Positions 1 to 41,567 of a stretch of DNA of 41,567 nucleotides are shown piece after piece; positions within the stretch are counted from its first letter, which is position 1; every line of letters begins with the position of its first letter. Both the position numbers and the translations under genes were made by a program. The notes beneath the pieces were generated by a model. The model did not search any database, had not been told where the DNA came from, and saw only the letters and a program-made list of their open reading frames with translations. Source of the DNA: Escherichia phage mEpX1; the sequence record NC_019709.1; one strand, given 5' to 3'.

Positions 1-486
1 ATGGCAGATAAACGAATCCGTTCCGACAGTTCGGCGGCAGCGGTTCAGGCCATGAAAAATGCAGCTGTGGACACCATCGATCCGCCGTCCCATGCAGGTT
101 TGGAGAAAAAAGCCGAACCATTCTGGCATGACAATATCAGATCGAAAGCTCTGGACAGCTGGACGCCTGCCGACCTTCTAGCCGCCGTAGAACTTGCTAA
201 TAATCAGCTCTATATCACCGTTTTACGCAAGGATTTACGCAAAGAAGAGCGCATACGCGGGGAGGAGCGAGACGAAGGCCTTATAAAAGACCTCCGCAAG
301 CAAATTGTTGAGCTACAACGAACTATCCTGGCTCAGCGCCGCGACCTCCAGATCCACTCCCACGCAACCAACGGCGAAAGTCGCGACCAGAAGAAACGTA
401 ATCAGAACGATCGTGATGCACGGAATACCAAAAACGAGCATCAGGACCAGGACGATAACCTGATCGCCTTTCCCAAGCACGGATAA
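1..486 (+). CDS. Terminase small subunit (HK97/P27-like)
   Basis: 161-aa ORF directly upstream of the large terminase; charged, basic C-terminal tail. Its SD (aaggtg, 41546-41551) is at the window's 3' end, 7 nt before the ATG at position 1 if the ends are joined. Confidence 0.65.
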   Translation: MADKRIRSDSSAAAVQAMKNAAVDTIDPPSHAGLEKKAEPFWHDNIRSKALDSWTPADLLAAVELANNQLYITVLRKDLRKEERIRGEERDEGLIKDLRKQIVELQRTILAQRRDLQIHSHATNGESRDQKKRNQNDRDARNTKNEHQDQDDNLIAFPKHG

Positions 487-492
487 AAGACT

Positions 493-2007
493 ATGACGCG
501 AGGTGAGCGTGTAATAGCGTTCATTGAGCGCTTTTGCATCGTGCCAGAAGGCAAGCTTATCGGCCAACCTATGCGGTTGGACCCCTTTCAGAAAGATTTC
601 ATTCTGGCGGTTTACGACAATCCAGCCGGAACGGATATGGCGATCCTCTCCATCGCCCGAAAAAATGGTAAGACTGGCCTGATTGCCGGAATTCTGCTGG
701 CTCACCTGGTGGGGCCTGAAGCGGTGCAGAACACGCAGATTGTCAGCGGTGCACTCAGCCGGGAACAGGCGGCCATCGTTTTTAACCTCGCGGTGAAGAT
801 GGTTAACCTGAACCCCAAGCTGCAGGAGATTGTGCACATTACGCCCAGCGGCAAAAAGCTTATCGGCCTGCCGTGTAACGTCGAATACAAGGCTTTATCC
901 GCAGAAGGTAAGACGACGCACGGCCTTTCCCCCATTCTGGCCATTCTCGATGAAACCGGGCAGGTTAGGGGGCCGCAGGATGATTTTATCGATGCAATAA
1001 CTACCGCGCAGGGGGCTCATGAAAACCCGCTGCTAATCGTTATCAGTACGCAGGCAGCAAACGATGCTGACCTGCTTAGCATCTGGATTGATGATGCGGT
1101 CAAATCGAAAGATCCGCACATCGTGTGCCACGTTTATGAAGCGCCAAAAGACGCTGATATCAGTAAACGCGAGTCCTGGCTGGCTGCGAACCCGGCACTG
1201 GGAACATTCAGGTCAGAAAAAGACATGGCGCGCCAGGCTGAGAAAGCTGGCCGAATGCCAAGCTTCGAAAACACCTTCCGAAACCTCAACCTCAATCAGC
1301 GCGTGTCTACCGTATCGCCGTTTATCTCCCGCAGCGTGTGGGAGCTTTGCGGAGAGATGCCGATTAACACCCCGAGGAAGTGGTACGCGGGGCTGGATCT
1401 GTCAGCCAGGAACGACTTAACGGCGCTGGTTATCGCTGGTGAAGCAGATGATGGTGTCTGGGATGTTTTCCCCTTCTTCTGGACACCGCAAAAGACTCTT
1501 GAAGAGCGAACCAAAACGGACCGAGCACCCTATGACGTTTGGGTGAGGGAGGGGCTGCTGCGCACCACGCCAGGAGCTTCGGTGGATTACTCATTCGTCG
1601 TTGCGGATATCGCTGAAATTATCGGTGATTTCGACCTTACCTCGATGGCTTTTGACCGCTGGCGCATTGACCAGTTCAGGAAGGATGCCGATGCCATTGG
1701 GCTGAGCCTCCCGCTGGTCGAGTTCGGCCAGGGCTTTAAGGATATGGGGCCAGCTGTAGACACGCTGGAGTCTCTGATGCTTAACGGGCGCGTGAGGCAT
1801 GGCATGCACCCCGTATTAACGATGTGTGCTGTGAATGCGGTGGTGGTGAAAGATGCTGCTGGCAACCGCAAGCTCGATAAATCCAAAGCAACGGGCCGTA
1901 TTGATGGCATGGTCGCAATGACAATGTCCGTTGGTGCTGCTAATGGGGAAGTTACCGAACAGGGTGGTGACTTCGACGACTTCATTTTCCGACCGCTGAG
2001 CATGTGA
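493..2007 (+). CDS. Terminase large subunit
   Basis: 504-aa ORF with ATPase-type N-terminal region (SIARKNGKTGL P-loop-like, ILDETG Walker-B-like) and C-terminal nuclease region; sits between terS and portal. Confidence 0.9.
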   Translation: MTRGERVIAFIERFCIVPEGKLIGQPMRLDPFQKDFILAVYDNPAGTDMAILSIARKNGKTGLIAGILLAHLVGPEAVQNTQIVSGALSREQAAIVFNLAVKMVNLNPKLQEIVHITPSGKKLIGLPCNVEYKALSAEGKTTHGLSPILAILDETGQVRGPQDDFIDAITTAQGAHENPLLIVISTQAANDADLLSIWIDDAVKSKDPHIVCHVYEAPKDADISKRESWLAANPALGTFRSEKDMARQAEKAGRMPSFENTFRNLNLNQRVSTVSPFISRSVWELCGEMPINTPRKWYAGLDLSARNDLTALVIAGEADDGVWDVFPFFWTPQKTLEERTKTDRAPYDVWVREGLLRTTPGASVDYSFVVADIAEIIGDFDLTSMAFDRWRIDQFRKDADAIGLSLPLVEFGQGFKDMGPAVDTLESLMLNGRVRHGMHPVLTMCAVNAVVVKDAAGNRKLDKSKATGRIDGMVAMTMSVGAANGEVTEQGGDFDDFIFRPLSM

Positions 2008-3281
2008 TGGAAGAACCTAAATACACGATTGACCTGCGAACCAATAACGGCTGGTGGGCAAGGCTGAAGTCCTGGTTTGTCGGCGGGCGTTTAGTCACCC
2101 CAAATCAGGGCTCACAGACGGGGCCTGTTTCGGCCCACGGATACCTGGGCGATTCATCCATTAACGATGAACGGATACTGCAAATTTCGACTGTGTGGCG
2201 CTGCGTGAGCCTGATTTCAACGCTCACGGCATGCTTACCGCTTGATGTCTTCGAAACAGACCAGAATGACAACCGTAAAAAAGTGGATTTGAGCAATCCA
2301 CTGGCGCGACTGCTGCGCTACTCACCGAATCAGTACATGACCGCCCAAGAATTCAGGGAGGCCATGACGATGCAGCTCTGTTTCTACGGTAACGCATATG
2401 CACTTGTGGACCGCAACAGCGCAGGTGACGTGATCAGCCTTCTCCCGCTTCAGTCTGCCAATATGGATGTGAAGCTCGTCGGAAAAAAAGTGGTTTATCG
2501 CTATCAACGCGACAGCGAATACGCCGACTTTTCGCAGAAAGAGATTTTTCACCTTAAAGGCTTCGGATTCACCGGGCTTGTAGGCCTGTCACCCATTGCT
2601 TTTGCCTGTAAATCGGCAGGTGTGGCAGTTGCGATGGAGGACCAGCAGCGAGATTTCTTTGCCAACGGCGCCAAGTCTCCGCAAATCCTCTCAACTGGCG
2701 AAAAAGTGCTAACTGAACAGCAGCGCTCCCAGGTCGAAGAGAACTTCAAAGAGATCGCCGGCGGCCCGGTAAAAAAACGCCTCTGGATTCTGGAAGCGGG
2801 TTTTTCTACATCGGCAATTGGCGTAACTCCGCAGGATGCCGAAATGATGGCGTCCCGAAAATTTCAGGTAAGTGAACTGGCGCGATTCTTTGGCGTACCG
2901 CCTCACCTTGTCGGCGACGTCGAGAAATCAACGAGCTGGGGATCGGGCATCGAGCAGCAGAATCTCGGCTTCCTGCAGTACACCCTGCAGCCCTATATCT
3001 CCAGGTGGGAAAACAGCATTCAGCGGTGGCTTATTCCTGCTAAGGATGTTGGCCGCATTCATGCTGAGCACAACCTCGACGGCCTGCTGAGGGGCGATTC
3101 GGCATCCCGCGCTGCCTTTATGAAGGCAATGGGAGAGGCAGGGCTACGCACCATCAACGAGATGCGACGAACGGACAACCTCCCGCCATTGCCGGGTGGC
3201 GATGTGGCAATGCGCCAGTCGCAATACGTGCCGATCACCGATTTAGGAACCAACAAAGAGCCCCGTAATAACGGGGCTTAA
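2004..3281 (+). CDS. Portal protein (HK97 family)
   Basis: 425-aa ORF overlapping the terL stop and followed by protease and capsid genes; size and position typical of HK97-type portal. Confidence 0.85.
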   Translation: MMEEPKYTIDLRTNNGWWARLKSWFVGGRLVTPNQGSQTGPVSAHGYLGDSSINDERILQISTVWRCVSLISTLTACLPLDVFETDQNDNRKKVDLSNPLARLLRYSPNQYMTAQEFREAMTMQLCFYGNAYALVDRNSAGDVISLLPLQSANMDVKLVGKKVVYRYQRDSEYADFSQKEIFHLKGFGFTGLVGLSPIAFACKSAGVAVAMEDQQRDFFANGAKSPQILSTGEKVLTEQQRSQVEENFKEIAGGPVKKRLWILEAGFSTSAIGVTPQDAEMMASRKFQVSELARFFGVPPHLVGDVEKSTSWGSGIEQQNLGFLQYTLQPYISRWENSIQRWLIPAKDVGRIHAEHNLDGLLRGDSASRAAFMKAMGEAGLRTINEMRRTDNLPPLPGGDVAMRQSQYVPITDLGTNKEPRNNGA

Positions 3282-3286
3282 TTTTT
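3259..3286 (+). terminator. Intrinsic terminator-like hairpin at portal 3' end
   Basis: 7-bp stem agccccg/cggggct with taataa loop, followed by a T-run and ATGGG. Confidence 0.45.
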
Positions 3287-3976
3287 ATGGGGGCCGTAAT
3301 GCCTGAAATCGTAAAAACGCTGTCCTTCGACGAGACAGAAATCAAATTCACCGGTGACGGTAAACAGGGGATTTTTGAAGGCTACGCCTCTGTTTTTAAT
3401 AACACCGATTCCGATGGCGACATCATTCTGCCCGGGGCGTTTAAAAACGCGCTGGCGAACCAGACCCGAAAAGTGGCGATGTTTTTTAACCACAGGACGT
3501 GGGAACTGCCGGTTGGCAAATGGGACAGCCTGGCTGAGGACGAAAAAGGCCTGTATGTGCGCGGTCAACTTACCCCAGGACACAGCGGCGCCGCTGACCT
3601 GAAAGCGGCAATGCAGCACGGTACGGTTGAAGGTATGTCGGTTGGCTTTTCCGTTTCGAAAGACGATTACACCATCATTCCAACAGGCCGCATTTTTAAG
3701 AATATCCAGGCTCTGCGCGAAATCAGCGTCTGCACTTTCCCCGCCAACGAACAGGCTGGCATCGCAGCCATGAAAAGTGTCGATGGCATTGAAACGATTC
3801 GTGATGTGGAGAACTGGCTGAGGGATTCAGTCGGCCTCACCAAATCACAGGCAGTTGGGCTAATTGCCCGGTTTAAGTCAGCGATTCGGAGCGAGTCCGA
3901 GGGCGACGGAAACGAAGCACAAATAAACGCTCTGCTTCAGAGCATCAAATCTTTCCCTTCTAACTTAGGTAAATAA
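3287..3976 (+). CDS. Prohead maturation protease (HK97 gp4-like)
   Basis: 229-aa ORF between portal and major capsid protein; canonical position and size. Confidence 0.8.
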   Translation: MGAVMPEIVKTLSFDETEIKFTGDGKQGIFEGYASVFNNTDSDGDIILPGAFKNALANQTRKVAMFFNHRTWELPVGKWDSLAEDEKGLYVRGQLTPGHSGAADLKAAMQHGTVEGMSVGFSVSKDDYTIIPTGRIFKNIQALREISVCTFPANEQAGIAAMKSVDGIETIRDVENWLRDSVGLTKSQAVGLIARFKSAIRSESEGDGNEAQINALLQSIKSFPSNLGK

Positions 3977-3978
3977 TT

Positions 3979-5133
3979 ATGTCTGAACTCGCTCTCATTC
4001 AAAAAGCTATCGAAGAATCCCAGCAGAAAATGACCCAGCTTTTCGATGCGCAGAAAGCAGAAATCGAAAGCACAGGCCAGGTTTCCAAACAGTTGCAGTC
4101 CGACCTGATGAAAGTACAGGAAGAGCTGACCAAATCCGGCGCTCGCCTCTTCGATCTGGAACAGAAACTGGCATCCGGCGCTGAGAATCCTGGTGAGAAG
4201 AAATCCTTCTCTGAACGGGCTGCTGAAGAGCTTATTAAGTCATGGGACGGTAAACAGGGCACCTTTGGCGCTAAAACGTTTAACAAGTCACTAGGCAGTG
4301 ACGCTGGTTCGGCTGGCTCACTGATCCAGCCTATGCAGATCCCAGGCATCATCATGCCAGGCCTGCGCCGTCTTACCATTCGTGATCTGCTGTCTCAGGG
4401 CCGCACTTCCAGTAACGCTCTGGAATATGTGCGTGAAGAGGTGTTTACCAATAACGCCGACGTGGTGGCAGAGAAAGCACTGAAGCCAGAATCGGATATC
4501 ACCTTCAGCAAACAAACCGCGAACGTGAAGACCATCGCGCACTGGGTGCAGGCATCACGTCAGGTGATGGATGATGCGCCAATGCTTCAGTCCTACATTA
4601 ACAACCGCCTCATGTACGGCCTGGCACTGAAGGAAGAGGGCCAGCTGCTGAACGGCGACGGTACCGGGGATAACCTGGAAGGGCTGAACAAAGTGGCAAC
4701 CGCCTATGACACCTCGCTGAATGCCACCGGCGACACCCGCGCTGACATTATCGCTCACGCTATTTATCAGGTGACCGAGTCTGAGTTCAGCGCTTCCGGT
4801 ATCGTCCTGAACCCGCGCGACTGGCACAACATCGCGTTGCTGAAAGACAATGAAGGCCGCTATATCTTCGGTGGTCCTCAGGCATTCACCAGTAACATCA
4901 TGTGGGGCTTGCCAGTGGTTCCGACTAAGGCGCAGGCCGTCGGCACCTTTACCGTAGGCGGTTTCGATATGGCCTCACAGGTCTGGGATCGCATGGATGC
5001 CACCGTGGAAGTTAGCCGTGAAGACCGCGATAACTTCGTGAAAAACATGCTGACCATCCTGTGCGAAGAGCGTCTGGCGCTGGCGCATTATCGCCCGACA
5101 GCAATCATCAAGGGCACCTTCTCTGCTGACTAA
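3979..5133 (+). CDS. Major capsid protein (HK97 fold) with N-terminal delta domain
   Basis: 384-aa ORF with coiled-coil-like N-terminal ~100 aa, then capsid body; from memory it closely resembles HK97 gp5. Confidence 0.9.
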   Translation: MSELALIQKAIEESQQKMTQLFDAQKAEIESTGQVSKQLQSDLMKVQEELTKSGARLFDLEQKLASGAENPGEKKSFSERAAEELIKSWDGKQGTFGAKTFNKSLGSDAGSAGSLIQPMQIPGIIMPGLRRLTIRDLLSQGRTSSNALEYVREEVFTNNADVVAEKALKPESDITFSKQTANVKTIAHWVQASRQVMDDAPMLQSYINNRLMYGLALKEEGQLLNGDGTGDNLEGLNKVATAYDTSLNATGDTRADIIAHAIYQVTESEFSASGIVLNPRDWHNIALLKDNEGRYIFGGPQAFTSNIMWGLPVVPTKAQAVGTFTVGGFDMASQVWDRMDATVEVSREDRDNFVKNMLTILCEERLALAHYRPTAIIKGTFSAD

Positions 5134-5142
5134 TGATGGAGG

Positions 5143-5165
5143 GGGCGGGGAAACCCGCCCTTTTA
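5143..5165 (+). terminator. Terminator-like hairpin after capsid gene
   Basis: Stem gggcggg/cccgccc with gaaa tetraloop, followed by tttt. Confidence 0.5.
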
Positions 5166-5169
5166 ACGT

Positions 5170-5496
5170 ATGGCGATAGATGTTCTGGATGTAATTCCCC
5201 TCAGTCTGTTTAAGCAGCAGATTGAGTTTGAGGAAGACGACAGGGACGAGCTGATCACGCTGTACGCCCAGGCCGCTTTTGACTACTGCATGCGCTGGTG
5301 CGATGAACCAGCATGGAAGGTTGCGGCTGATATTCCTGCCGCCGTTAAGGGCGCCGTTCTGCTTGTCTTTGCTGACATGTTTGAACACCGGACGGCACAA
5401 AGCGAAGTGCAGCTTTATGAGAATGCAGCCGCCGAACGCATGATGTTCATTCATCGCAACTGGCGCGGTAAATCTGAACCTGAGGAGGGCTCCTGA
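5170..5496 (+). CDS. Head-tail connector protein (gp6-like)
   Basis: 108-aa ORF, first gene after capsid; positional and size match. Confidence 0.55.
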   Translation: MAIDVLDVIPLSLFKQQIEFEEDDRDELITLYAQAAFDYCMRWCDEPAWKVAADIPAAVKGAVLLVFADMFEHRTAQSEVQLYENAAAERMMFIHRNWRGKSEPEEGS

Positions 5497-5834
5497 TGGA
5501 ACCTGGACGATTCAGGCACAGGGTAAAAATTCTCACCTTCACGACTTCGCGCGATCCATCTGGTCAGCCGGTTGAATCGTGGACAGGTGGCAACCCGGTC
5601 CCGGCTGAGGTAAAGGGGATCAGCGGCAGAGAGCAGCTTTCAGGCGGCGCGGAAACGGCGCAGGCAACGATTCGCGTCTGGATGCGCTTCAGGTCAGAGC
5701 TGAATGCCTCTTCTCGTCTGGAAGTGCTCAGCGGACCGTATAAAGGTCAGGTGCTAAATATCATCGGTCCTCCTGTAGCAAATTCGACCGGCACTCGCCT
5801 GGAAATTCTTTGCAAAACGGGAGCTGAAAAATGA
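5496..5834 (+). CDS. Head-tail adaptor / head closure protein
   Basis: 112-aa ORF, start overlaps upstream stop; head-tail joining block. Confidence 0.55.
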   Translation: MEPGRFRHRVKILTFTTSRDPSGQPVESWTGGNPVPAEVKGISGREQLSGGAETAQATIRVWMRFRSELNASSRLEVLSGPYKGQVLNIIGPPVANSTGTRLEILCKTGAEK

Positions 5835-6280
5835 TTGAGACGAGCCTCGATTTTTCCGGGCTGAATGACATCGCAAAGGATCTGGAGGCGCTTAGCCGCG
5901 CTGAAAACAACAAGGTTCTGCGTGATGCCACGCGCGCTGGCGCCGAAGTGCTTAAGGAAGAAGTGATCGCCCGCGCGCCGGTGCGCACCGGGAAACTGAA
6001 AAAAAACGTGGTGGTGGTGACCCAAAAAAGCCGCCGCCGCGGGGAAATTTCTTCCGGTGTCCATATTCGTGGTGTTAACCCGCGCACCGGGAACAGCGAT
6101 AACACTATGAAGGCGAGTAACCCAAGAAACGCCTTTTACTGGCGATTCGTTGAAATGGGTACCGCGAACATGCCTGCACATCCGTTTGTGCGACCCGCTT
6201 ACGATACTCGCGAGGAAGAGGCCGCCAGCGTCGCCATTGCCAGGATGAATCAGGCTATTGATGAGGTATTGAGCAAGTGA
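5831..6280 (+). CDS. HK97 gp10-like tail component
   Basis: 149-aa ORF, overlapping stop/start coupling; position in head-tail joining block. Confidence 0.55.
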   Translation: MIETSLDFSGLNDIAKDLEALSRAENNKVLRDATRAGAEVLKEEVIARAPVRTGKLKKNVVVVTQKSRRRGEISSGVHIRGVNPRTGNSDNTMKASNPRNAFYWRFVEMGTANMPAHPFVRPAYDTREEEAASVAIARMNQAIDEVLSK

Positions 6281-6624
6281 ATGAAGATAATATCTACGCC
6301 TTGCTTTCTCCCCTGGCAGAAGGACGGGTATATCCCTATGTTGCGCCATTAGGTAGTGACGGTAAACCGTCTGTCTCTCCACCCTGGATTATCTTTTCCA
6401 TCGTCGATGATGTTTCCGCTGACGTGCTGTGTGGTCAGGCAGAGAGCAGGGTTTCCGTTCAGGTCGATGTGTATTCCACTTCGATCGCTGAATCACGATC
6501 CCTGAGAGATTTGGTGCTCGCTTCGCTTGAGCCGTTAACCCCTACAGAGGTGGTAAAAATCCCCGGGTACGAGCCAGATTATCGGCTCTACCGTGCCACC
6601 CTGGATTTTAAAGTTACCCCCTGA
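6277..6624 (+). CDS. Tail terminator-like protein
   Basis: 115-aa ORF immediately upstream of the major tail protein. Confidence 0.5.
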   Translation: MNEDNIYALLSPLAEGRVYPYVAPLGSDGKPSVSPPWIIFSIVDDVSADVLCGQAESRVSVQVDVYSTSIAESRSLRDLVLASLEPLTPTEVVKIPGYEPDYRLYRATLDFKVTP

Positions 6625-6644
6625 CAATTAATTCACCCAACGAA

Positions 6645-6670
6645 CCCGCCAGATGGCGGGTTTTCTTTTT
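6645..6670 (+). terminator. Terminator-like hairpin before major tail gene
   Basis: Stem cccgcc/ggcggg with agat loop plus ttttcttttt; SD aggaga follows. Confidence 0.5.
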
Positions 6671-6683
6671 CCAGGAGACAGCT

Positions 6684-7388
6684 ATGTCTGCACTTTATGA
6701 AAAATCGCAGCTGACGAAGATCCTTATTTCCTCCCTGCCGTCCACCAAAGAAACGATGGATTCCGCCACCTTTCTCGATCTGAGTTGCACCATCAAAGAA
6801 ATTCAGTTCACTGGTGGCCAGAAGCAGGATATCGACGTAACAACACTTTGCTCTACCGAGCAGGAGAACATCAACGGCCTGCCTTCTCCGTCAGAAATCT
6901 CTCTGTCCGGCAACTTCTACAATAATCCAGCGCAGGACGCCTTGCGTGATGCGTATGACAACGACACCACTTACGGCTTCCAGATCATCTTCCCGTCAGG
7001 TAATGGTTTTAAGTTCCTGGCCGAAGTTCGCCAGCATACCTGGTCATCTGGTACCAATGGTGTTGTGGCAGCTACATTCTCACTGCGCCTTAAAGGCAAG
7101 CCTGTCCCGATTGACTCTGTACTTAAACTGACCACTGATCTTCCTTCCTCACTGTCTGTAGCGGTGGGGGCTGCGATCAGCATGGCTGTAGTAGCTGCCG
7201 GTGGTAAGCCTCCGTATGCCTACACCTGGAAGAAGGCAGGTAGCACCGTCAGCGGGCAGACATCCGATACCTTTAATAAAGCCACCGCAGTTTCAGGTGA
7301 TGCAGGTGATTACACCTGTGTGGTTACGGATTCTTCTTCTCCGGTCAAAACGGTTACCTCAGCTGCCTGCACCCTTACTATCAGTTAA
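6684..7388 (+). CDS. Major tail protein with C-terminal Ig-like domain (lambda V-like)
   Basis: 234-aa ORF; C-terminal ~80 aa shows a Big_2-like pattern (GDAGDYTCVVTD...TLTIS); position before G/T chaperones. Confidence 0.8.
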   Translation: MSALYEKSQLTKILISSLPSTKETMDSATFLDLSCTIKEIQFTGGQKQDIDVTTLCSTEQENINGLPSPSEISLSGNFYNNPAQDALRDAYDNDTTYGFQIIFPSGNGFKFLAEVRQHTWSSGTNGVVAATFSLRLKGKPVPIDSVLKLTTDLPSSLSVAVGAAISMAVVAAGGKPPYAYTWKKAGSTVSGQTSDTFNKATAVSGDAGDYTCVVTDSSSPVKTVTSAACTLTIS

Positions 7389-7422
7389 TGGAGATGCCGG
7401 GTTGTCCCGGCATGGATAAGCG

Positions 7423-7809
7423 ATGTCGCAAACTTTAAAACAATTAGCCATGGCGAAAATGGCTGGCTTTCGCCATAAGACGGTCGTTGTCCCTGAGTGG
7501 GAAGGTGTCAAAGTGGTTCTCCGTGAGCCGTCAGGTGAAGCCTGGCTGCGCTGGCAGGAGGTGGTGAAAGGGGGGGCCGACGATGAAAATGTGTCGGTAT
7601 CGGAAAAGGCGCACCGTAATCTTTGCGCTGACGTGGTGCTCTTCATTGACGTTCTGTGTGACACCGATAAGCAACCGGTATTCAGCGTAGACGAAGAAGA
7701 GCAGGTGCGTGAAATTTACGGGCCCGTGCACTCACGTCTGCTCAAACAGGCGCTTGACCTGATCAACAATGCGGACGAAGCGCGGGAAAAGTCTCAACCC
7801 CCGGCGTAA
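7423..7809 (+). CDS. Tail assembly chaperone (lambda G-like)
   Basis: 128-aa ORF between major tail protein and tape measure; the -1 frame is open from 7758 across its stop. Confidence 0.7.
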   Translation: MSQTLKQLAMAKMAGFRHKTVVVPEWEGVKVVLREPSGEAWLRWQEVVKGGADDENVSVSEKAHRNLCADVVLFIDVLCDTDKQPVFSVDEEEQVREIYGPVHSRLLKQALDLINNADEAREKSQPPA

Positions 7810-8096
7810 AGTTTCTGATGTCGCTTGCGCTCCGGATGGGGCGCACGCTCTCAGAGCTTCGGCAGAATATGACGGCAAGCGAGCTTCTGATGTGGATTGA
7901 GTACGACAGGCAAAGCCCGGTTGGCGATATTCGCGGTGATATCCATGCAGCGCAGATTGTCTCTGCCATCTACGGCTCGCAGGGGGCAAAAGTACCGCTG
8001 GACGATGCGATCCTGCGCTGGGGTGGTGATGAGCAATCAGAACCGAAGGACCCGTTTGCAGGGCTTGAGGCGGCACTTACAGCTGCGACACAATAA
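7758..8096 (+). CDS. T-like extension of tail chaperone, probably made as a G-T fusion by -1 frameshift
   Basis: The -1 frame relative to the G-like ORF is open from 7758 through the 7818-8096 ORF; A-rich gggaaaag (7784-7791) lies ~20 nt before the G stop. Confidence 0.55.
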   Translation, partial: PDQQCGRSAGKVSTPGVKFLMSLALRMGRTLSELRQNMTASELLMWIEYDRQSPVGDIRGDIHAAQIVSAIYGSQGAKVPLDDAILRWGGDEQSEPKDPFAGLEAALTAATQ

Positions 8097-8153
8097 TTGC
8101 TTCACATGCCTTCAATGTAGCGATACGCTCTTTCCTTAAGTAAAGGAGGCGTT

Positions 8154-8342
8154 ATGGAACCACTGGTAGTAGTGTTTGGAATATTCGGCTGGCTGATAAA
8201 TCTAATTGTGATTTTTTATTTATTACGGTTTAGCACAAGGGCAAATGAACAAGTTGAAGCCCTTAAAGAGATAAATAAAAAGCAAGATGCGCAAATAGAT
8301 TTATTAATACAAGTCGCTCACCAAAGAAAAGACAGTTTATAA
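8154..8342 (+). CDS. Small single-pass membrane protein, tail-module moron (HK97 gp15-like position)
   Basis: 62 aa; hydrophobic N-terminal helix then charged helical tail; own SD (aaggagg), lower GC than flanks, terminator downstream; inserted between chaperones and tape measure. Confidence 0.6.
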   Translation: MEPLVVVFGIFGWLINLIVIFYLLRFSTRANEQVEALKEINKKQDAQIDLLIQVAHQRKDSL

Positions 8343-8349
8343 CTCACGA

Positions 8350-8373
8350 CCCGCTATCAAGCGGGTTTTTTTT
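8350..8373 (+). terminator. Intrinsic terminator after moron
   Basis: Stem cccgc/gcggg with tatcaa loop plus T8, followed by ATGGG. Confidence 0.6.
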
Positions 8374-11300
8374 ATGGGTGAAAATATGGCTACGTTGCGC
8401 GAACTGATCATCAAAATATCTGCAAACTCTCAGTCATTCCAGTCTGAAATTTCTCGTGCTTCAAGAATGGGGAATGACTATTACCGGGTAATGCAGACTG
8501 GAGGACGCCAATCGGCCGCAGCTTCGCGTGAAACTCAGCGTGCCTTGGCTGAGGTAACTAGTCAAATAAACACCGCGAAGGCCTCAGCACTGGGAATGGC
8601 TGGTGCATTTGCTGGAGCATTTGCGACTGGTCATCTTATATCGCTGGCCGATGAATGGAGCTCTGTTAATGCCAGGCTAAAGCAGGCTTCCCAGTCGTCA
8701 GATGATTTCACGGAGTCCCAGCGGGCGCTGATGGATATTAGCCAGCGAACCGGAACCGCCTTCTCTGATAATGCGAGTCTTTTTGCGCGTTCAGCCGCTT
8801 CTATGCGTGAATATGGCTACAGTTCAGAAGAGGTTCTGAAGGTAACCGAGGCTATATCAACAGGGCTTAAGCTGTCAGGCGCAAGCGCGTCTGAAGCGAG
8901 TTCGGTAATCACGCAGTTCAGCCAGGCTCTGGCGCAGGGTGTTCTTCGAGGCGAGGAATTTAACTCCGTCAACGAAAACGGTGATCGAGTTATCCGTGCT
9001 CTTGCCGCAGGGATGGGTGTAGCTCGTAAAGATCTGAAGGCAATGGCCGATCAGGGGATGCTAACCGCAGATAAAGTTGTCCCGGCCCTGATAAGTCAAC
9101 TTGGCACTATGCGTGGTGAATTTGAGGCAATGCCGCAGACCGTTTCTGCTGCCACGACGAAAGTCGAAAATGCTTTCATGGCATGGGTAGGTGGCGCTAA
9201 TGAAGCCACTGGTGCGACAAGTACTCTTGTTGCCGTATTGAATACGGTTTCTGACAATATAGACACTGTGGCTACGGCTGCCGGAGCTTTGGCTGCGATA
9301 GGTGGAGCTCGCTATCTTGGAGGGATGTTTGGCGATCTTGGGAACCAGACGGCGCAATTAATAGATGCCAGAAAGAACGAAATTGCGCTCGCAGCTGCAA
9401 GGGCTGAATCTGCTACCCAATCACAACGCAAGGCCGCCGCCGATGCTATTGCTGCTGAGCGAGCTTACCAGCTTGCTCAGTCAGAACTTGTGCTGGCAAA
9501 GAATACTAATGCTGAGGCTACTGCCACTCAAAATGCCATATCCAAGCGCCGGGCAATGATTACAGCAAATGCGGCACTGGTACAGTCAAACAGAGCCGTT
9601 GCAGCCTCTCAGCAGGCACTTAACTCTGCAACATCAGTGCTGGGGCTTGTAAAAACTGGCGCTACGGGTCTTTTGTCGTTAGTTGGTGGTTTGCCAGGAA
9701 TTTTAATGTTGGGTGCTGGGGCGTGGTACACGATGTATCAACGCCAAGAACAAGCCAGGGAATCTGCAATCCAATATGCGGACACAATCGAGCAGGTACG
9801 AGATAATCTGAAATCAATGTCTCAGACGCAGATATCCGCCAACCTTGGACAGGCGAATATTTCACTGGATGCTCAGAATAGTGCGATTGAACAGCAGAAG
9901 CAGAAAGTTGCTGAATTATCCAATCAACTTTATAACGCAAAATTAGCAGCCAATTCTGCTTCAGAGGGGACATGGCTGTATAACGATGCGGTTGAGAAAG
10001 CCGCAGACTTTGCTTCAGAACTTGCGGTTGAAGAAGGCCGACTTGAGCAAATGCTCAATAAAAGAAAGCAAACACAACAGTTAATAAACGACATAACTGA
10101 TCAGGCTATAAATAAAACAGTAGAAATGGCTGGCGCCGTAAGTTCTCTTACAGAGATGTATGACCGGCTGAACAAGGTTTCCAGACAGTCTACAGCAGTG
10201 TCCCCACCAAAATATGCAGGACCTGTACTTCCTGCGCTTGATAATAAGCAACAACAAGCTATTGAGAAAGCACAGCGACAGCTTGAGCTATCTGGCCTTC
10301 AGGGTTTGGATAAGGCTCGAAAGCAGGCAGAATTCGATGCATCTGATCTGAACCTTCCAGCTGGTTGGCGTGAGAAATATGTCAGCATGGAAGTTGAGTC
10401 TGCCAGGCAATTACAAGCAATTCGTAACTCAAGCCGCCATAAGGGTGGAAAATCCGAGGCGGAAAAAACAGCTGATACCTATGACAAGCTGATCAAGCAG
10501 CAAAAAGAGCAGATCGCTCTGCAAGGGCAGAATACCGAGCTGGCAAAGGTTAAATATCAGGTAAGCCAGGGTGAGCTTTCTACGCTAAGTCAGGCCCAGA
10601 AAGCCGAAGTTATGCGTAATGCTGCTCTCATCGATCAGGTTAAATTGCGTGAGCAACTGCGAAATTACGAAGCCAACCTTGCTGACAGTAACGCCAGCGC
10701 CCGCGCAGCCAATGAAGCGCAACTGCTGGGCTACGGGCAGGGAACCAGGTTCCGTGAAAGACTTCAGGAGCAGTTCAGTCTGCGTAAGGAGTTTGAGCAG
10801 AAGAATACCGATCTTCTCCGCCAGCGTCAGGCTGGTGAAATCGACGAGACGTTCTATCAGCAGGGGCTGGCACTTAATAAGCGCTACCTCGAAGAGCGCC
10901 TGCGCGACCAGGAGGGATATTACGCAGCTTCTGATGCGCAGCGTGACGACTGGATGACGGGACTGTCTGAGGGTTATGCGAACTGGGTGGATGAAGCGAC
11001 AGATTACTCCTCCATGGCAGCTGACGGGATGAAGCAGGCAATGGGTGGGGCGGTAACTTCGATTACTGACATGCTCAATGGTAACGTCGACAGCTGGAAG
11101 GACTGGGGTGTCAGCGTACTGAAGATCATCCAGAATGTTCTGGTCAATATGGCTGTTGCTAACGGCGTCAGTTCAATTGGTTCTCTCTTCAGCTTTGGCG
11201 CATCTTCCGCCGCTGCCGCCAGTAGCGGTACTGCAATTCAGAACGCTGGCGCGAACTTCACCTTTAACGCGAAGGGTAATGTTTACGACTCTCCGTCCCT

Positions 11301-11652
11301 GAGCGCATACAGCAATGGCGTGTTTCAGACCCCTCAGCTTTTTGCTTTTGCCAAAGGAGCGGGTGTGTTTGCAGAGGCTGGACCTGAAGCCATTATGCCG
11401 CTTACCCGTGCTGCTGATGGTTCGCTTGGCGTTCGGGCTGTTGGCACTGGTGGTGGTCAGGCTGTATCTTCGGCTCCACAGGTTTACATCACCATCGATG
11501 GCAACGGAAATACTTCCACGCAGACTTCACCCGGCCTTGAGCAATTTGGTGCTGATGTCGGTAAATATATTGATCAGCGATATAAGCAGAACATCATGCG
11601 AGATATTCGGCCTGGCGGTGACATCTGGAACGCAATGAAAGGAACCCGATAA
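8374..11652 (+). CDS. Tail tape measure protein
   Basis: 1092-aa ORF, Ala/Gln-rich coiled-coil composition, upstream of M-L-K; alternative start ATG at 8386. Confidence 0.9.
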   Translation: MGENMATLRELIIKISANSQSFQSEISRASRMGNDYYRVMQTGGRQSAAASRETQRALAEVTSQINTAKASALGMAGAFAGAFATGHLISLADEWSSVNARLKQASQSSDDFTESQRALMDISQRTGTAFSDNASLFARSAASMREYGYSSEEVLKVTEAISTGLKLSGASASEASSVITQFSQALAQGVLRGEEFNSVNENGDRVIRALAAGMGVARKDLKAMADQGMLTADKVVPALISQLGTMRGEFEAMPQTVSAATTKVENAFMAWVGGANEATGATSTLVAVLNTVSDNIDTVATAAGALAAIGGARYLGGMFGDLGNQTAQLIDARKNEIALAAARAESATQSQRKAAADAIAAERAYQLAQSELVLAKNTNAEATATQNAISKRRAMITANAALVQSNRAVAASQQALNSATSVLGLVKTGATGLLSLVGGLPGILMLGAGAWYTMYQRQEQARESAIQYADTIEQVRDNLKSMSQTQISANLGQANISLDAQNSAIEQQKQKVAELSNQLYNAKLAANSASEGTWLYNDAVEKAADFASELAVEEGRLEQMLNKRKQTQQLINDITDQAINKTVEMAGAVSSLTEMYDRLNKVSRQSTAVSPPKYAGPVLPALDNKQQQAIEKAQRQLELSGLQGLDKARKQAEFDASDLNLPAGWREKYVSMEVESARQLQAIRNSSRHKGGKSEAEKTADTYDKLIKQQKEQIALQGQNTELAKVKYQVSQGELSTLSQAQKAEVMRNAALIDQVKLREQLRNYEANLADSNASARAANEAQLLGYGQGTRFRERLQEQFSLRKEFEQKNTDLLRQRQAGEIDETFYQQGLALNKRYLEERLRDQEGYYAASDAQRDDWMTGLSEGYANWVDEATDYSSMAADGMKQAMGGAVTSITDMLNGNVDSWKDWGVSVLKIIQNVLVNMAVANGVSSIGSLFSFGASSAAAASSGTAIQNAGANFTFNAKGNVYDSPSLSAYSNGVFQTPQLFAFAKGAGVFAEAGPEAIMPLTRAADGSLGVRAVGTGGGQAVSSAPQVYITIDGNGNTSTQTSPGLEQFGADVGKYIDQRYKQNIMRDIRPGGDIWNAMKGTR

Positions 11653-11654
11653 AA

Positions 11655-11993
11655 ATGGCTATCGAAACTTTCACCTGGTGCCCACGACTTAACGCTGAGG
11701 CAGATATAAATTTCCGCGTCAGGAAAGCACAGTTTGGTGATGGATATGAGCAGGTTTCAGGGGATGGATTGAATACCAGAACCCAGCAGTGGACGCTCAA
11801 CTTTACTGGCAACGAAACCTACATTTCCGCCATTAAATCTTTTCTCGACAGGCATGAAGGAACGAAAGCCTTTCAATGGAAGCCGCCGCTCGAGCCTTTG
11901 GGTTTGTATCGTTGCGAAACGTATAAACCCACTGGGCTGGGTGCGGGAAAATTCAACCTTGAAGCAACATTCATCCAGGCATTTAAACCATGA
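11655..11993 (+). CDS. M: Minor tail protein M
   Basis: 112 aa, directly after tape measure; size and position match lambda gpM. Confidence 0.75.
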   Translation: MAIETFTWCPRLNAEADINFRVRKAQFGDGYEQVSGDGLNTRTQQWTLNFTGNETYISAIKSFLDRHEGTKAFQWKPPLEPLGLYRCETYKPTGLGAGKFNLEATFIQAFKP

Positions 11994-12748
11994 GCTTAAA
12001 CGCAGACTATCAGAAGCTTGAATCCGGAAACGATGTTCGTCTGATTGAGGTGGACGGTTCTTCCTTTGGGCTAACGGACGTTCTCCGCTTTCACAATTAC
12101 CGCATTCCCCACACGGAAGCGGAAATCATCGCCGCTGGTGGGGATGAGTCCAAGCTTCCGGCGAAACCAATCTGGTGGCAGGGAAATGAATACGCCGCCT
12201 GGCCGTATCAGCTGGAAGGCCTGGAAAAATCAACCAGTGGGAGCAATGCAACGCCATCACTGACGGTTGCGAACATCGAAAGCTCTATTTCTGCCATGTG
12301 TCTTGCGTATGACGATCTGCTGCAGGCGAAAGTCACTATTCACGACACAAAAGAGAAATATCTCGATGCCAGAAATTTCGCGGACGGCAACCCCACAGCA
12401 GACCAGACTCAGGAAAAGCTGCAGGTCTGGTATATCGACGGGAAAACTGGCGAGCTTGCCGGTGAAACCGTTGAATTTGTTCTGTCCAGCCCGATGGACC
12501 TGCAGGGGCAAATGATCCCGACGCGACAGCTTCATTCCCTGTGTACCTGGTGCATCCGGAATAAATATCGTACCGGCGACGGCTGCGACTATGCCGGCAC
12601 CCGCTATTTCGATAAAAACAACAACCCGGTAAGCGATCCGTCGCTGGATGAATGCAATGGCACGCTGACGGCCTGCAAACTCCGATTCGGCGAAAATAAC
12701 GAACTCTCGTTTGGTGGCTTCCCTGGTACGTCGCTGATCAGGAGTTGA
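11990..12748 (+). CDS. L: Minor tail protein L
   Basis: 252 aa; C-terminal Cys cluster (CTWC...CDYAG...C...C) as in the Fe-S-binding lambda gpL; position. Confidence 0.75.
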   Translation: MSLNADYQKLESGNDVRLIEVDGSSFGLTDVLRFHNYRIPHTEAEIIAAGGDESKLPAKPIWWQGNEYAAWPYQLEGLEKSTSGSNATPSLTVANIESSISAMCLAYDDLLQAKVTIHDTKEKYLDARNFADGNPTADQTQEKLQVWYIDGKTGELAGETVEFVLSSPMDLQGQMIPTRQLHSLCTWCIRNKYRTGDGCDYAGTRYFDKNNNPVSDPSLDECNGTLTACKLRFGENNELSFGGFPGTSLIRS

Positions 12749-12749
12749 T

Positions 12750-13460
12750 ATGCGTCAGAAAACCATCGATGCGATTATGGCGCATGCCGCCGCTGAATAT
12801 CCTCGTGAGTGCTGCGGTGTGGTGGCGCAAAAAAGCCGTGTTGAACGTTATTTTCCTTGCCGGAATCTTGCCGCTGCGCCGAAGGAAAATTTTGTCCTCT
12901 GCCCGGAAGATTACGCAGCTGCTGAGGACTGGGGTACGGTGATCGCCATCGTTCACAGCCACCCTGACGCCACTACGCAGCCGAGCGAACTGGATAAAGC
13001 GCAATGCGACGCAACGCTTTTACCCTGGCATATCGTGAGCTGGCCCGAGGGGGATTTACGTACCATTCAGCCGCGTGGTGAGTTGCCACTGCTGGAGCGT
13101 CCGTTTGTGCTTGGACACTTCGACTGCTGGGGGCTGGTAATGAGCTATTTCCGGCAGACCCACGGTATCGAGCTCCACGATTACCGGGTTGATTATCCCT
13201 GGTGGGAAAACGACTATCCGGACAACTTCTATCAGGATTGCTGGTATGAGTGCGGATTCCGGGAATTCGACGGGCCACCGAAACCCGGCGATATGGTGAT
13301 CATGCAGGTCCAGGCTGATAAGTGGAACCACGCTGGAATTCTGCTGGAGGGCAATATGCTGCTGCACCACCTGTACGGACATCTGAGCCAACGCGTGCCG
13401 TATGGTGGCTACTGGCAGGAAAGGACGATGAAGATTCTTAGACATCAGAATTTTATTTAA
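12750..13460 (+). CDS. K: Tail assembly protein K (JAMM/MPN plus NlpC/P60-like)
   Basis: 236 aa; JAMM-like HSHPD motif and Cys/His hydrolase-like C-terminal half; position after L. Confidence 0.8.
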   Translation: MRQKTIDAIMAHAAAEYPRECCGVVAQKSRVERYFPCRNLAAAPKENFVLCPEDYAAAEDWGTVIAIVHSHPDATTQPSELDKAQCDATLLPWHIVSWPEGDLRTIQPRGELPLLERPFVLGHFDCWGLVMSYFRQTHGIELHDYRVDYPWWENDYPDNFYQDCWYECGFREFDGPPKPGDMVIMQVQADKWNHAGILLEGNMLLHHLYGHLSQRVPYGGYWQERTMKILRHQNFI

Positions 13461-13507
13461 CAAACTGTCACTGATACTATCGTGTAGTACACGGCAAGGA
13501 GAACGAT

Positions 13508-13732
13508 ATGTATACAGTTGGGTTTGGTTGGATCTTCGTCGGTATTTTTATTGGGTTAATTCTCTGGTTTTTCATCAACCGCGCCAGCGTCAGAGCGAAC
13601 AGGCAGGTTGAATTACTTGAGTCTATCGACCAGAAATTATCAAAAATAGTAGATCCAAACTTCGAGGCAAATAACAAAGACCAGTCGAAAGAAAACTACC
13701 TTGAAGAAGCAAGGAAAAAAGCTGGGCTTTGA
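13508..13732 (+). CDS. Small single-pass membrane protein, second tail-module moron (paralog of 8154-8342)
   Basis: 74 aa; shares a TM helix and the core R-[FA]-S-[TV]-R-A-N-x-Q-V-E with the 8154 ORF; own SD (aaggag); terminator downstream; sits between K and I. Confidence 0.55.
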   Translation: MYTVGFGWIFVGIFIGLILWFFINRASVRANRQVELLESIDQKLSKIVDPNFEANNKDQSKENYLEEARKKAGL

Positions 13733-13747
13733 GAGCGTAAATTAACA

Positions 13748-13771
13748 AACCACCTACGGGTGGTTTTTTTA
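13748..13771 (+). terminator. Intrinsic terminator after second moron
   Basis: Stem aaccacc/ggtggtt plus T7, followed by ATGGG. Confidence 0.55.
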
Positions 13772-13781
13772 TGGGGGCAGC

Positions 13782-14390
13782 ATGCAAGAGGTAATGACAA
13801 GAATTGAGCTAAGTGGCGTGCTAGCTAAGACATATGGAAGGGTTCATCACCGTCTGGTTCGCACTACTGCTGAAGCCATTAATGCACTCGCGAAAACCAT
13901 CAATGGATTCGAGAAATTCTTAAACACAAGCAAAGCCCGAGGGCTGACGTATGCCGTTTATAGAGATAAAAAGAATATTGGCGTTGATGATCTCGGCTTT
14001 CCCGTCACCGGCGAAGTGATCCGGATTGTCCCTGTAGTAATAGGGAGTAAAAAGGCTGGTCTTTTGCAGACGATCTTGGGGGCCGTGCTTATTACTGCTG
14101 CTGTGTTGACTGGCCCCGGCGGTATTGGCGCTGCTTTCGCTGCTGGTGGATTGACGGGGTTTGCTGCTGCCACTGGTGCCTCGTTGGTCCTCGGTGGGGT
14201 TATTCAGCTGCTTTCACCGCAGCCATCAGGCATAGCCAGTAAACAAAGCGCAGATAACCGTGCATCGTATGCGTTTGGCGGGGTAACCAACACTGCAGCG
14301 CAAGGCTACCCGGTGCCTCTGCTTTATGGTAAGCGTCGAATCGGCGGAGCGATTATTTCTGCAGGAATTTATGTCGAAGATCAGCAGTAG
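13782..14390 (+). CDS. I: Tail assembly protein I
   Basis: 202 aa with Gly/Ala-rich hydrophobic C-terminal half; position between K and J. Confidence 0.7.
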   Translation: MQEVMTRIELSGVLAKTYGRVHHRLVRTTAEAINALAKTINGFEKFLNTSKARGLTYAVYRDKKNIGVDDLGFPVTGEVIRIVPVVIGSKKAGLLQTILGAVLITAAVLTGPGGIGAAFAAGGLTGFAAATGASLVLGGVIQLLSPQPSGIASKQSADNRASYAFGGVTNTAAQGYPVPLLYGKRRIGGAIISAGIYVEDQQ

Positions 14391-14409
14391 ATAACTAACC
14401 TTTTTTCTG

Positions 14410-14431
14410 GCCACCTTCGGGTGGCTTTTTT
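14410..14431 (+). terminator. Terminator-like hairpin before J
   Basis: Stem gccacc/ggtggc with ttcg tetraloop plus T6, followed by ATGGG. Confidence 0.5.
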
Positions 14432-14442
14432 ATGGGCGCAAT

Positions 14443-17400
14443 ATGGCTACAGATAAAGTGTTAAAAGGCCGCAAGGGCGGCAGCTCAAGTTCCCGAACCC
14501 CTACCGAACAGCCTGATGATCTGCAATCTGTAGCGAAGGCAAAAATCCTCGTTGCGCTTGGGGAAGGTGAGTTTGCAGGGCAGCTCACCGGCAAAGATAT
14601 CTACCTGGACGGAACAGCGCTGGAGAATGCTGACGGCTCCCAAAACTTCAGCGGGGTAACGTGGGAGTTTCGCGCGGGAACTCAGGCGCAAAAATATATT
14701 CAGGGTATTCCCGGTACCGAAAACGAGATCAGCGTAGGAACTGAGGTATCAAGTGCCACAGCCTGGACGCGCACGTTTACCAATACGCAGCTTTCAGCAG
14801 TTCGCCTGCGTCTTAAATGGCCCTCGCTTTTCAAACAGGAAGACGACGGCGATCTGGTGGGTTACTCGGTCAATTATGCGATTGACCTACAGACGGACGG
14901 CGGCACATGGCAGACGGTACTCAATACCAGCGTGACCGGTAAAACGACGTCTGGTTATGAGCGCAGCCACCGTATCGATTTACCGCAGGCTGGCAGCACC
15001 TGGACAATACGTCTGCGTAAGATTACCTCTGACGCCAACAGCGCGAAGATCGGCGACACGATGATGCTGCAGAGCTTCACCGAGGTGATTGACGCCAAAC
15101 TGCGCTACCCGAACACCGCGCTGCTCTACGTCGAATTCGACTCAAGCCAGTTCAACGGCTCTATTCCTCAAATTTCATGCGAACCGCGCGGCCGCGTTAT
15201 CCGCGTTCCAGATACCTACGACCCTGAAACCCGCACTTATAGCGGTACATGGACCGGTGCGTTTAAGTGGGCATGGACGGATAACCCTGCGTGGATTTTT
15301 TACGACCTGGTTGTTTCTGACCGGTTCGGCCTTGGGCACCGTTTGACCGCTGCGAATATTGATAAATGGACGCTTTATCAGGTTGCTCAGTATTGTGATC
15401 AGATGGTACCAGACGGCAAAGGGGGCAACGGTACAGAACCACGTTATACCTGCAACGTGTACATTCAGGACCGGAACGACGCCTACACAGTCCTGCGTGA
15501 TTTTGCCGCTATCTTCCGTGGCATGACCTACTGGGGCGGGGATCAGATTGTGGCCCTGGCTGACATGCCGCGCGATGTTGATTACAGCTATACGCGCGCT
15601 AACGTTGTTGGCGGTCGCTTCACCTATTCGAGCAGCACCACGAAAAGCCGCTACACCACAGCGCTGGTTTCATGGTCAGACCCGGGTAACGCTTATGCCG
15701 ACGCAATGGAGCCGGTATTTGAGCAGGCGCTGGTGGCGCGATACGGCTTCAATCAGCTGGAAATGACAGCCATCGGCTGCACCAGGCAGTCAGAGGCGAA
15801 CCGAAAGGGGCGCTGGGGTATTCTCACCAACAACAAGGATCGCGTTGTTTCGTTTGATGTCGGGCTGGACGGAAACATTCCGCAGCCGGGCTACATCATC
15901 GCCGTGGCAGACGAGCTGCTTTCCGGAAAGGTTATGGGCGGCCGCATCAGCGCCGTTAACGGTCGCGTTATCAAACTTGACCGCGTAGCTGATGCAGCAC
16001 CAGGTGATCGCCTTATTCTCAACCTGCCTTCCGGAGCGTCGCAGAGCAGGACCATTCAGGCCGTGAACGGGGAATCAGTCACAGTCACCACGGCATACAG
16101 TGAGACGCCACAGGCCGAAGCTGTTTGGGTGGTTGAATCTGACGAGCTTTACGCGCAGCAGTATCGTGTTGTCAGCGTCTCCGACAACGGTGATGGCACT
16201 TTCTCAATCACCGGCGCATGGCACGACCCGGATAAATATGCCCACATCGATACCGGAGCCATCATTGACCAGCGGCCGGTGAGCGTGATCCCGCCTGGTA
16301 ACCAGTCGCCGCCTGCGAACATCGTGATCAGCTCGTTTTCCGTGGTGCAGCAAAATATCAGCGTCGAAACGATGCGCGTGAGCTGGGACCAGGCGCAGAA
16401 CGCTATCGCCTATGAAGCGCAATGGCGCCGCAACGACGGGAACTGGGTTAACGTGCCGCGCACCTCCACCACGTCATTCGACGTCCCGGGGATTTATGCC
16501 GGGCGCTACCTGGTGCGGGTGCGCGCAATCAATGCCGCAGAAATTTCATCCGGATGGGGCTATTCAGAAGAGAAAACGCTGACGGGTAAAGTGGGCAATC
16601 CACCTAAGCCGGTTGGCTTCATCGCTTCTGAAAATGTGGTTTTCGGCATCGAGCTGAACTGGGGATTCCCGGCGAATACCGACGACACGCTGAAGACGGA
16701 AATTCAGTACAGCCTGACCGGAACCGAGGACGATGCGATACTGCTGGCCGATGTGCCTTATCCGCAGCGCAAATATCAGCAGATGGGCCTCAAGGCTGGG
16801 CAGATTTTCTGGTACCGCGCTCAGCTGGTGGACCGCAGCGGCAACGAATCAGGGTACACAGAATGGGTGCGAGGACAGGCCAGCATCGATGTTTCCGACA
16901 TCACAGATGTGATCCTGGAGGACATGAAAGGCTCCGATACGTTCAAAGACCTGATCGAGAACGCTGTGGACAGCAATGAAAAAATTGCTGGCATGGCTGA
17001 CGACATCAAACAGGCTAACGATGAACTTGAGCTCCAGGCGCAGGAAATCGCAAAAAACGCGCAGGACATTGGGCAGGTTCAGACCAGCGTTAATGAGCTT
17101 TCTAGCACGGTCGGTGATGTGTCGTCTTCTCTCTCAGATCTTGAGCAGACTGTTGCGACTGCTGATACCGCACTGGGCCAGCGAATCGACAGCATCAGCG
17201 TGTCTATGGACGGCATGACGGGCGGGGTGAAGAACTCTGCTATCGCAATTATCCAGAACGGGCTGGCACAAGTGGCTACGCGTAAATCGTTGTCAGCTTC
17301 GGTCGCAGGGAACAGTGCGCAGCTGGATCGTATTGATGAGGTAATCGTTAACGAGAAGGAGGCAACGGCGCGTTCTCTGCTGAGCCTGCAGACGGATGTC

Positions 17401-17994
17401 AACGGCAACAAGGCATCCATAAACAGCCTGAATCAGACGTTCTCCGACTATCAGCAGGCTACGGCCACGCAGATAAACGGCATTACGGCGACCGTGAACG
17501 GGCATACCTCCGCCATCACCACTAACGCTCAGGCGATAGCCAACGTTAATGGCGACCTCAGCGCGATGTACAACATCAAGGTTGGCGTTTCCAGCAACGG
17601 TCAGTATTACGCCGCGGGGATGGGTATCGGCGTGGAGAATACGCCATCCGGCATGCAGTCGCAGGTTATCTTCCTGGCTGATCGCTTCGCCGTCACCACG
17701 GCGGCCGGAAATAGCGTGGCTTTGCCGTTCGTGATCCAGAACGGGCAGACATTCATCCGGGCCAGTTTCATCCAGGACGGCACTATCAGCAACGCAAAGA
17801 TTGGTAATTTTATCCAGTCGAACAATTATGTTGCTGGTTCTGCTGGCTGGAAGCTTGATAAAGGGGGGACGTTTGAGAACTACGGTTCGACTGCTGGTGA
17901 GGGAGCCATGAAACTGACAAATCAGACGATCAGCGTCAAAGATGGCAGTAATGTTCTTAGGGTGCAGGTTGGCCGATTAACGGGAGTATTCTGA
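14443..17994 (+). CDS. J: Host specificity / central tail fibre protein J
   Basis: 1183-aa ORF at the J position after I; size typical of lambda-like gpJ. Confidence 0.9.
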   Translation: MATDKVLKGRKGGSSSSRTPTEQPDDLQSVAKAKILVALGEGEFAGQLTGKDIYLDGTALENADGSQNFSGVTWEFRAGTQAQKYIQGIPGTENEISVGTEVSSATAWTRTFTNTQLSAVRLRLKWPSLFKQEDDGDLVGYSVNYAIDLQTDGGTWQTVLNTSVTGKTTSGYERSHRIDLPQAGSTWTIRLRKITSDANSAKIGDTMMLQSFTEVIDAKLRYPNTALLYVEFDSSQFNGSIPQISCEPRGRVIRVPDTYDPETRTYSGTWTGAFKWAWTDNPAWIFYDLVVSDRFGLGHRLTAANIDKWTLYQVAQYCDQMVPDGKGGNGTEPRYTCNVYIQDRNDAYTVLRDFAAIFRGMTYWGGDQIVALADMPRDVDYSYTRANVVGGRFTYSSSTTKSRYTTALVSWSDPGNAYADAMEPVFEQALVARYGFNQLEMTAIGCTRQSEANRKGRWGILTNNKDRVVSFDVGLDGNIPQPGYIIAVADELLSGKVMGGRISAVNGRVIKLDRVADAAPGDRLILNLPSGASQSRTIQAVNGESVTVTTAYSETPQAEAVWVVESDELYAQQYRVVSVSDNGDGTFSITGAWHDPDKYAHIDTGAIIDQRPVSVIPPGNQSPPANIVISSFSVVQQNISVETMRVSWDQAQNAIAYEAQWRRNDGNWVNVPRTSTTSFDVPGIYAGRYLVRVRAINAAEISSGWGYSEEKTLTGKVGNPPKPVGFIASENVVFGIELNWGFPANTDDTLKTEIQYSLTGTEDDAILLADVPYPQRKYQQMGLKAGQIFWYRAQLVDRSGNESGYTEWVRGQASIDVSDITDVILEDMKGSDTFKDLIENAVDSNEKIAGMADDIKQANDELELQAQEIAKNAQDIGQVQTSVNELSSTVGDVSSSLSDLEQTVATADTALGQRIDSISVSMDGMTGGVKNSAIAIIQNGLAQVATRKSLSASVAGNSAQLDRIDEVIVNEKEATARSLLSLQTDVNGNKASINSLNQTFSDYQQATATQINGITATVNGHTSAITTNAQAIANVNGDLSAMYNIKVGVSSNGQYYAAGMGIGVENTPSGMQSQVIFLADRFAVTTAAGNSVALPFVIQNGQTFIRASFIQDGTISNAKIGNFIQSNNYVAGSAGWKLDKGGTFENYGSTAGEGAMKLTNQTISVKDGSNVLRVQVGRLTGVF

Positions 17995-17995
17995 A

Positions 17996-18298
17996 ATGGC
18001 TTATGGAATACAGACCTGGGATGCTTCAGGAAAACCCAACAACTATGGCATCAAACCCGTTTCCGTCGTTGGGCGAATACAGCTGGCTGCCGGGCAAACC
18101 TCCGGCAGCTGGTCTTTTACGGTGCCCTCAGGAATGAAAGTTGGTTTTGTTCTTTCACTTGATGAAGGAGGTAACAGCGTAGGGCGGCGCATTGTCGCGT
18201 CAGGGAGCACAATAACCGTAAGCGCTGCATCTTCTGTAGGTCTGGGTAATTATCCGGCCTCAAAGTGTGAAGTGGTCGTTTTCATGGAGAAAGCATAA
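17996..18298 (+). CDS. Hypothetical protein translationally coupled to J
   Basis: 100-aa ORF starting 2 nt after the J stop; shares a WD-[AS]-SGK motif with the next ORF. Confidence 0.5.
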   Translation: MAYGIQTWDASGKPNNYGIKPVSVVGRIQLAAGQTSGSWSFTVPSGMKVGFVLSLDEGGNSVGRRIVASGSTITVSAASSVGLGNYPASKCEVVVFMEKA

Positions 18299-18936
18299 TG
18301 GCCGAATTTGGCGCGATGATATTAATGGACAACGGGAACCCATTTGTAACGCCCCAGTCAACGCCTTTTTGTCTTTACGGCAAGTACACTTTCAACTCCT
18401 CTGCTAATGGCAGTTCGCAGCAGGTTGCTCAGAATATTGCATTAAATGCTGACTACCCTGTGATGGTATTTATCAGGACCACAAATACCGCCCAGCCCAC
18501 GCCAGTAATATCTTACCGGAACGGCGGAAATATATATGTCGCGGGGGTTAATCCCTATAACCAGAGCTTCACGTTAACCGCATATATTTTTGCCATATTT
18601 CCCCAGACGTTACCGAAATGGGGGATGGCCATCTGGGATTCGAGCGGGAAGCTGGTACTCACTAATGAGTCCCGCGTGCTGTCAGACTTGCAGACAATCG
18701 GAACGCCTGGAGCAAACGGCGGGATTAACATTGACCAGACGCTTGATGGTTCATGGGCAGTGGCTCCATCAAGGCTGGGGCAAGTGAACAGAAACGACGC
18801 TTACTCATCTTGTAGGTATTCAGGCACAAGTACAAGAATAAACGCCGGTACAGCCGCAAATACACCTGGCGGTGCTGGAGGGGTGATAAATAATGGAATT
18901 ATCCTGACAGCAATTAAAACAGACGCCTATGATTGA
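18298..18936 (+). CDS. Hypothetical protein (possible tail-tip accessory)
   Basis: 212-aa ORF; start overlaps upstream stop (ATAATG); Gly/Asn-rich C-terminus. Confidence 0.5.
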   Translation: MAEFGAMILMDNGNPFVTPQSTPFCLYGKYTFNSSANGSSQQVAQNIALNADYPVMVFIRTTNTAQPTPVISYRNGGNIYVAGVNPYNQSFTLTAYIFAIFPQTLPKWGMAIWDSSGKLVLTNESRVLSDLQTIGTPGANGGINIDQTLDGSWAVAPSRLGQVNRNDAYSSCRYSGTSTRINAGTAANTPGGAGGVINNGIILTAIKTDAYD

Positions 18937-19043
18937 TTGTTTTGAGCGATCAATAACAAATAATTTATCTATCTAATCAATTATATCCATCGATTATGTA
19001 TTGGTATCTTCGAAGCTACTGAATACCTCTGGATACTATCAAA

Positions 19044-19277
19044 ATGAAAAGGCTAATTATCTGCATAGCGGGCGCTTTAATGCTGTCTGGTTGCGCTGGT
19101 GTACTTGAGAAACAGAAACCGATTTGCAGCGGCACGGCATATATGGGTGGCCATGAGAATACCGTTATGATTTACGCCGTTCGAAAGCAAAACAACCAGA
19201 CGCAATACCGGGCCGGATATCCCTTTAACTGGCGCTGGGTAAGTGCGAACACATTCACAAGCACGACATGTAAATAA
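19044..19277 (+). CDS. Small lipoprotein (moron; possibly Cor-like)
   Basis: 77 aa; signal peptide with lipobox L-S-G-C; AT-rich island between J-associated genes and tail fibre; terminator-like hairpin downstream. Confidence 0.5.
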   Translation: MKRLIICIAGALMLSGCAGVLEKQKPICSGTAYMGGHENTVMIYAVRKQNNQTQYRAGYPFNWRWVSANTFTSTTCK

Positions 19278-19296
19278 CTCATGATTTTCAATGCAA

Positions 19297-19319
19297 ACCT
19301 CGCCTCGGCGGGGTTTTTT
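19297..19319 (+). terminator. GC-rich hairpin plus T-run after lipoprotein gene
   Basis: cctcgcctcggcgggg followed by tttttt. Confidence 0.4.
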
Positions 19320-19335
19320 ATTGCCTGGAGAAAAT

Positions 19336-20553
19336 ATGCTTTATAACACTGGAACCATCGCCATTAACGGAAACAGCGCCACCGGCACGGGCACGAACTG
19401 GACGGCACCCGCCAGCCAGGTTCGCGCTGGCCAGACGATTATCGTGATGTCTAACCCGGTTCAGATGTTCCAGATTTCATCCGTGAACAGCGCCACGTCA
19501 ATGACGGTAACGCCTGCTGCATCACCGGCGCTGAGCGGCCAGAAATACGGGATTCTGATTACTGACAGCCTGTCAGTTGATGGGCTGGCTCAGAGCATTT
19601 CTCAGCTGATAAAAGAATACGATGAGAATATTGGGGCATGGGAATCTTTTGCCACTACCTCAGCAAACCAGAACATCACCGTTACCATCAATGGCACCCC
19701 TGTAACGATCCCCGGCATCGGCAAATTACTGCAGAAAGGGACAAATGGTGCACTGGCCGTAAAGGACGGCGGTACCGGCGCAACGAATGCTGCCGACGCT
19801 CGCACAAACCTCGGTTTAGACAAAACGGTAAGTACCGAAGGAGACCAGTCCATTTCAGGAGTGAAAAACTTCACTGGCACTTTCAAAATCACAGCAAACT
19901 ATCCGCAAGTCACTTTATGGGCTACATCCAAGCCAAACGGCACTTATGGCAGGGTAGTTACTTTTGGTAACGATGGCAATAAAGCATTCATTGCTGCAAG
20001 GCAATGGGAGGGCGGTAACAACACATGCGTGACCTATCTGCCCGCTTTTAAGGATGGATATTTCACATTCTGGACAACCTCAAACACGACAGTAACCTCT
20101 GATGGGACCATCAAGCAGGCGTCCCCCATTGCCAGAATCGTCAAGTCTGAGCAAGAGAATCAGCGAGCGGATGTTGGGGATGATGGATTCACGTGGTGCG
20201 GTTGCGGCACGTCTAACGCGGAGGCTGAGGGAGTATCCATTTCTCGCCTTGACGTAGGTGTTTACGTGATCACCGGCTCTGCAGGGCTGGCTTCCGAGGG
20301 CTGGCAATTACTACCACCGATGGACCCCGGCGGCATGGGGGAGTTGGGTATAGTCGAGGCAGAGCAAACCGACAACGGCGAGCTGACAATCCGCCTGTTT
20401 AGGCGCAAATATATTCTGAGCGATGAAGGAGAGATCGTCAAATCGAAAGGTGAACCGATGGACGTGCCGGCGAACAGCTGGATCGATGTTCGCCTTGGTA
20501 TGCCTGACGATTCCCTGTTTAACCAGCGGATGAGTCAGGATCCTCAGAAATAG
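19336..20553 (+). CDS. Side tail fibre protein (constant part plus currently expressed variable part)
   Basis: 405 aa from ATG 19336 (SD ggag); Gly/Thr/Asn-rich fibre-like composition; a gix-like crossover site lies in-frame at 19806-19817. Confidence 0.8.
   Translation: MLYNTGTIAINGNSATGTGTNWTAPASQVRAGQTIIVMSNPVQMFQISSVNSATSMTVTPAASPALSGQKYGILITDSLSVDGLAQSISQLIKEYDENIGAWESFATTSANQNITVTINGTPVTIPGIGKLLQKGTNGALAVKDGGTGATNAADARTNLGLDKTVSTEGDQSISGVKNFTGTFKITANYPQVTLWATSKPNGTYGRVVTFGNDGNKAFIAARQWEGGNNTCVTYLPAFKDGYFTFWTTSNTTVTSDGTIKQASPIARIVKSEQENQRADVGDDGFTWCGCGTSNAEAEGVSISRLDVGVYVITGSAGLASEGWQLLPPMDPGGMGELGIVEAEQTDNGELTIRLFRRKYILSDEGEIVKSKGEPMDVPANSWIDVRLGMPDDSLFNQRMSQDPQK
19799..19824. repeat. 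Invertase crossover site, left (gix/hix-like)
   Basis: Near-palindrome caaacc-tc-ggttta inside the fibre gene; matches the AAACC-NN-GGTTT core of Gin/Hin sites as I recall them. Confidence 0.6.
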
Positions 20554-21311
20554 TGGAACGCTGATTCCAGATGCTGTTCTGCGGCATCTGGACACGTACA
20601 GAAATATACTGGTCATATGGAATATCTACCGGATCGCCATCGTTGATACCCTGCAGTTCGTTCCTGGCAAATGCTGGCGCTCCAGGATGTGTGCGGTGAT
20701 AGGTTTTCACCAGCACCGAGCCATCTGCGTTGACCTCATAATCCAGCCAGATAAGCGGTTGCTTGTTGCGGTCGGTGGGGATGTCAAAACCGCCATTGAT
20801 GCCGCCCCAGGCCGCGTCAGAGTTAAGCCCCTCACAGCCTTCTACCAGAATTCACCTGTGGTCAGACGCGTTACGTTGCAGCCCTCCGATTCTTCATTGG
20901 TATGGTATGAGCCATCAGAAAAAACCTTTACCACAGGCGATGCGGCTTTTAGTGTGCCATCACTGGCCTTGGTCGTATTGCCGGTGGTGTATGCCTGCAC
21001 CCAGGAGGACCATTTAGATAGTGCCATACCCCTAGCGGCAATCCTGCCGTCAGAACTAATCTGAAGCTGACCAACGCTACCATTTCCATCTGAACCTCCA
21101 GTACGAGTCATGGCCAGAATGCCCGCGTACTGATCGAACCAGTTAACCCCCGTGCTACCACCACCGGATGAAAAGCCATTGTATTTAATCTCATTTGCAT
21201 CAGTGACGGCTGATGCGTTCAAATAGGTGGAACCAATACCAAAAGCCCCTACCTGAATTACGTTCCCCGCTAAAGAACCTACGTCCCTGATAGCACTACT
21301 TCCCAAACCGA
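19811..21311. other. Invertible DNA segment carrying alternative tail-fibre C-terminal regions
   Basis: Bounded by inverted crossover sites with identical central TC; convergent fibre coding regions overlap at 20519-20553; serine invertase gene adjacent. Confidence 0.6.
20519..20850 (-). CDS. C-terminal domain of the alternative fibre in a shifted frame
   Basis: Minus-strand frame offset -1 from Sv' encodes a domain homologous to the plus-strand fibre C-terminus (shared ...R-[VL]-x-MP-x-x-S-[LI]-[FW]-NQR... ending); Sv' hits a TAG at 20842-20844 where the other orientation reads through. Confidence 0.4.
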
Positions 21312-21317
21312 CATTTT
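20842..21317 (-). CDS. Alternative tail-fibre variable segment (Sv'), promoterless in this orientation
   Basis: Minus-strand frame opens right after the right crossover site; shares a TT-[GS]-NTT...SDGT-[IL]-K-x-ASP block with the plus-strand fibre; inversion would fuse it in-frame to the constant part. Confidence 0.6.
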
Positions 21318-21323
21318 ATAGAT
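21298..21323. repeat. Invertase crossover site, right (degenerate half-site)
   Basis: Minus strand reads aaaatg-tc-ggtttg, sharing TCGGTTT with the left site in inverted orientation. Confidence 0.5.
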
Positions 21324-21379
21324 TGCTCTTGAGTAGCCTGGCCGATAACTTCACCTGATTTTTTTGCAGAATTAACTGG

Positions 21380-21937
21380 GTGAAAAATATGCAAATTGGC
21401 TATGTAAGGGTGTCAACAAATGACCAAAATACAGATCTCCAGCGCCAAGCTCTCGAACGCGCAGGATGTGAACAGGTTTTTGAAGAAAAAATGAGCGGGA
21501 CGGTAGCGAACCGGCCAGCGCTCAAAAAGCTTCTGCGGACTCTGAATGCGGGCGATACACTGGTGGTGTGGAAGCTGGACAGGATAGGCCGCAACGTTCT
21601 GCATGCGCTGTTGATGTTCCAGCAGTTACAGGAAAAGGGTATCAACTTCCGCAGTATTACCGATGGCGTGGATCTCAAAACAGCCAGCGGCCGCTATAAC
21701 TTTCGTAACATCCTTTCCGCAGCACAATATGAATCTGATCTTAATAGCGAACGTACCTTAGCAGGGCTGGCCGTAGCCAGGGCAAAAGGGCGAGTTGGTG
21801 GTCGCAGGCCTAAGTTCACGGATGAGCAATGGCGGGAAATGGGGGAGCGGATGGCAACCGGTGAATCACGACAAAGCGTATCAAAAACGTATGGAGTAGG
21901 GCTCTCAACTCTGTATAAAAAGTTTCCAGCTAGCTAA
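21380..21937 (+). CDS. Serine DNA invertase (Hin/Gin/Pin/Cin family)
   Basis: 185 aa; N-terminal catalytic motif IGYVRVSTNDQ with nucleophile Ser, resolvase core, C-terminal HTH; adjacent to the invertible segment. Confidence 0.9.
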   Translation: MKNMQIGYVRVSTNDQNTDLQRQALERAGCEQVFEEKMSGTVANRPALKKLLRTLNAGDTLVVWKLDRIGRNVLHALLMFQQLQEKGINFRSITDGVDLKTASGRYNFRNILSAAQYESDLNSERTLAGLAVARAKGRVGGRRPKFTDEQWREMGERMATGESRQSVSKTYGVGLSTLYKKFPAS

Positions 21938-22260
21938 TAACGGGAAAGAAACAGAGAAGGGCACAAATATTGTGTACTTTAATGTGCCCTTTAATTTATT
22001 GATTGGTGGTTGAATTGTCCGTAACTTTTTGATTTAAGTGCAAATTTCTAATAAATTAGAACACTTTCTTAAATTGTCATTTGGCATATTACGAACAATT
22101 CCGCGTAAAAACGTTCTGTTACGCTAAACCCTTATCCAGCAGGCTTTCAAGGATGTAAACCATAACACTCTGCGAACTAGTGTTACATTGCGTGTAGCTT
22201 TGAGTGGGCAACTTTGTGTACACTTTTGTGTACCCAAAAACAAAAATGTGTACCCATTCA
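21938..22260. other. Probable attP region with repeated TGTGTAC motifs
   Basis: AT-rich noncoding stretch between invertase and integrase; TGTGTAC occurs at about 21971, 22216, 22227 and 22247. Confidence 0.4.
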
Positions 22261-23454
22261 ATGATCACAGACACAAAGCTCAGGAAGGCGCTCGGCAAGA
22301 AAAGAGATAATATCGAGATTATTTCTGATTCGCACGGGCTCAACGCCAGAATCAGCCAGGCCGGAAAAATATCATTTTTCTATCGGTATCGCTGGGCCGG
22401 TAAAGCGGTAAAACTCAATGTTGGTGATTATCCTGCAATGAGTATCACCCAGGCAAGAGAGCGTCGCCAACAATTCAGAAACTGGTTAACTGAGGGACTG
22501 GATCCGCGAGAGCAGGTGAAGCTGGATAAGCAGACCCGACAGGAAGCGATGTCCGTTGCCGAAGCGTTCAATTACTGGATTGAAAGGCACTGTATCGCTA
22601 ACGGGCTAGTTAAAGTCGATTACTATCGCCAGGTGTTTGAGAAACATATCGCCGAACCGATGAAGAATGTCAAAGTCGATAACACAGCGAAAATGCACTG
22701 GATCAACGTCTTCGATTCTATAGAAAGCAGGGTGATGGCTCATTACATGCTTTCGCTGTGCAAACGGGCGTTTAGGTTCTGCGTTAACAGAAGTGTGATC
22801 GCCTCAAACCCACTCGAGGGATTACTGCCATCTGATGTCGGGCAAAAGCCTAAAAAGAGAACTCGCAGGATGGACGATGACGATCTGCGCAAAATCTATC
22901 AGTGGTTGAAAAGCCATATGTCGATAGAGTCCGTTTTCCTGGTGAAATTTATTATGCTTACCGGATGCCGTACGGCTGAGATTCGACTTAGTGAGAGATC
23001 ATGGTTTCGATTGGATGATAATGAGTGGGTCGTGCCTGCGGGCAGTTATAAAACTCGGATACATATTAGAAGGGGACTCTCAGACGCCGCCGTTAACCTG
23101 GTCAGAAATCACCTCAAGAAAATAAACACCAATCACCTGGTGACTTCACAACGTAAAATTGATGGCGGGATCAAAGATTCGCCCGTTCATTCACCTGTGG
23201 CATCCAATTACGCCCGTTCTATTTGGAATGGAACAGGTATGGCAGAGTGGTCGCTTCATGATATGAGGCGGACGATAGCCACAAATCTCTCTGAGTTAGG
23301 TTGCCCGCCGCATGTAATTGAAAAGCTGCTCGGGCATCAGATGGTGGGGGTTATGGCGCATTACAACCTTCATGACTATATCGATGATCAGAAACACTGG
23401 CTCCGCGTTTGGCAGAGCCATCTTGAAGAGATCATCGGAGAGCCCTTCAGTTAA
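22204..23454 (+). CDS. int: Tyrosine integrase
   Basis: C-terminal catalytic region with LHDMRRT and HxxxxxxxHY motifs; probable true start ATG 22261 ([11 protein letters not shown]). Confidence 0.85.
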
Positions 23455-23648
23455 TTTATCTTCTTTTTATCCTCCCACTCTTTGATTGACTCAGAGCGCC
23501 AGCGGTTAGGGTTGCCGGGCCAGTCAGGGGGTGGGAACGGGCATACGAAGCCCCGAGGCATTGTGTCTGCACTTTGCCATGACCAAAGGGTTTTGCGTGA
23601 AATTTTGTAGCGACTGGTCAGGTCTGACGTTACCAAAATATCATCCAT
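23451..23648 (-). CDS. xis: Excisionase / AlpA-family DNA-binding protein
   Basis: ~65 aa from [24 protein letters not shown]; small HTH protein immediately after int on the opposite strand. Confidence 0.55.
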
Positions 23649-23689
23649 AGCTCTCTCCAGTTGCCCGTTCGGGCCATTCAAAATCTTTA

Positions 23690-24145
23690 TCAACCAACCT
23701 GTCCGGGCAGGGAGCGGAGACGGCGCTGTGCATCCCACAACAGGAACTGCATATCAGCCCACTCGCTGAGATCGTCAGGTTCGGCTGCGGCTTCCAGCTC
23801 AACGCGCAACTTCCCTACCGTTAGCGCAATATCCTCGTTCTCCTGATCGCGGCGTTTTATGTATTGCTGGTTTCTTTCCCGTTCATCCAGCAGCGCCAAG
23901 ACGGTAGCCGGATTGGCTGCGGCGATGAATTCAGCATTGGCCTGCTGTTCCATTTGGAAATCTTCATCGAAACCGCTTTCTGGATGCGCTCCTTCAATTC
24001 TGCAAATAGGAATATATCCAGCAACTTCACGGTGAATTAGCGCATCATCACCATTAAATCGGCCCTTTCCATATTCGAGCGACCACTCACCACACGTTGC
24101 TTTTTCTGCCGCTTCACGCAGTGCCTGATAGTCAATTTTGCTCAC
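23690..24145 (-). CDS. Hypothetical early-left accessory protein (ea22-like position)
   Basis: 151-aa acidic ORF in the leftward operon. Confidence 0.4.
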   Translation of the reverse strand: MSKIDYQALREAAEKATCGEWSLEYGKGRFNGDDALIHREVAGYIPICRIEGAHPESGFDEDFQMEQQANAEFIAAANPATVLALLDERERNQQYIKRRDQENEDIALTVGKLRVELEAAAEPDDLSEWADMQFLLWDAQRRLRSLPGQVG

Positions 24146-24642
24146 TGGTTGCCTCCTTTGCGAAGCTGGTCGGCGAACAAACGTACACTAGACGCTTCAC
24201 TGCGTAGAAACTTAACGGCATAATCAAAACCACCTCGTTCTGCGTCGTCTGCTCCGTTGTCGAGGTTATCTGCGTACATCTCTACCCCCTGCGCCCGTAC
24301 TTCAGCCAGGAAAGCATCGGTGGCTGGAGTTTCAGTAACATCATCTTCCCATTCGCTAAACTCCTCACGACAAAAGTCATTAAATTCCTTCTCAGATTGC
24401 TTAAACGAGGTATTTTCAGCAGCCATCTTCGCGCATTTAGCCTCAAGGTTATCAATCGTGATTCCAGCAGAACGACACTCCCGCAACGCCGTTTCCAGTT
24501 TTGATTCAAGTTCACCGAACTTACGGACAAGGTATTCAGCGTTTGTTTCGTTAACCTTTAAATCTCGTGGGATGCATTTACCTTTCAGAAATCCATCCAT
24601 CTCAATTAGTGACATTTGTTTCATTTCTTCCCACTCCGCCAC
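24142..24642 (-). CDS. Hypothetical protein
   Basis: 166-aa acidic ORF, stop/start overlap with neighbour. Confidence 0.45.
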
Positions 24643-24801
24643 ATCGCATTCAGATATTTGTTGTCATTAACAGAACCGAAACTATTTCTTTTAAGCAATT
24701 CCTCTCTCGATGGCATTGGCTTTACGCGTTGGCGAATAATCATTTCTGCCGGAAGAATGCCGGGATTGTATGCAAGTCCTCTCATGGTAAATTCCTCTTT
24801 G

Positions 24802-25116
24802 TTAATTTATTCGTATGCCTGCTCTTTCTTCATCGAGTTTTTTTAGCTTGTATCGCATAGCTCTTACTGAATAAATTGAGCGGCAGGTTGCAATTGCTAT
24901 TTCTTCTGCGGAGAACTTACCGAAAAGTGATACTTCGGCTCTTGTCCATCGTCTTCCACGAAGTCGGCTAACAATGTCAGCGCCAATCCTTGTTGCTTTC
25001 GCCATTACTGCTTTTTCAGTCCTTTCCAGTTTTTCAGCGATAACTTCAACTGGCATTGTCGCCGCTACTTCGCGCAAGAAATCGACTTCCCATTTCTCCC
25101 ATGGAGTCTTTTTCAT
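24802..25116 (-). CDS. Hypothetical protein with two internal helix-turn-helix-like repeats
   Basis: 104 aa; two similar W-x-x-x-E-V...EEIA...R-x-x-x-x-V segments. Confidence 0.45.
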
Positions 25117-25127
25117 AGGCGATACCG

Positions 25128-25616
25128 TTATTTGATAAGAAGTGAAGGTTTCCCAACCTTGAGTTGAGCGCCGGGGATATTTATTCCTGCTTTTAGTTGG
25201 TGCTTGATTGCCAACTTGTCGGCTTTAATTGTCGTTTCAAACTCAACGTATTCTTGAGGAATGGCGCTTGAGTCGATGATTTCTACAGTTTCTGACGGTT
25301 TGCGGATTGTTACCTGGTGGATACCTGCTCTAATCTTTTTCTTGCCAACCATTTCAAGCGATGACGCTATATACGCCATAATGCTGTCAATCTTATTTTG
25401 AATTACTGCTGCTCGTTCATTCAGTGACTTTGCCTCTTCCTTGAGGCGTTCAGCATAACCAGATTCATTTTTAATAATGGCAAGAAGTTGCTCTACTTTA
25501 TCGGTAAATTCTCCTTCCATGCCTTCTATTGTGTCAGCAATCATCTCTGGTTCTAAATCTGAATCCATCAATTTTGCGTATTCATTGGCAATTTCATACA
25601 GTTTGCTCACTGGCAA
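25128..25616 (-). CDS. Gp157-like protein
   Basis: 162-aa ORF immediately downstream of recT; recalled as a family that commonly accompanies RecT/Erf modules. Confidence 0.45.
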   Translation of the reverse strand: MPVSKLYEIANEYAKLMDSDLEPEMIADTIEGMEGEFTDKVEQLLAIIKNESGYAERLKEEAKSLNERAAVIQNKIDSIMAYIASSLEMVGKKKIRAGIHQVTIRKPSETVEIIDSSAIPQEYVEFETTIKADKLAIKHQLKAGINIPGAQLKVGKPSLLIK

Positions 25617-26505
25617 CCTCCAGTTTCGCTTTGCATTCTATGTAAATGGCTTGTACGTTCTGCTGCAATTTCATTCCAGATGTCAGGCGATATGCTTCTG
25701 CAAAATATCGCTTCAAATCATCCATGTTTTCTGCCTGAGCCATTTCATCGCAAAGAAGTTGTGCTTTATCCATTATTTCCTGCTGGCGTTTCCGTTCATC
25801 TTCGCGGATATCTTCCTCTGATTTGTGCGGCATAACTGGCTCAGTCCATACACCTTCTTCTTCGTTTAGTACGTGAATAGCACTATCAAGACGTGATGCC
25901 TTAGGCCAATACTTGCTTGCACGCTTTACGACCGTCTTTCGCGCCATCTCATTCCAGTGATTTACCCATGGTCCTTTATCGCTGAATGCTGCCTTGCTTG
26001 TTTTCCTTACAGCCTCAATTTCAGCCAGACTCATCTCTTCCGTTAGATAATCACCTGCTGGCGTCTTAACTGTGCAGTAAACACCAACGATATCGCCACG
26101 ATCACCGAAGGCGTTGTATTTATGGGTTGGTGCTTTATCAAGCCCGTTTGACTCATAGGTATCGTTAGCATGAACAAGTTTTGCCTGACCCCATGAGATA
26201 ACACCAGACTCCATTGCAATATGGAGCAATCCCATATAGCTGATATCAAGGCAAACCATGCCGTCGCGAGGAACCAGATAAGCCAGTTTGCTAGCCGGGT
26301 TTAAGGTGATACCGATCGCCGCAACATTGATGATGGCGTTCTGTGCGCTGGTTGGATTTGCCAGTGCTGTTTTAGCCAGGTAATCGTTTTTCTGGAAATA
26401 CTGAATTGCAAACTGGCTTTCCTTAGCCCATGTCACCGTCTGTTCAGTCAATGCTCCGCAGAATAACTGCTCTTGCTGTTTAACGAATTCAACGATATTG
26501 CTCAT
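25594..26505 (-). CDS. recT: RecT-family single-strand annealing protein
   Basis: 303 aa with RecT-like conserved blocks (NPTSAQNAIINVAAIGITLNP, AYLVPR); early-left operon position. Confidence 0.8.
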   Translation of the reverse strand: MSNIVEFVKQQEQLFCGALTEQTVTWAKESQFAIQYFQKNDYLAKTALANPTSAQNAIINVAAIGITLNPASKLAYLVPRDGMVCLDISYMGLLHIAMESGVISWGQAKLVHANDTYESNGLDKAPTHKYNAFGDRGDIVGVYCTVKTPAGDYLTEEMSLAEIEAVRKTSKAAFSDKGPWVNHWNEMARKTVVKRASKYWPKASRLDSAIHVLNEEEGVWTEPVMPHKSEEDIREDERKRQQEIMDKAQLLCDEMAQAENMDDLKRYFAEAYRLTSGMKLQQNVQAIYIECKAKLEVASEQTV

Positions 26506-26813
26506 GCAGCTTCTCCATAAATATGTCTGCGTTTGAATATTGCGAAGGCATATTCAGCCTTAACTCTTTCGGTTATTGCATCCCAGAACCATTCAGCGGC
26601 TTTTTCCTGATAGTTACAGTCATCATCTTCCAGCCAGTCGATAGCGTCCTTAGTGTGTTCATCTGGTTTATATGAGCGAAGCATTTCGCTTATTGGGTCG
26701 CAACGTTTGCAGAGGCGATCAACTTCACTGTTGATTCGCTCGTAATCTTCATCAGTAAAACTTGCGATTATTTGCGATATTTCACGCTTATCATTCAGAG
26801 TCAGAATCATCAT
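26502..26813 (-). CDS. Hypothetical protein
   Basis: 103-aa ORF coupled to recT start. Confidence 0.45.
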   Translation of the reverse strand: MMILTLNDKREISQIIASFTDEDYERINSEVDRLCKRCDPISEMLRSYKPDEHTKDAIDWLEDDDCNYQEKAAEWFWDAITERVKAEYAFAIFKRRHIYGEAA

Positions 26814-26894
26814 CTTTCTCCTGTTCTTTGTGCTGATTGAGCATTTTGTTCATCTGACGAATGAATTCTTCGTCTGACCAGTTATCTGCAAAAC

Positions 26895-27065
26895 TCATGG
26901 ACGTCCTTGTTGTTTCAAAATATCCCAAAGCTTTTCGAGCAAACTTTTCATTCTTGGTTGTTTAAAATCTGCTCCGGTTAAAATATTTTTTCGTGAATGC
27001 TGTACCGATAAAATCGGGTTGAAAGGGCGAACCGATGCCGCCCCTGCAATAGCGAACTGTTGCAT
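26895..27065 (-). CDS. cIII: CIII-like protein
   Basis: 57 aa from ATG 27065 (SD ggag); MQQFAIAG...KLWDILKQQGRP resembles lambda CIII MQYAIAG...LIDILNQPG as recalled. Confidence 0.6.
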   Translation of the reverse strand: MQQFAIAGAASVRPFNPILSVQHSRKNILTGADFKQPRMKSLLEKLWDILKQQGRP

Positions 27066-27299
27066 AGGATGCTCCTTCTGTTTGATTGCATAACGAAAAC
27101 GCCTCGAGTGAAGCGTTATTGGTATGCATATAAAAAGGCCCTCACACTGGAGGGCAAAGAAGATTTCCAATAATCAGAACAAGTCGGCTCCTGTTTAGTT
27201 ACGAGCGACATTGCTCCGTGTATTCACTCGTTGGAATGAATACACAGTGCTGTGTTTATTCTGTTGTTTATGCCAAAAATAAAGGCCGACTATGCGGCC

Positions 27300-27482
27300 T
27301 CAGAATGGTTTGTATCCATGTTTAAAGGCGAAATCGTATGCCTCATCCTTAGTGCTGAAGTATTCATAATCAGCAAATCCATCACGATAAAACTTGCAGC
27401 ACCAATGAGGCGGAATGCCATCCTCAGGGCCATAGTTTTGATGGAAAACATCCTCGACGATTATATTTTCATCTTTTCCCAT
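27300..27482 (-). CDS. Hypothetical protein
   Basis: 60-aa ORF in the early-left operon. Confidence 0.35.
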   Translation of the reverse strand: MGKDENIIVEDVFHQNYGPEDGIPPHWCCKFYRDGFADYEYFSTKDEAYDFAFKHGYKPF

Positions 27483-27813
27483 ATCTCACCTCAAATAAGT
27501 GGTTTGCTGCGAAAGTAAATACGCTTAAGTTACCTGTTATTTATCCCACCAAGTTCCGCATCTATCTATCCAGTTACACCAATCATCGACACTCCATTTT
27601 GTTGTGTCGCATTTTGGCAACTGGCATGAATATCTACCTTCTTTGTAAAGTCGGCGTTTGACTTTCTTGAGCATGGCTCACCTCAATCGTAATAAGCTGG
27701 AATTGATTTTCTGCGTTGCTTCTGGCGGCCTGAGCAAGTCACACCCATTTCACAGCGTGGCTTGCGGTAGTAAATTAGGTTTGTTCAGACAATAAAAAAC
27801 CCACCGAAGTGGG

Positions 27814-28158
27814 CTATGACCATTTTTTATTTGGATTTCGTTGGTGAGCGTGATTAACAACTCTGTGCATTACATCCTCATATTTTTCATCTTCAATTTT
27901 TTCGACATCGCGAGGAAATGGTGTTGCTAATGCTTTGTCAACTTTGTCCATTGGTTCTTCATTAATCTTATATTCAGGACCGTCATCTATAGCATTAAAT
28001 CCAGGTGTTACACCGTTTTTTAATGCATATGCTATCCTTTTTTCCCATCTCGCTATTCTCCTCCTGTCTCGAGATGTAAGACCTCTATCAGATACTTTTC
28101 TGTTTTGTCCGCGGTCAGGATTAACATAAATAGTCTTTTTCACCATAAGCATACTCAA
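27814..28158 (-). CDS. Hypothetical protein
   Basis: 114-aa basic ORF coupled to the N-like gene. Confidence 0.45.
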   Translation of the reverse strand: MSMLMVKKTIYVNPDRGQNRKVSDRGLTSRDRRRIARWEKRIAYALKNGVTPGFNAIDDGPEYKINEEPMDKVDKALATPFPRDVEKIEDEKYEDVMHRVVNHAHQRNPNKKWS

Positions 28159-28460
28159 TAAGCACCGTACGGTAGTTTACTGTACAATTTTATTTTTTGG
28201 ACTGCATGTATTTTGTTTCCTAATGGGTTTGAATCTTTGTAATAAATACTTCTATTTTTTCGAACGACTTCTTCTTTCTTCTTGCAGCAAAGTCTTCCTA
28301 GTGATGCTGCTTTGTCTGCTCTGACGCAACCAGAGAGCTTTAGCGCAATTTTTCGCGCCAGTGCTTCATTACTGCGTCGCTCGGCAATAAGTTCTGCTCT
28401 GCGAGCTTTGTAGCGGCTTTTTGCCGTACCTTTGGATTCTTTCCAGACAATGGTTACCAT
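28155..28460 (-). CDS. N-like transcription antiterminator (Arg-rich motif)
   Basis: First leftward gene after nutL; N-terminal Arg-rich motif KSRYKARRAELIAERR; start ATG 28460 with SD aaggag. Confidence 0.5.
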   Translation of the reverse strand: MVTIVWKESKGTAKSRYKARRAELIAERRSNEALARKIALKLSGCVRADKAASLGRLCCKKKEEVVRKNRSIYYKDSNPLGNKIHAVQKIKLYSKLPYGAY

Positions 28461-28570
28461 GATGGTCTCCTTTAAGTGGCTTTGGCGCATGACGCGTCGA
28501 GGTGCTTATCTTCTCGATCGCTGTCTTGCAGCTGCAATTCGCGCCATCCCCAAAACCACTCAAGTTCTGG

Positions 28571-28610
28571 TCTCAACGGTTAGGTTGAGAGTCCGTCGAT
28601 GTTAAAGAGC
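28571..28610 (-). promoter_or_regulatory. nutL candidate (boxA plus boxB)
   Basis: Minus strand reads GCTCTTTAAC (boxA-like), spacer, then hairpin tctcaac-CTAACC-gttgaga; loop identical to the nutR candidate. Confidence 0.5.
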
Positions 28611-28654
28611 CTGCCAATCTGTTCCTTGTGGCGTCTCAGCGTCCTGCTGATGGA

Positions 28655-28735
28655 AATGATAGTCACATATTGTGATTTAATGGTCAATCACAAAATGTGT
28701 AAAATAAAGGTGTGACACGTTATGTGTATGATTTT
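28655..28735 (-). promoter_or_regulatory. OL operators with PL promoter
   Basis: Three dyad-symmetric sites of the form ATCACA-N3-TGTGT (tcacatattgtga; atcacaaaatgtgtaa; gtgtgacacg), nearly identical to sites at OR. Confidence 0.55.
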
Positions 28736-28935
28736 TTTGTGTAAATAGTTTTACCCGCGATGGTTTTGCTTACTTAAGTCGGTGGCAACAGCAGGATGGG
28801 TGCTGAAAAGTTCGAAAAACGAGCGAATGGGGTGGTGGCGAGATGGCGGGATATGGGAGTTGTATTAAGAATTATAGTAATTTAATCAATAGTTTGGACC
28901 GGCTGGCAGGTGCTGTCCTGATAGTGATCGGCGGG

Positions 28936-28962
28936 CAATAAAAAACCCGGCGCGGTGGCCGG
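28936..28962 (-). terminator. Intrinsic terminator ending the cI-cassette transcript
   Basis: Minus strand: stem cccggc/gccggg with caccgc loop then ttttttatt, 9 nt after the stop of the 310-aa gene. Confidence 0.6.
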
Positions 28963-28970
28963 GTGAGATA

Positions 28971-29903
28971 TTAAAGAACCGATTTAACAAGATGGTTTTT
29001 ACGGTACAGACCTATGCGATCATTGTGAATCTCAGTAGTCTCCACTAAAAGAGAAACAATCTGTCCGACCTTGTGTTTTTTTTGTATTAAATCTAGCATT
29101 TCAATTGGATAGGAAGCCTTTAAATGTTCACCACCAACATCAAGCTCCAGCTTCCCATATTTGGATAGAACGACCAGTTCGCCTGTAACCGTTTCAGTAA
29201 TGGGAGGGGATGAAATGGTTGATGTAAGTCTACTCACCAAGTACTTAATTTTATTGGAGTCAATAGTTGCCACCTTGGTGCCATTACTAAATGGACCGGT
29301 CCAACTTGCATCAAATGTTAAGTTGTGTTTATCGCATTCCTCTACGATTCTCTTAAGGCTTACAGTGGAATTGTATCCAATTTCAGCGACGTGATTCATG
29401 AAGTTGTTGTCGTCATCGCTTAACAACAAATCGAATATGCCTTTTACAGCCTTGCTGGGTACTGTTTCTACTAATTCTGCTATTCCTGTAGAGAAGGTGA
29501 CGCCCAATTTTGTAGACCCAGGGGATAAATCAGCCAGCCTGAGGTTTAAGGAGCTTTTCACGTCGTAGGGAACTTTTTTTGAGTCCTTGCCTGAGGCAAT
29601 TTTGTGTGTTGCTCTTTGTATTAGCGCTGCAAGATTTGTTGAAATAGCCCCAAGCAGCTCTAAAGGAATAGAGCCAAAGTCAACCTCAGAGCCTTTCAGC
29701 CGCAGCTCAAAAAAATCGATAAGTGGGTGCCGACTATCTTGCTTTAATTTTTCGGCCTTCAAATCGCTCAGATGAGAATCCATGGAGCGATAAAGAAGCA
29801 TGTCAGCAAAAGACCTGGTTTTGTTTTGCTTCATTGCATCGACTTCTTTTTGAATGAAATCAATGCGTTTATCGCAATTTTTAAACATTGATTTATCATT
29901 CAT
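28971..29903 (-). CDS. Hypothetical 310-aa protein, partner of the NTase-like gene (no recognisable motifs)
   Basis: AT-rich ORF; start overlaps upstream stop (ATGA); no TM helices or catalytic motifs seen by eye. Confidence 0.6.
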   Translation of the reverse strand: MNDKSMFKNCDKRIDFIQKEVDAMKQNKTRSFADMLLYRSMDSHLSDLKAEKLKQDSRHPLIDFFELRLKGSEVDFGSIPLELLGAISTNLAALIQRATHKIASGKDSKKVPYDVKSSLNLRLADLSPGSTKLGVTFSTGIAELVETVPSKAVKGIFDLLLSDDDNNFMNHVAEIGYNSTVSLKRIVEECDKHNLTFDASWTGPFSNGTKVATIDSNKIKYLVSRLTSTISSPPITETVTGELVVLSKYGKLELDVGGEHLKASYPIEMLDLIQKKHKVGQIVSLLVETTEIHNDRIGLYRKNHLVKSVL

Positions 29904-30379
29904 AAAAAAATCCTCACTAACCCTTTCGGGTTTTCACTGCGATCAAAACCAAACCAACCGCGCCAGTAGCTACGCCAGTACTCATAATCATAGTTAGGGT
30001 CATCTAAATTCTTCATGAGTAGTAGGACATCAATTTTGTAGTTTTGTTTGATGTAGTTTCGGTCAAGCAAATTATCGACGCGGCCCCGAAGCATGACAGG
30101 TATTGAGTTTATATTGCTATAGTCACATACCAACAAAATATCAATATCATCAGGCTCTGGTTTAGACGTGGTGTATGAACCATCAACCCATATTTCTGTA
30201 AAACAGCCATATTGAGCAGATAATTCTCGAATAGATTCGAGTAGCTGTATAAAATTACAGTATAGCATGCCTCGCCTGGATGATGAAGGAAAGCAATCGA
30301 CACAATACGATTTTAATCCAGCTTCATCCATGTCATGGAACCCTGGCTCAAACAGGGGTGGGTAATTAATTTTATCCAT
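29900..30379 (-). CDS. Small protein with polymerase-beta-type nucleotidyltransferase signature
   Basis: 159 aa; GS-x9-DIDILLV (VDGSYTTSKPEPDDIDILLV) plus a downstream acidic strand (KIDVLLL); AT-rich; SD agg 7 nt before ATG; immediately downstream of cI. Confidence 0.55.
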   Translation of the reverse strand: MDKINYPPLFEPGFHDMDEAGLKSYCVDCFPSSSRRGMLYCNFIQLLESIRELSAQYGCFTEIWVDGSYTTSKPEPDDIDILLVCDYSNINSIPVMLRGRVDNLLDRNYIKQNYKIDVLLLMKNLDDPNYDYEYWRSYWRGWFGFDRSENPKGLVRIFL

Positions 30380-30528
30380 AAAAAACCTTGCTATACATTT
30401 GTTTTTTTTATTAAAAATCTAACCACCGAAATGGTGACGGCAAGATGTTACATGGGGTTACAATCAGCCAATACACCGCATTAAATAATTTTTTCACCAG
30501 CTATGCGCCGACCAGAACACCTTGCCGA

Positions 30529-31176
30529 TCAGCCAAACGTCTCTTCAGGCCACTGCGCCTTAACTACCTTGCCTATGATGCGGCAGCTATGGTCGCAATC
30601 CAGGGTTCTATATGCCGGGTTTAAAGGTACCAGGTAACTAACCCCTGCATCCTTCTCATACTTCTTGAACGTTGCCTCTGAATCACCATTTGCAGAAGCC
30701 ACGCAGAAATCCCCAGACTCTACCGGCTCAGCCGGATCAACGAGTATCAGCATGCCTTCCGGAAAACTTGGACGAACCCCCTGAGGCGCCGTCATTGAAT
30801 GCCCCTTCACCTCAAGCCAGAAAGCTTTTTCGCTGGCTTTTGTGGTCGTTGGGACCCATGCCTTTGCATCGCTGGCTGTGTAGCTTCCCACCTCCGAAAA
30901 TGGCCCGGCCTGCACTGAAGAAAATAACGGGTATTCATATTGGCGAAATACGGCGTCTGAATCCTCGCCAAACATTATTTTTGCCGGAGATACGCCGAGT
31001 GCCGCCCCAAGAACCAGCGCGTCATCCGCGCTAACCTTTCTTGTTCCTAACTCGTAGTTCCCCAGGCGTGAAGGCGCAGCCCAGCCGCAAAGCTTGGCCA
31101 ATTGAGCCTGGCTAAGTCCTTTAGCTTCTCTAAGGGACTTTATCCTTTCCCCGATAATTTCATGCATCGTTTTCAT
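30529..31176 (-). CDS. cI: CI-type repressor (HTH plus S24 LexA-like peptidase)
   Basis: N-terminal HTH ([11 protein letters not shown]), Ala-Gly cleavage site (VQAGP), catalytic Ser (GHSM) and Lys (IGKVV); divergent from cro across OR. Confidence 0.85.
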
Positions 31177-31183
31177 CCCTTAA

Positions 31184-31270
31184 ATGTAACACGCAACGTG
31201 ATTGAACTCTGTACACGAATTGAGGTTGACTGTTAATCACAAATTGTGTGTAATGGGTGTGTGATTAATG
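31184..31270. promoter_or_regulatory. OR operators with divergent PRM and PR promoters
   Basis: Dyad sites acacgcaacgtgat, aatcacaaattgtgtgtaa and gtgtgtgattaa; PR candidate TTGACT (31226-31231), 17 bp, TGTAAT (31249-31254). Confidence 0.6.
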
Positions 31271-31284
31271 CTAGGGAGACCGCA

Positions 31285-31503
31285 ATGAACAAAATTGCCC
31301 AGCAGCGAAAAAAAATCGGAGTTTCGCAAGCTGTACTAGCTTCGGCAATTGGTTGGGGGCAATCCCGCATCGCCAACTATGAGCTGAATATCCGTACTCC
31401 TGGCCTTAACGATTGCCGAATGATCGTAGAAGGCCTCAGGAAGTTAGGGTGCCAATGTTCTTTGGATGATGTTTTCCCTCCATCCAGTAACAAAGCCGCC
31501 TAA
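31285..31503 (+). CDS. cro: Cro-like repressor
   Basis: 72 aa from ATG 31285 (SD gggagac); HTH (IGVSQAVLASAIGWGQSRIANYE); divergent from cI. Confidence 0.7.
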   Translation: MNKIAQQRKKIGVSQAVLASAIGWGQSRIANYELNIRTPGLNDCRMIVEGLRKLGCQCSLDDVFPPSSNKAA

Positions 31504-31510
31504 GCAGTAC

Positions 31511-31560
31511 CCGCTCTTTAACAGTCATGGCCTTTCACCTCTAACCGGGTGAGCAAACAT
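31511..31560 (+). promoter_or_regulatory. nutR candidate (boxA plus boxB)
   Basis: CGCTCTTTAACA (boxA-like) then hairpin cacct-CTAACC-gggtg; same loop as nutL. Confidence 0.5.
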
Positions 31561-31620
31561 CAGCGGCAAATCCATTGGGTGTGCCGCTATAACTCAATAT
31601 CAATATAGGAAAATTAACAA

Positions 31621-31917
31621 ATGGCACAAGCAAGCTACAGCAAGCCAACACAGCGAGAAATTGATCGCGCTGAAACTGATTTACTCATCAACCTGTCAAC
31701 GCTTACCCAGCGCGGTCTGGCAAAGATGATTGGCTGTCATGAATCGAAGATAAGCAGAACGGACTGGAGATTTATTGCTTCGGTCTTGTGTGCTTTCGGA
31801 ATGGCATCAGACATCAGTCCGATTAGCAGGGCTTTTAAGTATGCGCTTGATGGAATCACAAAGAAAAAATCCCCGGCCGCCACCGAGGATTTTAAGCAAA
31901 TTGATATGCAATTCTGA
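31621..31917 (+). CDS. cII: CII-like transcriptional activator
   Basis: 98 aa; HTH region and C-terminus KKKSPAATEDFKQIDMQF resemble lambda CII (...KKRPAATERSEQIQMEF) as recalled. Confidence 0.75.
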   Translation: MAQASYSKPTQREIDRAETDLLINLSTLTQRGLAKMIGCHESKISRTDWRFIASVLCAFGMASDISPISRAFKYALDGITKKKSPAATEDFKQIDMQF

Positions 31918-31949
31918 GGGAATTACTGGATCAATCCACAGGAGTCATT

Positions 31950-32795
31950 ATGACAAATACAGCAAAAATACTCAACTTCGGCAGAGGTAACTTTGCCGAA
32001 CAGGAGCGAAGAGTGGCTGATATCGATGATGGTTACACCAGATTCGCTAACGAGCTGCTGGAAGCTATCGCAAGTGCCGATTTAACCGCTCGCCAGTTGA
32101 AAGTTATGCTGGCCTACGTCCGGAAAACATATGGATTCAATAAGAAAACAGATCGAATAGCCGATGAGCAAATTTCTCAGTTAACAGGACTGTCAAGGCA
32201 GAATGTTAACAAGGCTAAAAAAGAACTGATTTCAATGAATTGCCTGTTTATGGATGGAAATCAAATCGGTGTAAACAGGGAGGTATCTGCGTGGCAATTC
32301 AGCAAGTGTCTCCAAGTTAGCAACTTTGTCTCGAAGTTAGAGACAAAAAATGTCTCCAAATTAGAGACACTCAATGTCTCGAAGTTAGAGACACACAAAA
32401 GACATTCTTTAAAGACAAAAGAAAATATTAATAAACCCCCTATATCCCCCAAAAAAGTTTCTCAGAAGTTCGACCCGCTAGAAACAGAGTTGCCTGATTG
32501 GTTATCAGCAGAAACATGGTTGTCGTGGGTTACCTATCGCAAGGAGATAGGTAAGTCGATCAAGTCTAAGCAAAGTGTCACTCAGGCTATCAACGTTCTA
32601 AGCAGAAGTCTGGAGAAGGGATATACACCTGAAGAAATTATAAACCAGAGCATCGCCAGTGGTTGGCAGGGGATTTTTGAACCCAAGACTCCAAAGGGGA
32701 AATCTCAACCGAGGCCGCAGCAGCGAGCTATGCAGGAAAACTTTACCGCCAAAGATTACGGGCAAACTGAAATGCCTTCATGGGCGCAGGAGTGA
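31950..32795 (+). CDS. O: Replication initiator O
   Basis: 281 aa; iterons are embedded in the coding sequence as in lambda O; followed by helicase loader gene. Confidence 0.8.
   Translation: MTNTAKILNFGRGNFAEQERRVADIDDGYTRFANELLEAIASADLTARQLKVMLAYVRKTYGFNKKTDRIADEQISQLTGLSRQNVNKAKKELISMNCLFMDGNQIGVNREVSAWQFSKCLQVSNFVSKLETKNVSKLETLNVSKLETHKRHSLKTKENINKPPISPKKVSQKFDPLETELPDWLSAETWLSWVTYRKEIGKSIKSKQSVTQAINVLSRSLEKGYTPEEIINQSIASGWQGIFEPKTPKGKSQPRPQQRAMQENFTAKDYGQTEMPSWAQE
32307..32394. repeat. Replication origin iterons inside O
   Basis: Four ~19-bp direct repeats, each an internal dyad (tgtctc-[gc]-aa-[ga]-ttagagaca), followed by an AT-rich stretch at 32395-32440. Confidence 0.75.
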
Positions 32796-32797
32796 AT

Positions 32798-33691
32798 ATG
32801 AATACGACAAATGGTTACAATCTGGCACTGCAAAGGCAACTTGTAGACTCAAAAATCAATGACATTTCTGATCTGAAACAGAAACTTGAGTTTAGCAAAA
32901 TTGGATCAGCATCAGATGGAATGTCAGTTACCAGCACAGTGGAAGAGTGCGAGAAACACGGTAAATATACTTCCTATGAGAAATATCTGACCATCTCAGG
33001 AAAAAGAATTACTTCAAGTAAATCTGAGTGCCCACAGTGCCTTGAGGAGAAAATTCGTAAGAAAGAGATTGAACGTGAGCAGGCAGAACAAAGAGCAAGA
33101 CAATCAAAAATTGAATATTTGTTGAATTCTCTCAATATTCCAGAGAGGTTCAAAAATTGCACTCTTCAGAATTATGAGCCTGTTAACGATGATGCAAAGC
33201 GAGTTCTTAAGGTATGCCAGGCATATGCCAGTAAGTGGCCTGAACGCCTTCAAAAAGGTGGCGGACTGGTCATGTGTGGTAAGCCTGGAACTGGAAAGAA
33301 CCACCTTGCACTGGCTATCGCTAGGCACGCCATTATCGAGCATCAAAGCTCTGTGATATTTACCACTGCGTTGAAAATTGCCAGAGAGTACAAATCAACA
33401 TGGTCTAAGGCCGCAACCAGAACTGAAGAAGAAGTCATTAGGCAATTTACGCATCCTGACTTGTTAATAATCGATGAGGTTGGCGTGCAGTTCGGCAGTG
33501 ATGCTGAAAAGCTAATCATGTTCGAAATTATCAACACCAGATATGAATACATGAAGCCAACAATCCTGATTAGTAATCAGAGCAAAGATGAACTGTCTGC
33601 ATTCATTGGTGAGCGTGTTATTGACAGGATGAATGATGGCGGCGGGTGCACTCTTGCGTTTACATGGGATAGTTACAGGAGCAGATCGTGA
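32798..33691 (+). CDS. DnaC-like helicase loader (AAA+ ATPase)
   Basis: Walker A GKPGTGKNHLA and Walker B LLIIDEVG; start overlaps O stop; track ORF starts at 32780. Confidence 0.8.
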   Translation: MNTTNGYNLALQRQLVDSKINDISDLKQKLEFSKIGSASDGMSVTSTVEECEKHGKYTSYEKYLTISGKRITSSKSECPQCLEEKIRKKEIEREQAEQRARQSKIEYLLNSLNIPERFKNCTLQNYEPVNDDAKRVLKVCQAYASKWPERLQKGGGLVMCGKPGTGKNHLALAIARHAIIEHQSSVIFTTALKIAREYKSTWSKAATRTEEEVIRQFTHPDLLIIDEVGVQFGSDAEKLIMFEIINTRYEYMKPTILISNQSKDELSAFIGERVIDRMNDGGGCTLAFTWDSYRSRS

Positions 33692-33978
33692 CTGGAAAAG
33701 AAATCATCCTGGAATATCTGAAAACTCATGAACAATTCTCCCCACATGAATTAGCACTGATCACAGGAATACCAAATAACAGAATCGCTCAAGCAGCAAG
33801 GCATATGGTGAAACAAGGGCATTTGAGTGTTGTTGAGCGTAAGTGGAAGACGGTTATTTATGCAAAACGCAAAGTGAAGAAGGAGCCAATTAAAAGAAAT
33901 CCAGATGGTACTGGGTGGGGATGTGCAAATCCAATGACGGCGTTTATTAATAGGGCGCTTATGGAGGTAAGGCAATGA
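33688..33978 (+). CDS. Hypothetical winged-helix-like protein
   Basis: 96-aa basic ORF coupled to the loader gene stop. Confidence 0.4.
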   Translation: MTGKEIILEYLKTHEQFSPHELALITGIPNNRIAQAARHMVKQGHLSVVERKWKTVIYAKRKVKKEPIKRNPDGTGWGCANPMTAFINRALMEVRQ

Positions 33979-34050
33979 CCATCTACATCACTGAGCTAAT
34001 AACAGGCCTGCTGGTAATCGCAGGCCTTTTTATTTGGGGGAGAGTAAATC

Positions 34051-34257
34051 GTGGCTGAGTTGATTTTCTCTGCATTGAGGATTCTCGGTGCTATGTGGAT
34101 GGTGGCGACGTTCATTGTGGTTGCTGGCTGTTTTGTCCTGTTGGTAGGCGAAGGTAAAGACCTGGTGGGTGTGCTTTTCGGTAGCATTTTTCTGTGGGTG
34201 ATTATCGGTGTTATGCCTGTTGTCGTAGCAAAAGTGGCGTGGCGTTTTGTGAGTTGA
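34051..34257 (+). CDS. Small membrane protein (two predicted TM helices)
   Basis: 68 aa, GTG start with SD ggggagag; two hydrophobic stretches. Confidence 0.45.
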   Translation: MAELIFSALRILGAMWMVATFIVVAGCFVLLVGEGKDLVGVLFGSIFLWVIIGVMPVVVAKVAWRFVS

Positions 34258-34264
34258 GGTAACG

Positions 34265-34675
34265 ATGAAGCAAACAATCTTCCTCCGAACTAAGCAACAA
34301 CAGCAAGCCGCAATCAACGCCATCCTCGAAACTCCTCTCGATAAAGACAAGCCAGTCACCATCCGCATTACTGACTACAAGCGCAACCTTGACCAGAACG
34401 CAAAATTTCACGCGATGCTGGCGGATATCGCACGTCAGGTTCAATGGTGCGGAAAATGGTTAAAACCGGAACAATGGAAGGTTTTGTTGATCAGCGGTCA
34501 TGCAGTGGCAACAAAGCAGGAAGCTGATGTTTTGCCCGGCCTTGAAGGCGAATACGTCAACATTAGGGAGAGCAGCGCACAGATGAGCGTGAAGCGTATG
34601 GCAAGTCTGATCGAGTACACAACAGCATGGGCTATTGGTCAGGGTGTCAGATTTACCGACAGGAGGTACGAATGA
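34265..34675 (+). CDS. ninB: NinB
   Basis: 136 aa; matches the lambda NinB pattern as recalled ([27 protein letters not shown]). Confidence 0.8.
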
Positions 34676-34854
34676 GACGACAGCGACGAAGTTTCACCGA
34701 CATCACCTGCGAAAACTGCAAATACCTTCCAACGAAACGCTCCAGAAATAAACGCAAGCCAATCCCAAAAGAATCTGACGTAAAAACCTTCAACTACACG
34801 GCTCACCTGTGGGATATCCGGTGGCTTAGGGAACGTGCGAGGAAAACAAGGTGA
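34672..34854 (+). CDS. ninE: NinE
   Basis: 60 aa from [23 protein letters not shown], close to lambda NinE as recalled; ATGA overlap with ninB stop. Confidence 0.7.
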
Positions 34855-35021
34855 TTGACCCAAATCGAAGTTACGAACAAGAAAGCGTCGAGCGGGCTTT
34901 AACGTGCGCTAACTGCGGTCAGAAGCTGCATGTGCTTGAAGTTCACGTGTGTGAGCACTGCTGCGCAGAACTGATGAGCGATCCGAATAGCTCAATGTAC
35001 GAGGAAGAAGACGATGAGTGA
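34851..35021 (+). CDS. ninF: NinF
   Basis: 56 aa, GTG start; Cys-rich sequence [28 protein letters not shown] matches lambda NinF as recalled; below the ORF-track length cutoff. Confidence 0.6.
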
Positions 35022-35739
35022 GTTAATAAATGGCAACGCCATCAAAATGACAAGCATTGAAATCGCTGAGTTGGTAGAAAGCCGCCATAGCAATGTAAAA
35101 GTATCCATAGATAGATTGGTGAAGCGTGGCGTTATCAAGCCTCCTGCATTGCAGCACACTAACATAATCAATGATTTAGGTGTTATTACCGGGAAGCGTG
35201 ATTTCTACGTCTTCGAAGGCGAAAAAGGTAAGCGCGATAGCATTATTGTCGTTGCCCAGTTGTCGCCGGAATTCACCGCTCGCCTTGTTGACCGCTGGCG
35301 AGAGCTTGAAGAAGCTGCGGTTAATATCCCCAAAACGCTACCGGAAGCGTTGCGCCTTGCTGCTGATCTTGCTGAGCAGAAAATGCAACTGGAAAACCAG
35401 CTCGCAATTGCCGCACCTAAAGTTGAGTTTGCCGATCGAGTTGGCGAGGCCAGTGGAATTTTGATTGGAAACTTTGCAAAGATTGTTGGTATTGGTCCAA
35501 ACAAACTGTTTGCGTGGATGCGCGATCACAAAATCCTTATTGCTTCAGGTTCCCGGCGCAATGTGCCAATGCAGGAATATATGGATCGCGGCTATTTCAC
35601 AGTGAAAGAAACAGCGGTCAACACAAATCACGGAATACAGATATCGTTCACCACAAAAATCACCGGGCGTGGTCAACAGTGGCTGACCAGAAAGCTGCTC
35701 GATAACGGAATGCTGAAAGTAACAGGTGAGGCTGCTTAA
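35014..35739 (+). CDS. Rha/Roi-like phage regulatory protein (antirepressor family)
   Basis: 241 aa with Rha-like N-terminal region and KilAC-like C-terminal region; inserted in the nin region. Confidence 0.55.
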   Translation: MSELINGNAIKMTSIEIAELVESRHSNVKVSIDRLVKRGVIKPPALQHTNIINDLGVITGKRDFYVFEGEKGKRDSIIVVAQLSPEFTARLVDRWRELEEAAVNIPKTLPEALRLAADLAEQKMQLENQLAIAAPKVEFADRVGEASGILIGNFAKIVGIGPNKLFAWMRDHKILIASGSRRNVPMQEYMDRGYFTVKETAVNTNHGIQISFTTKITGRGQQWLTRKLLDNGMLKVTGEAA

Positions 35740-36029
35740 TGGCTAACCTACGCAAAGAAGCACGCGGCAGAGAATGTCAGGTACGTATTTACGGCGTATG
35801 CAATGGCAATCCTGAAACTACAGTTCTGGCACATTACCGGATGGCTGGAATTTGCGGAACGGGAATGAAACCTGACGACCTGATCGGCGCATGGGCTTGT
35901 AGTGACTGCCACGCGGAGATCGACCGGCGCACCCATAACCTCGACAACAAAGACGCCAGACTTTACCACCTCGAAGGCGTGATCAGGACGCAGGCGATAC
36001 TGCTGAAGGAGGGGAAGATTAAGCCATGA
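35739..36029 (+). CDS. Cys-rich zinc-binding protein (nin region)
   Basis: 96 aa with CxxC-like pairs (CQVRIYGVC, CSDCH). Confidence 0.45.
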   Translation: MANLRKEARGRECQVRIYGVCNGNPETTVLAHYRMAGICGTGMKPDDLIGAWACSDCHAEIDRRTHNLDNKDARLYHLEGVIRTQAILLKEGKIKP

Positions 36030-36388
36030 ACGAATATCAGTTTGTGCTTCCATACCCGCCGTCGCTGAACACCTACTGGCGAAGAAGGGGAAGCCAATAC
36101 TACATCAGCGATAAAGGCCAGAAATACCGAAAAGACGTTCAGCAAATCATCCGCCAACTTAAGTTAGACATTTTCACCAAATCACGACTCCGCATCAAAG
36201 TCATCGCAGACGTTCCAGACTCCCGCCGCCGCGACCTCGACAACATCCTGAAAGGTTTACTCGACTCCCTTATCCACGCCGGATTTGCGGAAGACGACGA
36301 GCAATTCGATGACATTCGCGTAATTCGTGGCGTGAAAGTACCAGGCGGAAGGCTTGGAATAAAAATCACCGAACTGGAGAACGCATGA
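36026..36388 (+). CDS. rusA: RusA Holliday junction resolvase
   Basis: 120 aa; RusA-type N-terminus (LPYPPSLNTYWRRRG) and catalytic Asp-rich region. Confidence 0.85.
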   Translation: MNEYQFVLPYPPSLNTYWRRRGSQYYISDKGQKYRKDVQQIIRQLKLDIFTKSRLRIKVIADVPDSRRRDLDNILKGLLDSLIHAGFAEDDEQFDDIRVIRGVKVPGGRLGIKITELENA

Positions 36389-36573
36389 ACGCCACAATTC
36401 AAACGATACCAGAGCTTCTTATCCAGACACGAGGCAATCAGACCGAAGTGGCGAGGATGCTTTCCTGCGCAAGAGGAACAGTGCTCAAGTACAACCGAGA
36501 CAGCAAAGGTGAGCGTCACGTAATAGTTAACGGCGTCCTGATGGTCAAACAGGGCAAGAGGGGAAGACCATGA
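36385..36573 (+). CDS. ninH: NinH
   Basis: 62 aa; TIPELLIQTRGNQTEVARMLSCARGTVLKY resembles lambda NinH as recalled. Confidence 0.65.
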   Translation: MNATIQTIPELLIQTRGNQTEVARMLSCARGTVLKYNRDSKGERHVIVNGVLMVKQGKRGRP

Positions 36574-37193
36574 GACTCGAAAGCGTAGCTAAATTTCACT
36601 CGCCAAAAAGCCCGATGATGAGCGACTCACCACGGGCCACGGCTTCTGACTCTCTTTCCGGTACTGATGTGATGGCTGCTATGGGGATGGCGCAATCACA
36701 AGCCGGATTCGGAATGGCTGCATTCTGCGGTAAGCATGAACTCAGCCAGAACGACAAACAAAAGGCTATCAACTATCTGATGCAATTTGCACACAAGGTA
36801 TCGGGGAAATACCGTGGTGTGGCAAAGCTTGAAGGAAATACTAAGGCAAAGGTACTGCAAGTTCTCGCAACATTCGCTTATGCGGATTATTGCCGTAGTG
36901 CCGCGACGCCGGGTGCAAGATGCAGAGATTGCCACGGTACAGGTCGGGCGGTTGATATTGCCAAAACAGAGCAGTGGGGGAGAGTTGTTGAGAAAGAGTG
37001 TGGAAGATGCAAAGGCGTCGGTTATTCAAGGATGCCAGCAAGCGCCGCATATCGCGCTGTAACGATGCTAATCCCAAACCTTACTCAACCCACCTGGTCA
37101 CGCACTGTTAAGCCGCTGTATGACGCTCTGGTGGTGCAATGCCACAAGGAAGAGTCAATTGCAGACAACATTTTGAACGCGGTCACACGTTAG
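36570..37193 (+). CDS. Q: Late antiterminator Q
   Basis: 207 aa with zinc-finger-like CRDCHGTGR...CGRCKG; immediately upstream of the late promoter/terminator region and lysis genes. Confidence 0.8.
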   Translation: MRLESVAKFHSPKSPMMSDSPRATASDSLSGTDVMAAMGMAQSQAGFGMAAFCGKHELSQNDKQKAINYLMQFAHKVSGKYRGVAKLEGNTKAKVLQVLATFAYADYCRSAATPGARCRDCHGTGRAVDIAKTEQWGRVVEKECGRCKGVGYSRMPASAAYRAVTMLIPNLTQPTWSRTVKPLYDALVVQCHKEESIADNILNAVTR

Positions 37194-37299
37194 CAGCATG
37201 ATTGCCACGGATGGCAACATATTAACGGCATGATATTGACTTTTTGAATAAAGTTGGGTAAATTTGACATCAACGATGGATAAATGCACTCGTTAAATA

Positions 37300-37330
37300 A
37301 AGCCCTGAGTTAATAGCTCGGGGCTTTTTG
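37300..37330 (+). terminator. tR'-like terminator downstream of late promoter
   Basis: Stem agccctgag/ctcggggct plus ttttt within the Q-S intergenic region. Confidence 0.5.
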
Positions 37331-37626
37331 CGTTTTAAGCGCGGCCTTTCTGAAAGCACATCAAACCAAATACCAGACAGACAATACCATCACCTTATCC
37401 GCTGTGGCTACGGTGCGGTGTGCTTTGTATAAAAGAAAACTAGCTCAATGTCTGGCTTCGTGAAAGCGGGTGGCAGGAGGTTGCGCTAACAACCTCATGC
37501 CGTTTTGCCCGTGCATATCGGTCACGAACAAATCTGATTACTAAACACAGTAACCTGGATTTGTTCTATCAGTAATCGACCTTATTCCTAATTAAATAGA
37601 GCAAATCCCCTTATTGGGGGTAAGAC

Positions 37627-37950
37627 ATGAAGATGCCAGAAAAAAATGACCTGTTAGCCGCCATTCTCGCGGCAAAGGAACAAGGCATCGGGGCAATCCT
37701 TGCGTTTGCAATGGCGTACCTTCGCGGAAGATATAATGGCGGTGCGTTTACAAAAACAGTAATCGACGCAACGATGTGCGCCATTATCGCCTGGTTCATT
37801 CGTGACCTTCTCGACTTCGCCGGACTAAGTAGCAACCTCGCTTATATAACGAGCGTGTTCATCGGCTATATCGGTACTGACTCGATTGGTTCGCTTATCA
37901 AACGCTTCGCTGCTAAAAAAGCCGGAGTAGAAGATGGTGGAAATCAATAA
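37627..37950 (+). CDS. S: Holin (lambda S-like, class I, dual-start MKM)
   Basis: 107 aa; from memory nearly identical to lambda S ([37 protein letters not shown]...). Confidence 0.9.
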
Positions 37951-38410
37951 TCAACGTAAGGCGTTCCTCGATATGCTGGCGTGGTCGGAGGGAACTGATA
38001 ACGGACGTCAGAAAACCAGAAATCATGGTTATGACGTCATTGTAGGAGGAGAGCTATTCACTGATTACTCAGATCACCCTCGCAAACTTGTCACGCTAAA
38101 CCCCAAACTCAAATCAACAGCAGCCGGACGTTACCAGCTTCTTTCCCGTTGGTGGGATGCCTATCGTAAGCAGCTTGGCCTGAAAGACTTCTCTCCGAAA
38201 AGCCAGGACGCTGTGGCACTGCAGCAGATTAAAGAGCGTGGCGCTTTACCGATGATTGATCGCGGTGATATTCGTCAGGCTATCGACCGTTGCAGCAATA
38301 TCTGGGCTTCACTGCCGGGCGCTGGCTATGGCCAGTTCGAGCATAAGGCTGACAGCCTGATTGCAAAATTCAAAGAAGTTGGCGGAACGGTCAGAGAGAT
38401 TGAGGTATGA
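37934..38410 (+). CDS. R: Endolysin (lambda R-like lytic transglycosylase)
   Basis: 158 aa; catalytic region [11 protein letters not shown] as in lambda R; overlaps S stop. Confidence 0.9.
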
Positions 38411-38844
38411 GCAGAGTAACCGCGATTATCTCCGCTCTGGTTATCTGCATCATCGTCTGCCTGTCATGGGCTGTTAATCATTACCGTGATAACGCCATGA
38501 CCTACAAAGAGCAGCGCGATAAGGCCACATCCACAATCGCTGACATGCAGAAGCGTCAACGTGACGTAGCAGAACTCGATGCCAGATATACAAAGGAGCT
38601 TGCTGATGCTAACGCGACTATCGAAAGTCTCCGTGCTGATGTTTCTGCTGGGCGTAAGCGCCTGCAAGTCGCCGCCACCTGTGCAAAGTCAACGACCGGA
38701 GCCAGCGGCATGGGCGATGGAGAAAGCCCAGGACTTACAGCAGATGCTGAACTCAATTATTACCGTCTCCGAAGTGGAATCGACAGGATAACCGCGCAAG
38801 TTAACTACCTGCAGGAGTACATCAGGACTCAGTGCCTGAAATAA
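38407..38844 (+). CDS. Rz: Rz i-spanin
   Basis: 145 aa; N-terminal TM ([30 protein letters not shown]) and coiled-coil periplasmic domain. Confidence 0.85.
38606..38791 (+). CDS. Rz1: Rz1 o-spanin lipoprotein embedded in Rz
   Basis: +1-frame ORF inside Rz; signal peptide with lipobox LLGVSAC then Pro-rich segment. Confidence 0.7.
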
Positions 38845-38874
38845 TTTTTTTGCAAATCACAAAGTCCATTTAAT

Positions 38875-38902
38875 GAGCCTCGCGAAAAGCGGGGCTTTTT
38901 TA
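38875..38902 (+). terminator. Intrinsic terminator after lysis cassette
   Basis: 8-bp stem agcctcgc/gcggggct (one G-U) with gaaaa loop plus T6. Confidence 0.55.
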
Positions 38903-39052
38903 TGTCCGCAGTAAACCGCGCATTCTCGTGCGCATATCAACCAAGAGCTTTTCGGGATATGAGACAGAGACAGGACGGTGGCTTACATCGTGCCGCTCTT
39001 GGGCTGTCCATGTCTGCGAGAACTGGCTCATATCACCAAAAAGGTAAATACG

Positions 39053-39781
39053 ATGTCCAATATCATCCCGATTGATTTCGAAGGCCATCCCATGCGTTTT
39101 TCTGAAGATGGCTGGTTTGACGCGACTGCGGCAGCTGACAAGTTCAACAAGGAGCCGGCTCAGTGGCTTAGGCTTCCTGAGACTGTCCGTTACATCGAGG
39201 CGTTAAAGAGTAGATATGGGAATATCACATATGTAAAAACCAGCCGCGCTCGCAAAGACCGTGGCGGCGGAACATGGCTTCACCCAAAACTGGCGGTCAG
39301 ATTTGCTCGATGGCTTTCTGTAGATTTTGAGATCTGGTGTGATGAGCAAATTGACGCAATCATTCAGGGTTCCGTTCATCATATCGACGATGAAAGAATA
39401 AAGGCTATTTTCCTTCTGGATAAATCTCAGCCATGGGAAAAGAGGTTTAGCGATCCGTTTTATTCTGCGATGTTCAAAATGTCAGGGCTGCCCCGTCATC
39501 GACCAGGTCGTCGCCCCGCACTATTTGGGATGATCAGTGCCAAGTGGGTATATGGCCCGGTATTACCACCAGAAGTATATGCAGAGGTTAAAAGACGGCT
39601 GGCTGCGGGAGACAAAATCCATCAGCACCTTAAACCTGACGCGCTGACATTGGTTGAGCGACAGATCATTGCCGTTACCAGCATTGCCAATGGGTGCTCT
39701 GATTATCGTGATTTCGAAGCGCGTTGCATGTCGGCATTCCCGGTGAAAGGGCAGATGAAATTGCTCTATGCGGCGGCCTGA
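39053..39781 (+). CDS. KilA-N domain DNA-binding protein
   Basis: ~242 aa from MSNIIPIDFEG (SD aagg); N-terminal KilA-N-like region; late-region accessory gene. Confidence 0.5.
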   Translation: MSNIIPIDFEGHPMRFSEDGWFDATAAADKFNKEPAQWLRLPETVRYIEALKSRYGNITYVKTSRARKDRGGGTWLHPKLAVRFARWLSVDFEIWCDEQIDAIIQGSVHHIDDERIKAIFLLDKSQPWEKRFSDPFYSAMFKMSGLPRHRPGRRPALFGMISAKWVYGPVLPPEVYAEVKRRLAAGDKIHQHLKPDALTLVERQIIAVTSIANGCSDYRDFEARCMSAFPVKGQMKLLYAAA

Positions 39782-40041
39782 TCATGAGCACCCGAATAAT
39801 AGAATGCGCCTCCAGAGCGGGGCGCGACTTCTCAGAGTTCATGAAAGGCGAGAAGGGCATGATGGAAGCATTGGCCTCGGTGGATGAGTTTGGCGAGCAA
39901 CTCCGTATTAACGGTTGCGTCAACCATCACTTTGTCAGCTACATGATGCGGAACTCGATCATGCAGGCATTCATGGACATGGCAAAAGCCGAGAGGAAAG
40001 AAGAGCGCCGGCGTAAGCGAGCGGAAGCAAAAGCGAAGTAA
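39724..40041 (+). CDS. Hypothetical protein with Lys/Arg-rich C-terminus
   Basis: ORF-track call; start uncertain (possibly 39784). Confidence 0.35.
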   Translation: MHVGIPGERADEIALCGGLIMSTRIIECASRAGRDFSEFMKGEKGMMEALASVDEFGEQLRINGCVNHHFVSYMMRNSIMQAFMDMAKAERKEERRRKRAEAKAK

Positions 40042-40267
40042 CCATTACAAAGCTCATCTGCTGGTGGGCTTGATAATGAAACCGGAGTTAATTTCTGGTC
40101 ACTAATTAACGGCAGCACCGCGAAACAACCCAAGCCAGTAAGTGGGGAAATAACACTGGCAGCCACTGAAAGATGAACCTCCCGCCTTATGGCAAAAAAG
40201 ATTCTTTGTGGTGGCGGACTGATGGAAAGACATCCTAATCAAGCAACCACTCTACAGGGTCATAATT

Positions 40268-40639
40268 ATGAACGACCAGCAAATCGAAAAAGAAATCGCA
40301 GCCAATGGTAAGACGGCGGCTCGCGTTACTCCTGAACACATTGCCAGCATAATCGCCAGCGAACATTACTTTACGGCCGCTGATGGTGCTCGCTTTGCTC
40401 ATGTGCAGAGAAGCGAAACATACAGCGTAAAAATCCCAGACCAGCCTGACGAGCTGGAGCTGCTGACATTCTGCGTTCTGGTGCTGAAGAATGGCTTTAC
40501 GGTCACCGGGGAAAGCGCCTGCGCCAGCCCAGAGAACTTCGATGAAGAAATCGGGCGCAAGATTGCTCGCCAGAATGCTGTAAACAAAATCTGGATGCTC
40601 GAAGGTTACTTGCTGAAGCAGAAGCTAAGCGAACAGTAG
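40268..40639 (+). CDS. Hypothetical conserved late-region protein
   Basis: 123-aa ORF with SD; no motif recognised with confidence. Confidence 0.45.
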   Translation: MNDQQIEKEIAANGKTAARVTPEHIASIIASEHYFTAADGARFAHVQRSETYSVKIPDQPDELELLTFCVLVLKNGFTVTGESACASPENFDEEIGRKIARQNAVNKIWMLEGYLLKQKLSEQ

Positions 40640-40827
40640 TTATTACAAAAGCCATTCCCTACAGAGTGGCTTTGATAATGGCTTATACCCTACACGGGAT
40701 AACTTAACTGATATCCCTTTTAACGGATAAACGGAGCCAACAATGGCAGAGATTATTCTCATGACTGAAGAACAGAAATTCCAGTTAGAGATTTACAAAC
40801 TGGTCATGAACCAGAACGCCGCCGTGC

Positions 40828-41181
40828 ATGGAGACTGGCATGAACAAAGAGCCCCGCGTATATGGCAGCCGATGGGATAAGGCCCGTCTGCGTTTTCTCC
40901 AGCAGCACCCACTGTGTGTGATGTGCGAGCAGCAGGGGCGCATAACACCAGCAACGGTGGTCGACCATATCGTGCCCCACAAACTGAAAGATGCGCTTAA
41001 GTCAGGTAACCCTCTGGCCATATCGAAAGCACAGCTCCTGTTCTGGAGTAAAGAGAACTGGCAGCCACTGTGCAAAGCGCATCATGACTCAACGAAACAG
41101 AGAATGGAGAAGAGCGGCGCGGTAATCGGTTGTGATGCCAACGGCTACCCGCTCGATCCTGCGTCTCACTGGAGCACGTAA
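40828..41181 (+). CDS. HNH endonuclease (terminase-associated)
   Basis: HNH signature (DHIVPH...N...CKAHH) with Cys pairs; positioned just upstream of terminase genes across the window junction. Confidence 0.8.
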   Translation: METGMNKEPRVYGSRWDKARLRFLQQHPLCVMCEQQGRITPATVVDHIVPHKLKDALKSGNPLAISKAQLLFWSKENWQPLCKAHHDSTKQRMEKSGAVIGCDANGYPLDPASHWST

Positions 41182-41384
41182 TGAAAGACCTCATCATTGA
41201 ATACCGAGACGGTAAGTTTGTTCAGCTGGCGATTGATGGCGTGGAGATGAAGCGCGTAACGTCTATCCAGTTCTCCCACACCTTAGGCGAGGACGTACCG
41301 ACATTGACCGTGTCAGGACATGTGTGGTCCGAGTATGGGAAAGGCGATCACAAACTCGAACAGGTAGACAAACATTCGGCATAG
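41181..41384 (+). CDS. Hypothetical protein
   Basis: 67-aa ORF coupled to the HNH stop (TAATG). Confidence 0.4.
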   Translation: MKDLIIEYRDGKFVQLAIDGVEMKRVTSIQFSHTLGEDVPTLTVSGHVWSEYGKGDHKLEQVDKHSA

Positions 41385-41389
41385 CGCGG

Positions 41390-41567
41390 CGGCGGCAAGT
41401 CGATTATCTATCATGTGAAATCATTTCAAATGCAATTACATCAAATGAGAATGAATCGCATCAGGGCAGGGGGGGGATCAAATCTTCAAAACCTTTGCCC
41501 CAAATGACCGCCGCCAAAGTTTGAATTTAACGCTAACCCGATTTTTTTAGTTTTAAGGTGTTGACAT
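41390..41567. other. Noncoding packaging region upstream of terS (candidate cos)
   Basis: Contains a G8 run (41469-41476) and tgaccgccgcc (41505-41515), whose complement ggcggcggtca resembles the lambda cohesive-end core as recalled; terS SD at 41546-41551. Confidence 0.3.

Follow-up and report, generated by a model that had tools for sequence, protein, structure and literature searches.

The gene between the tail chaperone and tape measure genes of Escherichia phage mEpX1 as a copy of the HK97 gene 15 moron

Introduction

Gene 15 of phage HK97 is a textbook moron, the element behind the coining of the term. It is reportedly treated in Juhala et al. 2000 and in Cumby et al. 2012 (J Bacteriol 194:5012), and the former are said to have characterised morons by extra DNA between genes that are adjacent in relatives, a deviating base composition, and a promoter and terminator of their own.

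The function of the gene was worked out by Cumby et al. in 2012 and 2015, and we give their findings as relayed in the relevant parts of the authors' commentary (PMC3594210) and of citing papers. In these accounts, HK97 gp15 is expressed from the prophage and resides in the inner membrane; it protects the lysogen by preventing HK97 and HK75 from injecting their DNA, independently of immunity (PMC3594210, PMC10883804, PMC12939059), and leaves the surface receptor unblocked (PMC3594210 and later citing papers). Exchanging the tail region for that of HK022 relieves the inhibition (PMC3594210), and hybrid phages map sensitivity to gp15 to the tail tube/tape measure region (PMC3594210, PMC10883804). 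HK97 is further reported to need LamB, the periplasmic chaperone FkpA and the inner-membrane transporter PtsG, and its tape measure protein to interact with PtsG (Cumby et al. 2015, via PMC12939059 and bioRxiv 10.1101/2025.12.01.691526). As for mechanism, the authors of the commentary offer, purely as a proposal, that gp15 keeps the incoming tail from opening a channel for DNA across the membrane (PMC3594210), and a one-line summary in one review has gp15 acting on the complex of tape measure protein and PtsG (PMC12939059).

Several other phage proteins behave comparably. P22 SieA, TP-J34 Ltp and Tuc2009 Sie2009 are, like gp15, prophage-expressed and membrane-associated, and DNA entry is blocked after adsorption; but they have no sequence relationship to gp15, and their sizes, topologies and hosts differ. 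For Ltp, escape is reported to map to the tape measure protein (PMC10883804).

Here, we describe a small membrane-protein gene of Escherichia phage mEpX1, within a window that comprises the whole 41,567-nt stretch analysed (NC_019709.1). A preliminary description of the sequence had likened this gene to the HK97 gene 15 moron, leaving the identity of the two unverified. We compare the protein, its regulatory signals and its insertion site with those of related phages.

Results

The locus and its flanking genes

The head and tail genes of mEpX1 are 97-98% identical to those of HK633, HK75, HK106, mEp234, HK446 and HK97 (megablast, first 25 kb), which places the region under study in the late operon of a temperate siphophage of the HK97 type. 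The genera of the carriers differ, mEpX1 being a Cuauhtlivirus and HK97 a Byrnievirus. In the same search, the GenBank record of mEpX1 from 2025 (PV340543) is 100% identical to the window. The gp15 gene sits where it had first been placed, downstream of the G/T chaperone genes and upstream of the tape measure gene (Table 1). HK97 Gp15 occupies the same slot, next to the same tape measure protein: 1084 of 1089 residues (99.5%) are identical in the two phages.

Two in-frame ATGs, at 8374 and 8386, stand at the start of the tape measure gene (window 8374-8388). The second opens the sequence MATLRELI, a start common to the tape measure homologues of HK97, BP-4795, SW-37 and the Klebsiella phages; PV340543 puts the start at 8374, abutting the T-run of the terminator that precedes it. 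Within the G/T overlap there is a GGGAAAA heptamer at 7784-7790, where the G frame reads CGG GAA AAG. Relative to that frame, the heptamer does not have the X XXY YYZ phasing that is canonical for a -1 frameshift, and re-pairing is perfect only for the A-site lysine codon.

Table 1. Features of the gp15 and gp20 loci of mEpX1, and occupancy of the T/tape measure slot in other phages. Positions refer to the window unless another locus is named.
Feature	Position	Strand	Remarks
Tail assembly chaperone G	7423-7809	+	Upstream flank of gp15
T extension, -1 frame	7758-8096 (open)	+	Upstream flank of gp15
Promoter-like motif	8101..8129	+	TTCACA (8101-8106), 17-nt spacer, TACGCT (8124-8129); read from sequence
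Shine-Dalgarno AAGGAGG	8143-8149	+	4 nt before gp15 ATG
gp15 coding sequence	8154..8342	+	62 aa; ATG to TAA
Intrinsic terminator	8348-8367; T-run (T8) to 8373	+	8-bp GC-rich stem, 4-nt loop; terminator scan
Tape measure protein gene	8386..11652	+	Downstream flank of gp15; conserved start MATLRELI at 8386
gp20-type ORF	13508-13732	+	74 aa, small membrane protein; between tail genes K and I; own ribosome binding site
Terminator after gp20-type ORF	13747-13766	+	
BP-4795, T/tape measure gap	L006 877-927		51-nt spacer, only hairpin and T-run; homologous flanks
HK022, T/tape measure gap			19 nt
Salmonella phage SW-37, T/tape measure slot	L007 349-762		Unrelated 137-aa ORF, lipobox-like LLAGCS
Klebsiella prophage-derived phages, T/tape measure slot	L004 4983-5216 (ST101-KPC2phi6.3)		77-aa YebO-like ORF, 47% identical to gp15, own downstream hairpin terminator

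Identity with HK97 gene 15

The protein encoded by the ORF, MEPLVVVFGIFGWLINLIVIFYLLRFSTRANEQVEALKEINKKQDAQIDLLIQVAHQRKDSL, matches HK97 Gp15 at 61 of its 62 residues (98.4% identity; tblastn, 50,697 phage records), which supplies the alignment that the preliminary description had called for. The two proteins differ at position 14, in the transmembrane helix, where mEpX1 has leucine and HK97 methionine. Among the same records, the copies in HK75, HK446, mEp234, HK544, HK106, HK633 and mEpX1 are all 100% identical to the query. At the DNA level, one base of the 341 between 8060 and 8400 differs from HK97, namely the C/A difference that gives L14 versus M14, and the regulatory DNA is therefore that of HK97: the upstream spacer with its promoter-like motif, the Shine-Dalgarno sequence and the terminator are all identical. 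Existing records label the HK97 gene 'moron product' (AF069529) and the mEpX1 ORF 'Gp15 exclusion protein' (PV340543). Hence gp15 of mEpX1 is a known element that is already annotated, and the window adds nothing new about gp15 itself.

The highest-scoring 19-residue Kyte-Doolittle window of the protein covers residues 4-22 (LVVVFGIFGWLINLIVIFY, mean 2.53). Outside this hydrophobic stretch gp15 is highly charged, with seven K+R and seven D+E, and single-sequence AlphaFold2 models it as a single unbroken helix over residues 2-61 (mean pLDDT 94). The predicted protein has one N-terminal transmembrane helix (approximately residues 4-24) and, after it, a charged helix; hydropathy and model thus agree with the initial reading of the ORF as 62 codons specifying a single N-terminal membrane helix and a charged helical tail. 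Because arginines 25 and 29 directly follow the membrane helix and only three residues precede it, we predict an N-out/C-in topology, which would confine any contact of gp15 with PtsG or the tape measure protein to the bilayer or its cytoplasmic side. The ORF list contains no frame of at least 30 aa on the minus strand of the cassette, and Rfam at gathering thresholds returns no RNA family anywhere in the window.

Composition and signals of the cassette

The cassette (8097-8373) has a GC content of 37%, and the gp15 ORF 33.3%, compared to 54% for G, 58% for the T frame and 51% for the tape measure gene. The terminator hairpin begins 5 nt past the gp15 stop, and its T-run reaches the ATG at 8374. 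It folds with -13 kcal/mol (z = -5.0), a value that none of 200 shuffled sequences equals, and the identical sequence in HK97 is annotated as a putative terminator after gene 15 (AF069529). Low GC relative to the neighbours, a strong Shine-Dalgarno sequence of the gene's own and an intrinsic terminator right after the stop had all been pointed out in the preliminary description, and each holds up here.

The same description had reported a promoter-like TTCACA-N17-TACGCT at 8104-8132. The motif is present, but these coordinates are off by 3 nt (Table 1). Scored by hand, it matches the consensus at 8 of 12 positions (5/6 and 3/6), with no TG extension, and a promoter consensus scan does not list it, since it falls below the threshold. 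The plus strand of the 41.6-kb window has 19 sites of equal quality, or 0.46 per kb; the chance of finding one in the 57-nt spacer is therefore about 3%, which makes the match only mildly unexpected. The motif would imply a transcription start near 8136. We infer that it may act as a promoter only from the published prophage expression of HK97 gp15 (PMC3594210).

Relationship to YebO

Pfam assigns gp15 to the YebO-like family (PF13974) over residues 14-59, with 38.7 bits against a gathering cutoff of 27 and E = 1.2e-9, in agreement with the placement of gp15 homologues in the YebO family by PMC3594210. Among PHROGs, gp15 falls in phrog_5031, which carries no assigned function. PADLOC models match neither gp15 nor the related gp20 described below, and an NCBIfam search yields sub-threshold noise only. 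Compared directly with E. coli K-12 YebO (b1825), gp15 is 38% identical over 48 residues. Both proteins have a single N-terminal transmembrane helix followed by an R-x-S-x-R-x-N-x-Q-x-E-x-L juxtamembrane motif, and their shared part comprises this motif and the last part of the helix; the C-terminus of gp15 has diverged from that of YebO. They also differ in length, 62 aa for gp15 versus 95 aa for YebO, and gp15 is phage-borne.

A second YebO-family gene lies further downstream in mEpX1 (Table 1). Its product is 100% identical to HK022 gp20, annotated as 'moron gene product', and it too belongs to phrog_5031 and matches the Pfam YebO model, with 47.7 bits. With gp15 it shares 43% identity over a stretch of 44 residues; with E. 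coli YebO, to which it is much closer than gp15 is, the figure is 73% over 30 residues, among them IGLILWFFINRAS. Like gp15, gp20 is a single-pass protein whose gene has its own Shine-Dalgarno sequence and terminator inside the tail operon, making the two paralogues in mEpX1; they differ in position, gp20 lying between K and I and gp15 between T and the tape measure gene. Some of the phages that carry the gp20 gene also have gp15, and others lack it. In HK97, codon 32 of this gene is changed from CAG to a TAG amber and the gene is unannotated, whereas the mEpX1 copy is intact. Literature searches on the function of HK022 gp20 and on YebO in phages gave nothing relevant.

The T/tape measure junction in other phages

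A sensitive blastn search with 7818-8700 returns about 140 records at 60-80% identity. Most among the matches listed are Stx and related lambdoid phages, in which the flanks align as two pieces that span some 640 bases, as against 876 in mEpX1. The extra DNA of mEpX1 thus separates genes that are adjacent in BP-4795, the Stx phages and HK022; its base composition deviates from that of its neighbours (33% versus 54-58% GC); and of its own signals, the terminator is clear and the promoter is a weak consensus match that the scan missed. Because most relatives whose chaperone and tape measure genes are homologous lack the insert, the comparison argues that the gp15 gene is a moron and not a tail component.

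The junction is put to more than one use. It is occupied by gp15 in HK97-like coliphages, by a YebO-like gene in about 20 Klebsiella phage records besides ST101-KPC2phi6.3, by a lipoprotein-like gene in SW-37, and by nothing in the Stx phages, and is therefore a recurrent cargo slot. The Klebsiella protein looks mosaic, with a gp15-like middle joined to a C-terminal YLEEARKKAGL that is identical to gp20. The BP-4795 spacer, which lacks a moron, keeps a hairpin and T-run (AAAACCTGCTGTGGCAGGTTTTTTTT), so the presence of a terminator here does not single out the gp15 cassette. Among complete E. coli genomes, the gp15 cassette is found in 6 of 5426, in all cases on the chromosome and under the PGAP name 'YebO family protein'.

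Discussion

Taken together with the published work on HK97, these results make it very probable that the small membrane-protein gene of mEpX1 is a copy of the HK97 gene 15 moron, and that its product is an autonomously and prophage-expressed inner-membrane protein that blocks injection. Three other readings deserve consideration. Given that the ORF sits within the tail operon and is read in the direction of its genes, the product could be a conserved part of the tail, structural or needed for assembly (for example, a membrane-active helper of the tape measure protein), that is made from the late operon only; the YebO-like ORF in the same slot of Klebsiella phages could be seen in this light. 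Yet the slot is empty in BP-4795 (51-nt spacer) and HK022 (19-nt gap); the matches in about 140 records at 60-80% identity are mostly in two pieces, with a total span shorter by about 240 nt; in SW-37 the slot holds an unrelated 137-aa lipoprotein-like ORF; GC content drops 20 points below the flanks; and gene 15 is described as unique to HK97 among related phages (PMC3594210). A role in the tail is thus very improbable. The preliminary description had itself named a conserved structural tail component as the contrary outcome; there is no ORF in the slot of BP-4795, many Stx phages or HK022, and that candidate is excluded.

It has also to be asked whether the gene serves the physiology of the host, in the role of chromosomal YebO, with exclusion being a property of the HK97 protein that the L14 variant does not share. 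The Pfam match, the PGAP name of the prophage copies and the 38% identity to K-12 YebO over 48 residues all lean this way. They have to be set against the single, conservative residue that separates the mEpX1 protein from the HK97 protein that was tested, against the divergence of the C-terminal half from YebO, and against the report that overexpression or deletion of YebO leaves the growth of HK97 unaffected (PMC3594210); we regard such a role as improbable. That no protein is made at all, the ORF having arisen by chance in an AT-rich spacer, gains some plausibility from its 62 codons, short enough to stay open where AT-rich DNA imposes few constraints. A protein of 47% identity in the same slot of Klebsiella phages, the Pfam and PHROG family matches, the strong Shine-Dalgarno sequence and the published phenotype of the near-identical HK97 gene (PMC3594210) leave the chance of this close to nil. 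Conservation and family matches contradict it, and we reject it.

As a copy of the HK97 moron, the low-GC cassette would be a horizontally acquired unit with a weak sigma-70-type promoter in front of its strong ribosome binding site, 62-codon gene and intrinsic terminator. In the lysogen, where the late operon is silent, the cassette would be transcribed autonomously. Its product, which belongs to the YebO family and is predicted to span the inner membrane once, would block DNA injection by superinfecting phages whose tail tube and tape measure module is of the HK97 type. It would probably do so by interfering with the engagement of the tape measure protein with PtsG in the inner membrane. The LamB receptor would be left untouched, and the block would act independently of repressor immunity. 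We expect the L14 variant to behave like HK97 gp15. Since 1084 of the 1089 residues of its tape measure protein are identical to those of HK97, mEpX1 would appear to carry both the blocker and a sensitive tail module, as HK97 does. The preliminary description had presented gp15 of HK97 as a lysogen-expressed inner-membrane protein that blocks DNA entry, and this is how the commentary and later citing papers report it (PMC3594210).

A terminator between T and the tape measure gene raises the matter of tail gene expression in the lytic cycle. Antiterminated late transcription of lambdoid phages is expected to pass terminators. Such transcription would presumably read through the gp15 terminator during lytic growth, so that the tail genes are still expressed. 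AF069529 marks many putative terminators in the late operon of HK97, which fits with read-through of this kind.

Finally, gp15 in this phage mainly validates that a textbook moron, along with its function, can be recognised from raw sequence alone. The useful residue is comparative, and consists of the cargo-slot junction and of gp20, an uncharacterised YebO-family moron that is intact here and dead in HK97. It is conceivable, though we think it rather unlikely, that gp20 is a second injection-blocking exclusion protein of other specificity, directed at another type of tape measure or at another inner-membrane entry factor. Were this so, lysogens of mEpX1 would exclude a wider range of phages than HK97 lysogens do, and the YebO-family morons would constitute a small, diversifying family of entry blockers.

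Follow-up and report, generated by a model that had tools for sequence, protein, structure and literature searches.

gp20 of phage mEpX1, a YebO-family moron between tail genes K and I with a distribution independent of its paralogue gp15

The lambdoid siphophage mEpX1 of Escherichia (PV340543.1), which belongs to the Hendrixvirinae and resembles HK97, carries a short open reading frame between tail genes K and I. A reading made from the sequence alone had proposed that this ORF encodes a small membrane protein related to the product of another moron of the same tail operon, and that the two copies were either acquired separately, possibly with different specificities, or work together as a pair. 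The locus raises the question of what this gene is, whether it is maintained and expressed as a gene in its own right, and which of these relationships with its paralogue agrees with the way both are distributed among related phages. All coordinates refer to the window, i.e. the whole 41,567-nt stretch of DNA that was analysed, unless another record is named; over its K-I region (12700-14500) the window matches the mEpX1 record PV340543.1 at 100% identity. The relevant features are the following:

8154..8342, + strand: gp15, homologue of the HK97 superinfection-exclusion protein, 62 aa, at the T/H junction, without the C-terminal motif
8348..8367, + strand: terminator hairpin of the gp15 moron (-13.0 kcal/mol, z=-4.8), followed by a T-run
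12750..13460, + strand: tail gene K, left flank of the gp20 insertion
13472..13480, + strand: candidate extended -10 promoter TGATACTAT (TG-n-TACTAT), from the comparison of cassettes
13496..13501, + strand: Shine-Dalgarno sequence AAGGAG, 6 nt before the gp20 ATG, read from the sequence
13508..13732, + strand: gp20 CDS, ATG start, 74 aa, phage-clade YebO-family protein
13747..13769, + strand: intrinsic terminator with an 8-bp stem, a 4-nt loop and a T-run (hairpin 13747-13766; -12.2 kcal/mol, z=-3.1)
13782..14390, + strand: tail gene I, right flank of the gp20 insertion

Identity of gp20 and structure of its cassette

The K/I element is the already catalogued gp20 moron, and its recognition from the sequence was correct but largely ordinary. 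The ORF is labelled 'hypothetical protein, gp20' in PV340543, where the 8154 ORF is named 'Gp15 exclusion protein'; HK022 gp20 (AAF30371) is a 'moron gene product' in AF069308, and both gp20 and gp15 bear the RefSeq name 'YebO family protein' in E. coli genomes. A search of the accessible literature found neither an experiment on gp20 nor a function assigned to it, and PADLOC (which has no matching model), NCBIfam and Rfam gave no meaningful matches for gp20, gp15 or the window. What comparison adds to this record is a selection signal, a promoter motif, three insertion sites, a C-terminal motif and the independence of the two copies. Two related records deserve some caution. Product names in the ECP1 record (KY979108; L061 6551-7533) appear to be one gene off, with 'YebO' placed on K and 'minor tail protein L' on M. 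In the mEp506 record (PV340542; L058 2174-5453, 6551-7260) the tape measure gene is broken up into several CDS, and so is K, for which frameshifts or sequencing errors could be the cause.

The gp20 CDS is the sole long ORF in its frame. Its product starts with a transmembrane (TM) helix at about residues 5-23, continues with a juxtamembrane helix (NRASVRANRQVELLESI) and a linker that varies, and has the motif YLEEARKKAGL at the C-terminus. The N-terminal TM helix noticed in the sequence-only reading is predicted by two approaches: the Kyte-Doolittle 19-residue maximum is 2.36 at residues 5-23, and the AlphaFold2 monomer model, which contains helices only (pLDDT 72), has an unbroken helix over 3-48, separated by D-P-N from a second, low-confidence helix at 52-71. 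The N-terminal side of the TM helix is without charge and three Arg follow it directly, so that the positive-inside rule predicts an N-out/C-in orientation. gp20 is accordingly predicted to be a bitopic inner-membrane protein with about 4 residues outside, one TM helix and a cytoplasmic tail of some 50 residues.

The resemblance to the 8154 moron had been put forward on the basis of two 16-residue strings, which match at 10 of their 16 positions. It is well above chance in a pairwise alignment (BLASTP, 43% identity over 44 aa, E=5e-9), and both proteins belong to Pfam family PF13974 (YebO; 47.7 bits for gp20 and 38.7 bits for gp15, above the gathering score of 27) and to phrog_5031 (E=7e-41 and 4e-29, respectively). 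gp20 is thus detectably homologous to gp15, and the 8154 product itself has 98.4% amino acid identity with HK97 gp15. When aligned with YebO of K-12 and with 38 orthologues from chromosomes, gp20 shows the YebO-type layout, i.e. an N-terminal TM helix followed by an N-R-A-S-x-R-A/T-N-x-Q ... L-L helix. The chromosomal C-terminus, ..F(K/I)(D/R)(F/L)I(A/P)ER, and the fixed chromosomal locus (adjoining mgrB in E. coli K-12) are absent. Since gp20 ends in YLEEARKKAGL, a C-terminus that unites most phage-borne members as opposed to chromosomal YebO, and sits in a tail operon, it is a member of a phage-borne subclade and not an orthologue of the host protein.

The element as a whole is a complete moron cassette of about 320 bp between K and I, consisting of a candidate promoter, a Shine-Dalgarno sequence, a 74-codon gene and a terminator. 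It displays the features of morons in the sense of Juhala/Hendrix 2000: insertion between genes that are adjacent in relatives, a terminator of its own and a composition unlike that of its neighbours. GC content is 0.40-0.42 over the gp20 element against 0.55-0.60 in K; taken together, the gp20 and gp15 elements range over 0.35-0.42, and the gene upstream of each is at about 0.55-0.60. The location of a second, paralogous moron at another junction of the operon, with its own Shine-Dalgarno sequence and downstream terminator, is therefore as it had been described. The K/I terminator is annotated as such in HK97, HK75, HK633, mEp234 and others, and nearly all cassettes examined close with a GC-rich hairpin and a T-run.

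A standard sigma-70 -35/-10 scan of positions 7500-15000 found no promoter upstream of the gp20 ORF, and the extended -10 motif surfaced only when cassettes were compared. Thirteen YebO-type moron cassettes from E. coli, Enterobacter, Kosakonia, Serratia, Pantoea and Klebsiella elements, whose upstream DNA is otherwise diverged, were included in this comparison, and TGnTAnnnT lies 36-42 nt before the start codon in ten of them (background 4.8e-4 per nt, or about 0.003 expected per cassette). The hexamers encountered are TACTAT, TAATAT, TAGTAT, TAGGAT, TATCAT, TAAGGT, TAAAGT and TATGTT; no TGnTAnnnT was found upstream of gp15. With the extended -10 at 13472-13480, the transcript is predicted to start near 13487, with a leader of about 21 nt carrying the Shine-Dalgarno sequence. 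The conserved motif suggests an independent, hence prophage, expression of gp20 and is the strongest available argument for it.

The sequence GGGGG at 13773-13777, just after the gp20 terminator, can serve as a Shine-Dalgarno sequence for gene I. The terminators at 8348-8376, 13747-13775 and 14409-14435 share the ending ...TTTTTTATGGG just before the start of the next gene, and the G-run of such tail-operon terminators may supply a downstream Shine-Dalgarno sequence once an insertion has broken translational coupling.

Conservation, insertion sites and distribution

The gp20 gene is real and under strong purifying selection. The absence of CDS differences within the E. coli phage group does not allow dN/dS to be computed there, and Enterobacter and Kosakonia orthologues were used instead, giving values of 0.04-0.08. 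The 225-nt CDS has 0 differences in 12 relatives, against 8-10% in gene K just upstream. In Serratia, Pantoea and other prophages (50-76% identity), NRASVRANxQ..LLESI is invariant and the C-terminal EEARKKAGL nearly so, and the gp20-type linker between these two conserved blocks varies in sequence and length. At the nucleotide level, about 700 bp (~13392 to ~14070) are nearly the same in 13 phages and an Enterobacter sichuanensis prophage; this stretch takes in the 3' end of K, the whole moron and the first (5') half of I, beyond which the 3' half of I differs by up to 5%. This block looks like a recently shared and sharply bounded recombination or mosaic segment. The gpI protein is 100% identical in every gp20-carrying E. 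coli phage examined, and the perfect linkage of gp20 with gpI in E. coli phages results from this shared block.

The sole difference in the CDS among the 13 phages is found in HK97 (AF069529, ~nt 13656; L002 6905-6907, equivalent to window position 13604), where a CAG->TAG change turns codon 33 of gene 20 into an amber codon. This explains why no gp20 is annotated in the HK97 numbering. HK97 is healthy with an interrupted gene 20, which is thus dispensable. The amber fragment, of 32 residues, retains the TM helix, and Gln would be restored in a supE host.

Insertion at K/I is polymorphic. In E. coli SZQ1, which has an HK97-like prophage with gp15, the overlapping stop codon of K and start codon of I read TAATG and no insert separates the two genes, which also overlap in Pantoea-type prophages with an H/M cassette. 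Cassettes of the gp20 type occupy K/I in E. coli phages and in Enterobacter, Kosakonia and Serratia prophages, H/M in Pantoea and a related prophage, and T/H in Pantoea rwandensis. Cassettes of the phage clade are always linked to tail genes, at T/H, H/M or K/I in lambdoids and, in the tail regions of other siphophages, immediately before the tape measure gene. The K/I slot of HK140, LMessi and Fraca holds unrelated small ORFs (phrog_914, phrog_2320).

These alternative cargo loci lie at 7291-7632 in HK140 (L055), 7293-7982 in LMessi (L056) and 7372-7983 in Fraca (L057), and a further one at 4278-4610 in Serratia (L006); Serratia fonticola has both a gp20-type gene and, behind it, a gene of phrog_914. 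The I/J spacer of mEpX1 (14391-14442; 52 nt, no ORF) contains a third intrinsic terminator at 14409-14426 (-12.7 kcal/mol, z=-3.4). The same junction holds 500-700 bp of morons (gp22, gp23/srb, DUF2594) in HK97, HK022 and mEp506, and the mEpX1 spacer has the appearance of a moron slot that is minimal or has been emptied.

The survey of relatives revealed that either copy can be found alone. Among distinct sequenced E. coli phages, 13 have gp20 and 8 have gp15, and the two are found together in 8 sequenced HK97-like phages. HK022, mEp235, HK542, mEp506 and ECP1 carry gp20 without gp15, as do all the prophages examined from Enterobacter, Kosakonia, Serratia and Pantoea. The SZQ1 prophage has gp15 without gp20, and two more genomes contain gp15 moron DNA with no match to gp20 moron DNA. 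No operon with both copies was found outside the E. coli group. gp20 also occurs together with three types of tape measure protein, which are 43-100% identical.

The element is rare in E. coli genomes (7/5426). An exhaustive profile search recovered only 60 cluster representatives of the family among 1.84 billion proteins, and members with an identified genome source are all from Enterobacterales. A scan of genome contigs returned mostly chromosomal yebO orthologues, prophage copies accounting for 7 of 45 loci. Four gp15-like proteins (P0058, P0080, P0081 and P0085) possess the gp20-type C-terminal motif; the genes of P0058 and P0085, the two whose context was examined, precede the tape measure gene in the tail regions of other siphophages. 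Three variants of the Klebsiella T/H YebO-like protein (P0054, P0065 and P0071) diverge after a shared N-terminal part and are devoid of YLEEARKKAGL, which suggests recurrent loss of the tail and may parallel the tail-less HK97 gp15.

The simplest reading of these data is that a single phage-borne clade, marked by a short N-terminus and the YLEEARKKAGL tail, arose from host yebO. Under the same reading, the gp15 of mEpX1 and HK97 would have come from this clade without its tail and gp20 with its middle segment replaced, and the two would have met in one operon through recombination and not through local duplication. The suggestion that the copies were acquired separately, possibly with different specificities, fits the independent distribution of the two cassettes.

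Possible functions of gp20

According to the authors' commentary (PMC3594210), HK97 gene 15 is an archetypal moron whose product belongs to the YebO family, is made from the prophage, resides in the inner membrane and blocks the entry of HK97 and HK75. We favour, at about even confidence, a comparable role for gp20: that of a prophage-expressed inner-membrane exclusion protein acting alone, with a target range unlike that of gp15. The term exclusion is here derived from homology. Its own extended -10 promoter would drive the synthesis of gp20 in the lysogen, with further synthesis late in infection when the antiterminated late transcript reads through. Acting alone and within the inner-membrane plane, gp20 would prevent the DNA conduit that certain incoming siphophages form from their tape measure protein from making contact with the membrane or with a host factor residing there, and superinfection would thereby be excluded after adsorption. 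The tape measure protein of lambda forms a trans-envelope channel that inner-membrane transporters possibly stabilise (PMC12617516). Since almost nothing of gp20 is predicted to be periplasmic, the block would have to come from within the membrane or from its cytoplasmic face, where the partner of gp20 could be an ejected protein, contacted at its TM segment, or else an inner-membrane factor of the host. Because gp20 is found with three tape-measure types, a specificity matched to the tape measure protein, like that of gp15, is not simply transferable to it.

A match between gp20 and its neighbour gpI was also considered and seems unlikely: lambda gpI is proposed to insert its hydrophobic helices into the outer membrane (PMC11101478, PMC12617516), whereas gp20 is predicted to be in the inner membrane with scant periplasmic exposure.

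Membership in the family is no guarantee of exclusion, and the core of gp20 is nearer to that of host YebO than the core of gp15 is. gp20 might instead be a lysogenic-conversion factor that keeps or mimics the role of host YebO, for example through the same membrane partner, much as sensors or transporters are modulated by other small proteins, and have nothing to do with phage entry. A run of 13 residues (IGLILWFFINRAS) identical in gp20 and K-12 YebO, the 73% identity of their cores and the fact that NRASVRANEQ is the consensus of chromosomal YebO across Enterobacterales speak for this possibility. Host yebO is moreover co-transcribed with mgrB, YebO itself being uncharacterised (PMC5861431), and its knock-down alters fitness under antibiotics (PMC12063145). 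We nevertheless hold such mimicry to be unlikely, for phage copies are without the chromosomal C-terminus, most having YLEEARKKAGL in its place, they occur only in siphophage tail operons beside tape-measure or tip genes, and the sole characterised phage member, gp15, is an exclusion protein (PMC3594210). A mainly lytic role, in which gp20 would be produced by read-through of the Q-antiterminated late operon and would not be a prophage function, appears less probable still. gp20 could then shield the infected cell from secondary injections, or spare progeny a wasteful injection into doomed cells. It lies on the coding strand within the late tail operon, like all family members, the standard sigma-70 scan was negative and the promoter evidence consists of a motif. 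Yet a purely late gene would need neither an extended -10 conserved at a fixed distance nor a dedicated terminator, and gp15 is expressed from the prophage (PMC3594210).

The proposal that the two proteins form a working pair fares worse. An obligatory inner-membrane hetero-oligomer of gp15 and gp20 could be imagined for homologous single-pass proteins whose helical juxtamembrane segments could pack together, and the two genes do co-occur in the 8 HK97-like phages. But gp20 stands alone in HK022 and the other E. coli phages and enterobacterial prophages listed above, gp15 does so in SZQ1 and perhaps in the two genomes with gp15 moron DNA only, and no two-copy operon was met outside the E. coli group. 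HK97, the very phage in which gp15 exclusion was demonstrated, has the amber codon in gene 20. An obligate pair is thus not supported, and we regard it as very improbable. Hardly credible, finally, is the idea that the ORF is a decaying or non-functional passenger; the tolerance of HK97 for a nonsense mutation and the rarity of the element would agree with it, but not the low dN/dS, the motifs invariant across genera and an ORF intact in 12 of 13 phages.

If gp20 is a second exclusion protein with targets of its own, HK97-like prophages would possess a layered entry immunity, with Cor acting at the outer membrane and gp15 and gp20 at the inner membrane. Cor, an exclusion protein of the outer-membrane level, is encoded at about 18730-18970 of the window, as judged by homology to L001 13345-13578, so that the tail region of mEpX1 has up to three candidate entry-blocking morons. 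A broader view, which we advance tentatively and with more doubt than conviction, is that phage-borne YebO proteins are self-contained exclusion cassettes hopping among a few permissive tail-operon junctions, that gp20 and gp15 represent two specificity classes closing different inner-membrane entry routes, and that the C-terminal motif docks a cytoplasmic or membrane factor of the host. Lysogens of the mEpX1 type would then carry stacked and non-redundant entry blocks in addition to Cor at the outer membrane.

Should exclusion by gp20 be real, the small YebO fold would be a compact and evolvable scaffold against siphophage DNA delivery. It would also bear on the prediction of phage-therapy failure in lysogens and on the way the tape-measure conduit engages the inner membrane, and would open a way to study host YebO, itself uncharacterised. 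For now, the finding is mostly the rediscovery of an annotated moron, with comparative details that sharpen the experiment.

Comparison with known systems

The closest known counterparts of mEpX1 gp20 are the gp20 of HK022 and the copies in HK75, HK106, HK446, HK542, HK544, HK633, mEp234, mEp235, mEp506 and ECP1. These are the same gene: the protein is 100% identical to that of mEpX1, at the same K/I position and with the same terminator, and there is no difference of substance.

HK97 gp15 (Cumby et al. 2012; PMC3594210) shares with gp20 its Pfam family, PHROG, kind of cassette and tail operon, as well as an architecture made of a short N-terminus, one TM helix and an R-x-S-x-RAN-x-Q helix. 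The two differ in their junctions (T/H for gp15, K/I for gp20) and in their travelling partners, gp15 being associated with the HK97-type G-T-H module and gp20 with one gene I allele. In addition, gp15 retains a YebO-like KQxAQIDLL segment and is without YLEEARKKAGL, whereas gp20 has this motif and a different middle segment.

Both types can be related to a 77-aa protein encoded at T/H in Klebsiella prophages (for example QBQ71586 of ST101-KPC2phi6.3), which is 47% identical to gp20 as well as to gp15. Its C-terminus, DYLEEARKKAGLI, is as in gp20 and its middle segment, KQSAQIDLLIALAH, as in gp15. The cassette has an extended -10 motif and a terminator and is present in a single copy at the gp15 position. 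This protein looks like a fuller form from which the gp15 and gp20 types are both derivable.

[quoted passage not shown] None of the three has a sequence relationship to gp20, SieA having three TM segments and Ltp being a lipoprotein, and the likeness is one of analogy only.

Host YebO (E. coli b1825, downstream of mgrB) belongs to PF13974 and has a TM helix and an NRASVRAN(E/R)Q..LL core nearly as in gp20. Over 30 aa of the TM-proximal core, gp20 is 73% identical to it, compared with 38% for gp15. Neither overexpression nor deletion of host YebO affected HK97 (PMC3594210). The N-terminus of the host protein is about 10 residues longer than that of gp20, and the host protein has an EQQKKQxxLL second helix, a C-terminus of the form ..FKDFIAER or ..RLIPER and a fixed chromosomal locus. 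gp20, by contrast, has an Arg in place of the Glu in RANxQ, a different tail and a position in the tail operon of a prophage.

Follow-up and report, generated by a model that had tools for sequence, protein, structure and literature searches.

Two genes behind J in an HK022-like lambdoid phage as candidate parts of an FhuA-specific host-recognition module

In the window, the whole 41,567-nucleotide stretch of Escherichia phage mEpX1 DNA analysed here (NC_019709.1), gene J is followed by two open reading frames, ORF1 and ORF2, whose homologues occur together with a characteristic C-terminal tail of J. The reading that we favour, with a probability of about 0.65 for the mechanism as a whole, is that ORF2 is an FhuA-binding protein seated on the last 47 residues of J, that ORF1 serves as adaptor or cofactor, that a motif common to both proteins is an assembly arm, and that Cor, the product of the next gene, closes the receptor. 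We are more confident of the single statement that ORF2 is a tail-tip receptor-binding protein (RBP), and less so of the part assigned to ORF1. A preliminary description of the region had guessed at tail-tip or receptor-binding accessories. The guess is well supported by the joint variation of J tail and cassette, the literature on FhuA phages, the homology to Roth93 proteins and cross-matches to the family phrog_1265, while the word accessory understates the case, as ORF2 is probably the primary FhuA-binding protein. The features of the locus are as follows.

14443-17994, gene J, 1183 aa, stop codon TGA at 17992-17994
17851..17991, plus strand, last 47 codons of J (GW, then KLDKGGTFENYGSTAGEGAMKLTNQTISVKDGSNVLRVQVGRLTGVF), cassette-specific tail and proposed docking site
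17982..17986, plus strand, Shine-Dalgarno-like GGGAG, 9 nt 5' of the ORF1 ATG, within the end of J
17996..18298, plus strand, ORF1, 100 aa, phrog_557, ATG at 17996, stop codon TAA at 18296-18298
18002..18034, plus strand, motif copy 1, YGIQTWDASGK, ORF1 residues 3-13
18286..18289, plus strand, Shine-Dalgarno-like GGAG, 8 nt 5' of the ORF2 ATG, within ORF1
18298..18936, plus strand, ORF2, 212 aa, phrog_425, ATG at 18298-18300, stop codon at 18934-18936
18307..18345, plus strand, degenerate motif copy, FGAMILMDNGNPF, ORF2 N-terminus, residues 4-16
18619..18660, plus strand, motif copy 2, WGMAIWDSSGKLVL, ORF2 residues 108-121, linker between both predicted sandwiches
18778..18897, plus strand, variable ORF2 segment, residues 161-200, candidate receptor-facing or specificity region
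19044..19277, plus strand, cor, 77 aa, FhuA superinfection-exclusion lipoprotein (phrog_1119, E 2.4e-37; lipobox LSGC)
19295-19316, terminator-like hairpin 3' of cor

The preliminary description was right about the presence and location of both ORFs and about their overlap: the ORF1 stop codon and the ORF2 ATG have a single base in common (TAATG). The junction between J and ORF1, given there as 2 nt, was measured as 1 nt, the spacer base A at 17995. The Shine-Dalgarno-like elements in front of both ATGs are sequence readings. Promoter-like or terminator-like sites were not found from the end of J to the last ~30 bp of ORF2; the sole promoter-like match (18904-18933) lies at the extreme end of ORF2, upstream of cor. 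ORF1 and ORF2 would be made as late products of the tail operon, with neither promoter nor terminator of their own, and the start-stop overlap suggests that their translation is coupled. The further claim of a translational coupling to J agrees with the tight spacing of J and ORF1 here and in phi80, but this spacing is not conserved in other cassette phages. The gap is loose in T1 (45 nt, with an annotated terminator within), JLBYU60 (36 nt) and Sushi (45 nt). The conserved junction is that of ORF1 and ORF2, with a one-base overlap in T1, phi80, JLBYU60 and the window and a 5-nt gap in Sushi.

Over their full lengths, ORF1 matches phrog_557 (E 2.4e-36) and ORF2 matches phrog_425 (E 9.7e-75), and each protein is 100% identical to deposited sequences. 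Counterparts of ORF1 are phi80 gp22, T1 ST32, N15 gp22, JLBYU60 gp25 and Roth93 gp53, and those of ORF2 are phi80 gp23, T1 ST31, N15 gp23, JLBYU60 gp26 and Roth93 gp54; the two Roth93 proteins were confirmed as homologues with E-values of 2e-32 and 9e-32, respectively. The phage of the window is lambdoid and HK022-like. Over this region, its sequence shows 100% identity to HK106, mEpX1, mEpX2, HK446 and mEp234 and 99.8% identity to HK022. Identity to phi80 is about 95% over the first 788 bases. At the protein level, ORF1 is 100% identical to phi80 gp22 and ORF2 about 82% to phi80 gp23, which has 224 aa compared to the 212 aa of ORF2 and has diverged from it in the C-terminal 50 residues. ORF1 is generally the more conserved protein, with 70-93% identity versus 42-84% for ORF2. 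By tblastn, 344 phage records contain ORF1 and 348 contain ORF2; their hosts break down almost identically, and the pair occurs together in about 345 phage records.

The order J, ORF1 and ORF2 homologues, then cor was observed in the four E. coli phages examined, i.e. phi80, T1, JLBYU60 and the window. In the phi80 record, gp22 (100 aa) and gp23 (224 aa) are followed by cor, which is labelled a moron and given a promoter and a terminator of its own. In T1, ST32 and ST31 precede a cor gene on the opposite strand, and the record notes the link to N15 gp22/gp23 and to HK022 proteins; in JLBYU60, gp25 and gp26 are followed by an exclusion gene on the strand opposite to the pair. In the Klebsiella phages Sushi and Roth93, the pair lacks an adjacent cor. 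In the window, the lysogenic-conversion (moron) gene of the locus is cor, the next gene after ORF2. T1 ST32/ST31, phi80 and N15 gp22/gp23, and HK022 NP_597886/NP_597887 belong to the same families and stand in the same order after J, and the T1/phi80-type locus is also like the window in the one-base overlap, the adjacent cor and the J tail. As judged from sequence, there is no essential difference between the window cassette and the T1/phi80/HK022-type FhuA locus.

To compare the C-termini of J, the last 200 residues were aligned for the window, phi80, T1, JLBYU60, Sushi and Oekolampad. Among the five cassette phages, the last 47 residues, which follow a conserved G-W, are 53-100% identical; over the preceding 155 residues, identity is 29-50%, with 78% between the closely related window and phi80. 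The tail of the window J is 60-100% identical to those of phi80, T1, JLBYU60 and Sushi, and 19% identical to that of Oekolampad. Between JLBYU60 (FhuA) and Oekolampad (LptD), both members of Dhillonvirus, J is 86% identical upstream, a value that drops to 26% within the tail. Variation in the J tail follows the cassette and not the phage lineage, which implies that tail, ORF1 and ORF2 are inherited as one module, together with cor in the E. coli phages examined. This co-variation is the strongest evidence of our analysis that the ORF products may touch J. The same association of J tail and cassette appears in k-mer models (bioRxiv 10.64898/2026.04.02.716166). A Phage_Tail_Tip domain covers residues 1024-1158 at the end of J, with no additional receptor domain. 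Stretches of the tail (GWKLDKGGTFENYG, ISVKDGSNVLRV) resemble the motif described below with E-values of 0.01-0.17, an unproven resemblance.

Dependence on FhuA has been established experimentally for JLBYU37/41/60, Teewinot, T1 and phi80 (PMC10373560), and the KanT1 paper, summarising Wietzorrek et al. 2006, lists HK022 as dependent on FhuA too (PMC13164509). Receptor specificity is tracked by the locus downstream of gpJ (PMC8594841; bioRxiv 10.64898/2026.04.02.716166), and an FhuA-type 'bona fide RBP locus' after gpJ has been described repeatedly (Maffei et al. 2021, Matusiak et al. 2025, KlebPhaCol 2025, bioRxiv 2026). In KlebPhaCol, the FhuA-sensitive weberviruses carry Roth93 gp53/gp54 and the FhuA-insensitive Roth44 does not, and the predicted complex of FhuA and Roth93 gp54 has an ipTM of 0.75 (PMC12629751). 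From models of the JLBYU60 proteins, Matusiak et al. 2025 proposed that a 23-kDa 'hand-like' monomer caps the J trimer and binds FhuA, and ORF1 homologues were claimed to resemble the C-terminal Ig-like receptor domain of lambda gpJ (PMC12309495). In the cryo-EM structure of T1, the C-terminal, distal part of J is not resolved (PMC11945409). For FhuA binding by ORF2 homologues, the literature offers AlphaFold complexes only, and the virion data consist of a single, tentative gel band (SDS-PAGE) from a distantly related Pseudomonas phage (PMC12309495); experiments that detect homologues of ORF1 or ORF2 in virions or demonstrate their binding to FhuA were not found in the accessible literature.

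The preliminary description had also noticed a motif shared by the two proteins, which we write as aromatic-G-h-x-h-W-D-x-x-G-K. In ORF2 its core is WGMAIWDSSGK (residues 108-118). The motif stretch is the sole match in a BLASTP comparison of ORF1 with ORF2 (E 0.018), and the best ungapped 11-mer between them has a BLOSUM62 score of 40, compared to 23.9 +/- 3.3 for shuffled sequences (n=2000), only one of which attained 40. A profile of the ORF1 family matches the C-terminal half of ORF2 over 12 columns with an E-value of 3.4e-6. Among the ORF1 relatives (n=32), G4 is present in 32, W8 in 30 and G12 in 31; of the 30 ORF2 relatives, all have G109 and W113, and 29 have G117. These G/W/G residues are the top-conserved positions of both families. 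Hence, the common motif exceeds chance and is conserved across both families. The degenerate copy at the N-terminus of ORF2, kept as [YF]-G-A-[ML]-I-x3-N-G-N-P-F among 30 homologues, is in register with the internal copy, at an E-value of 0.34 that is not significant alone (hhalign of the N-terminal against the C-terminal half of ORF2).

Profile search and structure prediction, which had been proposed as checks, gave the two phrog memberships and models of soluble beta-sandwich proteins. The AF2 model of ORF1 (pLDDT 77) shows one small beta-sandwich spanning residues 23-99, with residues 1-20 modelled at low confidence. The ORF2 model (pLDDT 82, pTM 0.78) has two beta-sandwiches, at about 24-100 and 131-207, and low confidence precisely at residues 1-20 and 106-123; its least confident part is the region of motif copy 2, with pLDDT values of 44-53. 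The three low-pLDDT stretches of both models coincide with the three motif copies. Conservation along ORF2 is 0.77 for residues 1-27, 0.49 for 28-95, 0.79 for 96-160, 0.54 for 161-200 and 0.77 for 201-212, and motif copy 2 starts the best-conserved block; the conserved blocks are the low-pLDDT arms and the variable blocks the sandwiches. The fact that the arms are conserved yet lack a stable conformation in the monomer is expected of segments that fold against a partner, and the arm is probably an assembly interface.

In the variable segment of ORF2, the DNA identity to phi80 ends at query base 788, and a 12-aa indel separates the ORF2 alleles of the window and phi80. Against Klebsiella phages, tblastn with ORF2 covered residues 1-163 only. 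Neither ORF has an above-threshold match in Pfam, and PDB sequence searches with the single sequences and family profiles of both gave no match. A Foldseek search of the PDB with the ORF2 model gave no match at E <= 0.001, and 9rpt was absent among the 50 matches listed. There are also structure matches to lectin-like sandwiches (3wmp, 2ccv).

The two proteins had been described as internal paralogs or repeats. This applies to the N-terminal arm of 12-19 residues, which by its sequence is common to ORF1 and ORF2. Paralogy of whole domains is weak: ORF1 and the N-terminal half of ORF2 align co-linearly over 73 columns with an E-value of 0.004 and a probability of 8.5%. The family phrog_2427 (103 positions) matches ORF1 residues 1-81 (E 0.009) and ORF2 residues 109-188 (E 0.035) in identical register and is matched by 11/32 ORF1 relatives and 8/30 ORF2 relatives; direct cross-family matches were found from three of the 32 ORF1 relatives to phrog_425 and from six of the 30 ORF2 relatives to phrog_557. 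Full paralogy is unsupported by a search of the ORF1-family profile against 1.84 billion representatives, as none of the 76 matches was ORF2-like; they are mostly relatives of ~100 aa, besides long multi-stretch proteins taken as spurious. The sandwiches of ORF1 and ORF2 are probably homologous, short of a demonstration.

A further comparison is offered by the LptD-type RBPs of Oekolampad and Rtp44, which define phrog_1265. P0077, a member of the ORF2 family, matches phrog_1265 with an E-value of 7.3e-5 (residues 41-162 against profile positions 155-277), and a Klebsiella LptD-type RBP matches phrog_425 (E 0.0012). ORF2 of the window gave no match to phrog_1265, and the PDB profile search did not return 9rpt. 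By hhalign, ORF2 residues 56-177 fall on Oekolampad residues 163-278 in the register of P0077, which is not significant (E 0.03, probability 1.5%), as are the comparisons of ORF1 and ORF2 with the alignment of LptD-type RBPs (E 0.03-0.06). The LptD-type family begins with an invariant G-I-x-I-D-x-N-D-G-R-P, resembling the ORF arms. From one structural method and these marginal sequence matches, the predicted fold of ORF2 may resemble that of the solved LptD-binding RBP. This structural and weak sequence link between FhuA-type and LptD-type RBPs, tentative as it is, is new here; a recent preprint treats them as unrelated. The Oekolampad (Bas18) RBP is a single protein of 321 aa, compared to 100 and 212 aa here, its gene lies on the strand opposite to J, and both its receptor (LptD) and the J tail differ. 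An equivalence of ORF1 with the N-terminal third of this protein was considered and gained no support from hhalign. The complex (PDB 9RPT) shows disorder in the N-terminal part of the Oekolampad RBP, which is proximal to the tail.

In the mechanism that we favour, the last ~47 residues of J, ORF1, ORF2 and cor would form one exchangeable, FhuA-specific host-recognition module. ORF2, soluble and built of two beta-sandwiches, would be held by non-covalent contacts on the C-terminal tail of the trimeric J and bind the extracellular face of FhuA, leading to irreversible adsorption, while ORF1, a single sandwich of similar kind, would act as adaptor between J and ORF2 or as assembly cofactor. Presence in the virion, stoichiometry, the protein that touches J and the direct contact with FhuA are what we infer in this scheme. 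The motif would form a beta-hairpin-like arm ahead of each sandwich, ordered only in the assembled complex and serving as a protein-protein interface rather than a receptor site; the variable sandwich surfaces, notably ORF2 residues 161-200, would carry the specificity. Cor, expressed separately, would block FhuA from the periplasm, so that the lysogen or infected cell is not re-infected. T5, with pb5 and Llp, likewise has a separate monomeric RBP, a trimeric tail tip, FhuA binding and an FhuA-blocking periplasmic lipoprotein (PMC9586334). However, pb5 is one protein of much larger size from a different locus, and no sequence or fold match to the ORFs was found.

One or both ORFs, ORF1 especially, might instead encode assembly chaperones that are absent from the virion, like helpers of the Tfa/gp38 type. 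ORF1 is small, more conserved than ORF2 and overlaps it by one coding base, published multimer models favour ORF2 over an ORF1 trimer at the J tip, the predicted contact of ORF1 homologues with FhuA is poor, and LptD-type loci have a single RBP and no ORF1. Against this, ORF1 has the conserved arm motif of ORF2, which points to a similar mode of attachment, the possible likeness of ORF2 to an RBP solved with its receptor speaks for its presence in the virion, and neither ORF is similar to known tail-fibre chaperone families. We consider a chaperone role unlikely.

An extension of the favoured mechanism, which we put forward as speculation and hold slightly more doubtful than the chaperone role, is that ORF1 and ORF2 form a 1:1 heterodimer whose three arm-plus-sandwich modules match the three J tails, with the LptD-type RBPs (321 aa) as a fused version. 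If true, the W-D-x-x-G-K hairpin would dock the pair onto J, and the mismatch between three-fold symmetry and a monomer at the tail tip would thereby be solved; RBP families of small siphophages that are supposed to be unrelated would have one ancestor and one docking code in common, which would allow retargeting by module swap.

The J tail might also bind FhuA itself, with ORF1 and ORF2 only modulating host range through a secondary receptor or LPS. The tail is cassette-specific, Lewis et al. took J as the RBP (PMC10373560), and the lectin-like matches could suggest sugar binding; we rate this reading as improbable.

The databases name the two families 'outer membrane protein' (phrog_557) and 'membrane associated protein' (phrog_425), names that hydropathy does not support. 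The maximal Kyte-Doolittle mean over 19 residues is 1.27 for ORF1 and 0.82 for ORF2, compared to 2.09 for the signal peptide of Cor, and neither ORF1, starting with MAYGIQ, nor ORF2, starting with MAEFGA, has a signal peptide, a lipobox or a transmembrane or hydrophobic segment. An outer-membrane beta-barrel of the Lom/Ail type is contradicted by hydropathy and by the soluble sandwich models, and there is no Pfam Ail_Lom match; an identity with Cor/Llp lipoproteins is not tenable either, as neither ORF has the lipobox that the next gene, cor, does have. The cassette shares its genomic neighbourhood with lambda lom and the C-terminal receptor-binding domain of lambda J, so that the comparison with lom, drawn earlier, is correct for the position and fails for the proteins, neither of which has a signal peptide or beta-barrel. 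In lambda, as proposed here, the tip of J is the site of receptor recognition.

That ORF1 and ORF2 are membrane-located helpers of Cor in superinfection exclusion, as their database names, their position next to cor and co-occurrence with it in FhuA phages, and the proposal in the KanT1 paper of 2026 (which reports no Foldseek or HHpred matches; PMC13164509) would have it, is very improbable in view of the missing membrane features, the low membrane-affinity estimates for homologues (PMC12309495), the location in the late tail operon with cor annotated under its own promoter (phi80) or on the opposite strand (T1, JLBYU60), the retention of the pair without adjacent cor in Klebsiella weberviruses, the possible likeness of the fold to that of a solved RBP, and a J tail that varies together with the cassette.

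Both the locus and the role proposed for it have been published before, and the window holds no new biology in this respect; added here are figures for a recombination boundary at the J tail and the coincidence of the common motif with conserved, unmodelled arms. T1, phi80 and HK022 are the classical FhuA phages, and the cassette is the leading candidate for the protein that touches FhuA. Since it travels with the last 47 residues of J, this boundary offers a cut site to engineers who retarget siphophages.

ORF2, the second gene of the cassette, has a breakpoint, due to recombination or divergence, at window 18778-18897 (residues 161-200). The 95% DNA identity with phi80 stops at query base 788, inside ORF2, and 12 residues of the phi80-type ORF2 alleles are absent from the HK022-type allele. 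The alignment to Klebsiella homologues reaches residue 163 only.

Among the database records, coliphage-type cassettes of high identity were observed in 'Acinetobacter phage NJ01' and several 'Campylobacter phage' records, one of which (A134) is flagged UNVERIFIED and has the classification Drexlerviridae; Tempevirinae. These records are probably mislabelled or contaminant. In two database proteins, P0098 and P0106 (230 and 188 aa), an ORF2-like segment is combined with domains of the Phage_min_tail or TipJ family. These could be artefacts of assembly or gene calling, or else genuine fusions of a receptor-binding protein (RBP) with a tail protein.

Window 19291-21937 looks like a Gin/Cin/Pin-type invertible segment, with the following features:

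19291-20553, stf-like gene, terminating in a Phage_tail_C_2 domain
20842-21306, minus strand, ORF beside the serine recombinase, its end matching the start of Phage_tail_C_2
21380-21937, serine recombinase of 185 aa with Resolvase and HTH_7 domains
19953-19969 / 21237-21253, imperfect inverted repeat of 17 nt, within the stf-like gene and the minus-strand ORF

Phage_tail_C_2 is common to the ends of the stf-like gene and of the minus-strand ORF, the latter matching the start of the domain, and inversion could exchange the tail-fibre C-terminus.

The cassette-specific tail of J (window 17851-17991) contains both GWKLDKGGTFENYG and ISVKDGSNVLRV, which are similar to the arm motif of ORF1 and ORF2 (TWDASGKPNNYG and AIWDSSGKLVL). 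As the hhalign E-values are only 0.01-0.17, this sequence likeness may be due to chance.

In the LptD-type RBP family, which includes the Oekolampad RBP (8655-9620 of its locus, L003), the N-terminus is invariant, with the pattern M-x-x-G-I-x-I-D-x-N-D-G-R-P, and there is also an internal block, P-G-x-G-I-T-x-x-N-x-x-G-Q-V-T-F-S-T (both from the family alignment, A5). Each of the two is similar to the arm motif found in proteins of the FhuA type. The LptD-type and FhuA-type families, although treated as unrelated, may have a docking element in common.

Follow-up and report, generated by a model that had tools for sequence, protein, structure and literature searches.

Does the tail fibre locus of Escherichia phage mEpX1 (NC_019709.1) hold a DNA-inversion switch, and what would such a switch alternate between? 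In the public record, the locus is annotated only with a 'DNA invertase' and a 'hypothetical protein', and an initial annotation of the window (the whole stretch of DNA analysed, 41,567 nucleotides) had proposed a Hin/Gin-type invertible segment with convergent fibre coding regions. Our analysis indicates that the locus is most probably a Gin/Cin/Pin-family inversion system by which the side tail fibre exchanges its C-terminal (distal) part, with the flipped form being defective. The features on which this reading is based are collected in Table 1.

Table 1. Coordinates of the features of the mEpX1 inversion locus in the window
Feature	Position	Strand	Remarks
Side tail fibre gene, constant N-terminal part	19336..19812	+	aa 1-159, ends ...DARTNL; includes tail-attachment domain
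Left crossover site, 26 bp	19799..19824		CTCGCACAAACC-TC-GGTTTAGACAAA; core TC 19811-19812; within fibre ORF, codes N-L-G-L
Invertible segment	19813..21309		1,497 bp between cores, 1,499 bp centre to centre
Expressed variable cassette V1	19813..20553	+	aa 160-405 plus stop; PF25670 in C-terminal part
Antisense overlap of V1 and V2 3' ends	20519..20553		35 bp
Silent cassette V2 (LGSSAIRDVG...)	20519..21309	-	Split by frameshift; three-frame translation
1-nt deletion in V2	20849..20850	-	mEpX1 GGTGAAT-TCTGG vs relatives ...TATCT...
Right crossover site, 26 bp	21298..21323		ACTTCCCAAACC-GA-CATTTTATAGAT; core GA 21310-21311
Serine DNA invertase, 182 aa	21389..21937	+	Alternative GTG start 21380; Pfam Resolvase + HTH_7
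Putative recombinational enhancer	21410..21473	+	Two Fis-core-like 15-mers, centres 49 bp apart

The gene beside the ∼1.5-kb segment proved to encode a serine invertase, as had been proposed. Its product contained the Resolvase (PF00239; E = 5.7e-40) and HTH_7 (PF02796) domains and aligned end to end (residues 1 to 181) with the Gin structures 3UJ3 and 4M6F (E = 3e-63), in agreement with its earlier assignment to the Gin/Hin family. Ser9 and the other family-conserved alignment positions were in place, the motif YVRVSTNDQ was conserved, and identity reached 57% with Gin, 61% with PinE, and 62% with Fin of phage LLS. Judging from the alignments, the enzyme is a chimera. Residues 1 to 65, together with the 5' DNA that bears the putative enhancer, are Gin/Pin-like, whereas a distinct conserved clade was the source of residues 66 to 182, which span the remaining catalytic domain, the oligomerisation helix, and the DNA-binding domain. 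This donor clade is widespread, enterobacterial, and uncharacterised (...IGRNVLHALLMFQQLQEKG...GRYNFRNILSAAQYESDLNSERT...). For residues 66 to 182, comparison with strain H6 gave a dN of 0.019 and a dS of 0.36 (dN/dS about 0.05), and purifying selection on the invertase is strong within its clade. Relative to Gin, PinE, and LLS Fin, hydrophobic residues of helix E were replaced in this part of the protein; in Hin and Gin, those residues keep the enzyme in an inactive dimer.

Scanning the window with the consensus CAAACCNNSRTTT rendered only two exact matches in 41.5 kb, both with zero mismatches and both at the crossover sites. The coordinates, inverted orientation, and common core dinucleotide previously given for the two sites were reproduced in full. 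Both are imperfectly palindromic, and their 2-bp cores are identical (TC/TC). The inner part of the left site is AAACCTCGGTTT (19806 to 19817). Its right counterpart is CAAACC-GA-CATTTT (21304 to 21317), which on the minus strand reads AAAATG-TC-GGTTTG and, over the full 26 bp, ATCTATAAAATG-TC-GGTTTGGGAAGT. Thus, AAACC ends three of the four half-sites, the remaining one (AAAATG) being weak. This right outer half-site is CATTT in mEpX1 but CGTTT in all the relatives compared (a G-to-A change), the right sites of CX15, H6, L010, LLS, and e14 being AAACC-GA/AA-CGTTT. When aligned with known invertase sites, the two crossover sites were gix-like, and the positions of the mEpX1 sites were homologous to those of Mu, e14, LLS, and E. 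coli prophages. As a bare inverted repeat, the two sites matched over 12 nt at 83%, and 15 other pairs in the region were equally good; since the pair is no better than background by repeat length, the case for it was built on consensus and homology.

The claim that the core dinucleotide occupies codon positions 2 and 3 in both reading frames was also borne out. In the fibre ORF, which starts at 19336, the left core forms the last two positions of the Leu codon CTC (19810 to 19812) in ...ARTNL-GLDKTV, and on the minus strand of the right site it forms those of GTC, followed by GLGSSAIRDVG. The fusion computed across the cores (...ARTNLGLGSSAIRDVG...) was in frame. Thus, with the core at positions 2 and 3 of a Leu codon in N-L-G-L, either cassette would join the constant 159 residues in frame.

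The sequenced orientation codes for a complete 405-residue fibre, made up of the constant part and V1. The protein matched the tail fibre family phrog_1591 (E = 1.5e-129), its residues 2 to 97 matched the N-terminal part of the phage depolymerases 7LZJ and 7VYV, and the gene is annotated as 'side tail fiber protein' in a second database record, PV340543.1. Within V1, PF25670 covered residues 250 to 390 (E = 1.9e-32). No DNA relative of the first ∼290 nt of V1 was found in phage or E. coli collections. Exact-pattern scans of IMG/VR, made with the first letters of both cassettes, gave no matches, nor did a degenerate scan of GTDB genomes for the V1 junction; the same degenerate scan of JGI metagenomes returned two matches, both of which turned out on inspection to be unrelated chance matches. 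Thus, neither a second copy of the unique N-terminal part of V1 nor a direct 'flipped mEpX1' was found by the scans of IMG/VR, GTDB, and JGI. AlphaFold2 modelling of the C-terminal 159 residues of V1 with 40 homologues rendered a mediocre all-beta model (pLDDT 65, pTM 0.62), and a Foldseek search of the PDB with this model found nothing with an E value below 0.3. The only sequence match of PF25670 among solved entries was the C terminus of SU10 gp12, a proximal long-fibre protein. That structure was built for residues 1 to 90 only; a receptor-binding role for PF25670 is therefore not claimed on structural grounds.

The minus-strand cassette had been described as an alternative variable part that inversion would fuse to the constant part. 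The in-frame junction held, but the cassette is not a single ORF, a 1-nt deletion (20849/20850) having been overlooked. Its first frame runs from 21309 to 20845 and ends at a TAG (20844 to 20842), and the remainder is read in a second frame as far as the stop codon at 20521 to 20519, PF25670 being divided over both (profile positions 1 to 44 and 89 to 133). The letters at the lesion are GAATTCTGG, which a repair of the deletion would turn into GAATTTCTGG or GAATATCTGG. Because of this deletion, the flipped orientation would give a 314-residue fibre truncated early in the C-terminal domain, without PF25670 positions ∼45 to 133, which make up most of the end domain. Only one of the two alternative variable parts in mEpX1 is thus complete, while a switch of the Mu G or P1 C type has two. 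It follows that the switch in this isolate would alternate a complete side fibre with a defective one and would not change the host range from one to another. The idea that the frameshift is programmed was considered and dropped, as nothing spoke in its favour and the relatives are simply open there. The lesion recalls the stf frameshift of laboratory lambda.

Segments of this kind were found in both orientations among relatives. The E. coli genomes CX07 and CX15 are near-identical (4,949,018 bp each) and show inversions at two homologous prophage loci. In their yciI prophages, which share the attachment site of mEpX1 and encode an invertase 99% identical to that of mEpX1, a 2,325-bp segment between two sites was inverted at 99.9% identity, swapping the annotated fibre protein WP_223610796 for WP_223613333. 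In the yejM-side prophage, the sub-segment between sites 2 and 3 was inverted. The CX strains carry a second, classical-type invertase, which could have catalysed these inversions in trans. The cores of CX07 are no longer matched (TT versus TC), which indicates that locking mutations do occur in the family. For its part, the mEpX1 module of right site plus invertase was 98.5% identical to prophage copies flanking segments found both ways round. In the metagenomic contig L014 (protein P0001), the constant part was joined to an intact V2-like cassette through CGCACAAACC-TC-GGTTTGGGAAGTAGTGCTA; as read from this contig, the flipped junction predicted for mEpX1 does exist in nature. Similarly, the silent position of Phi06_2987 S holds a cassette with a V1-like C-terminal part. 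In many E. coli prophage versions, the numbers of sites and of cassettes are both three, and S74 intramolecular-chaperone ends or Tfa genes are present in some of them. In W619, a related prophage, the invertase stands alone, left site and cassette both being absent, which shows that decay to an orphan invertase does happen at loci of this type.

According to the proposed mechanism, invertase dimers would bind the two 26-bp sites, one in the fibre gene and the other beside the invertase gene, and the sites would then pair in a synapse, probably at a Fis-bound enhancer located within the first ∼90 nt of the latter gene. Staggered 2-bp cuts at the TC/GA cores, rotation of one half by 180 degrees, and religation would then invert the segment, replacing the complete 405-residue fibre with the constant part plus V2 up to the stop after 314 residues. 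The putative enhancer consists of the G...C 15-mers GTGTCAACAAATGAC (21410 to 21424; gene nt 22 to 36) and GCGCAGGATGTGAAC (21459 to 21473; gene nt 71 to 85), the centre of the first lying 106.5 bp from that of the right site. Each is identical in 14 of 15 positions to the same stretch of Mu gin, with the same spacing and no indels; the DNA there also codes for a conserved catalytic motif. We take their positions in the gene to be those of the gin/hin enhancer.

Contacts with the enhancer and with Fis were considered separately. The AT-rich spacer words of the enhancer are quoted in PMC3798978, where the basic helix-B residues facing it are given as Hin 47, 48, and 51. Basic residues are present in the mEpX1 invertase as K46, K47, and R50 (Gin numbering), the third position being Ala in typical representatives of the donor clade of residues 66 to 182. 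Fis is contacted by Q151, R154, and L155 of Hin, a patch conserved among Fis-dependent invertases (PMC3798978). The mEpX1 enzyme has E, E, and R at these three positions (W-R-E-M-G-E-R-M, versus W-E/A-Q-A-G-R-L-L/I in Gin, PinE, and LLS Fin), and the patch is variable across the donor clade. By analogy with the rest of the family, Fis would be involved in mEpX1 inversion. It seems quite improbable that enzymes of the chimeric clade are activated otherwise, either independently of Fis or via some other surface that touches Fis or a further factor; if true, the clade would be nature's equivalent of the 'hyperactive' Gin and Hin mutants made in the laboratory. The clade offers a testable lead on natural variation in Fis dependence.

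The defects of the locus could be read as those of a decaying relic, that is, a former switch locked in the V1 orientation whose invertase is retained for some other reason or only transiently. The V2 frameshift and the G-to-A change in the right outer half-site, unique to mEpX1, could together be a sign of decay; the segment has the same orientation in both database records (NC_019709.1 and PV340543.1), and the orphan invertase of W619 and the mismatched cores of CX07 point the same way. Against this, the invertase ORF is intact with its low dN/dS, the cores are identical, AAACC is kept at three of the four half-site ends, the enhancer-like cores are retained, and natural sites of the family tolerate variation beside the core, as in the outer half of hixR. 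We consider a relic rather unlikely and infer that the segment of mEpX1 still inverts. The opposite reading, a fully working switch between two tips and two host ranges, would require the V2 frameshift to be an error made in sequencing or assembly, or else a mutation of the laboratory stock. It draws on the fact that the cassette, 89% identical in nucleotides to the intact cassette of L014, is open apart from one 1-nt gap, with no other lesion present, and that the repaired fusion ORF codes for a 422-residue protein that could be aligned over its full length with over 100 intact homologues (full-length V2-type proteins P0001 to P0120). The same base is missing from PV340543.1, which was 100% identical over the two stretches compared there. 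Over 19.5 kb, this record is 100% identical to mEpX1, the only differences being a permutation and some 5 bp at the ends; it may thus not represent independent sequencing and may not serve as independent confirmation of the frameshift. A fully working switch appears to us distinctly unlikely.

What would remain is chance resemblance, two convergent fibre-like ORFs lying near an unrelated resolvase with no site-specific inversion. The poor inverted repeat, equal to background pairs, is in line with it, but the unique consensus matches in the window, the homologous positions and complementary cores of the sites, the module shared with segments found in both orientations, and the predicted recombinant junction in L014 all argue against it, and this reading is effectively refuted. 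A Gin/Cin/Pin-family switch with a defective flipped form therefore remains our preferred interpretation.

This reading adds one more annotated tail fibre switch, in an mEp lambdoid collection much used in laboratories. Stocks and lysogens of mEpX1 may contain mixtures of complete and truncated side fibres, and measurements of adsorption or host range could be affected. More broadly, many E. coli prophages have taken up this fibre class without Tfa into inversion systems with two and three cassettes, and cassette flips between sibling isolates matter for prophage typing and the comparison of assemblies.

The lack of Tfa genes had been presented as setting the locus apart from Mu and P1. Indeed, no tfa gene was found in the segment by ORF list, Pfam, or PHROG match, so that the variable parts lack the U/Tfa gene that each of them has in a Mu/P1-type switch; the novelty was overstated, however. 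Phage mEp234 has the same fibre class (PF25670) without tfa and without an invertase, and LLS has the same class without Tfa. The missing Tfa is thus a property of the fibre class, and Tfa chaperone genes would not be needed by the mEpX1 switch. Moreover, the layout of two fibres and an invertase without Tfa is already annotated and published for the sister phage LLS (PQ299149). LLS is also lambdoid, with two adjacent opposed tail fibre genes, a neighbouring invertase ('Fin'), and annotated IR-L and IR-R that contain AAACCTCGGTTTGGGAAGTAG... and ...CCCAAACCGACGTTT, shared with the mEpX1 sites; its LLS_22 fibre gene is 80% identical in nucleotides to part of V2. The IRs of LLS are 57 bp long and their likeness to mEpX1 is confined to the core site, Fin is of the classical Gin/Pin type throughout, unlike the chimeric enzyme of mEpX1, and both LLS cassettes are annotated as open. 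Its authors propose a Mu/P1-like switching of tips (PMC12315714).

The Mu G segment resembles that of mEpX1 in having the invertase gene immediately to its right and 26-bp sites with a TC/GA core. As in the left site of mEpX1, gixL (TTATCCAAAACC-TC-GGTTTACAGGAA) codes for NLGL within the fibre gene, with TC at codon positions 2 and 3; the likeness extends to the enhancer-like 15-mers near the start of gin and to the full-length alignment of Gin. However, Mu is a myovirus with a 3.06-kb segment (Sv-U / U'-Sv') and a chaperone gene per cassette, while mEpX1 is a lambdoid siphovirus with 1.5 kb and two cassettes only, whose 3' ends, unlike those of Mu, overlap by 35 bp as originally noted. The two sites of Mu are perfect inverted copies, whereas those of mEpX1 share little beyond AAACC-NN-(G/C)(G/A)TTT, and Gin differs at the Fis-contact patch. 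Similarly, the e14, yciI, and yejM prophages bear invertases and have CGTTT as the right outer half, and their site within the fibre gene codes for NLGL, the left site of e14 being GAAAACC-TT-GGTTTGGGAGAA. The yciI and yejM prophages encode the lambda-type tail protein J, and e14, annotated as a cryptic prophage, differs from mEpX1 in its tfaP/tfaE chaperone genes and TT/AA core. In MG1655, the segment of e14 inverts continuously (PMC4272514).

Cin of P1, Min of p15B, and Hin of Salmonella belong to the same enzyme family and share its mechanism, in which a small serine invertase acts with a Fis enhancer on 26-bp sites that have a 2-bp core. The P1 segment carries Tfa-like genes, Hin acts on a promoter and not on a fibre, and Min is a multi-site shuffling system, which the three-cassette relatives of mEpX1 resemble. 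The mEpX1 switch is thus an ordinary DNA-inversion system of the Mu/P1/e14 type, of a known kind.

Escherichia phage mEpX1 (PV340543.1), a lambdoid siphovirus of the genus Cuauhtlivirus, matched the window at 100% identity in both stretches compared, 19000-22074 and 22078-41567. The annotation of this record runs from tail-tip protein J through two small proteins, Cor, a 'side tail fiber protein' and a minus-strand 'hypothetical protein' to a 'DNA invertase', and the record in its prophage form stops ∼140 bp past the invertase gene. In yciI-adjacent E. coli prophages, homology to the window stops at 22077. Together, these two ends put the invertase in the late region, at its end nearest attP, and indicate that the downstream integrase, which has an Arm-DNA-bind_3 domain, is the phage's own. 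The attP core was placed just upstream of it, given the end of the record and the chromosome homology beside yciI (22056-22077), which ends at 22077. The cor gene and the fibre gene are separated by a strong terminator-like hairpin (9-bp stem, then a T-run), which is an annotated rho-independent terminator in sister phages; expression of the fibre and anything downstream thus presumably depends on antiterminated late transcription.

Features of the mEpX1 fibre-switch region (window positions unless stated)
Feature	Position	Strand	Detail
Terminator-like hairpin	19295-19316		
Fibre ORF	19336-20553	+	405 aa; constant part, aa 1-159
Left site AAACCTCGGTTT	19806-19817	+	core TC 19811-12
Expressed cassette V1	19813-20553	+	stop 20551-20553
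PF25670 domain in V1	20074-20550		
Silent cassette V2	20519-21309	-	stop 20521-20519
Right site CAAACC-GA-CATTTT	21304-21317	plus-strand reading	core GA 21310-11
Invertase	21389-21937		
Fis-core-like 15-mer 1	gene nt 22-36		GTGTCAACAAATGAC
Fis-core-like 15-mer 2	gene nt 71-85		GCGCAGGATGTGAAC
Integrase	22204-23454		

The left core TC occupies positions 2 and 3 of the Leu codon CTC (...DARTNLGLDKTV), while on the minus strand the right site reads AAAATG-TC-GGTTTG, with TC at positions 2 and 3 of GTC, followed by GLGSSAIRDVG. The site coordinates and shared core proposed in the initial annotation were borne out, and joining the constant part to the reverse-complemented segment gave the in-frame fusion expected there (...ARTNLGLGSSAIRDVG...). 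The CAAACCNNSRTTT pattern had two zero-mismatch matches in the 41,567-bp window, precisely these two sites, which also occupy positions homologous to those of the sites of Mu, e14, LLS and the E. coli prophages. Judged only as an inverted repeat (12 nt, 83%), the pair was equalled or surpassed by 15 others within these 1.7 kb; statistically, the case rests on agreement with the consensus and on homologous location rather than on the length of the repeat. The right outer half-site is CATTT in mEpX1 and CGTTT in all relatives.

The two variable regions are convergent, and their stop codons give the 35-bp overlap of 3' ends originally described, but V2 is not a single open frame. It reads from 21309 to 20845 and then meets a TAG (...RLTTGEFW*), the rest of its end domain lying in another frame (...LVEGCEGLNSDAAWGG...SSAG*), so that the first piece holds profile positions 1-44 and the last 89-133 of the Pfam domain PF25670 ('phage tail protein C-terminal domain'). 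Alignment with the closest intact relative, metagenomic contig L014, showed 89% nucleotide identity and one 1-nt gap (GGTGAAT-TCTGG in mEpX1, ...CAGTATCTT... in L014), which puts the missing base between 20849 and 20850. All homologues examined were open at this point (GEYLIEGC or GQYLIEGC). The base is absent from PV340543.1 too, a sequence that may not be independent because it is otherwise identical to the window. The computed flipped fibre is 314 aa long, with most of the end domain gone, and 422 aa long with one base restored. As sequenced, the predicted states of mEpX1 are a complete and a truncated fibre.

For its part, the first ∼290 nt of V1 (window 19813-20100, ∼95 aa, LDKTVSTEGDQSISGVKNFTGTFKITANYPQV...) had no DNA relative in the phage and E. 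coli genome collections, and scans of other collections gave nothing related to the V1 start. Relatives of V1 were limited to its C-terminal PF25670 domain. Among solved structures, this domain occurs only in SU10 gp12, the proximal long-tail-fibre protein, in which the domain itself is not resolved, and the AlphaFold model of the V1 end domain was weak, with no fold match found. The domain may serve in receptor binding or in docking another protein.

The invertase contains Resolvase and HTH_7 domains, and its residues 1-181 align with crystallised Mu Gin (3UJ3/4M6F; E = 3e-63), in agreement with its initial assignment as a Hin/Gin-type serine invertase. Its identity was 57% to Gin, 61% to e14 PinE and 62% to the phage LLS invertase, and a dN/dS of ∼0.05 indicated purifying selection. 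When compared with Phi06_2987 S (L015 1549-2112), locus L005 (4425-4973) and proteins P0144-P0235, the sequence is that of a chimera. Amino acids 1-65 are Gin/Pin-like, with 100% identity to the Phi06_2987 S enzyme, and from residue 66 the protein belongs to another lineage (IGRNVLHALLMFQQLQEKGINFRSITDGVDLKTASGRYNFRNILSAAQYESDLNSERTLAGLAVARAKGR...), the join lying within the shared LVVWKLDR motif. Over aa 66-182 this lineage is nearly invariant across hundreds of protein clusters from Escherichia, Citrobacter, Klebsiella, Enterobacter, Serratia, Salmonella and others, and its usual N-terminus is MIYGYARVSTNHQDTELQR... (also given as MIYGYARVSTNHQ...), in contrast to the Gin/Pin-like one of mEpX1. 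In the invertase of strain H6 the pattern of breakpoints differed slightly.

In aa 66-182, hydrophobic residues of helix E that are present in Gin, PinE and LLS Fin are replaced (FFFHVM by YNFRNI and, in a second stretch, AEMERELII by AQYESDLNS). Hin Q151, R154 and L155, conserved in Fis-dependent invertases and proposed to contact Fis (McLean et al., PMC3798978), correspond to E, E and R. The basic residues of helix B are retained, since they lie in the Gin-like N-terminal part. A different mode of activation in the clade that supplied aa 66-182 appears improbable. At codon 134, the invertase genes of three E. coli prophages (L001, L007 and L012) encode Trp (AKWRVGG), whereas mEpX1, Gin, PinE and all other clade members examined have Gly134, directly before the GGR minor-groove arm.

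Two 15-mers in the 5' end of the invertase gene are bounded by G...C, as Fis cores are, and each matches Mu gin at 14 of 15 positions with equal spacing. We take their positions to be those of the gin/hin recombinational enhancer. The AT-rich spacer words of the Hin enhancer, ATTTA and TAATG (PMC3798978), are consistent with that placement in hin. Because the catalytic motif is encoded in this stretch as well, conservation of the 15-mers is not independent proof of an enhancer.

Inversion was evident among relatives. E. coli CX04, CX05, CX07, CX15 and CX21 have almost identical chromosomes, with a yciI-side prophage at mEpX1's own attachment site whose invertase is 99% identical to that of mEpX1. 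Between CX07 and CX15 this prophage differs by a clean 2,325-bp inversion (99.9% identity), which ends at the fibre-gene and invertase-adjacent sites, leaves the flanks collinear and changes the annotated fibre protein. Their second prophage, beside yejM, contains three cassettes and three sites, and here CX07 and CX15 carry the sub-segment enclosed by sites 2 and 3 in opposite orientations. Given that the CX strains also carry a classical-type invertase, which could act in trans, these inversions are not proof that activity lies with the mEpX1-type enzyme. On L014, the junction CGCACAAACC-TC-GGTTTGGGAAGTAGTGCTA is the predicted flipped junction, and the fibre protein of this contig (P0001) shares 85-87% identity with the predicted mEpX1 fusion from end to end.

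Three sites and three cassettes occur both in the CX15 yejM prophage (L004 1718, 2655, 4680) and in Phi06_2987 S, where a V1-like C-terminal domain lies in the silent, invertase-proximal cassette; the layout resembles the multiple-inversion systems of Min or a shufflon. The second site of these relatives directly follows the stop of the expressed fibre gene (TGAATAAAGG-TC-GGTTTGGG), and L014 ends in the same post-stop sequence. In the CX07 yciI prophage, following the inversion that sets it apart from CX15, the left site (L008 2189-2216; CX15 counterpart, L007 2184-2211) has a TT core and the right site GA (=TC), a mismatch by which further inversion should be blocked or derailed. E. coli W619 (L001 3339-5797) carries an intact invertase, 99% identical to that of mEpX1, and a degenerate right half-site (CAAACG-GA-CGTTTT); with neither a left site in the fibre gene nor a silent cassette in its prophage, this strain is left with an orphan invertase.

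In the mechanism that we propose for mEpX1, the late operon would transcribe the constant part, the distal part of the fibre would be translated from whichever cassette abuts the left site, and the invertase, probably aided by Fis bound to the putative enhancer, would cut at the TC/GA cores and so swap one cassette for the other. That the enzyme is intact and under purifying selection, that the cores are identical and that the enhancer-like sequence is retained argue that the segment still inverts; the broken V2, the CATTT right half-site and the decay in relatives (the W619 orphan invertase, the CX07 cores) argue against it. On balance, we lean towards a segment that still inverts. The switch first read from this DNA was confirmed as an observation and supported in its interpretation, although the V2 frameshift had been missed and the layout is not new.

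In the Mu genome itself the sites read TTATCCAAAACC-TC-GGTTTACAGGAA and its inverted copy, compared with CTCGCACAAACC-TC-GGTTTAGACAAA for the mEpX1 left site. Both the Mu and the mEpX1 site code for N-L-G-L, the core falling inside the Leu codon, and the likeness runs on into the cassette (GGAAACGGTAAAC in Mu, CAAAACGGTAAGT in mEpX1). The e14 left site encodes ENLGLGEG (AAAACC-TT-GGTTTGGG), and its right site is CCCAAACC-AA-CGTTTATGAAAA. Judged by this match in site and coding sequence, the deduced layout is exactly the known family design. ORF, Pfam and PHROG searches found no tail-fibre assembly chaperone (Tfa)-like ORF or domain within the segment, so the reported lack of U/Tfa genes stood, but not as a novelty relative to Mu or P1, the absence belonging to the fibre class rather than to the switch. 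A side fibre of this kind (ARTNLGLGS..., PF25670-type end) is also encoded by phage mEp234, where attP and int come straight after the fibre gene and neither tfa nor an invertase is present; the mEp234 DNA at the NLGL motif is slightly degenerate (AAACC-TT-GGTCT). At the same position, other E. coli prophages have cassettes with Tfa genes or S74 intramolecular-chaperone ends, and the system is therefore modular. Fibre segments of E. coli prophages have been measured to flip continuously, among them a system with three IRs and as many alternative C-termini (PMC4272514). The Tfa-less layout was described before in lambdoid phage LLS, in whose GenBank record two opposed fibre genes are surrounded by IR-L (AAACCTCGGTTTGGGAAG...), IR-R (...CCCAAACCGACGTTT) and a 'serine-type DNA invertase Fin', and for which Mu/P1-like switching of the fibre tip has been proposed (PMC12315714). 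These comparisons support the mEpX1 locus as a further Gin/Cin/Pin tail-fibre inversion system, closest to those of phage LLS and the yciI-site E. coli prophages.

Follow-up and report, generated by a model that had tools for sequence, protein, structure and literature searches.

The minus-strand coding sequence that faces the side tail fibre gene of phage mEpX1 is very probably a spare C-terminal side-fibre cassette of a Gin-type invertible segment, inactivated by a recent single-base deletion inside its PF25670 domain. mEpX1 is a lambdoid phage (Hendrixvirinae, Cuauhtlivirus), and the analysis covered the whole of record NC_019709.1 (41,567 nucleotides, hereafter the window). The original prediction had noted that the alternative fibre tip is divided between two reading frames, and had considered decay of the off-state variant, an assembly error, a programmed shift or a separately made downstream module. 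Judged by comparison of sequences, the frame split is due to a single 1-nt deletion and the silent cassette is a pseudogene, so that the first of these readings, a single-nucleotide frameshift by decay, is the one upheld; it is supported by intact alleles in an otherwise identical context and by a single alignment gap against the closest relative. In the literature on mEpX1 or the PV3405xx records, we found no description of this locus.

Organization of the fibre locus

The side tail fibre gene (stf) consists of a constant part (Sc) and a variable part (Sv), with an intact PF25670 domain at the C-terminal end of Sv. It is opposed by the spare tip cassette (Sv'), beyond which lies a gene labelled 'DNA invertase' in the second mEpX1 record, PV340543.1, with the integrase gene next in the gene order (Table 1). 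The overlap at the convergent ends of Sv and Sv' has the same length, 35 bp between called genes or ORFs, in six related loci (L006–L009, L012 and L013), and a promoter and terminator scan of this overlap revealed nothing relevant.

Table 1. Features of the mEpX1 fibre region (window positions) and matches of its products to PF25670
Feature	Position	Strand	Details
J gene	14443-17994		upstream of the fibre region
Two small ORFs, then cor	cor 19044-19277		between J and stf
Terminator-like hairpin	19295-19316		between cor and stf; promoter/terminator scan
stf, side tail fibre, 405 aa	19336-20553	+	ORF; 'side tail fiber protein' in PV340543.1
Constant part of stf (Sc)	to about 19810	+	N-terminal portion
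Left crossover site (candidate)	19799-19824		inside stf; CTCGCACAAACC TC GGTTTAGACAAA; core TC 19811-19812
3' overlap of Sv and Sv', 35 bp	20519-20553		convergent ends, around palindrome AGGATCCT
Spare tip cassette (Sv')	about 21309 down to 20519	-	opposed to stf
Sv' first frame	20845-21309	-	NVGLGSSAIRDVG...NVTRLTTGEFW, then TAG 20842-20844 (+ strand CTA)
Sv' remainder, -1 frame	20519-20851	-	ILVEGCEGLNSDAAWGG...SEDPDSSAG; stop TAA 20519-20521
1-nt deletion	between 20849 and 20850	-	lost A on the minus strand, T on the + strand
Right crossover site (candidate)	21298-21323		inverted relative to the left site; ACTTCCCAAACC GA CATTTTATAGAT; core GA 21310-21311
Gin/Hin-family serine DNA invertase, 182 aa	21389-21937	+	ATG 21389; ORF opens at GTG 21380
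PF25670 in the expressed fibre	residues 250-390		profile 1-132; E 1.9e-32, 112.6 bits
PF25670 in the first silent piece	last 44 residues		profile 1-44; E 1.4e-14, 54.7 bits
PF25670 in the second silent piece			profile 46-133; E 3.2e-36, 124.7 bits
PF25670 in the one-base-repaired Sv' fusion			profile 1-133; E 1.2e-57, 194.1 bits

Two reading frames within one domain

Three-frame translation of the minus strand showed that the first Sv' frame, which has no separate start in register with Sc, is succeeded by a -1 frame (ILVEGCEGLNSDAAWGGINGGFDIPTDRNKQ...MPQNSIWNQRSTISEDPDSSAG) that is open from 20851, the two frames overlapping by only about 10 nt (GGTGAATTCTGGTAG). Both silent pieces and the expressed fibre were compared with Pfam PF25670 (Phage_tail_C_2; 133 profile positions, gathering score 27 bits). 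The expressed fibre is uninterrupted over the equivalent region, as had been proposed, and follows the profile almost from end to end. The two silent pieces match successive portions of the same profile, and the break must therefore lie inside one domain rather than between two. The resemblance of the silent frames to the C-terminus of the plus-strand fibre is, to judge from these matches, much too strong to be due to chance. A search of the fibre pieces against NCBIfam yielded no useful family. Repair of one base gives an Sv' ORF of 261 open codons with no second disruption. The coordinates, residues and motifs originally given for the split tip proved accurate in both the translation and the Pfam analysis.

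The missing base

The minus strand at the lesion reads GGTGAAT^TCTGGTAG, where relatives have GGTGAATATCTGGTAG (GAA TAT CTG GTA, encoding EYLV). In mEpX1 the A of TAT is gone and the codons have become GAA TTC TGG TAG, so the 'F' and 'W' of GEFW are themselves products of the frame shift. The deletion (TAT to TT) also created an EcoRI site, GAATTC, at 20848-20853, where the intact allele has GAATATC. A blastn alignment of Sv' with the closest relative found (L005, which encodes P0001, an 85% identical protein) extended over 730 nt with 84% identity and contained a single gap, at the frame junction.

We scanned for the junction pattern allowing zero or one extra base. All six matching contigs (four from IMG/VR and two from metagenomes) had the same flanks plus one A, GGTGAATATCTGGTAGAAGGCTG, translated as TGEYLVEGCEGLNSDAAWGG, and the deleted allele occurred in none of these six environmental contigs. 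Aligned at the lesion, the environmental allele is GGTGAATATCTGG (GEYLVEG) and that of mEpX1 GGTGAAT-TCTGG (GEFW*). The identity of the context in six contigs, apart from the additional A, indicates that the ancestral codons were GAA TAT CTG GTA (E-Y-L-V). The junction context had no match in the genomes scanned, one per species. In a megablast search of 20400-21400 against 5,426 complete E. coli genomes, none covered the silent cassette, the only matches being short ones to the invertase or the fibre end. The protein collection, in an exact look-up, contained neither the mEpX1 fragments nor Stf, and this look-up is therefore uninformative on the presence of the deleted allele elsewhere.

Relatives with uninterrupted tips

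The repaired Sv' retrieved 2071 relatives from the protein collection at E<=1e-20, among them complete fibres (about 420-445 aa) and ORFs in the silent orientation (about 245-275 aa). All 12 of the protein relatives that were aligned are uninterrupted at the junction (consensus GEYLVEGC), and 94 phage records match at least 80% of the repaired protein as one place by tblastn. Residues 539-785 of SU10 gp12 (PDB 7z47_D) align with the whole of the repaired Sv' (E 1.3e-64), again unbroken at the junction. SU10 differs from mEpX1 in being a podovirus, in which gp12 is the long tail fibre proximal protein carrying the distal gp13, and only residues 1-90 of gp12 were built in the published structure, the aligned domain being without experimental coordinates (PMC9509320).

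The most informative relative is IMGVR_UViG_3300011905_000013 (L013), which has the same two tip types, the 35-bp overlap and an adjoining invertase, with the segment flipped: the Sv'-type tip is joined to Sc as a 432-aa fibre, the tip of the mEpX1 Sv type is silent, and both are intact. Around the lesion, L013 and mEpX1 agree over 31 nt but for the extra A. In another relative (L012) the Sv'-type fibre is fixed, and all that is left of the other tip is a 77-aa remnant. The original prediction had called for comparison with related invertible segments, and both L013 and phage LLS, described below, have two intact cassettes. The prediction had also recognised that a two-frame arrangement conserved in relatives, with a separate start for the downstream domain, would indicate two genuine genes; this layout was found in no relative examined, all of them being single-frame.

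The AlphaFold model of one relative (P0106) has a mean pLDDT of 68.5, and the second strand of a beta-hairpin, in a block with a pLDDT of 92, starts at the junction. A Foldseek search with the P0106 domain model against the PDB gave no match at E<=0.001, and a tip or knob class could not be assigned.

The putative invertible segment

The left candidate crossover site overlies the codons for ...TNLGL, the position of the annotated IR-L of LLS, and in their longer contexts the two sites read ...CACAAACC TC GGTTTAGACA... (left) and ...TTCCCAAACC GA CATTTTATAG... (right). The GA core of the right site is the reverse complement of TC, and the two candidate sites thus share their core dinucleotide. 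Both are homologous to the sites of LLS (annotated IR-L and IR-R), L013 and others. The outer half of the right site is CATTT in mEpX1 and CGTTT in relatives, a change that might impair the switch itself. Residues 1-181 of the invertase align with phage Mu Gin (PDB 3uj3; E 3.4e-63), and the protein carries the serine motif YVRVSTNDQ. Inversion of 19811-21311 in silico fused Sc in frame to Sv' (...ARTNLGLGSSAIRDVG...), giving a product of 314 aa, or of 422 aa with the A restored. mEpX1 does not have two complete alternative tips, as the silent cassette stops at 314 aa after fusion. Inversion in mEpX1 is inferred, with indirect support from the opposite orientations of the segment in the window and in the related contig L013.

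Comparison with known systems

The locus resembles the Mu G segment, the P1 C segment, the e14 P region and p15B Min in that a Gin-like invertase adjoins the invertible segment, the segment is bounded by inverted sites of the AAACC-NN-GGTTT type, the left of them within the fibre gene, and a constant N-terminal part can acquire either of two opposed C-terminal cassettes. It differs from these segments in concerning the side fibre of a lambdoid siphovirus (Hendrixvirinae), in the lack of U/Tfa assembly genes within the segment, and in the convergence of the cassettes with a 35-bp overlap, one of them being frameshifted. The layouts of Mu, P1 and e14 used for this comparison are those of established knowledge and PMC12315714.

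The closest described parallel in layout is phage LLS (PQ299149.1, genes 22 and 23 and the 'Fin' invertase). The gene order is the same in both phages (J, two small ORFs, fibre, opposed fibre cassette, invertase), the sites are homologous, and LLS has a PF25670-type tip, 61% identical to the repaired Sv'. Unlike mEpX1, LLS has both cassettes intact, annotated inverted repeats of 57 bp and no 3' overlap. Its switching, of the Mu/P1 kind, was proposed by its authors by inference only (PMC12315714).

Laboratory lambda offers a parallel for the lesion. A frameshift in stf distinguishes lambda PaPa from Ur-lambda (Hendrix and Duda 1992, as summarised in PMC12617516), and lambda can form plaques on E. 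coli K-12 without side fibres (PMC12617516). In both cases a lambdoid phage propagated on E. coli K-12 has a frameshift in its side tail fibre sequence. However, in lambda it is the expressed gene that is disrupted, with loss of the fibres, whereas in mEpX1 the disruption is confined to the silent alternative.

Age of the lesion

Nei-Gojobori dN/dS ratios were calculated for the repaired cassette against two relatives. The values were 0.16-0.28 upstream of the junction and about 0.08-0.09 for the out-of-frame part downstream of it; L013 gives no value, since synonymous sites are saturated between it and Sv'. These ratios indicate that practically all of the divergence of the out-of-frame part took place while it was coding. 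The low downstream dN/dS and the lack of a second disruption mark the deletion as recent.

Alternative explanations

A sequencing or assembly error, with GAATATC in the true phage and an intact silent cassette, is the strongest of the competing explanations, and we consider it unlikely. Single-base indels are the commonest kind of error, there is just one other mEpX1 record in the phage collection (PV340543.1), and both records come from the same laboratory stock, so that they could share a sequencing or consensus error. Indel sequencing errors are concentrated in homopolymer runs, and the base lost here was outside any such run. PV340543.1 is 100% identical to the window apart from circular permutation, over all 41.5 kb and including the lesion. 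It starts at attP and closes with four bases (GGTT) that the window lacks, which suggests that it is a separate record, of a prophage read from a lysogen. Furthermore, the lengths of PV3405xx records differ from those of the older JQ records (40804 against 39578 for mEp234; 42880 against 42780 for mEp043), which favours independent sequencing of the PV records over copying. The presence of the same sequence in a lysogen-derived record thus weighs against the assembly error originally suggested as a cause of the split.

It is very improbable that the truncating allele has been retained because it is useful, with an A/B host-range switch turned into an on/off switch that yields a subpopulation without functional side fibres. 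The invertase and both crossover sites look intact, the side fibres of lambda are dispensable for plaque formation, as noted above, and PMC2762979 reports that rapid adsorption can lower the fitness of lambda in a biofilm-like environment. Nevertheless, the allele occurs once, no other contig carrying it, and the low dN/dS downstream of the junction points to a very recent event rather than a maintained state.

A programmed -1 ribosomal frameshift within GAA TTC TGG TAG, completing the flipped fibre, has next to no probability in our estimation. The shift needed is indeed -1, and slippage within the overlap of about 10 nt would give a full-length product. However, the overlap contains no X XXY YYZ heptamer, and the predicted folding of the 102 nt downstream of it is no stronger than that of shuffled sequences (z = -0.31). 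Apart from the one missing A, the flanks match those of intact relatives base for base; no frameshift signal has therefore evolved, and the two-frame arrangement is absent from every relative examined. With the slippery heptamer, the downstream structure and a conserved layout all missing, the programmed shift envisaged in the original prediction can be set aside.

Equally hard to credit is a reading of the locus as two genuine genes, the second of which would supply the downstream piece in trans, as a chaperone-like or complementing module, from a start of its own such as GTG 20716. A 65-aa ORF headed by this GTG does exist on the minus strand (20519-20716), but the codon is the internal valine of a conserved ...DGSVLVKTYHR in relatives, none of which has a separate gene, it has no AGGAGG-like Shine-Dalgarno signal just upstream, its product would take in no more than roughly the second half of the domain, the break itself lies inside one domain (profile position 44/46 of 133) and within the confident beta-hairpin of the P0106 model, and Pfam and NCBIfam gave PF25670 alone, with no peptidase S74 or chaperone family.

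Consequences for the phage

Inactivation of the spare cassette by a recent deletion is the reading followed here. In the sequenced orientation, the intact 405-aa fibre is made and the deletion has no effect, because the cassette expressed from the + strand is intact. After a flip by the invertase, Sc would be joined in frame to Sv' and translation would end after 314 aa, giving a product without about 89 of the 133 terminal-domain positions (about two-thirds). Flipped phage would most probably lack a functional side fibre of the alternative type. The mutation may have persisted because the alternative tip was not under selection during growth on E. coli K-12; given that lambda forms plaques without its side fibres and that its laboratory form has an stf frameshift, the simplest history would be that a spare tip free of selection was lost.

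The system is of a known kind, and the mutation that made its spare cassette a pseudogene is an ordinary one; no new coding mechanism is involved, and the case has little conceptual novelty. Its worth is practical, in annotation and in experimental work with mEpX1. Lambda PaPa was already an example of a laboratory lambdoid phage with a side-fibre frameshift, and mEpX1 provides another. In PV340543.1, the minus-strand 'hypothetical protein' of 126 aa corresponds to part of the frameshifted cassette and deserves a pseudogene label. It is distinctly unlikely that mEpX1 alternates between fibre-bearing and truncated-fibre virions as an on/off phase variation of adsorption rate; if it did, an on/off switch would replace the A/B host-range switch and might be favoured in dense or biofilm-like hosts. 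In studies of tail-fibre switching or host range, flipped mEpX1 should be expected to have no functional alternative tip. Restoration of one A should resurrect this tip, the nearest protein-search relatives of which are mostly Enterobacter-named.

The silent tip cassette and its relatives

The silent tip cassette of mEpX1 (Sv') has different nearest relatives on either side of its one-nucleotide deletion (between 20849 and 20850). Upstream of this junction, the nearest sequence was that of L005, the closest related locus (dS 0.47, versus 1.6 for L012, a locus with a fixed Sv'-type fibre), and downstream this order was reversed (L012, dS 0.53; L005, dS 1.5). The cassette is mosaic, and these dS values point to recombination inside it. 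The 126-aa 'hypothetical protein' annotated in PV340543.1, the second, lysogen-derived mEpX1 record, is an internal-ATG fragment of the frameshifted Sv', and a pseudogene label is called for.

Coordinates of features in the mEpX1 window
Feature	Position	Strand	Remark
Invertible segment	19811-21311		
PF25670 domain, expressed copy	20083-20505	+	
PF25670 domain, silent copy	20519-20980	-	
Silent cassette (Sv')	20519-21309	-	
35-bp overlap of the 3' ends of the convergent tip cassettes	20519-20553	both	spans 8-bp palindrome AGGATCCT
126-aa 'hypothetical protein' (PV340543.1)	20842-21222	-	
Right crossover site	21298-21323		
attP crossover	22070-22078		near 22074

Because the two tip cassettes overlap at their 3' ends, either strand of the shared stretch codes for the C-terminal tail of one tip, and the two tails must co-evolve. 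An identical 35-bp overlap between called genes or ORFs was found in L012, in L013 (the same cassette pair flipped) and in four metagenome contigs (L006-L009); the two fibre genes of phage LLS do not overlap and are 61 bp apart. In L006-L009 (e.g. L006 993-3504), an Sv'-type cassette adjoins an intact invertase. Gene calling divides its partner copy into a PF25670 fragment of 72 aa and a second gene, of 237 aa, that matches no Pfam family; these contigs may hold a further version of the locus that has partly decayed or is built differently. The same cassettes are ordered differently in two IMG/VR contigs (L010 5336-7930 and L011 810-3404), which come from sister samples, and in L011 the expressed-type tip is broken at about residue 354, with its terminal part inverted. 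These rearrangements could reflect additional recombination sites or metagenome assembly chimeras spanning the invertible region.

The PF25670 domain: folding and a possible docking role

Tail-fibre assembly (U/Tfa) genes are present in the classical invertible segments of Mu, P1 and e14. In contrast, the mEpX1 segment consists of two tip cassettes only, and the absence of a U/Tfa gene from it suggests that no dedicated chaperone is needed for the folding of PF25670-type tips. No neighbours of the AlphaFold model of the PF25670 domain were found in the PDB. In SU10 gp12, a homologue of the repaired Sv', only residues 1-90 were built, leaving this domain without an experimental structure; in SU10 it forms the end of the proximal fibre protein, to which the distal protein attaches (PMC9509320). 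Given this arrangement, the domain may act as a docking module in addition to forming a tip.

The attP crossover and the right crossover site

The attP crossover, placed by the permutation point of PV340543.1, lies in TCTTAAAT|TGTC, a short way upstream of the gene for the integrase. At the right crossover site, mEpX1 has GA CATTT in the outer half, versus GA CGTTT in LLS, L013 and the related locus L003. Judging from this substitution, the CATTT variant might weaken the action of the invertase, in which case the mEpX1 switch itself may be decaying.

Follow-up and report, generated by a model that had tools for sequence, protein, structure and literature searches.

In Escherichia phage mEpX1 (NC_019709.1), the interval from cI to PL/nutL/N contains two genes, here called A and B. 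The window is the whole stretch of DNA analysed, 41,567 nucleotides, and all coordinates given here refer to it. The region comprises the following features:

30529-31176, minus strand: cI-type repressor with HTH and S24 peptidase domains (Pfam Peptidase_S24 3.1e-26, HTH_31, HTH_3)
30498-30555, minus strand: left junction, made up of 27 nt at the 3' end of cI and the next 31 nt, identical at 58/58 nt to lambda 37253-37196
30380-30497, minus strand: cassette-specific leader of 118 nt
29900-30379, minus strand: gene A, first gene of the pair, 159 aa, from the ORF list
28971-29903, minus strand: gene B, second gene of the pair, 310 aa, from the ORF list
28934-28964, minus strand: intrinsic terminator and right junction, ACCCGGCCACCGCGCCGGGT plus T-run, from a terminator scan (stem 28964-28945)
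28659-28687, minus strand: PL-like promoter, TTGACC-17 nt-GACTAT, read by eye, without statistical test
28571-28610, minus strand: nutL-like site upstream of the N gene, read by eye
28155-28490: N gene, from a weak Pfam N_peptide match and the deposited annotation

The coordinates, lengths and strand of both ORFs, and the overlap of 4 nt (ATGA) between them, are exactly those given by an earlier sequence-only reading of this DNA. The cI gene, annotated as such in the deposited record PV340543.1, lies on the same strand upstream of gene A, with a gap of 149 nt, and is part of the context, outside the mobile unit. On the other side, PL and nutL had been placed after the terminator, and our reading by eye agrees: the PL-like promoter has CACA-N-TGTG operator-like half-sites on its flanks and is followed by CATCAGCAGGACGC, as at lambda PL, and the nutL-like site is composed of a boxA (GCTCTTTAAC, 28610-28601) and a boxB-like hairpin (TCTCAAC-CTAACC-GTTGAGA, 28590-28571). 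The GC contents of A (0.396) and B (0.403) are below those of cI (0.523) and of the whole window (0.493), and in 79/80 related loci the GC content of the cassette is below that of its flanks. The pair is AT-rich, as had been claimed, but this sets it apart only in part, since two neighbouring genes, N (0.420) and the Nun-like gene (0.368), are equally AT-rich.

The rexAB slot and the leader

The left junction is common to lambda and many repressor alleles and was kept in 10 loci with differing repressors. The right junction aligns over 31 nt with lambda 35825-35796 at 87% identity; its terminator hairpin was kept in 10/10 loci, and the sequences diverge directly beyond the hairpin. Because both junctions are homologous to lambda, and because two lambda-immunity prophages (L014 and L015) have the cassette in direct replacement of lambda 37195-35826, it is confirmed at the sequence level that the cassette, formed by leader, A and B, occupies the rexA-rexB slot of the lambdoid immunity region, where the sequence-only reading had located it. 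The terminator proposed there is present, but it is not the cassette's own. By alignment, it is homologous to the lambda terminator starting at the rexB stop codon (t_imm), a shared terminator of lambda-type immunity regions located ahead of OL/PL. No homology of A or B to RexA or RexB was detected (blastp E>=0.42, no profile match at E<=10).

The leader is missing from lambda. It contains an SD sequence (AAGG) 7 nt 5' of the ATG of gene A, a weak hairpin with a T-run (30441-30422) and an A8 tract (30409-30402) that has 7 to 9 As depending on the locus. Apart from the length of this tract and 1-2 substitutions in one locus (L022), the leader is identical across loci with this allele. A promoter of the cassette's own in the leader was rejected, since a consensus scan found no promoter-like site in the 149-nt gap between cI and A, and in the whole 3.1-kb region it found 2 sites against 5.3 expected by chance. 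A structured leader RNA or riboswitch was also rejected (fold z -0.37, no Rfam match at E<=1). The PRM/PRE transcript of cI is expected to read on into the cassette. As with rexAB, A and B would be transcribed with cI from PRM (and PRE), and hence made in lysogens.

Family, linkage and distribution of the pair

Both proteins match models deposited in PADLOC. Protein A matches PDC-M63A (model PDLC04744, 1.8e-41) over residues 1-158 of 159, and Pfam DUF6932 (PF22014) with 87.3 bits against a cut-off of 27, a family matched by 48/48 members of the A family. Protein B matches six PDC-M63B models (best 7.5e-45), and PDC-M63B is matched by 110/110 members of the B family; the pair also matches PHROGs 9194 and 6603. 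It is nearly certain that the cassette is a member of the candidate two-gene defence family PDC-M63, placed in the rexAB slot, and with these matches the earlier description of the module as undescribed has to be abandoned. PDC-M63 is a computational candidate, and its anti-phage role is unproven. Our literature search found no papers on DUF6932 and no functional papers on this region of mEpX1.

Viral contigs with related loci were located using the alignment of A. Co-occurrence of the two genes had been proposed as a check, and B was found directly downstream of A in 80/80 viral loci with A, usually with a 4-nt overlap. The pairwise identities of A are correlated with those of B (r = 0.96), and both genes have a dN/dS of 0.06-0.08. 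As judged from these values, the two genes are under strong purifying selection and are co-evolving. This dN/dS, together with the large homologous families of both, indicates that A and B are real genes and not chance ORFs.

The surroundings of the pair vary. A gene of the S24/HTH repressor type precedes it in 53/54 loci of the enterobacterial group, whereas in distant phages it adjoins a repressor in only 2/23 loci. In three contigs the pair is embedded in a type I RM operon, with the order hsdM-hsdS-A-B-hsdR, and in one further contig it adjoins YoeB/Phd and RM-like genes. Some chromosomal copies sit among housekeeping genes. About 2% of complete E. coli genomes bear one of two alleles. Single-gene disruptions occur naturally: strain KL53 has an IS in gene A, and in one locus (L034) B is interrupted and A is intact. 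These disruptions speak against the view that either gene depends strictly on the other, in the manner of a toxin and its antitoxin.

The sole published experimental test known to us is a knockout in E. coli NILS69, in which PDC-M63AB was deleted from its native host. Deletion of the whole module was viable, and the plating of ten virulent dsDNA phages was unchanged. This lack of a defence phenotype would suit a non-defence role from which the prophage itself benefits, either as a toxin-antitoxin-like maintenance module or by modulating the lysis-lysogeny switch, which has been described as a second role of RexA. RexA is a DNA-binding protein, and the OB fold described below might let B bind DNA. 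The pair also shares its slot, and presumably its transcript, with rexAB, the products of which likewise influence the switch (bioRxiv 10.1101/2021.04.19.439022; PMC11077077). We consider such a role improbable, however. The pair is found outside prophages as well, in type I RM operons and at non-phage chromosomal sites, where a switch modulator would have no role, and a repressor seldom adjoins it in distant phages. In addition, the viable deletion and the natural disruptions argue against addiction.

The two proteins

The motifs GS-x9-DIDILLV and KIDVLLL, pointed out by the sequence-only reading, are present in protein A as G67-S68, followed after nine residues by D78-I-D80-ILLV, and as K115-I-D117-VLLL. 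Across 48 A-family sequences there is no variation at G67, S68, D78 or D80, and D117 is conserved at 97%. The protein is acidic throughout the family and has an N-terminal extension of ~60 residues. Many basic and aromatic residues outside the catalytic core are invariant, including Y138 in the motif RSYWRGWFGF (136-145), which is itself invariant in the family. The AF2 model of A has a pLDDT of 96.4, and its top Foldseek matches are all NTases: 2rff (a putative NTase), the MNT antitoxins 7ae2_B/7ae9/8xeo, CdnC, AAD(9) and Pol beta. These matches are weak, with a best E of 2.9e-3 and a TM of about 0.3 for MNT, and an E of 1.5e-2 and a TM of 0.37 for CdnC. The A-family profile aligns with the Pol beta palm at E 0.16, and sub-threshold matches to Polbeta (PF18765), NTP_transf_2 and DNA_pol_B_palm recur in 29-32 of the 48 family members. 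Searches for solved-structure relatives of A, B and both profiles by sequence (PDB) gave noise only (flavodoxin, keratin coiled coil, LPXTG repeat). The GS...DxD segment maps in the model onto the Pol-beta NTase fold, as had been foreseen, and A is confidently predicted to be a minimal Pol-beta-superfamily nucleotidyltransferase with fold and catalytic residues intact.

MNT enzymes are natural antidotes to HEPN toxins, and they are among the PDB matches of A. A phage-borne, moron-like pair of low GC could act in counter-defence and neutralise host immunity: an enzyme resembling MNT might, for example, render HEPN toxins of the host harmless or use up a signalling nucleotide. This explanation appears very improbable to us: the pair is presumably placed on the lysogenic transcript and not on an early lytic one, it is found in bacterial chromosomes within RM operons, and the obligatory 310-aa partner is left unexplained.

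Protein B is a soluble orphan; it has an OB-fold domain but no motif that looks catalytic. From the N-terminus, its predicted layout is a helical hairpin (10-57), an alpha/beta domain (~62-146), a stretch of helices (148-192) and a C-terminal part that is mostly beta (~196-309). The alpha/beta domain is common to PDC-M32A and bears the invariant G129-S130. The C-terminal part probably adopts the OB fold, which resembles SSBs (ssDNA-binding type) and the domains by which LysRS and AsnRS bind the tRNA anticodon. The fold is a generic one, and the binding of nucleic acid by B is a prediction. The OB-fold domain had been missed when the region was read from its letters.

That reading described a partner without TM segments and without a HEPN, nuclease or ATPase signature, and our searches of B agree with it. 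The top hydropathy over 19 aa is 1.38, the helices are amphipathic and the predicted model is soluble. No HEPN match recurs in the B family (Pfam, PADLOC), where two different HEPN models matched 1/110 members each, and the family has no conserved R...H (Rx4-6H-type) site. No recognisable toxic or effector domain was found in B. Fusions or alternative architectures that could reveal an effector were sought in the relatives, all of ~300-330 aa and without a Pfam domain, and none was found. A charge signature of acidic antitoxin and basic toxin was rejected as a feature of the family, with the pI of B ranging from 4.7 to 9.6.

Two further explanations were considered. In the first, a Hailong-like guard, A would constitutively make a signal in the form of a short oligonucleotide or DNA, for which its own invariant Tyr138 might serve as primer, and the OB fold of B would bind this signal; a nuclease or other activity of the phage would remove the signal and free B. 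The ssDNA-binding type of the OB fold and the invariant basic and aromatic residues of A beyond the core, Y138 included, are consistent with this explanation. An NTase with a DNA-binding partner has a precedent in Hailong, where a constitutive nucleotide-polymer signal is sensed by the partner (review PMC13276650). We consider such a guard unlikely, however, since B has no membrane, channel or other effector domain, A has no sequence match to solved structures and no Hailong entry among its top 50 folds, and an NTase of 159 aa without an extra domain is small for a polymerase.

In the second, the NTase is itself the effector, as in MenT or AbiEii: A would modify the 3' end of tRNA or another RNA and arrest growth, and B would be the subunit that binds nucleic acid and provides specificity, sensing or neutralisation. 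The tRNA-modifying NTase toxins form an established class, the catalytic residues of A are strictly conserved, and the likeness of B to SSBs and to the anticodon-binding domains of LysRS and AsnRS points in the same direction. Nevertheless, this role is decidedly unlikely. A has no AbiEii/DUF1814 match in Pfam or PADLOC, the order with the NTase gene first is that of MNT antitoxins and not of AbiE, and in L034 an intact A coexists with an interrupted B, so that A alone is probably not lethal.

Proposed role and comparison with known systems

In our best reading, the enzyme A either controls B, a predicted nucleic-acid-binding protein, or works together with it. We give a probability of about one half to the proposal that A and B are a lysogen-expressed anti-phage module built on such NTase-partner cooperation. 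The module would act by exclusion or abortive infection and so shield the lysogen from other phages. This proposal is supported by the embedding of the pair in RM operons, by its YoeB/Phd and RM-like neighbours and by its low GC relative to the flanks. Against it stand the negative NILS69 knockout, the lack of a recognisable effector in B, the generic nature of the OB fold, the weak structural matches between A and MNT, the charge of B, which is not conserved, the natural single-gene disruptions, and the chromosomal copies among housekeeping genes.

The mode of action that we put forward for this module is tentative. A and B would form a complex, in which A would act like the MNT enzyme of MNT-HEPN and use NTP to nucleotidylate B, the invariant and exposed G129-S130 being the obvious candidate site. 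Alternatively, A may modify a nucleic acid held by B. The nucleotidyl modification would keep the module poised. Infection would upset the balance, whereupon the OB fold of B could engage single-stranded nucleic acid, such as phage replication or recombination intermediates or RNA, and B would block phage development. It is possible, if doubtful, that the module is mechanistically new, with a minimal NTase that writes an (oligo)nucleotide mark on or for a soluble OB-fold partner, without HEPN, channel, nuclease or other known effector, as a natural substitute of RexAB in lambda-type immunity regions. If true, CBASS, MNT-HEPN and Hailong would be joined by a new defence logic that is based on an NTase.

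If active, the cassette offers an unusually tractable entry to an uncharacterised candidate defence family. mEpX1 grows on E. coli K-12, the cassette lies in the best-understood regulatory locus of phage biology, and the exchange of rexAB for the cassette is essentially all that sets natural lambda-immunity prophages apart from lambda. The biochemistry of a 159-aa NTase with an OB-fold partner could show nucleotidyl transfer put to a new use in immunity, and work on the pair would test whether PADLOC PDC candidates are real. A pair inactive against phages would inform how far "guilt by location" deserves trust.

Lambda RexAB shares with the mEpX1 pair the locus, the homologous junctions on both sides and the presence of two genes downstream of cI, and lambda-immunity prophages have either one pair or the other. 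The sequences are unrelated: RexA, of 279 aa, binds DNA, and RexB is small and a polytopic membrane protein, whereas mEpX1 encodes an NTase and an OB-fold protein that is soluble. BstA and other repressor-adjacent prophage defences of one or two genes are also found directly downstream of the repressor, a known hotspot in lambdoid and P22-like prophages (PMC8585504), but their proteins are unrelated to A and B.

The sequence-only reading saw a misfit with MNT-HEPN and AbiE, which was borne out, and CBASS was likewise not matched. As in MNT-HEPN (MntA-HepT, type VII TA), the first gene encodes a small minimal NTase and overlaps the gene of the partner. MNT antitoxins are among the best structural matches of A, most A-family members have sub-threshold Polbeta (PF18765) matches, and the GS-x9-DxD of A was counted as the GSX10DXD signature. 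However, the partner in mEpX1 is a 310-aa protein with an OB fold and not a HEPN RNase, without an Rx4-6H-type site, and A has the N-terminal extension and the unique invariant RSYWRGWFGF. For AbiE (AbiEi/AbiEii), neither protein has a model match (Pfam, PADLOC, E<=1), AbiEii/DUF1814 included; sizes and gene order differ from those of an AbiEii toxin with an upstream AbiEi wHTH antitoxin. For CBASS there is no PADLOC match, A has 159 aa against ~300-400 aa in CD-NTases, and B has no effector domain. Hailong (HalB NTase and HalA DNA-gated ion channel) also combines in two genes an NTase with a nucleic-acid-binding partner, a property that is predicted for B, but B is soluble, without a TM or channel domain of the HalA type. 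Neither A nor B showed sequence or top-ranked fold similarity to an entry recognised as a solved Hailong protein; for A, the PDB gave no sequence match at E<=10 apart from noise, and the top 50 fold matches contained no entry recognised as Hailong. The closest system is PDC-M63 itself: both component models are matched, the genes are adjacent, co-oriented and overlapping, and the architecture is the same.

The cassette in the immunity region

The window region is 100% identical to PV340543.1, the record of Escherichia phage mEpX1, a lambdoid phage (Hendrixvirinae, Cuauhtlivirus) whose host is E. coli K-12. In the deposited record A, the 159-aa nucleotidyltransferase (NTase), and B, its 310-aa partner, are hypothetical proteins, with cI on one side and the N and 'Nun' genes on the other. 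The ORF list and the sequence confirmed what the sequence-only reading had described, two minus-strand ORFs downstream of cI with an ATGA overlap; PL-like and nutL-like sequences follow. The end of cI (HTH and Peptidase_S24) lies 149 nt upstream of A on the same strand. The following features were found:

29900-30379, minus strand, A, 159 aa (ORF list)
28971-29903, minus strand, B, 310 aa (ORF list)
about 28965-30497, cassette-specific DNA: 118-nt leader, then A, then B
28964-28935, terminator-like hairpin and T-run downstream of B
28687-28659, PL-like promoter downstream of the cassette, read from the sequence by eye
28610-28571, nutL-like boxA/boxB site before N, read from the sequence by eye
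28155-28490, minus strand, N gene, with a weak N_peptide match only (E 0.0035)
27814-28158, minus strand, 114-aa gene labelled 'Nun transcription termination factor' in GenBank

The PL-like promoter is followed by CATCAGCAGGACGC, as at lambda PL. The Nun-like gene is the next one after N, which it overlaps by 4 nt, so that the two appear to stand in tandem in mEpX1; its GC3 is very low (0.25), and no Pfam match was found for its product.

The position of the cassette was examined in an alignment of ten loci that carry it with at least 99% identity behind different repressor genes. Conservation runs from the last cI codons (…QWPEETFG*) to immediately past the terminator hairpin. Window 30555-30498 is identical to lambda 37253-37196 (the cI end plus 31 nt) at 58 of 58 nt, and window 28964-28934 matches lambda 35825-35796, which begins at the rexB stop codon. 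Furthermore, two IMG/VR prophages (L014 and L015), 98-99% identical to lambda over cro-cI and OL/PL-N, carry the cassette exactly at the lambda rexA-rexB position. The shared junctions and this replacement therefore place the limits of the cassette-specific DNA at about 28965 and 30497, and the proposed rexAB slot is borne out. The hairpin and T-run taken for the cassette's own intrinsic terminator are present, but on these alignments they belong to the shared immunity-region framework and not to the cassette. No similarity of A or B to RexA or RexB was found.

The leader contains no promoter-like site, no significant RNA structure and no Rfam match that we could find. The simplest inference is that transcripts from PRM/PRE read through into the cassette, as they do into rexAB, and it would thus be expressed in lysogens. 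An A-run (window 30402-30409), some 25 nt before the start codon of A, is 7, 8 or 9 bases long in different prophages, which may reflect slippage; the rest of the leader is almost invariant across loci. The cassette had been called more AT-rich than its flanks. This holds in comparison with cI (GC 0.52) and with the mean of the window (0.49), but the AT content of N (GC 0.42) and of the Nun-like gene (0.37) is just as high. Cassette GC is below that of the flanks in 79 of 80 related loci.

The two proteins

Both proteins match PADLOC candidate-defence models, A to PDC-M63A (1.8e-41) and B to PDC-M63B (7.5e-45), so the pair, proposed as undescribed, was already catalogued as PDC-M63. A falls in PHROG 9194 and in the Pfam family DUF6932 (87 bits, cut-off 27), which no paper in the literature mentions. 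The quoted NTase motifs are present: G67-S68, nine residues, D78-I-D80, then D117. Among 48 homologs with identity down to 34%, no substitution occurs at G67, S68, D78 or D80, and D117 is nearly invariant. Also invariant are the C-terminal block R136-S-Y-W-R-G-W-F-G-F145 and E149, K152, G13-F-H15, R36, W64, T71 and K73. AlphaFold gives a very confident model (pLDDT 96.4), and each of its best PDB matches is an NTase with the Pol-beta fold (2rff, MNT antitoxins of HEPN-MNT, CdnC, AAD(9) and Pol beta), with weak scores (E from 2.9e-3, TM about 0.3), in agreement with the NTase assignment. Sub-threshold matches to Polbeta (PF18765), DNA_pol_B_palm and NTP_transf_2 occur in 29-32 of the 48 members, and the A profile aligns with the Pol beta palm across the catalytic region. 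A is thus a divergent minimal NTase, intact and active-looking, with additional family-specific elements.

B belongs to PHROG 6603 and has no Pfam or NCBIfam family. An exhaustive search gave about 200 clusters of relatives at 50% identity, nearly all of 300-330 aa, with no fusions or named members; no Pfam family recurred among 110 members. Most of its conserved residues are structural ones (G, L, P, W). G129-S130 does not vary, and conservation extends to a few residues that are charged or aromatic (D63, R68, R122, K132, W201, Y265). No TM segment was found, as first read, and B is a soluble OB-fold partner with a confident model (pLDDT 91.2, pTM 0.84). The OB fold probably lies at the C-terminus (about 229-309), where the predicted secondary structure is rich in beta strands. 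The alpha/beta domain that is best conserved in B, residues 62-146 (window about 29466-29720), is shared with the N-terminus of PDC-M32A, a different PADLOC candidate of about 376 aa. The match was seen for 20 of the 110 members (best 7e-8) and points to a module common to candidate defence systems.

Linkage and distribution

The gene coupling is obligatory. In each of the 80 viral contigs that encode a homolog of A (29-100% identity), a B homolog is the next gene downstream, usually with a 4-nt overlap. Pairwise identities of A and B are correlated (r = 0.96). Both genes are under strong purifying selection (dN/dS 0.06-0.08 where dS is not saturated). The few discordant pairs indicate occasional partner exchange. 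In one of them (L024), A is 83% identical to that of the window and B only 63%, while this B comes closer to B of L050-L053 (71%), loci in which A shares just 54% identity with L024 A. Recombination between the genes seems to occur, with partners from different sublineages interchangeable.

Disrupted copies were also observed. In E. coli KL53 (L006, NZ_CP030919.1, 3930-5470) ISVsa5 (IS4-family) interrupts the 5' part of A, so that the DUF6932 ORF is truncated while B remains intact, a natural NTase inactivation with the partner retained. Reciprocally, in a second-allele prophage (L034, 5471-6402) B is split into ORFs 5471-6136 and 6211-6402 and A is intact.

The mEpX1 allele occurs in 18 of 5,426 complete E. 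coli genomes and a second allele, with 62% and 54% amino-acid identity, in 98; all copies are chromosomal. E. coli CB7286 (L003, NZ_CM144246.1, and hit H30) has both, in two different prophages, one copy at about 2.37 Mb and the other at about 0.23 Mb. A repressor-type gene (S24 or HTH) precedes the pair in 53 of 54 enterobacterial loci with enough flank and in only 2 of 23 loci of distant phages, where terminase, lysozyme, primase and methylases are among the varied neighbours. Outside phages, three metagenome contigs (L091-L093) show the order hsdM-hsdS-A-B-hsdR: a distant pair (150 aa and 310 aa) lies inside a type I restriction-modification operon, and a giant Schlafen/AlbA_2 protein comes next (in L091, genes at about 4480-12000 and an SLFN_AlbA_2 protein of 1580 aa). 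Another contig has YoeB/Phd and RM-like genes on the flanks, and in another DprA-like and baeRF genes adjoin the pair. In metagenome contigs L088-L090 (5591-12466) a distant pair is followed by a 291-aa gene and a DprA-like gene (DNA_processg_A), with a baeRF_family3 gene on the opposite strand; this region may be a larger conflict island. The pair was also found alone among housekeeping genes. It behaves as a mobile accessory unit that is complete in itself and is associated with defence loci.

Possible role and comparison with known systems

The mEpX1 cassette is a member of a catalogued, unvalidated candidate family. Its presumed role is anti-phage, and A and B are presumed to form a complex. 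Only one paper mentions the pair: deletion of PDC-M63AB from an E. coli NILS69 prophage left the plating of ten phages unchanged, the panel consisting of virulent dsDNA phages, with no temperate phages. Counter-defence, or a role in prophage maintenance or in the lysis-lysogeny switch, are rival explanations. Strict addiction is disfavoured because single-gene disruptions occur naturally (A in KL53, B in L034) and the double deletion is viable. The mEpX1 instance is exceptionally testable.

The pair is not MNT-HEPN, AbiE or CBASS, a distinction already drawn from the sequence. Rival models are Hailong-like oligonucleotide signalling and a toxic NTase of the MenT kind, for which B would serve as targeting or neutralising subunit. 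The single most likely mode is MNT-like logic, in which A would nucleotidylate B, with G129-S130 as candidate site, or alternatively would modify nucleic acid held by B, and the OB-fold protein would then act on single-stranded nucleic acid during infection.

Follow-up and report, generated by a model that had tools for sequence, protein, structure and literature searches.

Does the messenger RNA in front of a dual-start holin gene carry regulatory structure beyond the elements to which the control of its translation is usually assigned? Among holins and lysis clocks, lambda S is the textbook case, and its translational control is attributed to the sdi stem-loop, two Shine-Dalgarno sequences, and one intragenic hairpin. 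The control of the S107/S105 dual start by sdi and the intragenic stem-loop is said to have been worked out by Raab, Blasi, Chang, Young and co-workers. The question is raised by Escherichia phage mEpX1 (sequence record NC_019709.1), whose 41,567 nt were analyzed as a whole and are referred to below as the window. In an initial annotation, four short segments upstream of the holin gene were noticed in the order A-B-A'-B' and were read as two interleaved helices, mutually exclusive or pseudoknotted, which might affect the translation of holin or antiholin.

Position of the Repeats in the Late Transcript

In the window, a lambda-type Q gene (36570-37193, ORF list) is followed by a pR'-like promoter (37236-37264, promoter scan), the tR' hairpin (37299-37327), and a second terminator-like hairpin (37400-37420), both from the terminator scan. 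The holin gene S occupies 37627-37950 on the + strand (ORF list; annotation of mEpX1, PV340543, and of lambda), and R starts at 37934 (ORF list). S has a dual start, with Met1 at 37627 corresponding to the S107 antiholin and Met3 at 37633 to the S105 holin. The short pR'-tR' layout is the same as in P22 and unlike that of lambda. Since the repeats lie between tR' and S, they are inside a leader which reaches the lysis genes only on Q-antiterminated late transcripts. This leader of about 170 nt (37456-37626) stands directly 5' of the dual-start holin and is non-coding, so the setting proposed in the initial annotation was correct. Within S itself, a perfect 9-bp inverted repeat is found at 37733-37741 and 37779-37787.

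No ORF of at least 30 aa was present on the + strand of 37440-37626 in the ORF list. A coding explanation was rejected because the small ORFs of single phages are not conserved across leader types in the alignments, and a 35-codon frame of P22 which ends in the sdi arm is one of these. The promoter and terminator scans gave no site within 37456-37626. Tandem terminators were reportedly described in the lambda late leader by Luk and Szybalski in 1983. A search of Rfam at permissive E-values returned no relevant family in the leader, its sole match there, snoU85, being noise at 13.8 bits against a gathering threshold of 41; an isrJ-like match (28 bits against 37) is located over tR'. No annotation covers the leader in the lambda or P22 records or among the 40 E. 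coli matches listed. In the open-access papers searched, neither the A/B repeats nor a leader element is described.

Relatives and Distribution of the Leader

Related leaders were retrieved by BLAST against phage records, by a protein-anchored scan with one genome per species, and by two pattern scans of IMG/VR. Of the 91 distinct full-length leaders obtained in this way, 87 were aligned. They belong to four types, namely lambda, P22, HK633/Kluyvera/Citrobacter, and L071/L073/L187, and the P22-type leader is about 70% identical to that of the window. The leader module was found in prophages of 1204 of the 5426 complete E. coli genomes (22%). It sits behind different Q genes and sometimes behind tRNA genes; tRNA-Asn and tRNA-Thr stand between Q and the leader in Salmonella phage S107 (74-229) and in the E. 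coli 30EVA2 prophage (174-329).

Downstream of the leader stands one or the other of two unrelated holins, both with a dual start and an sdi-like hairpin. In PS119, SEN22, S107, and more than 80 IMG/VR contigs, the sdi loop is the point at which a lambda-type leader passes into an unrelated class II holin of 67-68 aa, whose start is likewise dual (MYRMDK...) and which has an sdi-like hairpin of its own (CCCCTCAATGAAGGGG). IMG/VR retrieval anchored on this holin added little diversity, the 80 loci obtained being near-identical. More distant S-like holins (81-83% and 58% aa identity; Intestinirhabdus, Citrobacter, Apirhabdus, Photorhabdus) are preceded by unrelated leaders without the layout of three A boxes described below, and these leaders are therefore unusable as a deep covariation test. 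Lambda S-region DNA was also met in dozens of "genomes" of unrelated taxa (Cohnella, Pedobacter, Shewanella, Bradyrhizobium, and others), where it represents contamination by sequencing control DNA; some of these contigs carry TTTTGGAATTTT adaptor-like runs, and all such contigs were discarded from the set of relatives.

A Nested Hairpin and the Fate of the Interleaved Helices

Box A (GAACAAATC, 37526-37534) and its inverted copy (GATTTGTTC, 37558-37566) were recovered exactly as first noticed, with 9 of 9 positions complementary. Segments B (GATTACT, 37536-37542) and B' (AGTAATC, 37571-37577), both on the + strand, match at 7 of 7 positions, but the 8-mer tgattact originally given for B is complementary over 7 nt only. 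The order A-B-A'-B' also holds, and the segments lie 50-101 nt 5' of the S107 ATG (37627). Perfect inverted repeats with loops of up to 40 nt were counted in the whole window and compared with dinucleotide shuffles, giving 12 against 5.5 ± 1.7 for arms of at least 9 nt, and 117 against 84 ± 10 for arms of at least 7 nt. Repeats of 7 nt thus occur at background frequency and B-B' is unremarkable, while against chance the A-A' repeat on its own is only suggestive.

In the minimum-energy folds, UUACU of segment B (37538-37542) pairs with AGUAA at 37549-37553 (AGTAA in the + strand DNA). This apical stem is nested inside A:A', so that one ordinary extended hairpin is formed, which we call SL-A (about 37526-37566). 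Its 5' arm is box A, and its 3' arm is box A' (GGATTTGTTC plus TAT, 37557-37569, + strand), which also serves as the 5' arm of the helix A':A'' described below. B' repeats the apical 3' arm in direct orientation (CAGTAA), and its complementarity to B came about by chance or is specific to a lineage. The initial annotation included neither the nested partner of B, nor the direct repeat, nor a third copy of A, termed A''.

SL-A has about 16-17 base pairs interrupted by internal loops. Its 49 nt (37522-37570) fold at -14.2 kcal/mol with z = -4.75, and none of 200 shuffles was equally stable. The apical stem is present in every leader type with differing sequences (TTAC/GTAA, GTTAC/GTAAC, TTACG/CGTAA, CGTCTG/CAGACG). 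L071-type leaders carry a 35-nt insert, with a palindrome of its own, in place of the interior of SL-A, and yet A, A', and A'' are retained. In the P22 and HK633 types, a T8->C change in A is absorbed in the predicted folds by a register shift with a bulged A. The best-supported interpretation of A and A' is that the two pair as the basal stem of a hairpin which is conserved within a modular and structured leader of the late mRNA. As an intrinsic terminator SL-A was rejected, its stem being A/U-rich and followed by UAUCAGU, and the terminator scan finding only the hairpins at 37299-37327 and 37400-37420.

The helix B:B' behaves differently in the relatives, with no double-sided changes and with 5 of its 7 pairs unpaired in essentially all of the approximately 18-20 leaders not of the lambda type; B and B' are not complementary in P22-, HK633-, or L071-type leaders. 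Among lambda-type leaders, at least five different uncompensated variants occur, in B' (AGTAACC in several lineages, AGCAATC, AGAAATC, and AGTAATA) and in B (GTTTACT). The polymorphism of B', at 0.57 minor alleles per site, is at the level of unconstrained leader positions. When the 81 nt singled out in the initial annotation were folded, the minimum-energy structure placed B in the nested apical stem and contained no interleaved helix; the same use of B was found in every predicted fold. Furthermore, a pseudoknot of A:A' and B:B' would have a loop 1 of 0 nt, because A ends at 37534 and B starts at 37535/37536, and a loop 3 of 4 nt (37567-37570) crossing a 9-bp stem. In an H-type geometry, loops of 0 and 4 nt are too short here and sterically implausible. 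The existence of both complementarities in the window and in lambda-type leaders speaks for interleaved helices, whether as a pseudoknot or as a two-state switch. On the other hand, the loss of B-B' in all other leader types, its uncompensated variants, the background frequency of such repeats, the nested use of B, and the loop lengths make this model highly improbable. B-B' was rejected as a functional helix; it is a chance match and has no part in the mechanism proposed below.

Conservation of the A Boxes

Conservation, the lack of which would have counted against the initial annotation by its own terms, was found in the homologous Q-S regions, and it is concentrated in the A boxes. Box A' (GGATTTGTTC) was unchanged in all 17 distinct leaders found without motif constraint, and 164 of the 166 homologous leaders whose retrieval placed no constraint on A' also carry it unaltered, the two variants being at terminal bases. 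The 7-nt core of A (GAACAAA) is kept in all four leader types, with variants that are either A->G, which is compatible with G.U pairing, or T8->C, and the A'' pattern GA[A/G]CA[A/G]ATCC is likewise kept in all four. The boxes are islands of identity within leaders of the lambda, P22, HK633/Kluyvera/Citrobacter, and L071 types which are only about 70% identical overall.

In 82 distinct lambda-type leaders, the boxes have 0.08-0.15 minor alleles per site against 0.49 at other leader positions, the lowest polymorphism of all leader classes being that of A'; such apparent conservation is inflated by shared ancestry and recent recombination, and A' or a part of A was prescribed by two of the patterns used for retrieval. 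Polymorphic sites number 4 of 35 in the boxes and 23 of 63 elsewhere (one-sided Fisher p = 0.006), or 3 of 22 (p = 0.04) after the exclusion of A', which was partly fixed by retrieval. The spectrum of substitutions also differs, as A and A'' together show eight transitions to one transversion compared with 44 to 78 in the other leader columns (p = 0.003). Six of these eight transitions are A->G opposite a U of A', by which a G.U pair is kept on the + strand only. As evidence of pairing, the transition bias is not decisive, because about seven of nine possible transitions on the purine-rich A strand are compatible with pairing by chance; the near-absence of transversions in A and A'' is harder to dismiss.

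Both A:A' (97.2% of cells paired) and A':A'' (97.9%) are kept in all four leader types. Double-sided changes in A:A' number zero because A' is invariant, and the shuffle control was uninformative for the covariation of this helix. In A':A'' there is one compensatory UA<->AU pair, located in the helix extension and present in seven leaders, together with three one-sided U.G changes. Of the checks proposed in the initial annotation, RNA folding gave a stable hairpin, and covariation proved minimal for the A boxes and absent for B-B'. The A-box motif is clustered, three of its six matches in the whole window lying inside 82 nt.

Upstream Parts of the Leader

The leader begins with a long-range helix, P0, formed by TTCGTGA (37457-37463) and TCACGAA (37522-37528), both on the + strand and complementary at 7 of 7 positions. 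The 3' arm shares GAA with box A. P0 is paired in 99% of cells in the 87 leaders and is chosen by RNAalifold. It encloses hairpin H1 (37472-37501, + strand; arms GGCAGGAGGTTG and CAACCTCATGCC, loop CGCTAA), the upstream part of the conserved leader. H1 covaries strongly, with double-sided changes in 6 of 12 pairs, and in the L071 type its stem sequence is wholly different with the pairing preserved; one pair, 37476/37497, is mismatched in 59 of the 87 leaders, including that of the window. H1 is probably no terminator, since the U run downstream of it (GTTTTG) is not conserved. Its loop CGCTAA is seen in both orientations in the relatives (TTAGCG, TTGACG, TTGGCG), as if the hairpin loop had been inverted. 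The loop sequence GCTAACA (37485-37491) is moreover complementary to S codons 9-11 (TGTTAGC, 37652-37658), just 5' of the intragenic stem-loop, a match that may be due to chance. In lambda, one of these pairs presumably becomes a U.G wobble.

The small RNA P22E of P22 is stated to end 48 nt before gene 13 (PMC13397905), which would place its 3' end at SL-A. By exact mapping, its 3' end lies 179 nt before gene 13, in the loop of the hairpin CCCAGAACTATGGCTGGG at the 5' edge of the leader, and a reading of P22E as the A-box hairpin was rejected. P22E lies between tR' and the conserved leader, at P22 sequence 392-492 and at about 37348-37447 of the window. The position of this end suggests a processing site at the 5' edge of the leader. 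Next to this edge, at 37431-37456, AAAAGAAAA followed by a G+C hairpin (CCAGC...GCTGG) has the form of an intrinsic terminator on the minus strand, which is clearer in Sf101 and P22 and degenerate in the window (CTAGC...GTCTGG).

A Third Copy of the A Box Adjoins sdi

Box A'' (ATAGAGCAAATCC, 37596-37608, + strand) is complementary to A' (37557-37569) at 12 of 13 positions, or at 13 of 13 if one U.G pair is counted. Its last 3 nt are part of the 5' arm of sdi. The sdi stem-loop itself, TCCCCTTATTGGGGG at 37606-37620 on the + strand (arms TCCCC and GGGGG, loop TTATT), is present, forms in predicted folds, and corresponds to the lambda element which sequesters the Shine-Dalgarno sequence of the S107 start. 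In lambda, sdi spans nt -21 to -7 (bioRxiv 10.1101/2025.05.14.654169). The segments first noticed (37526-37577) are outside sdi, 29-80 nt upstream of it, and only A'' overlaps it. In P22 (CCTCAC/GTGAGG) and PS119, the sdi hairpin is replaced in a compensatory manner.

Mutually exclusive helices that share a strand are therefore present, as the initial annotation had supposed, and they are kept in the relatives, with A' able to pair with either A or A''; the competitor of A:A', however, is A':A'' and not B-B'. A'' is the one credible alternative partner of A'. For 14 diverse leaders, RNAalifold predicted P0 around H1, followed by A':A'' and a shortened sdi, whereas single-sequence folds mostly favor SL-A together with the full sdi. 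In constrained ensembles, the energy gap between the state with A:A' and that with A':A'' is 0-4 kcal/mol for 10 of 11 leader versions, and which of the two is lower depends on the type; the exception is L071, with a difference of 8.4 kcal/mol. The window and lambda favor SL-A by 3.6 kcal/mol, P22, PS119, and L121 have both states within about 0.5 kcal/mol, and the Citrobacter, L071, and L187 versions favor A':A''. To some extent these near-equal energies follow automatically from A and A'' being copies of a single motif. When A':A'' was forced, the predicted probability that the Met1 Shine-Dalgarno sequence is unpaired rose, in 8 of the 11 versions, from 0.00-0.04 to 0.15-0.31. In the lambda type, including the window, the model gives A:A' a probability of 0.99, so the alternative state may be rare there. 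In summary, the predicted helices form a chain in which neighbors compete, P0 and SL-A for GAA, SL-A and A':A'' for A', and A':A'' and sdi for UCC. The segment between A' and A'' is G-poor and predicted to be unpaired.

Natural Deletions

Phage mEp235 (PV340540), a viable, K-12-propagated member of the same collection, has a 71-nt deletion corresponding to 37511-37581 of the window (at 360-376 of its retrieved sequence). The deletion removes A, B, A', and B' and keeps H1, A'', and sdi. The 3' arm of sdi in mEp235 is GGGGC in place of GGGGG, which may be a compensating change. In the E. coli 30EVA2 prophage, a 22-nt deletion between CAGTA direct repeats removes A' (about 490-500 of the retrieved sequence). 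In the E. coli Tig228 prophage, the leader is replaced upstream of the position equivalent to 37574 (about 400 of its sequence), and a divergent DUF551 gene stands in the place of Q. Since mEp235 is viable without SL-A, the hairpin is not essential for plaque formation. This dispensability is compatible with a modulator and equally with a lack of function.

Proposed Mechanism and Alternative Explanations

The analysis establishes that the repeats exist, that the hairpin is stable, that the three boxes are conserved in sequence, and that A'' overlaps sdi. We tentatively hypothesize that the leader has two states which tune the access of ribosomes to the dual start. Both the occurrence of the states in vivo and their effect on translation are inferred, and the proposal as a whole is possible rather than probable. 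In the first state, SL-A would form together with the full sdi, and the Met1 Shine-Dalgarno sequence would be closed. In the second, A'' would take A' away from A and, because it shares its last 3 nt with the 5' arm of sdi, A':A'' would be accompanied by a frayed sdi and a partly open Met1 Shine-Dalgarno sequence. The equilibrium could then tune either the frequency of starts at Met1 relative to Met3 or the total amount of S, and by this choice or amount the timing of lysis. The leader element would be a non-essential modulator acting through sdi. A broader version of this proposal, in which A, A', and A'' constitute an RNA switch common to lambda-, P22-, and HK633-type phages, setting the antiholin:holin choice or the holin yield through sdi for two unrelated dual-start holins and responding to some input, is doubtful. 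Candidate inputs would be the rate of co-transcriptional folding, temperature, a host RNA-binding protein, or upstream processing.

The two-state leader has to be weighed against the possibility that the region has no specific function at all. It would then be a mosaic junction between the late-regulation and lysis modules, similar among phages through recent common descent and frequent homologous recombination, and the repeats would be leftovers of an old local duplication or hairpin which a non-coding leader tolerates. Breakpoints are indeed present on both sides, upstream of about 37456, where lambda differs from the layout of the window and P22 and where S107 has its tRNA genes, and downstream at the sdi loop, where the class of holin switches. 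Most copies of the leader are moreover 95-99% identical, the covariation of the A boxes is minimal, and a viable phage has lost SL-A by natural deletion. However, conservation is uneven, as the A boxes are invariant islands in leaders that have diverged by about 30% and are several-fold less polymorphic than their neighbors. The L071 type has exchanged the interior of the hairpin and retained all three boxes, and the substitution spectrum of the boxes is unlike that of the rest of the leader. We regard the absence of function as possible to about the same degree as the two-state leader, without holding it to be probable.

It is rather unlikely, although still plausible, that SL-A, P0, and H1 constitute an element of mRNA stability or processing which is independent of sdi and of the dual start, either as 5'-proximal protecting hairpins after an upstream cut or as a site for RNase III/E. 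The stable and conserved SL-A and the strongly covarying H1 would suit such a role, as would the use of one leader for unrelated holins and the G-poor, predicted unpaired interval between A' and A''. The hairpin loop in which P22E (PMC13397905) ends by our mapping coincides with the 5' edge of the leader and points in the same direction. On the other hand, a stability or processing element leaves the conserved third copy of A abutting sdi unexplained, and the approximately 16-17 interrupted base pairs of SL-A are short for a classical RNase III site. Such a site has about two helical turns of (interrupted) duplex. The three A boxes, in direct, inverted, and direct orientation, could also be sites at which a DNA-binding protein of the host or of a phage attaches to the DNA. 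A 9-10-bp motif present three times inside 82 bp and not over-represented elsewhere in the window, and conservation at the level of sequence instead of covariation, would suit such sites. Nevertheless, no common phage-encoded partner is evident, given that the Q types in front of the leader and the lysis genes found with it differ, and in 68 of the 87 leaders A'' differs from A by an A->G change that keeps RNA pairing (U.G) and makes the DNA sites non-identical. To our knowledge, the A-box motif matches no known binding consensus. We consider a role as DNA sites very unlikely.

Comparison with Known Systems and Significance

The closest known system is lambda sdi, which is found on the same mRNA and strand and acts on the same target gene as a cis-acting RNA hairpin upstream of the dual start, and whose 5' arm is overlapped by A'' by 3 nt. 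The initiation region of lambda S has been described as four elements from nt -21 to +47 (bioRxiv 10.1101/2025.05.14.654169), whereas SL-A and the A boxes lie about 20-100 nt upstream, outside this region. SL-A also differs in being deletable in a viable phage, and a role of SL-A in initiation is only a candidate one. The overlapping exclusive helices (P0/A:A', A:A'/A':A'', and A':A''/sdi), which end at a hairpin over the ribosome-binding site, and the close predicted energies of two states resemble attenuator-type leaders with 1:2, 2:3, and 3:4 pairings and RNA switches. Unlike these, the mEpX1 leader lacks a terminator, a conserved leader peptide, and proof by covariation, and it has no known ligand or trigger. 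A likeness to the stabilizer hairpins and processing sites in the 5'-UTRs of polycistronic mRNAs may be seen in the stable, conserved hairpins at the start of a gene block and in an upstream RNA fragment, P22E, which ends at the 5' edge of the leader. Judged by its sequence, the A-box leader appears to be a cis-acting mRNA leader structure adjoining sdi, which is unannotated and has no Rfam family.

If the leader has no effect, the interleaved repeats could be dismissed and the region would be regarded as a conserved mosaic junction. A conserved upstream hairpin together with a third repeat copy extending over sdi would, on the other hand, add a testable element to the model of lambda S control. 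The leader is carried by prophages of about one fifth of the sequenced E. coli genomes and is also present in the lambda lysis cassettes of biotechnology. If the three-box switch proves true, it would mean that an undescribed layer of lysis-timing control exists in the best-studied phage lysis system.
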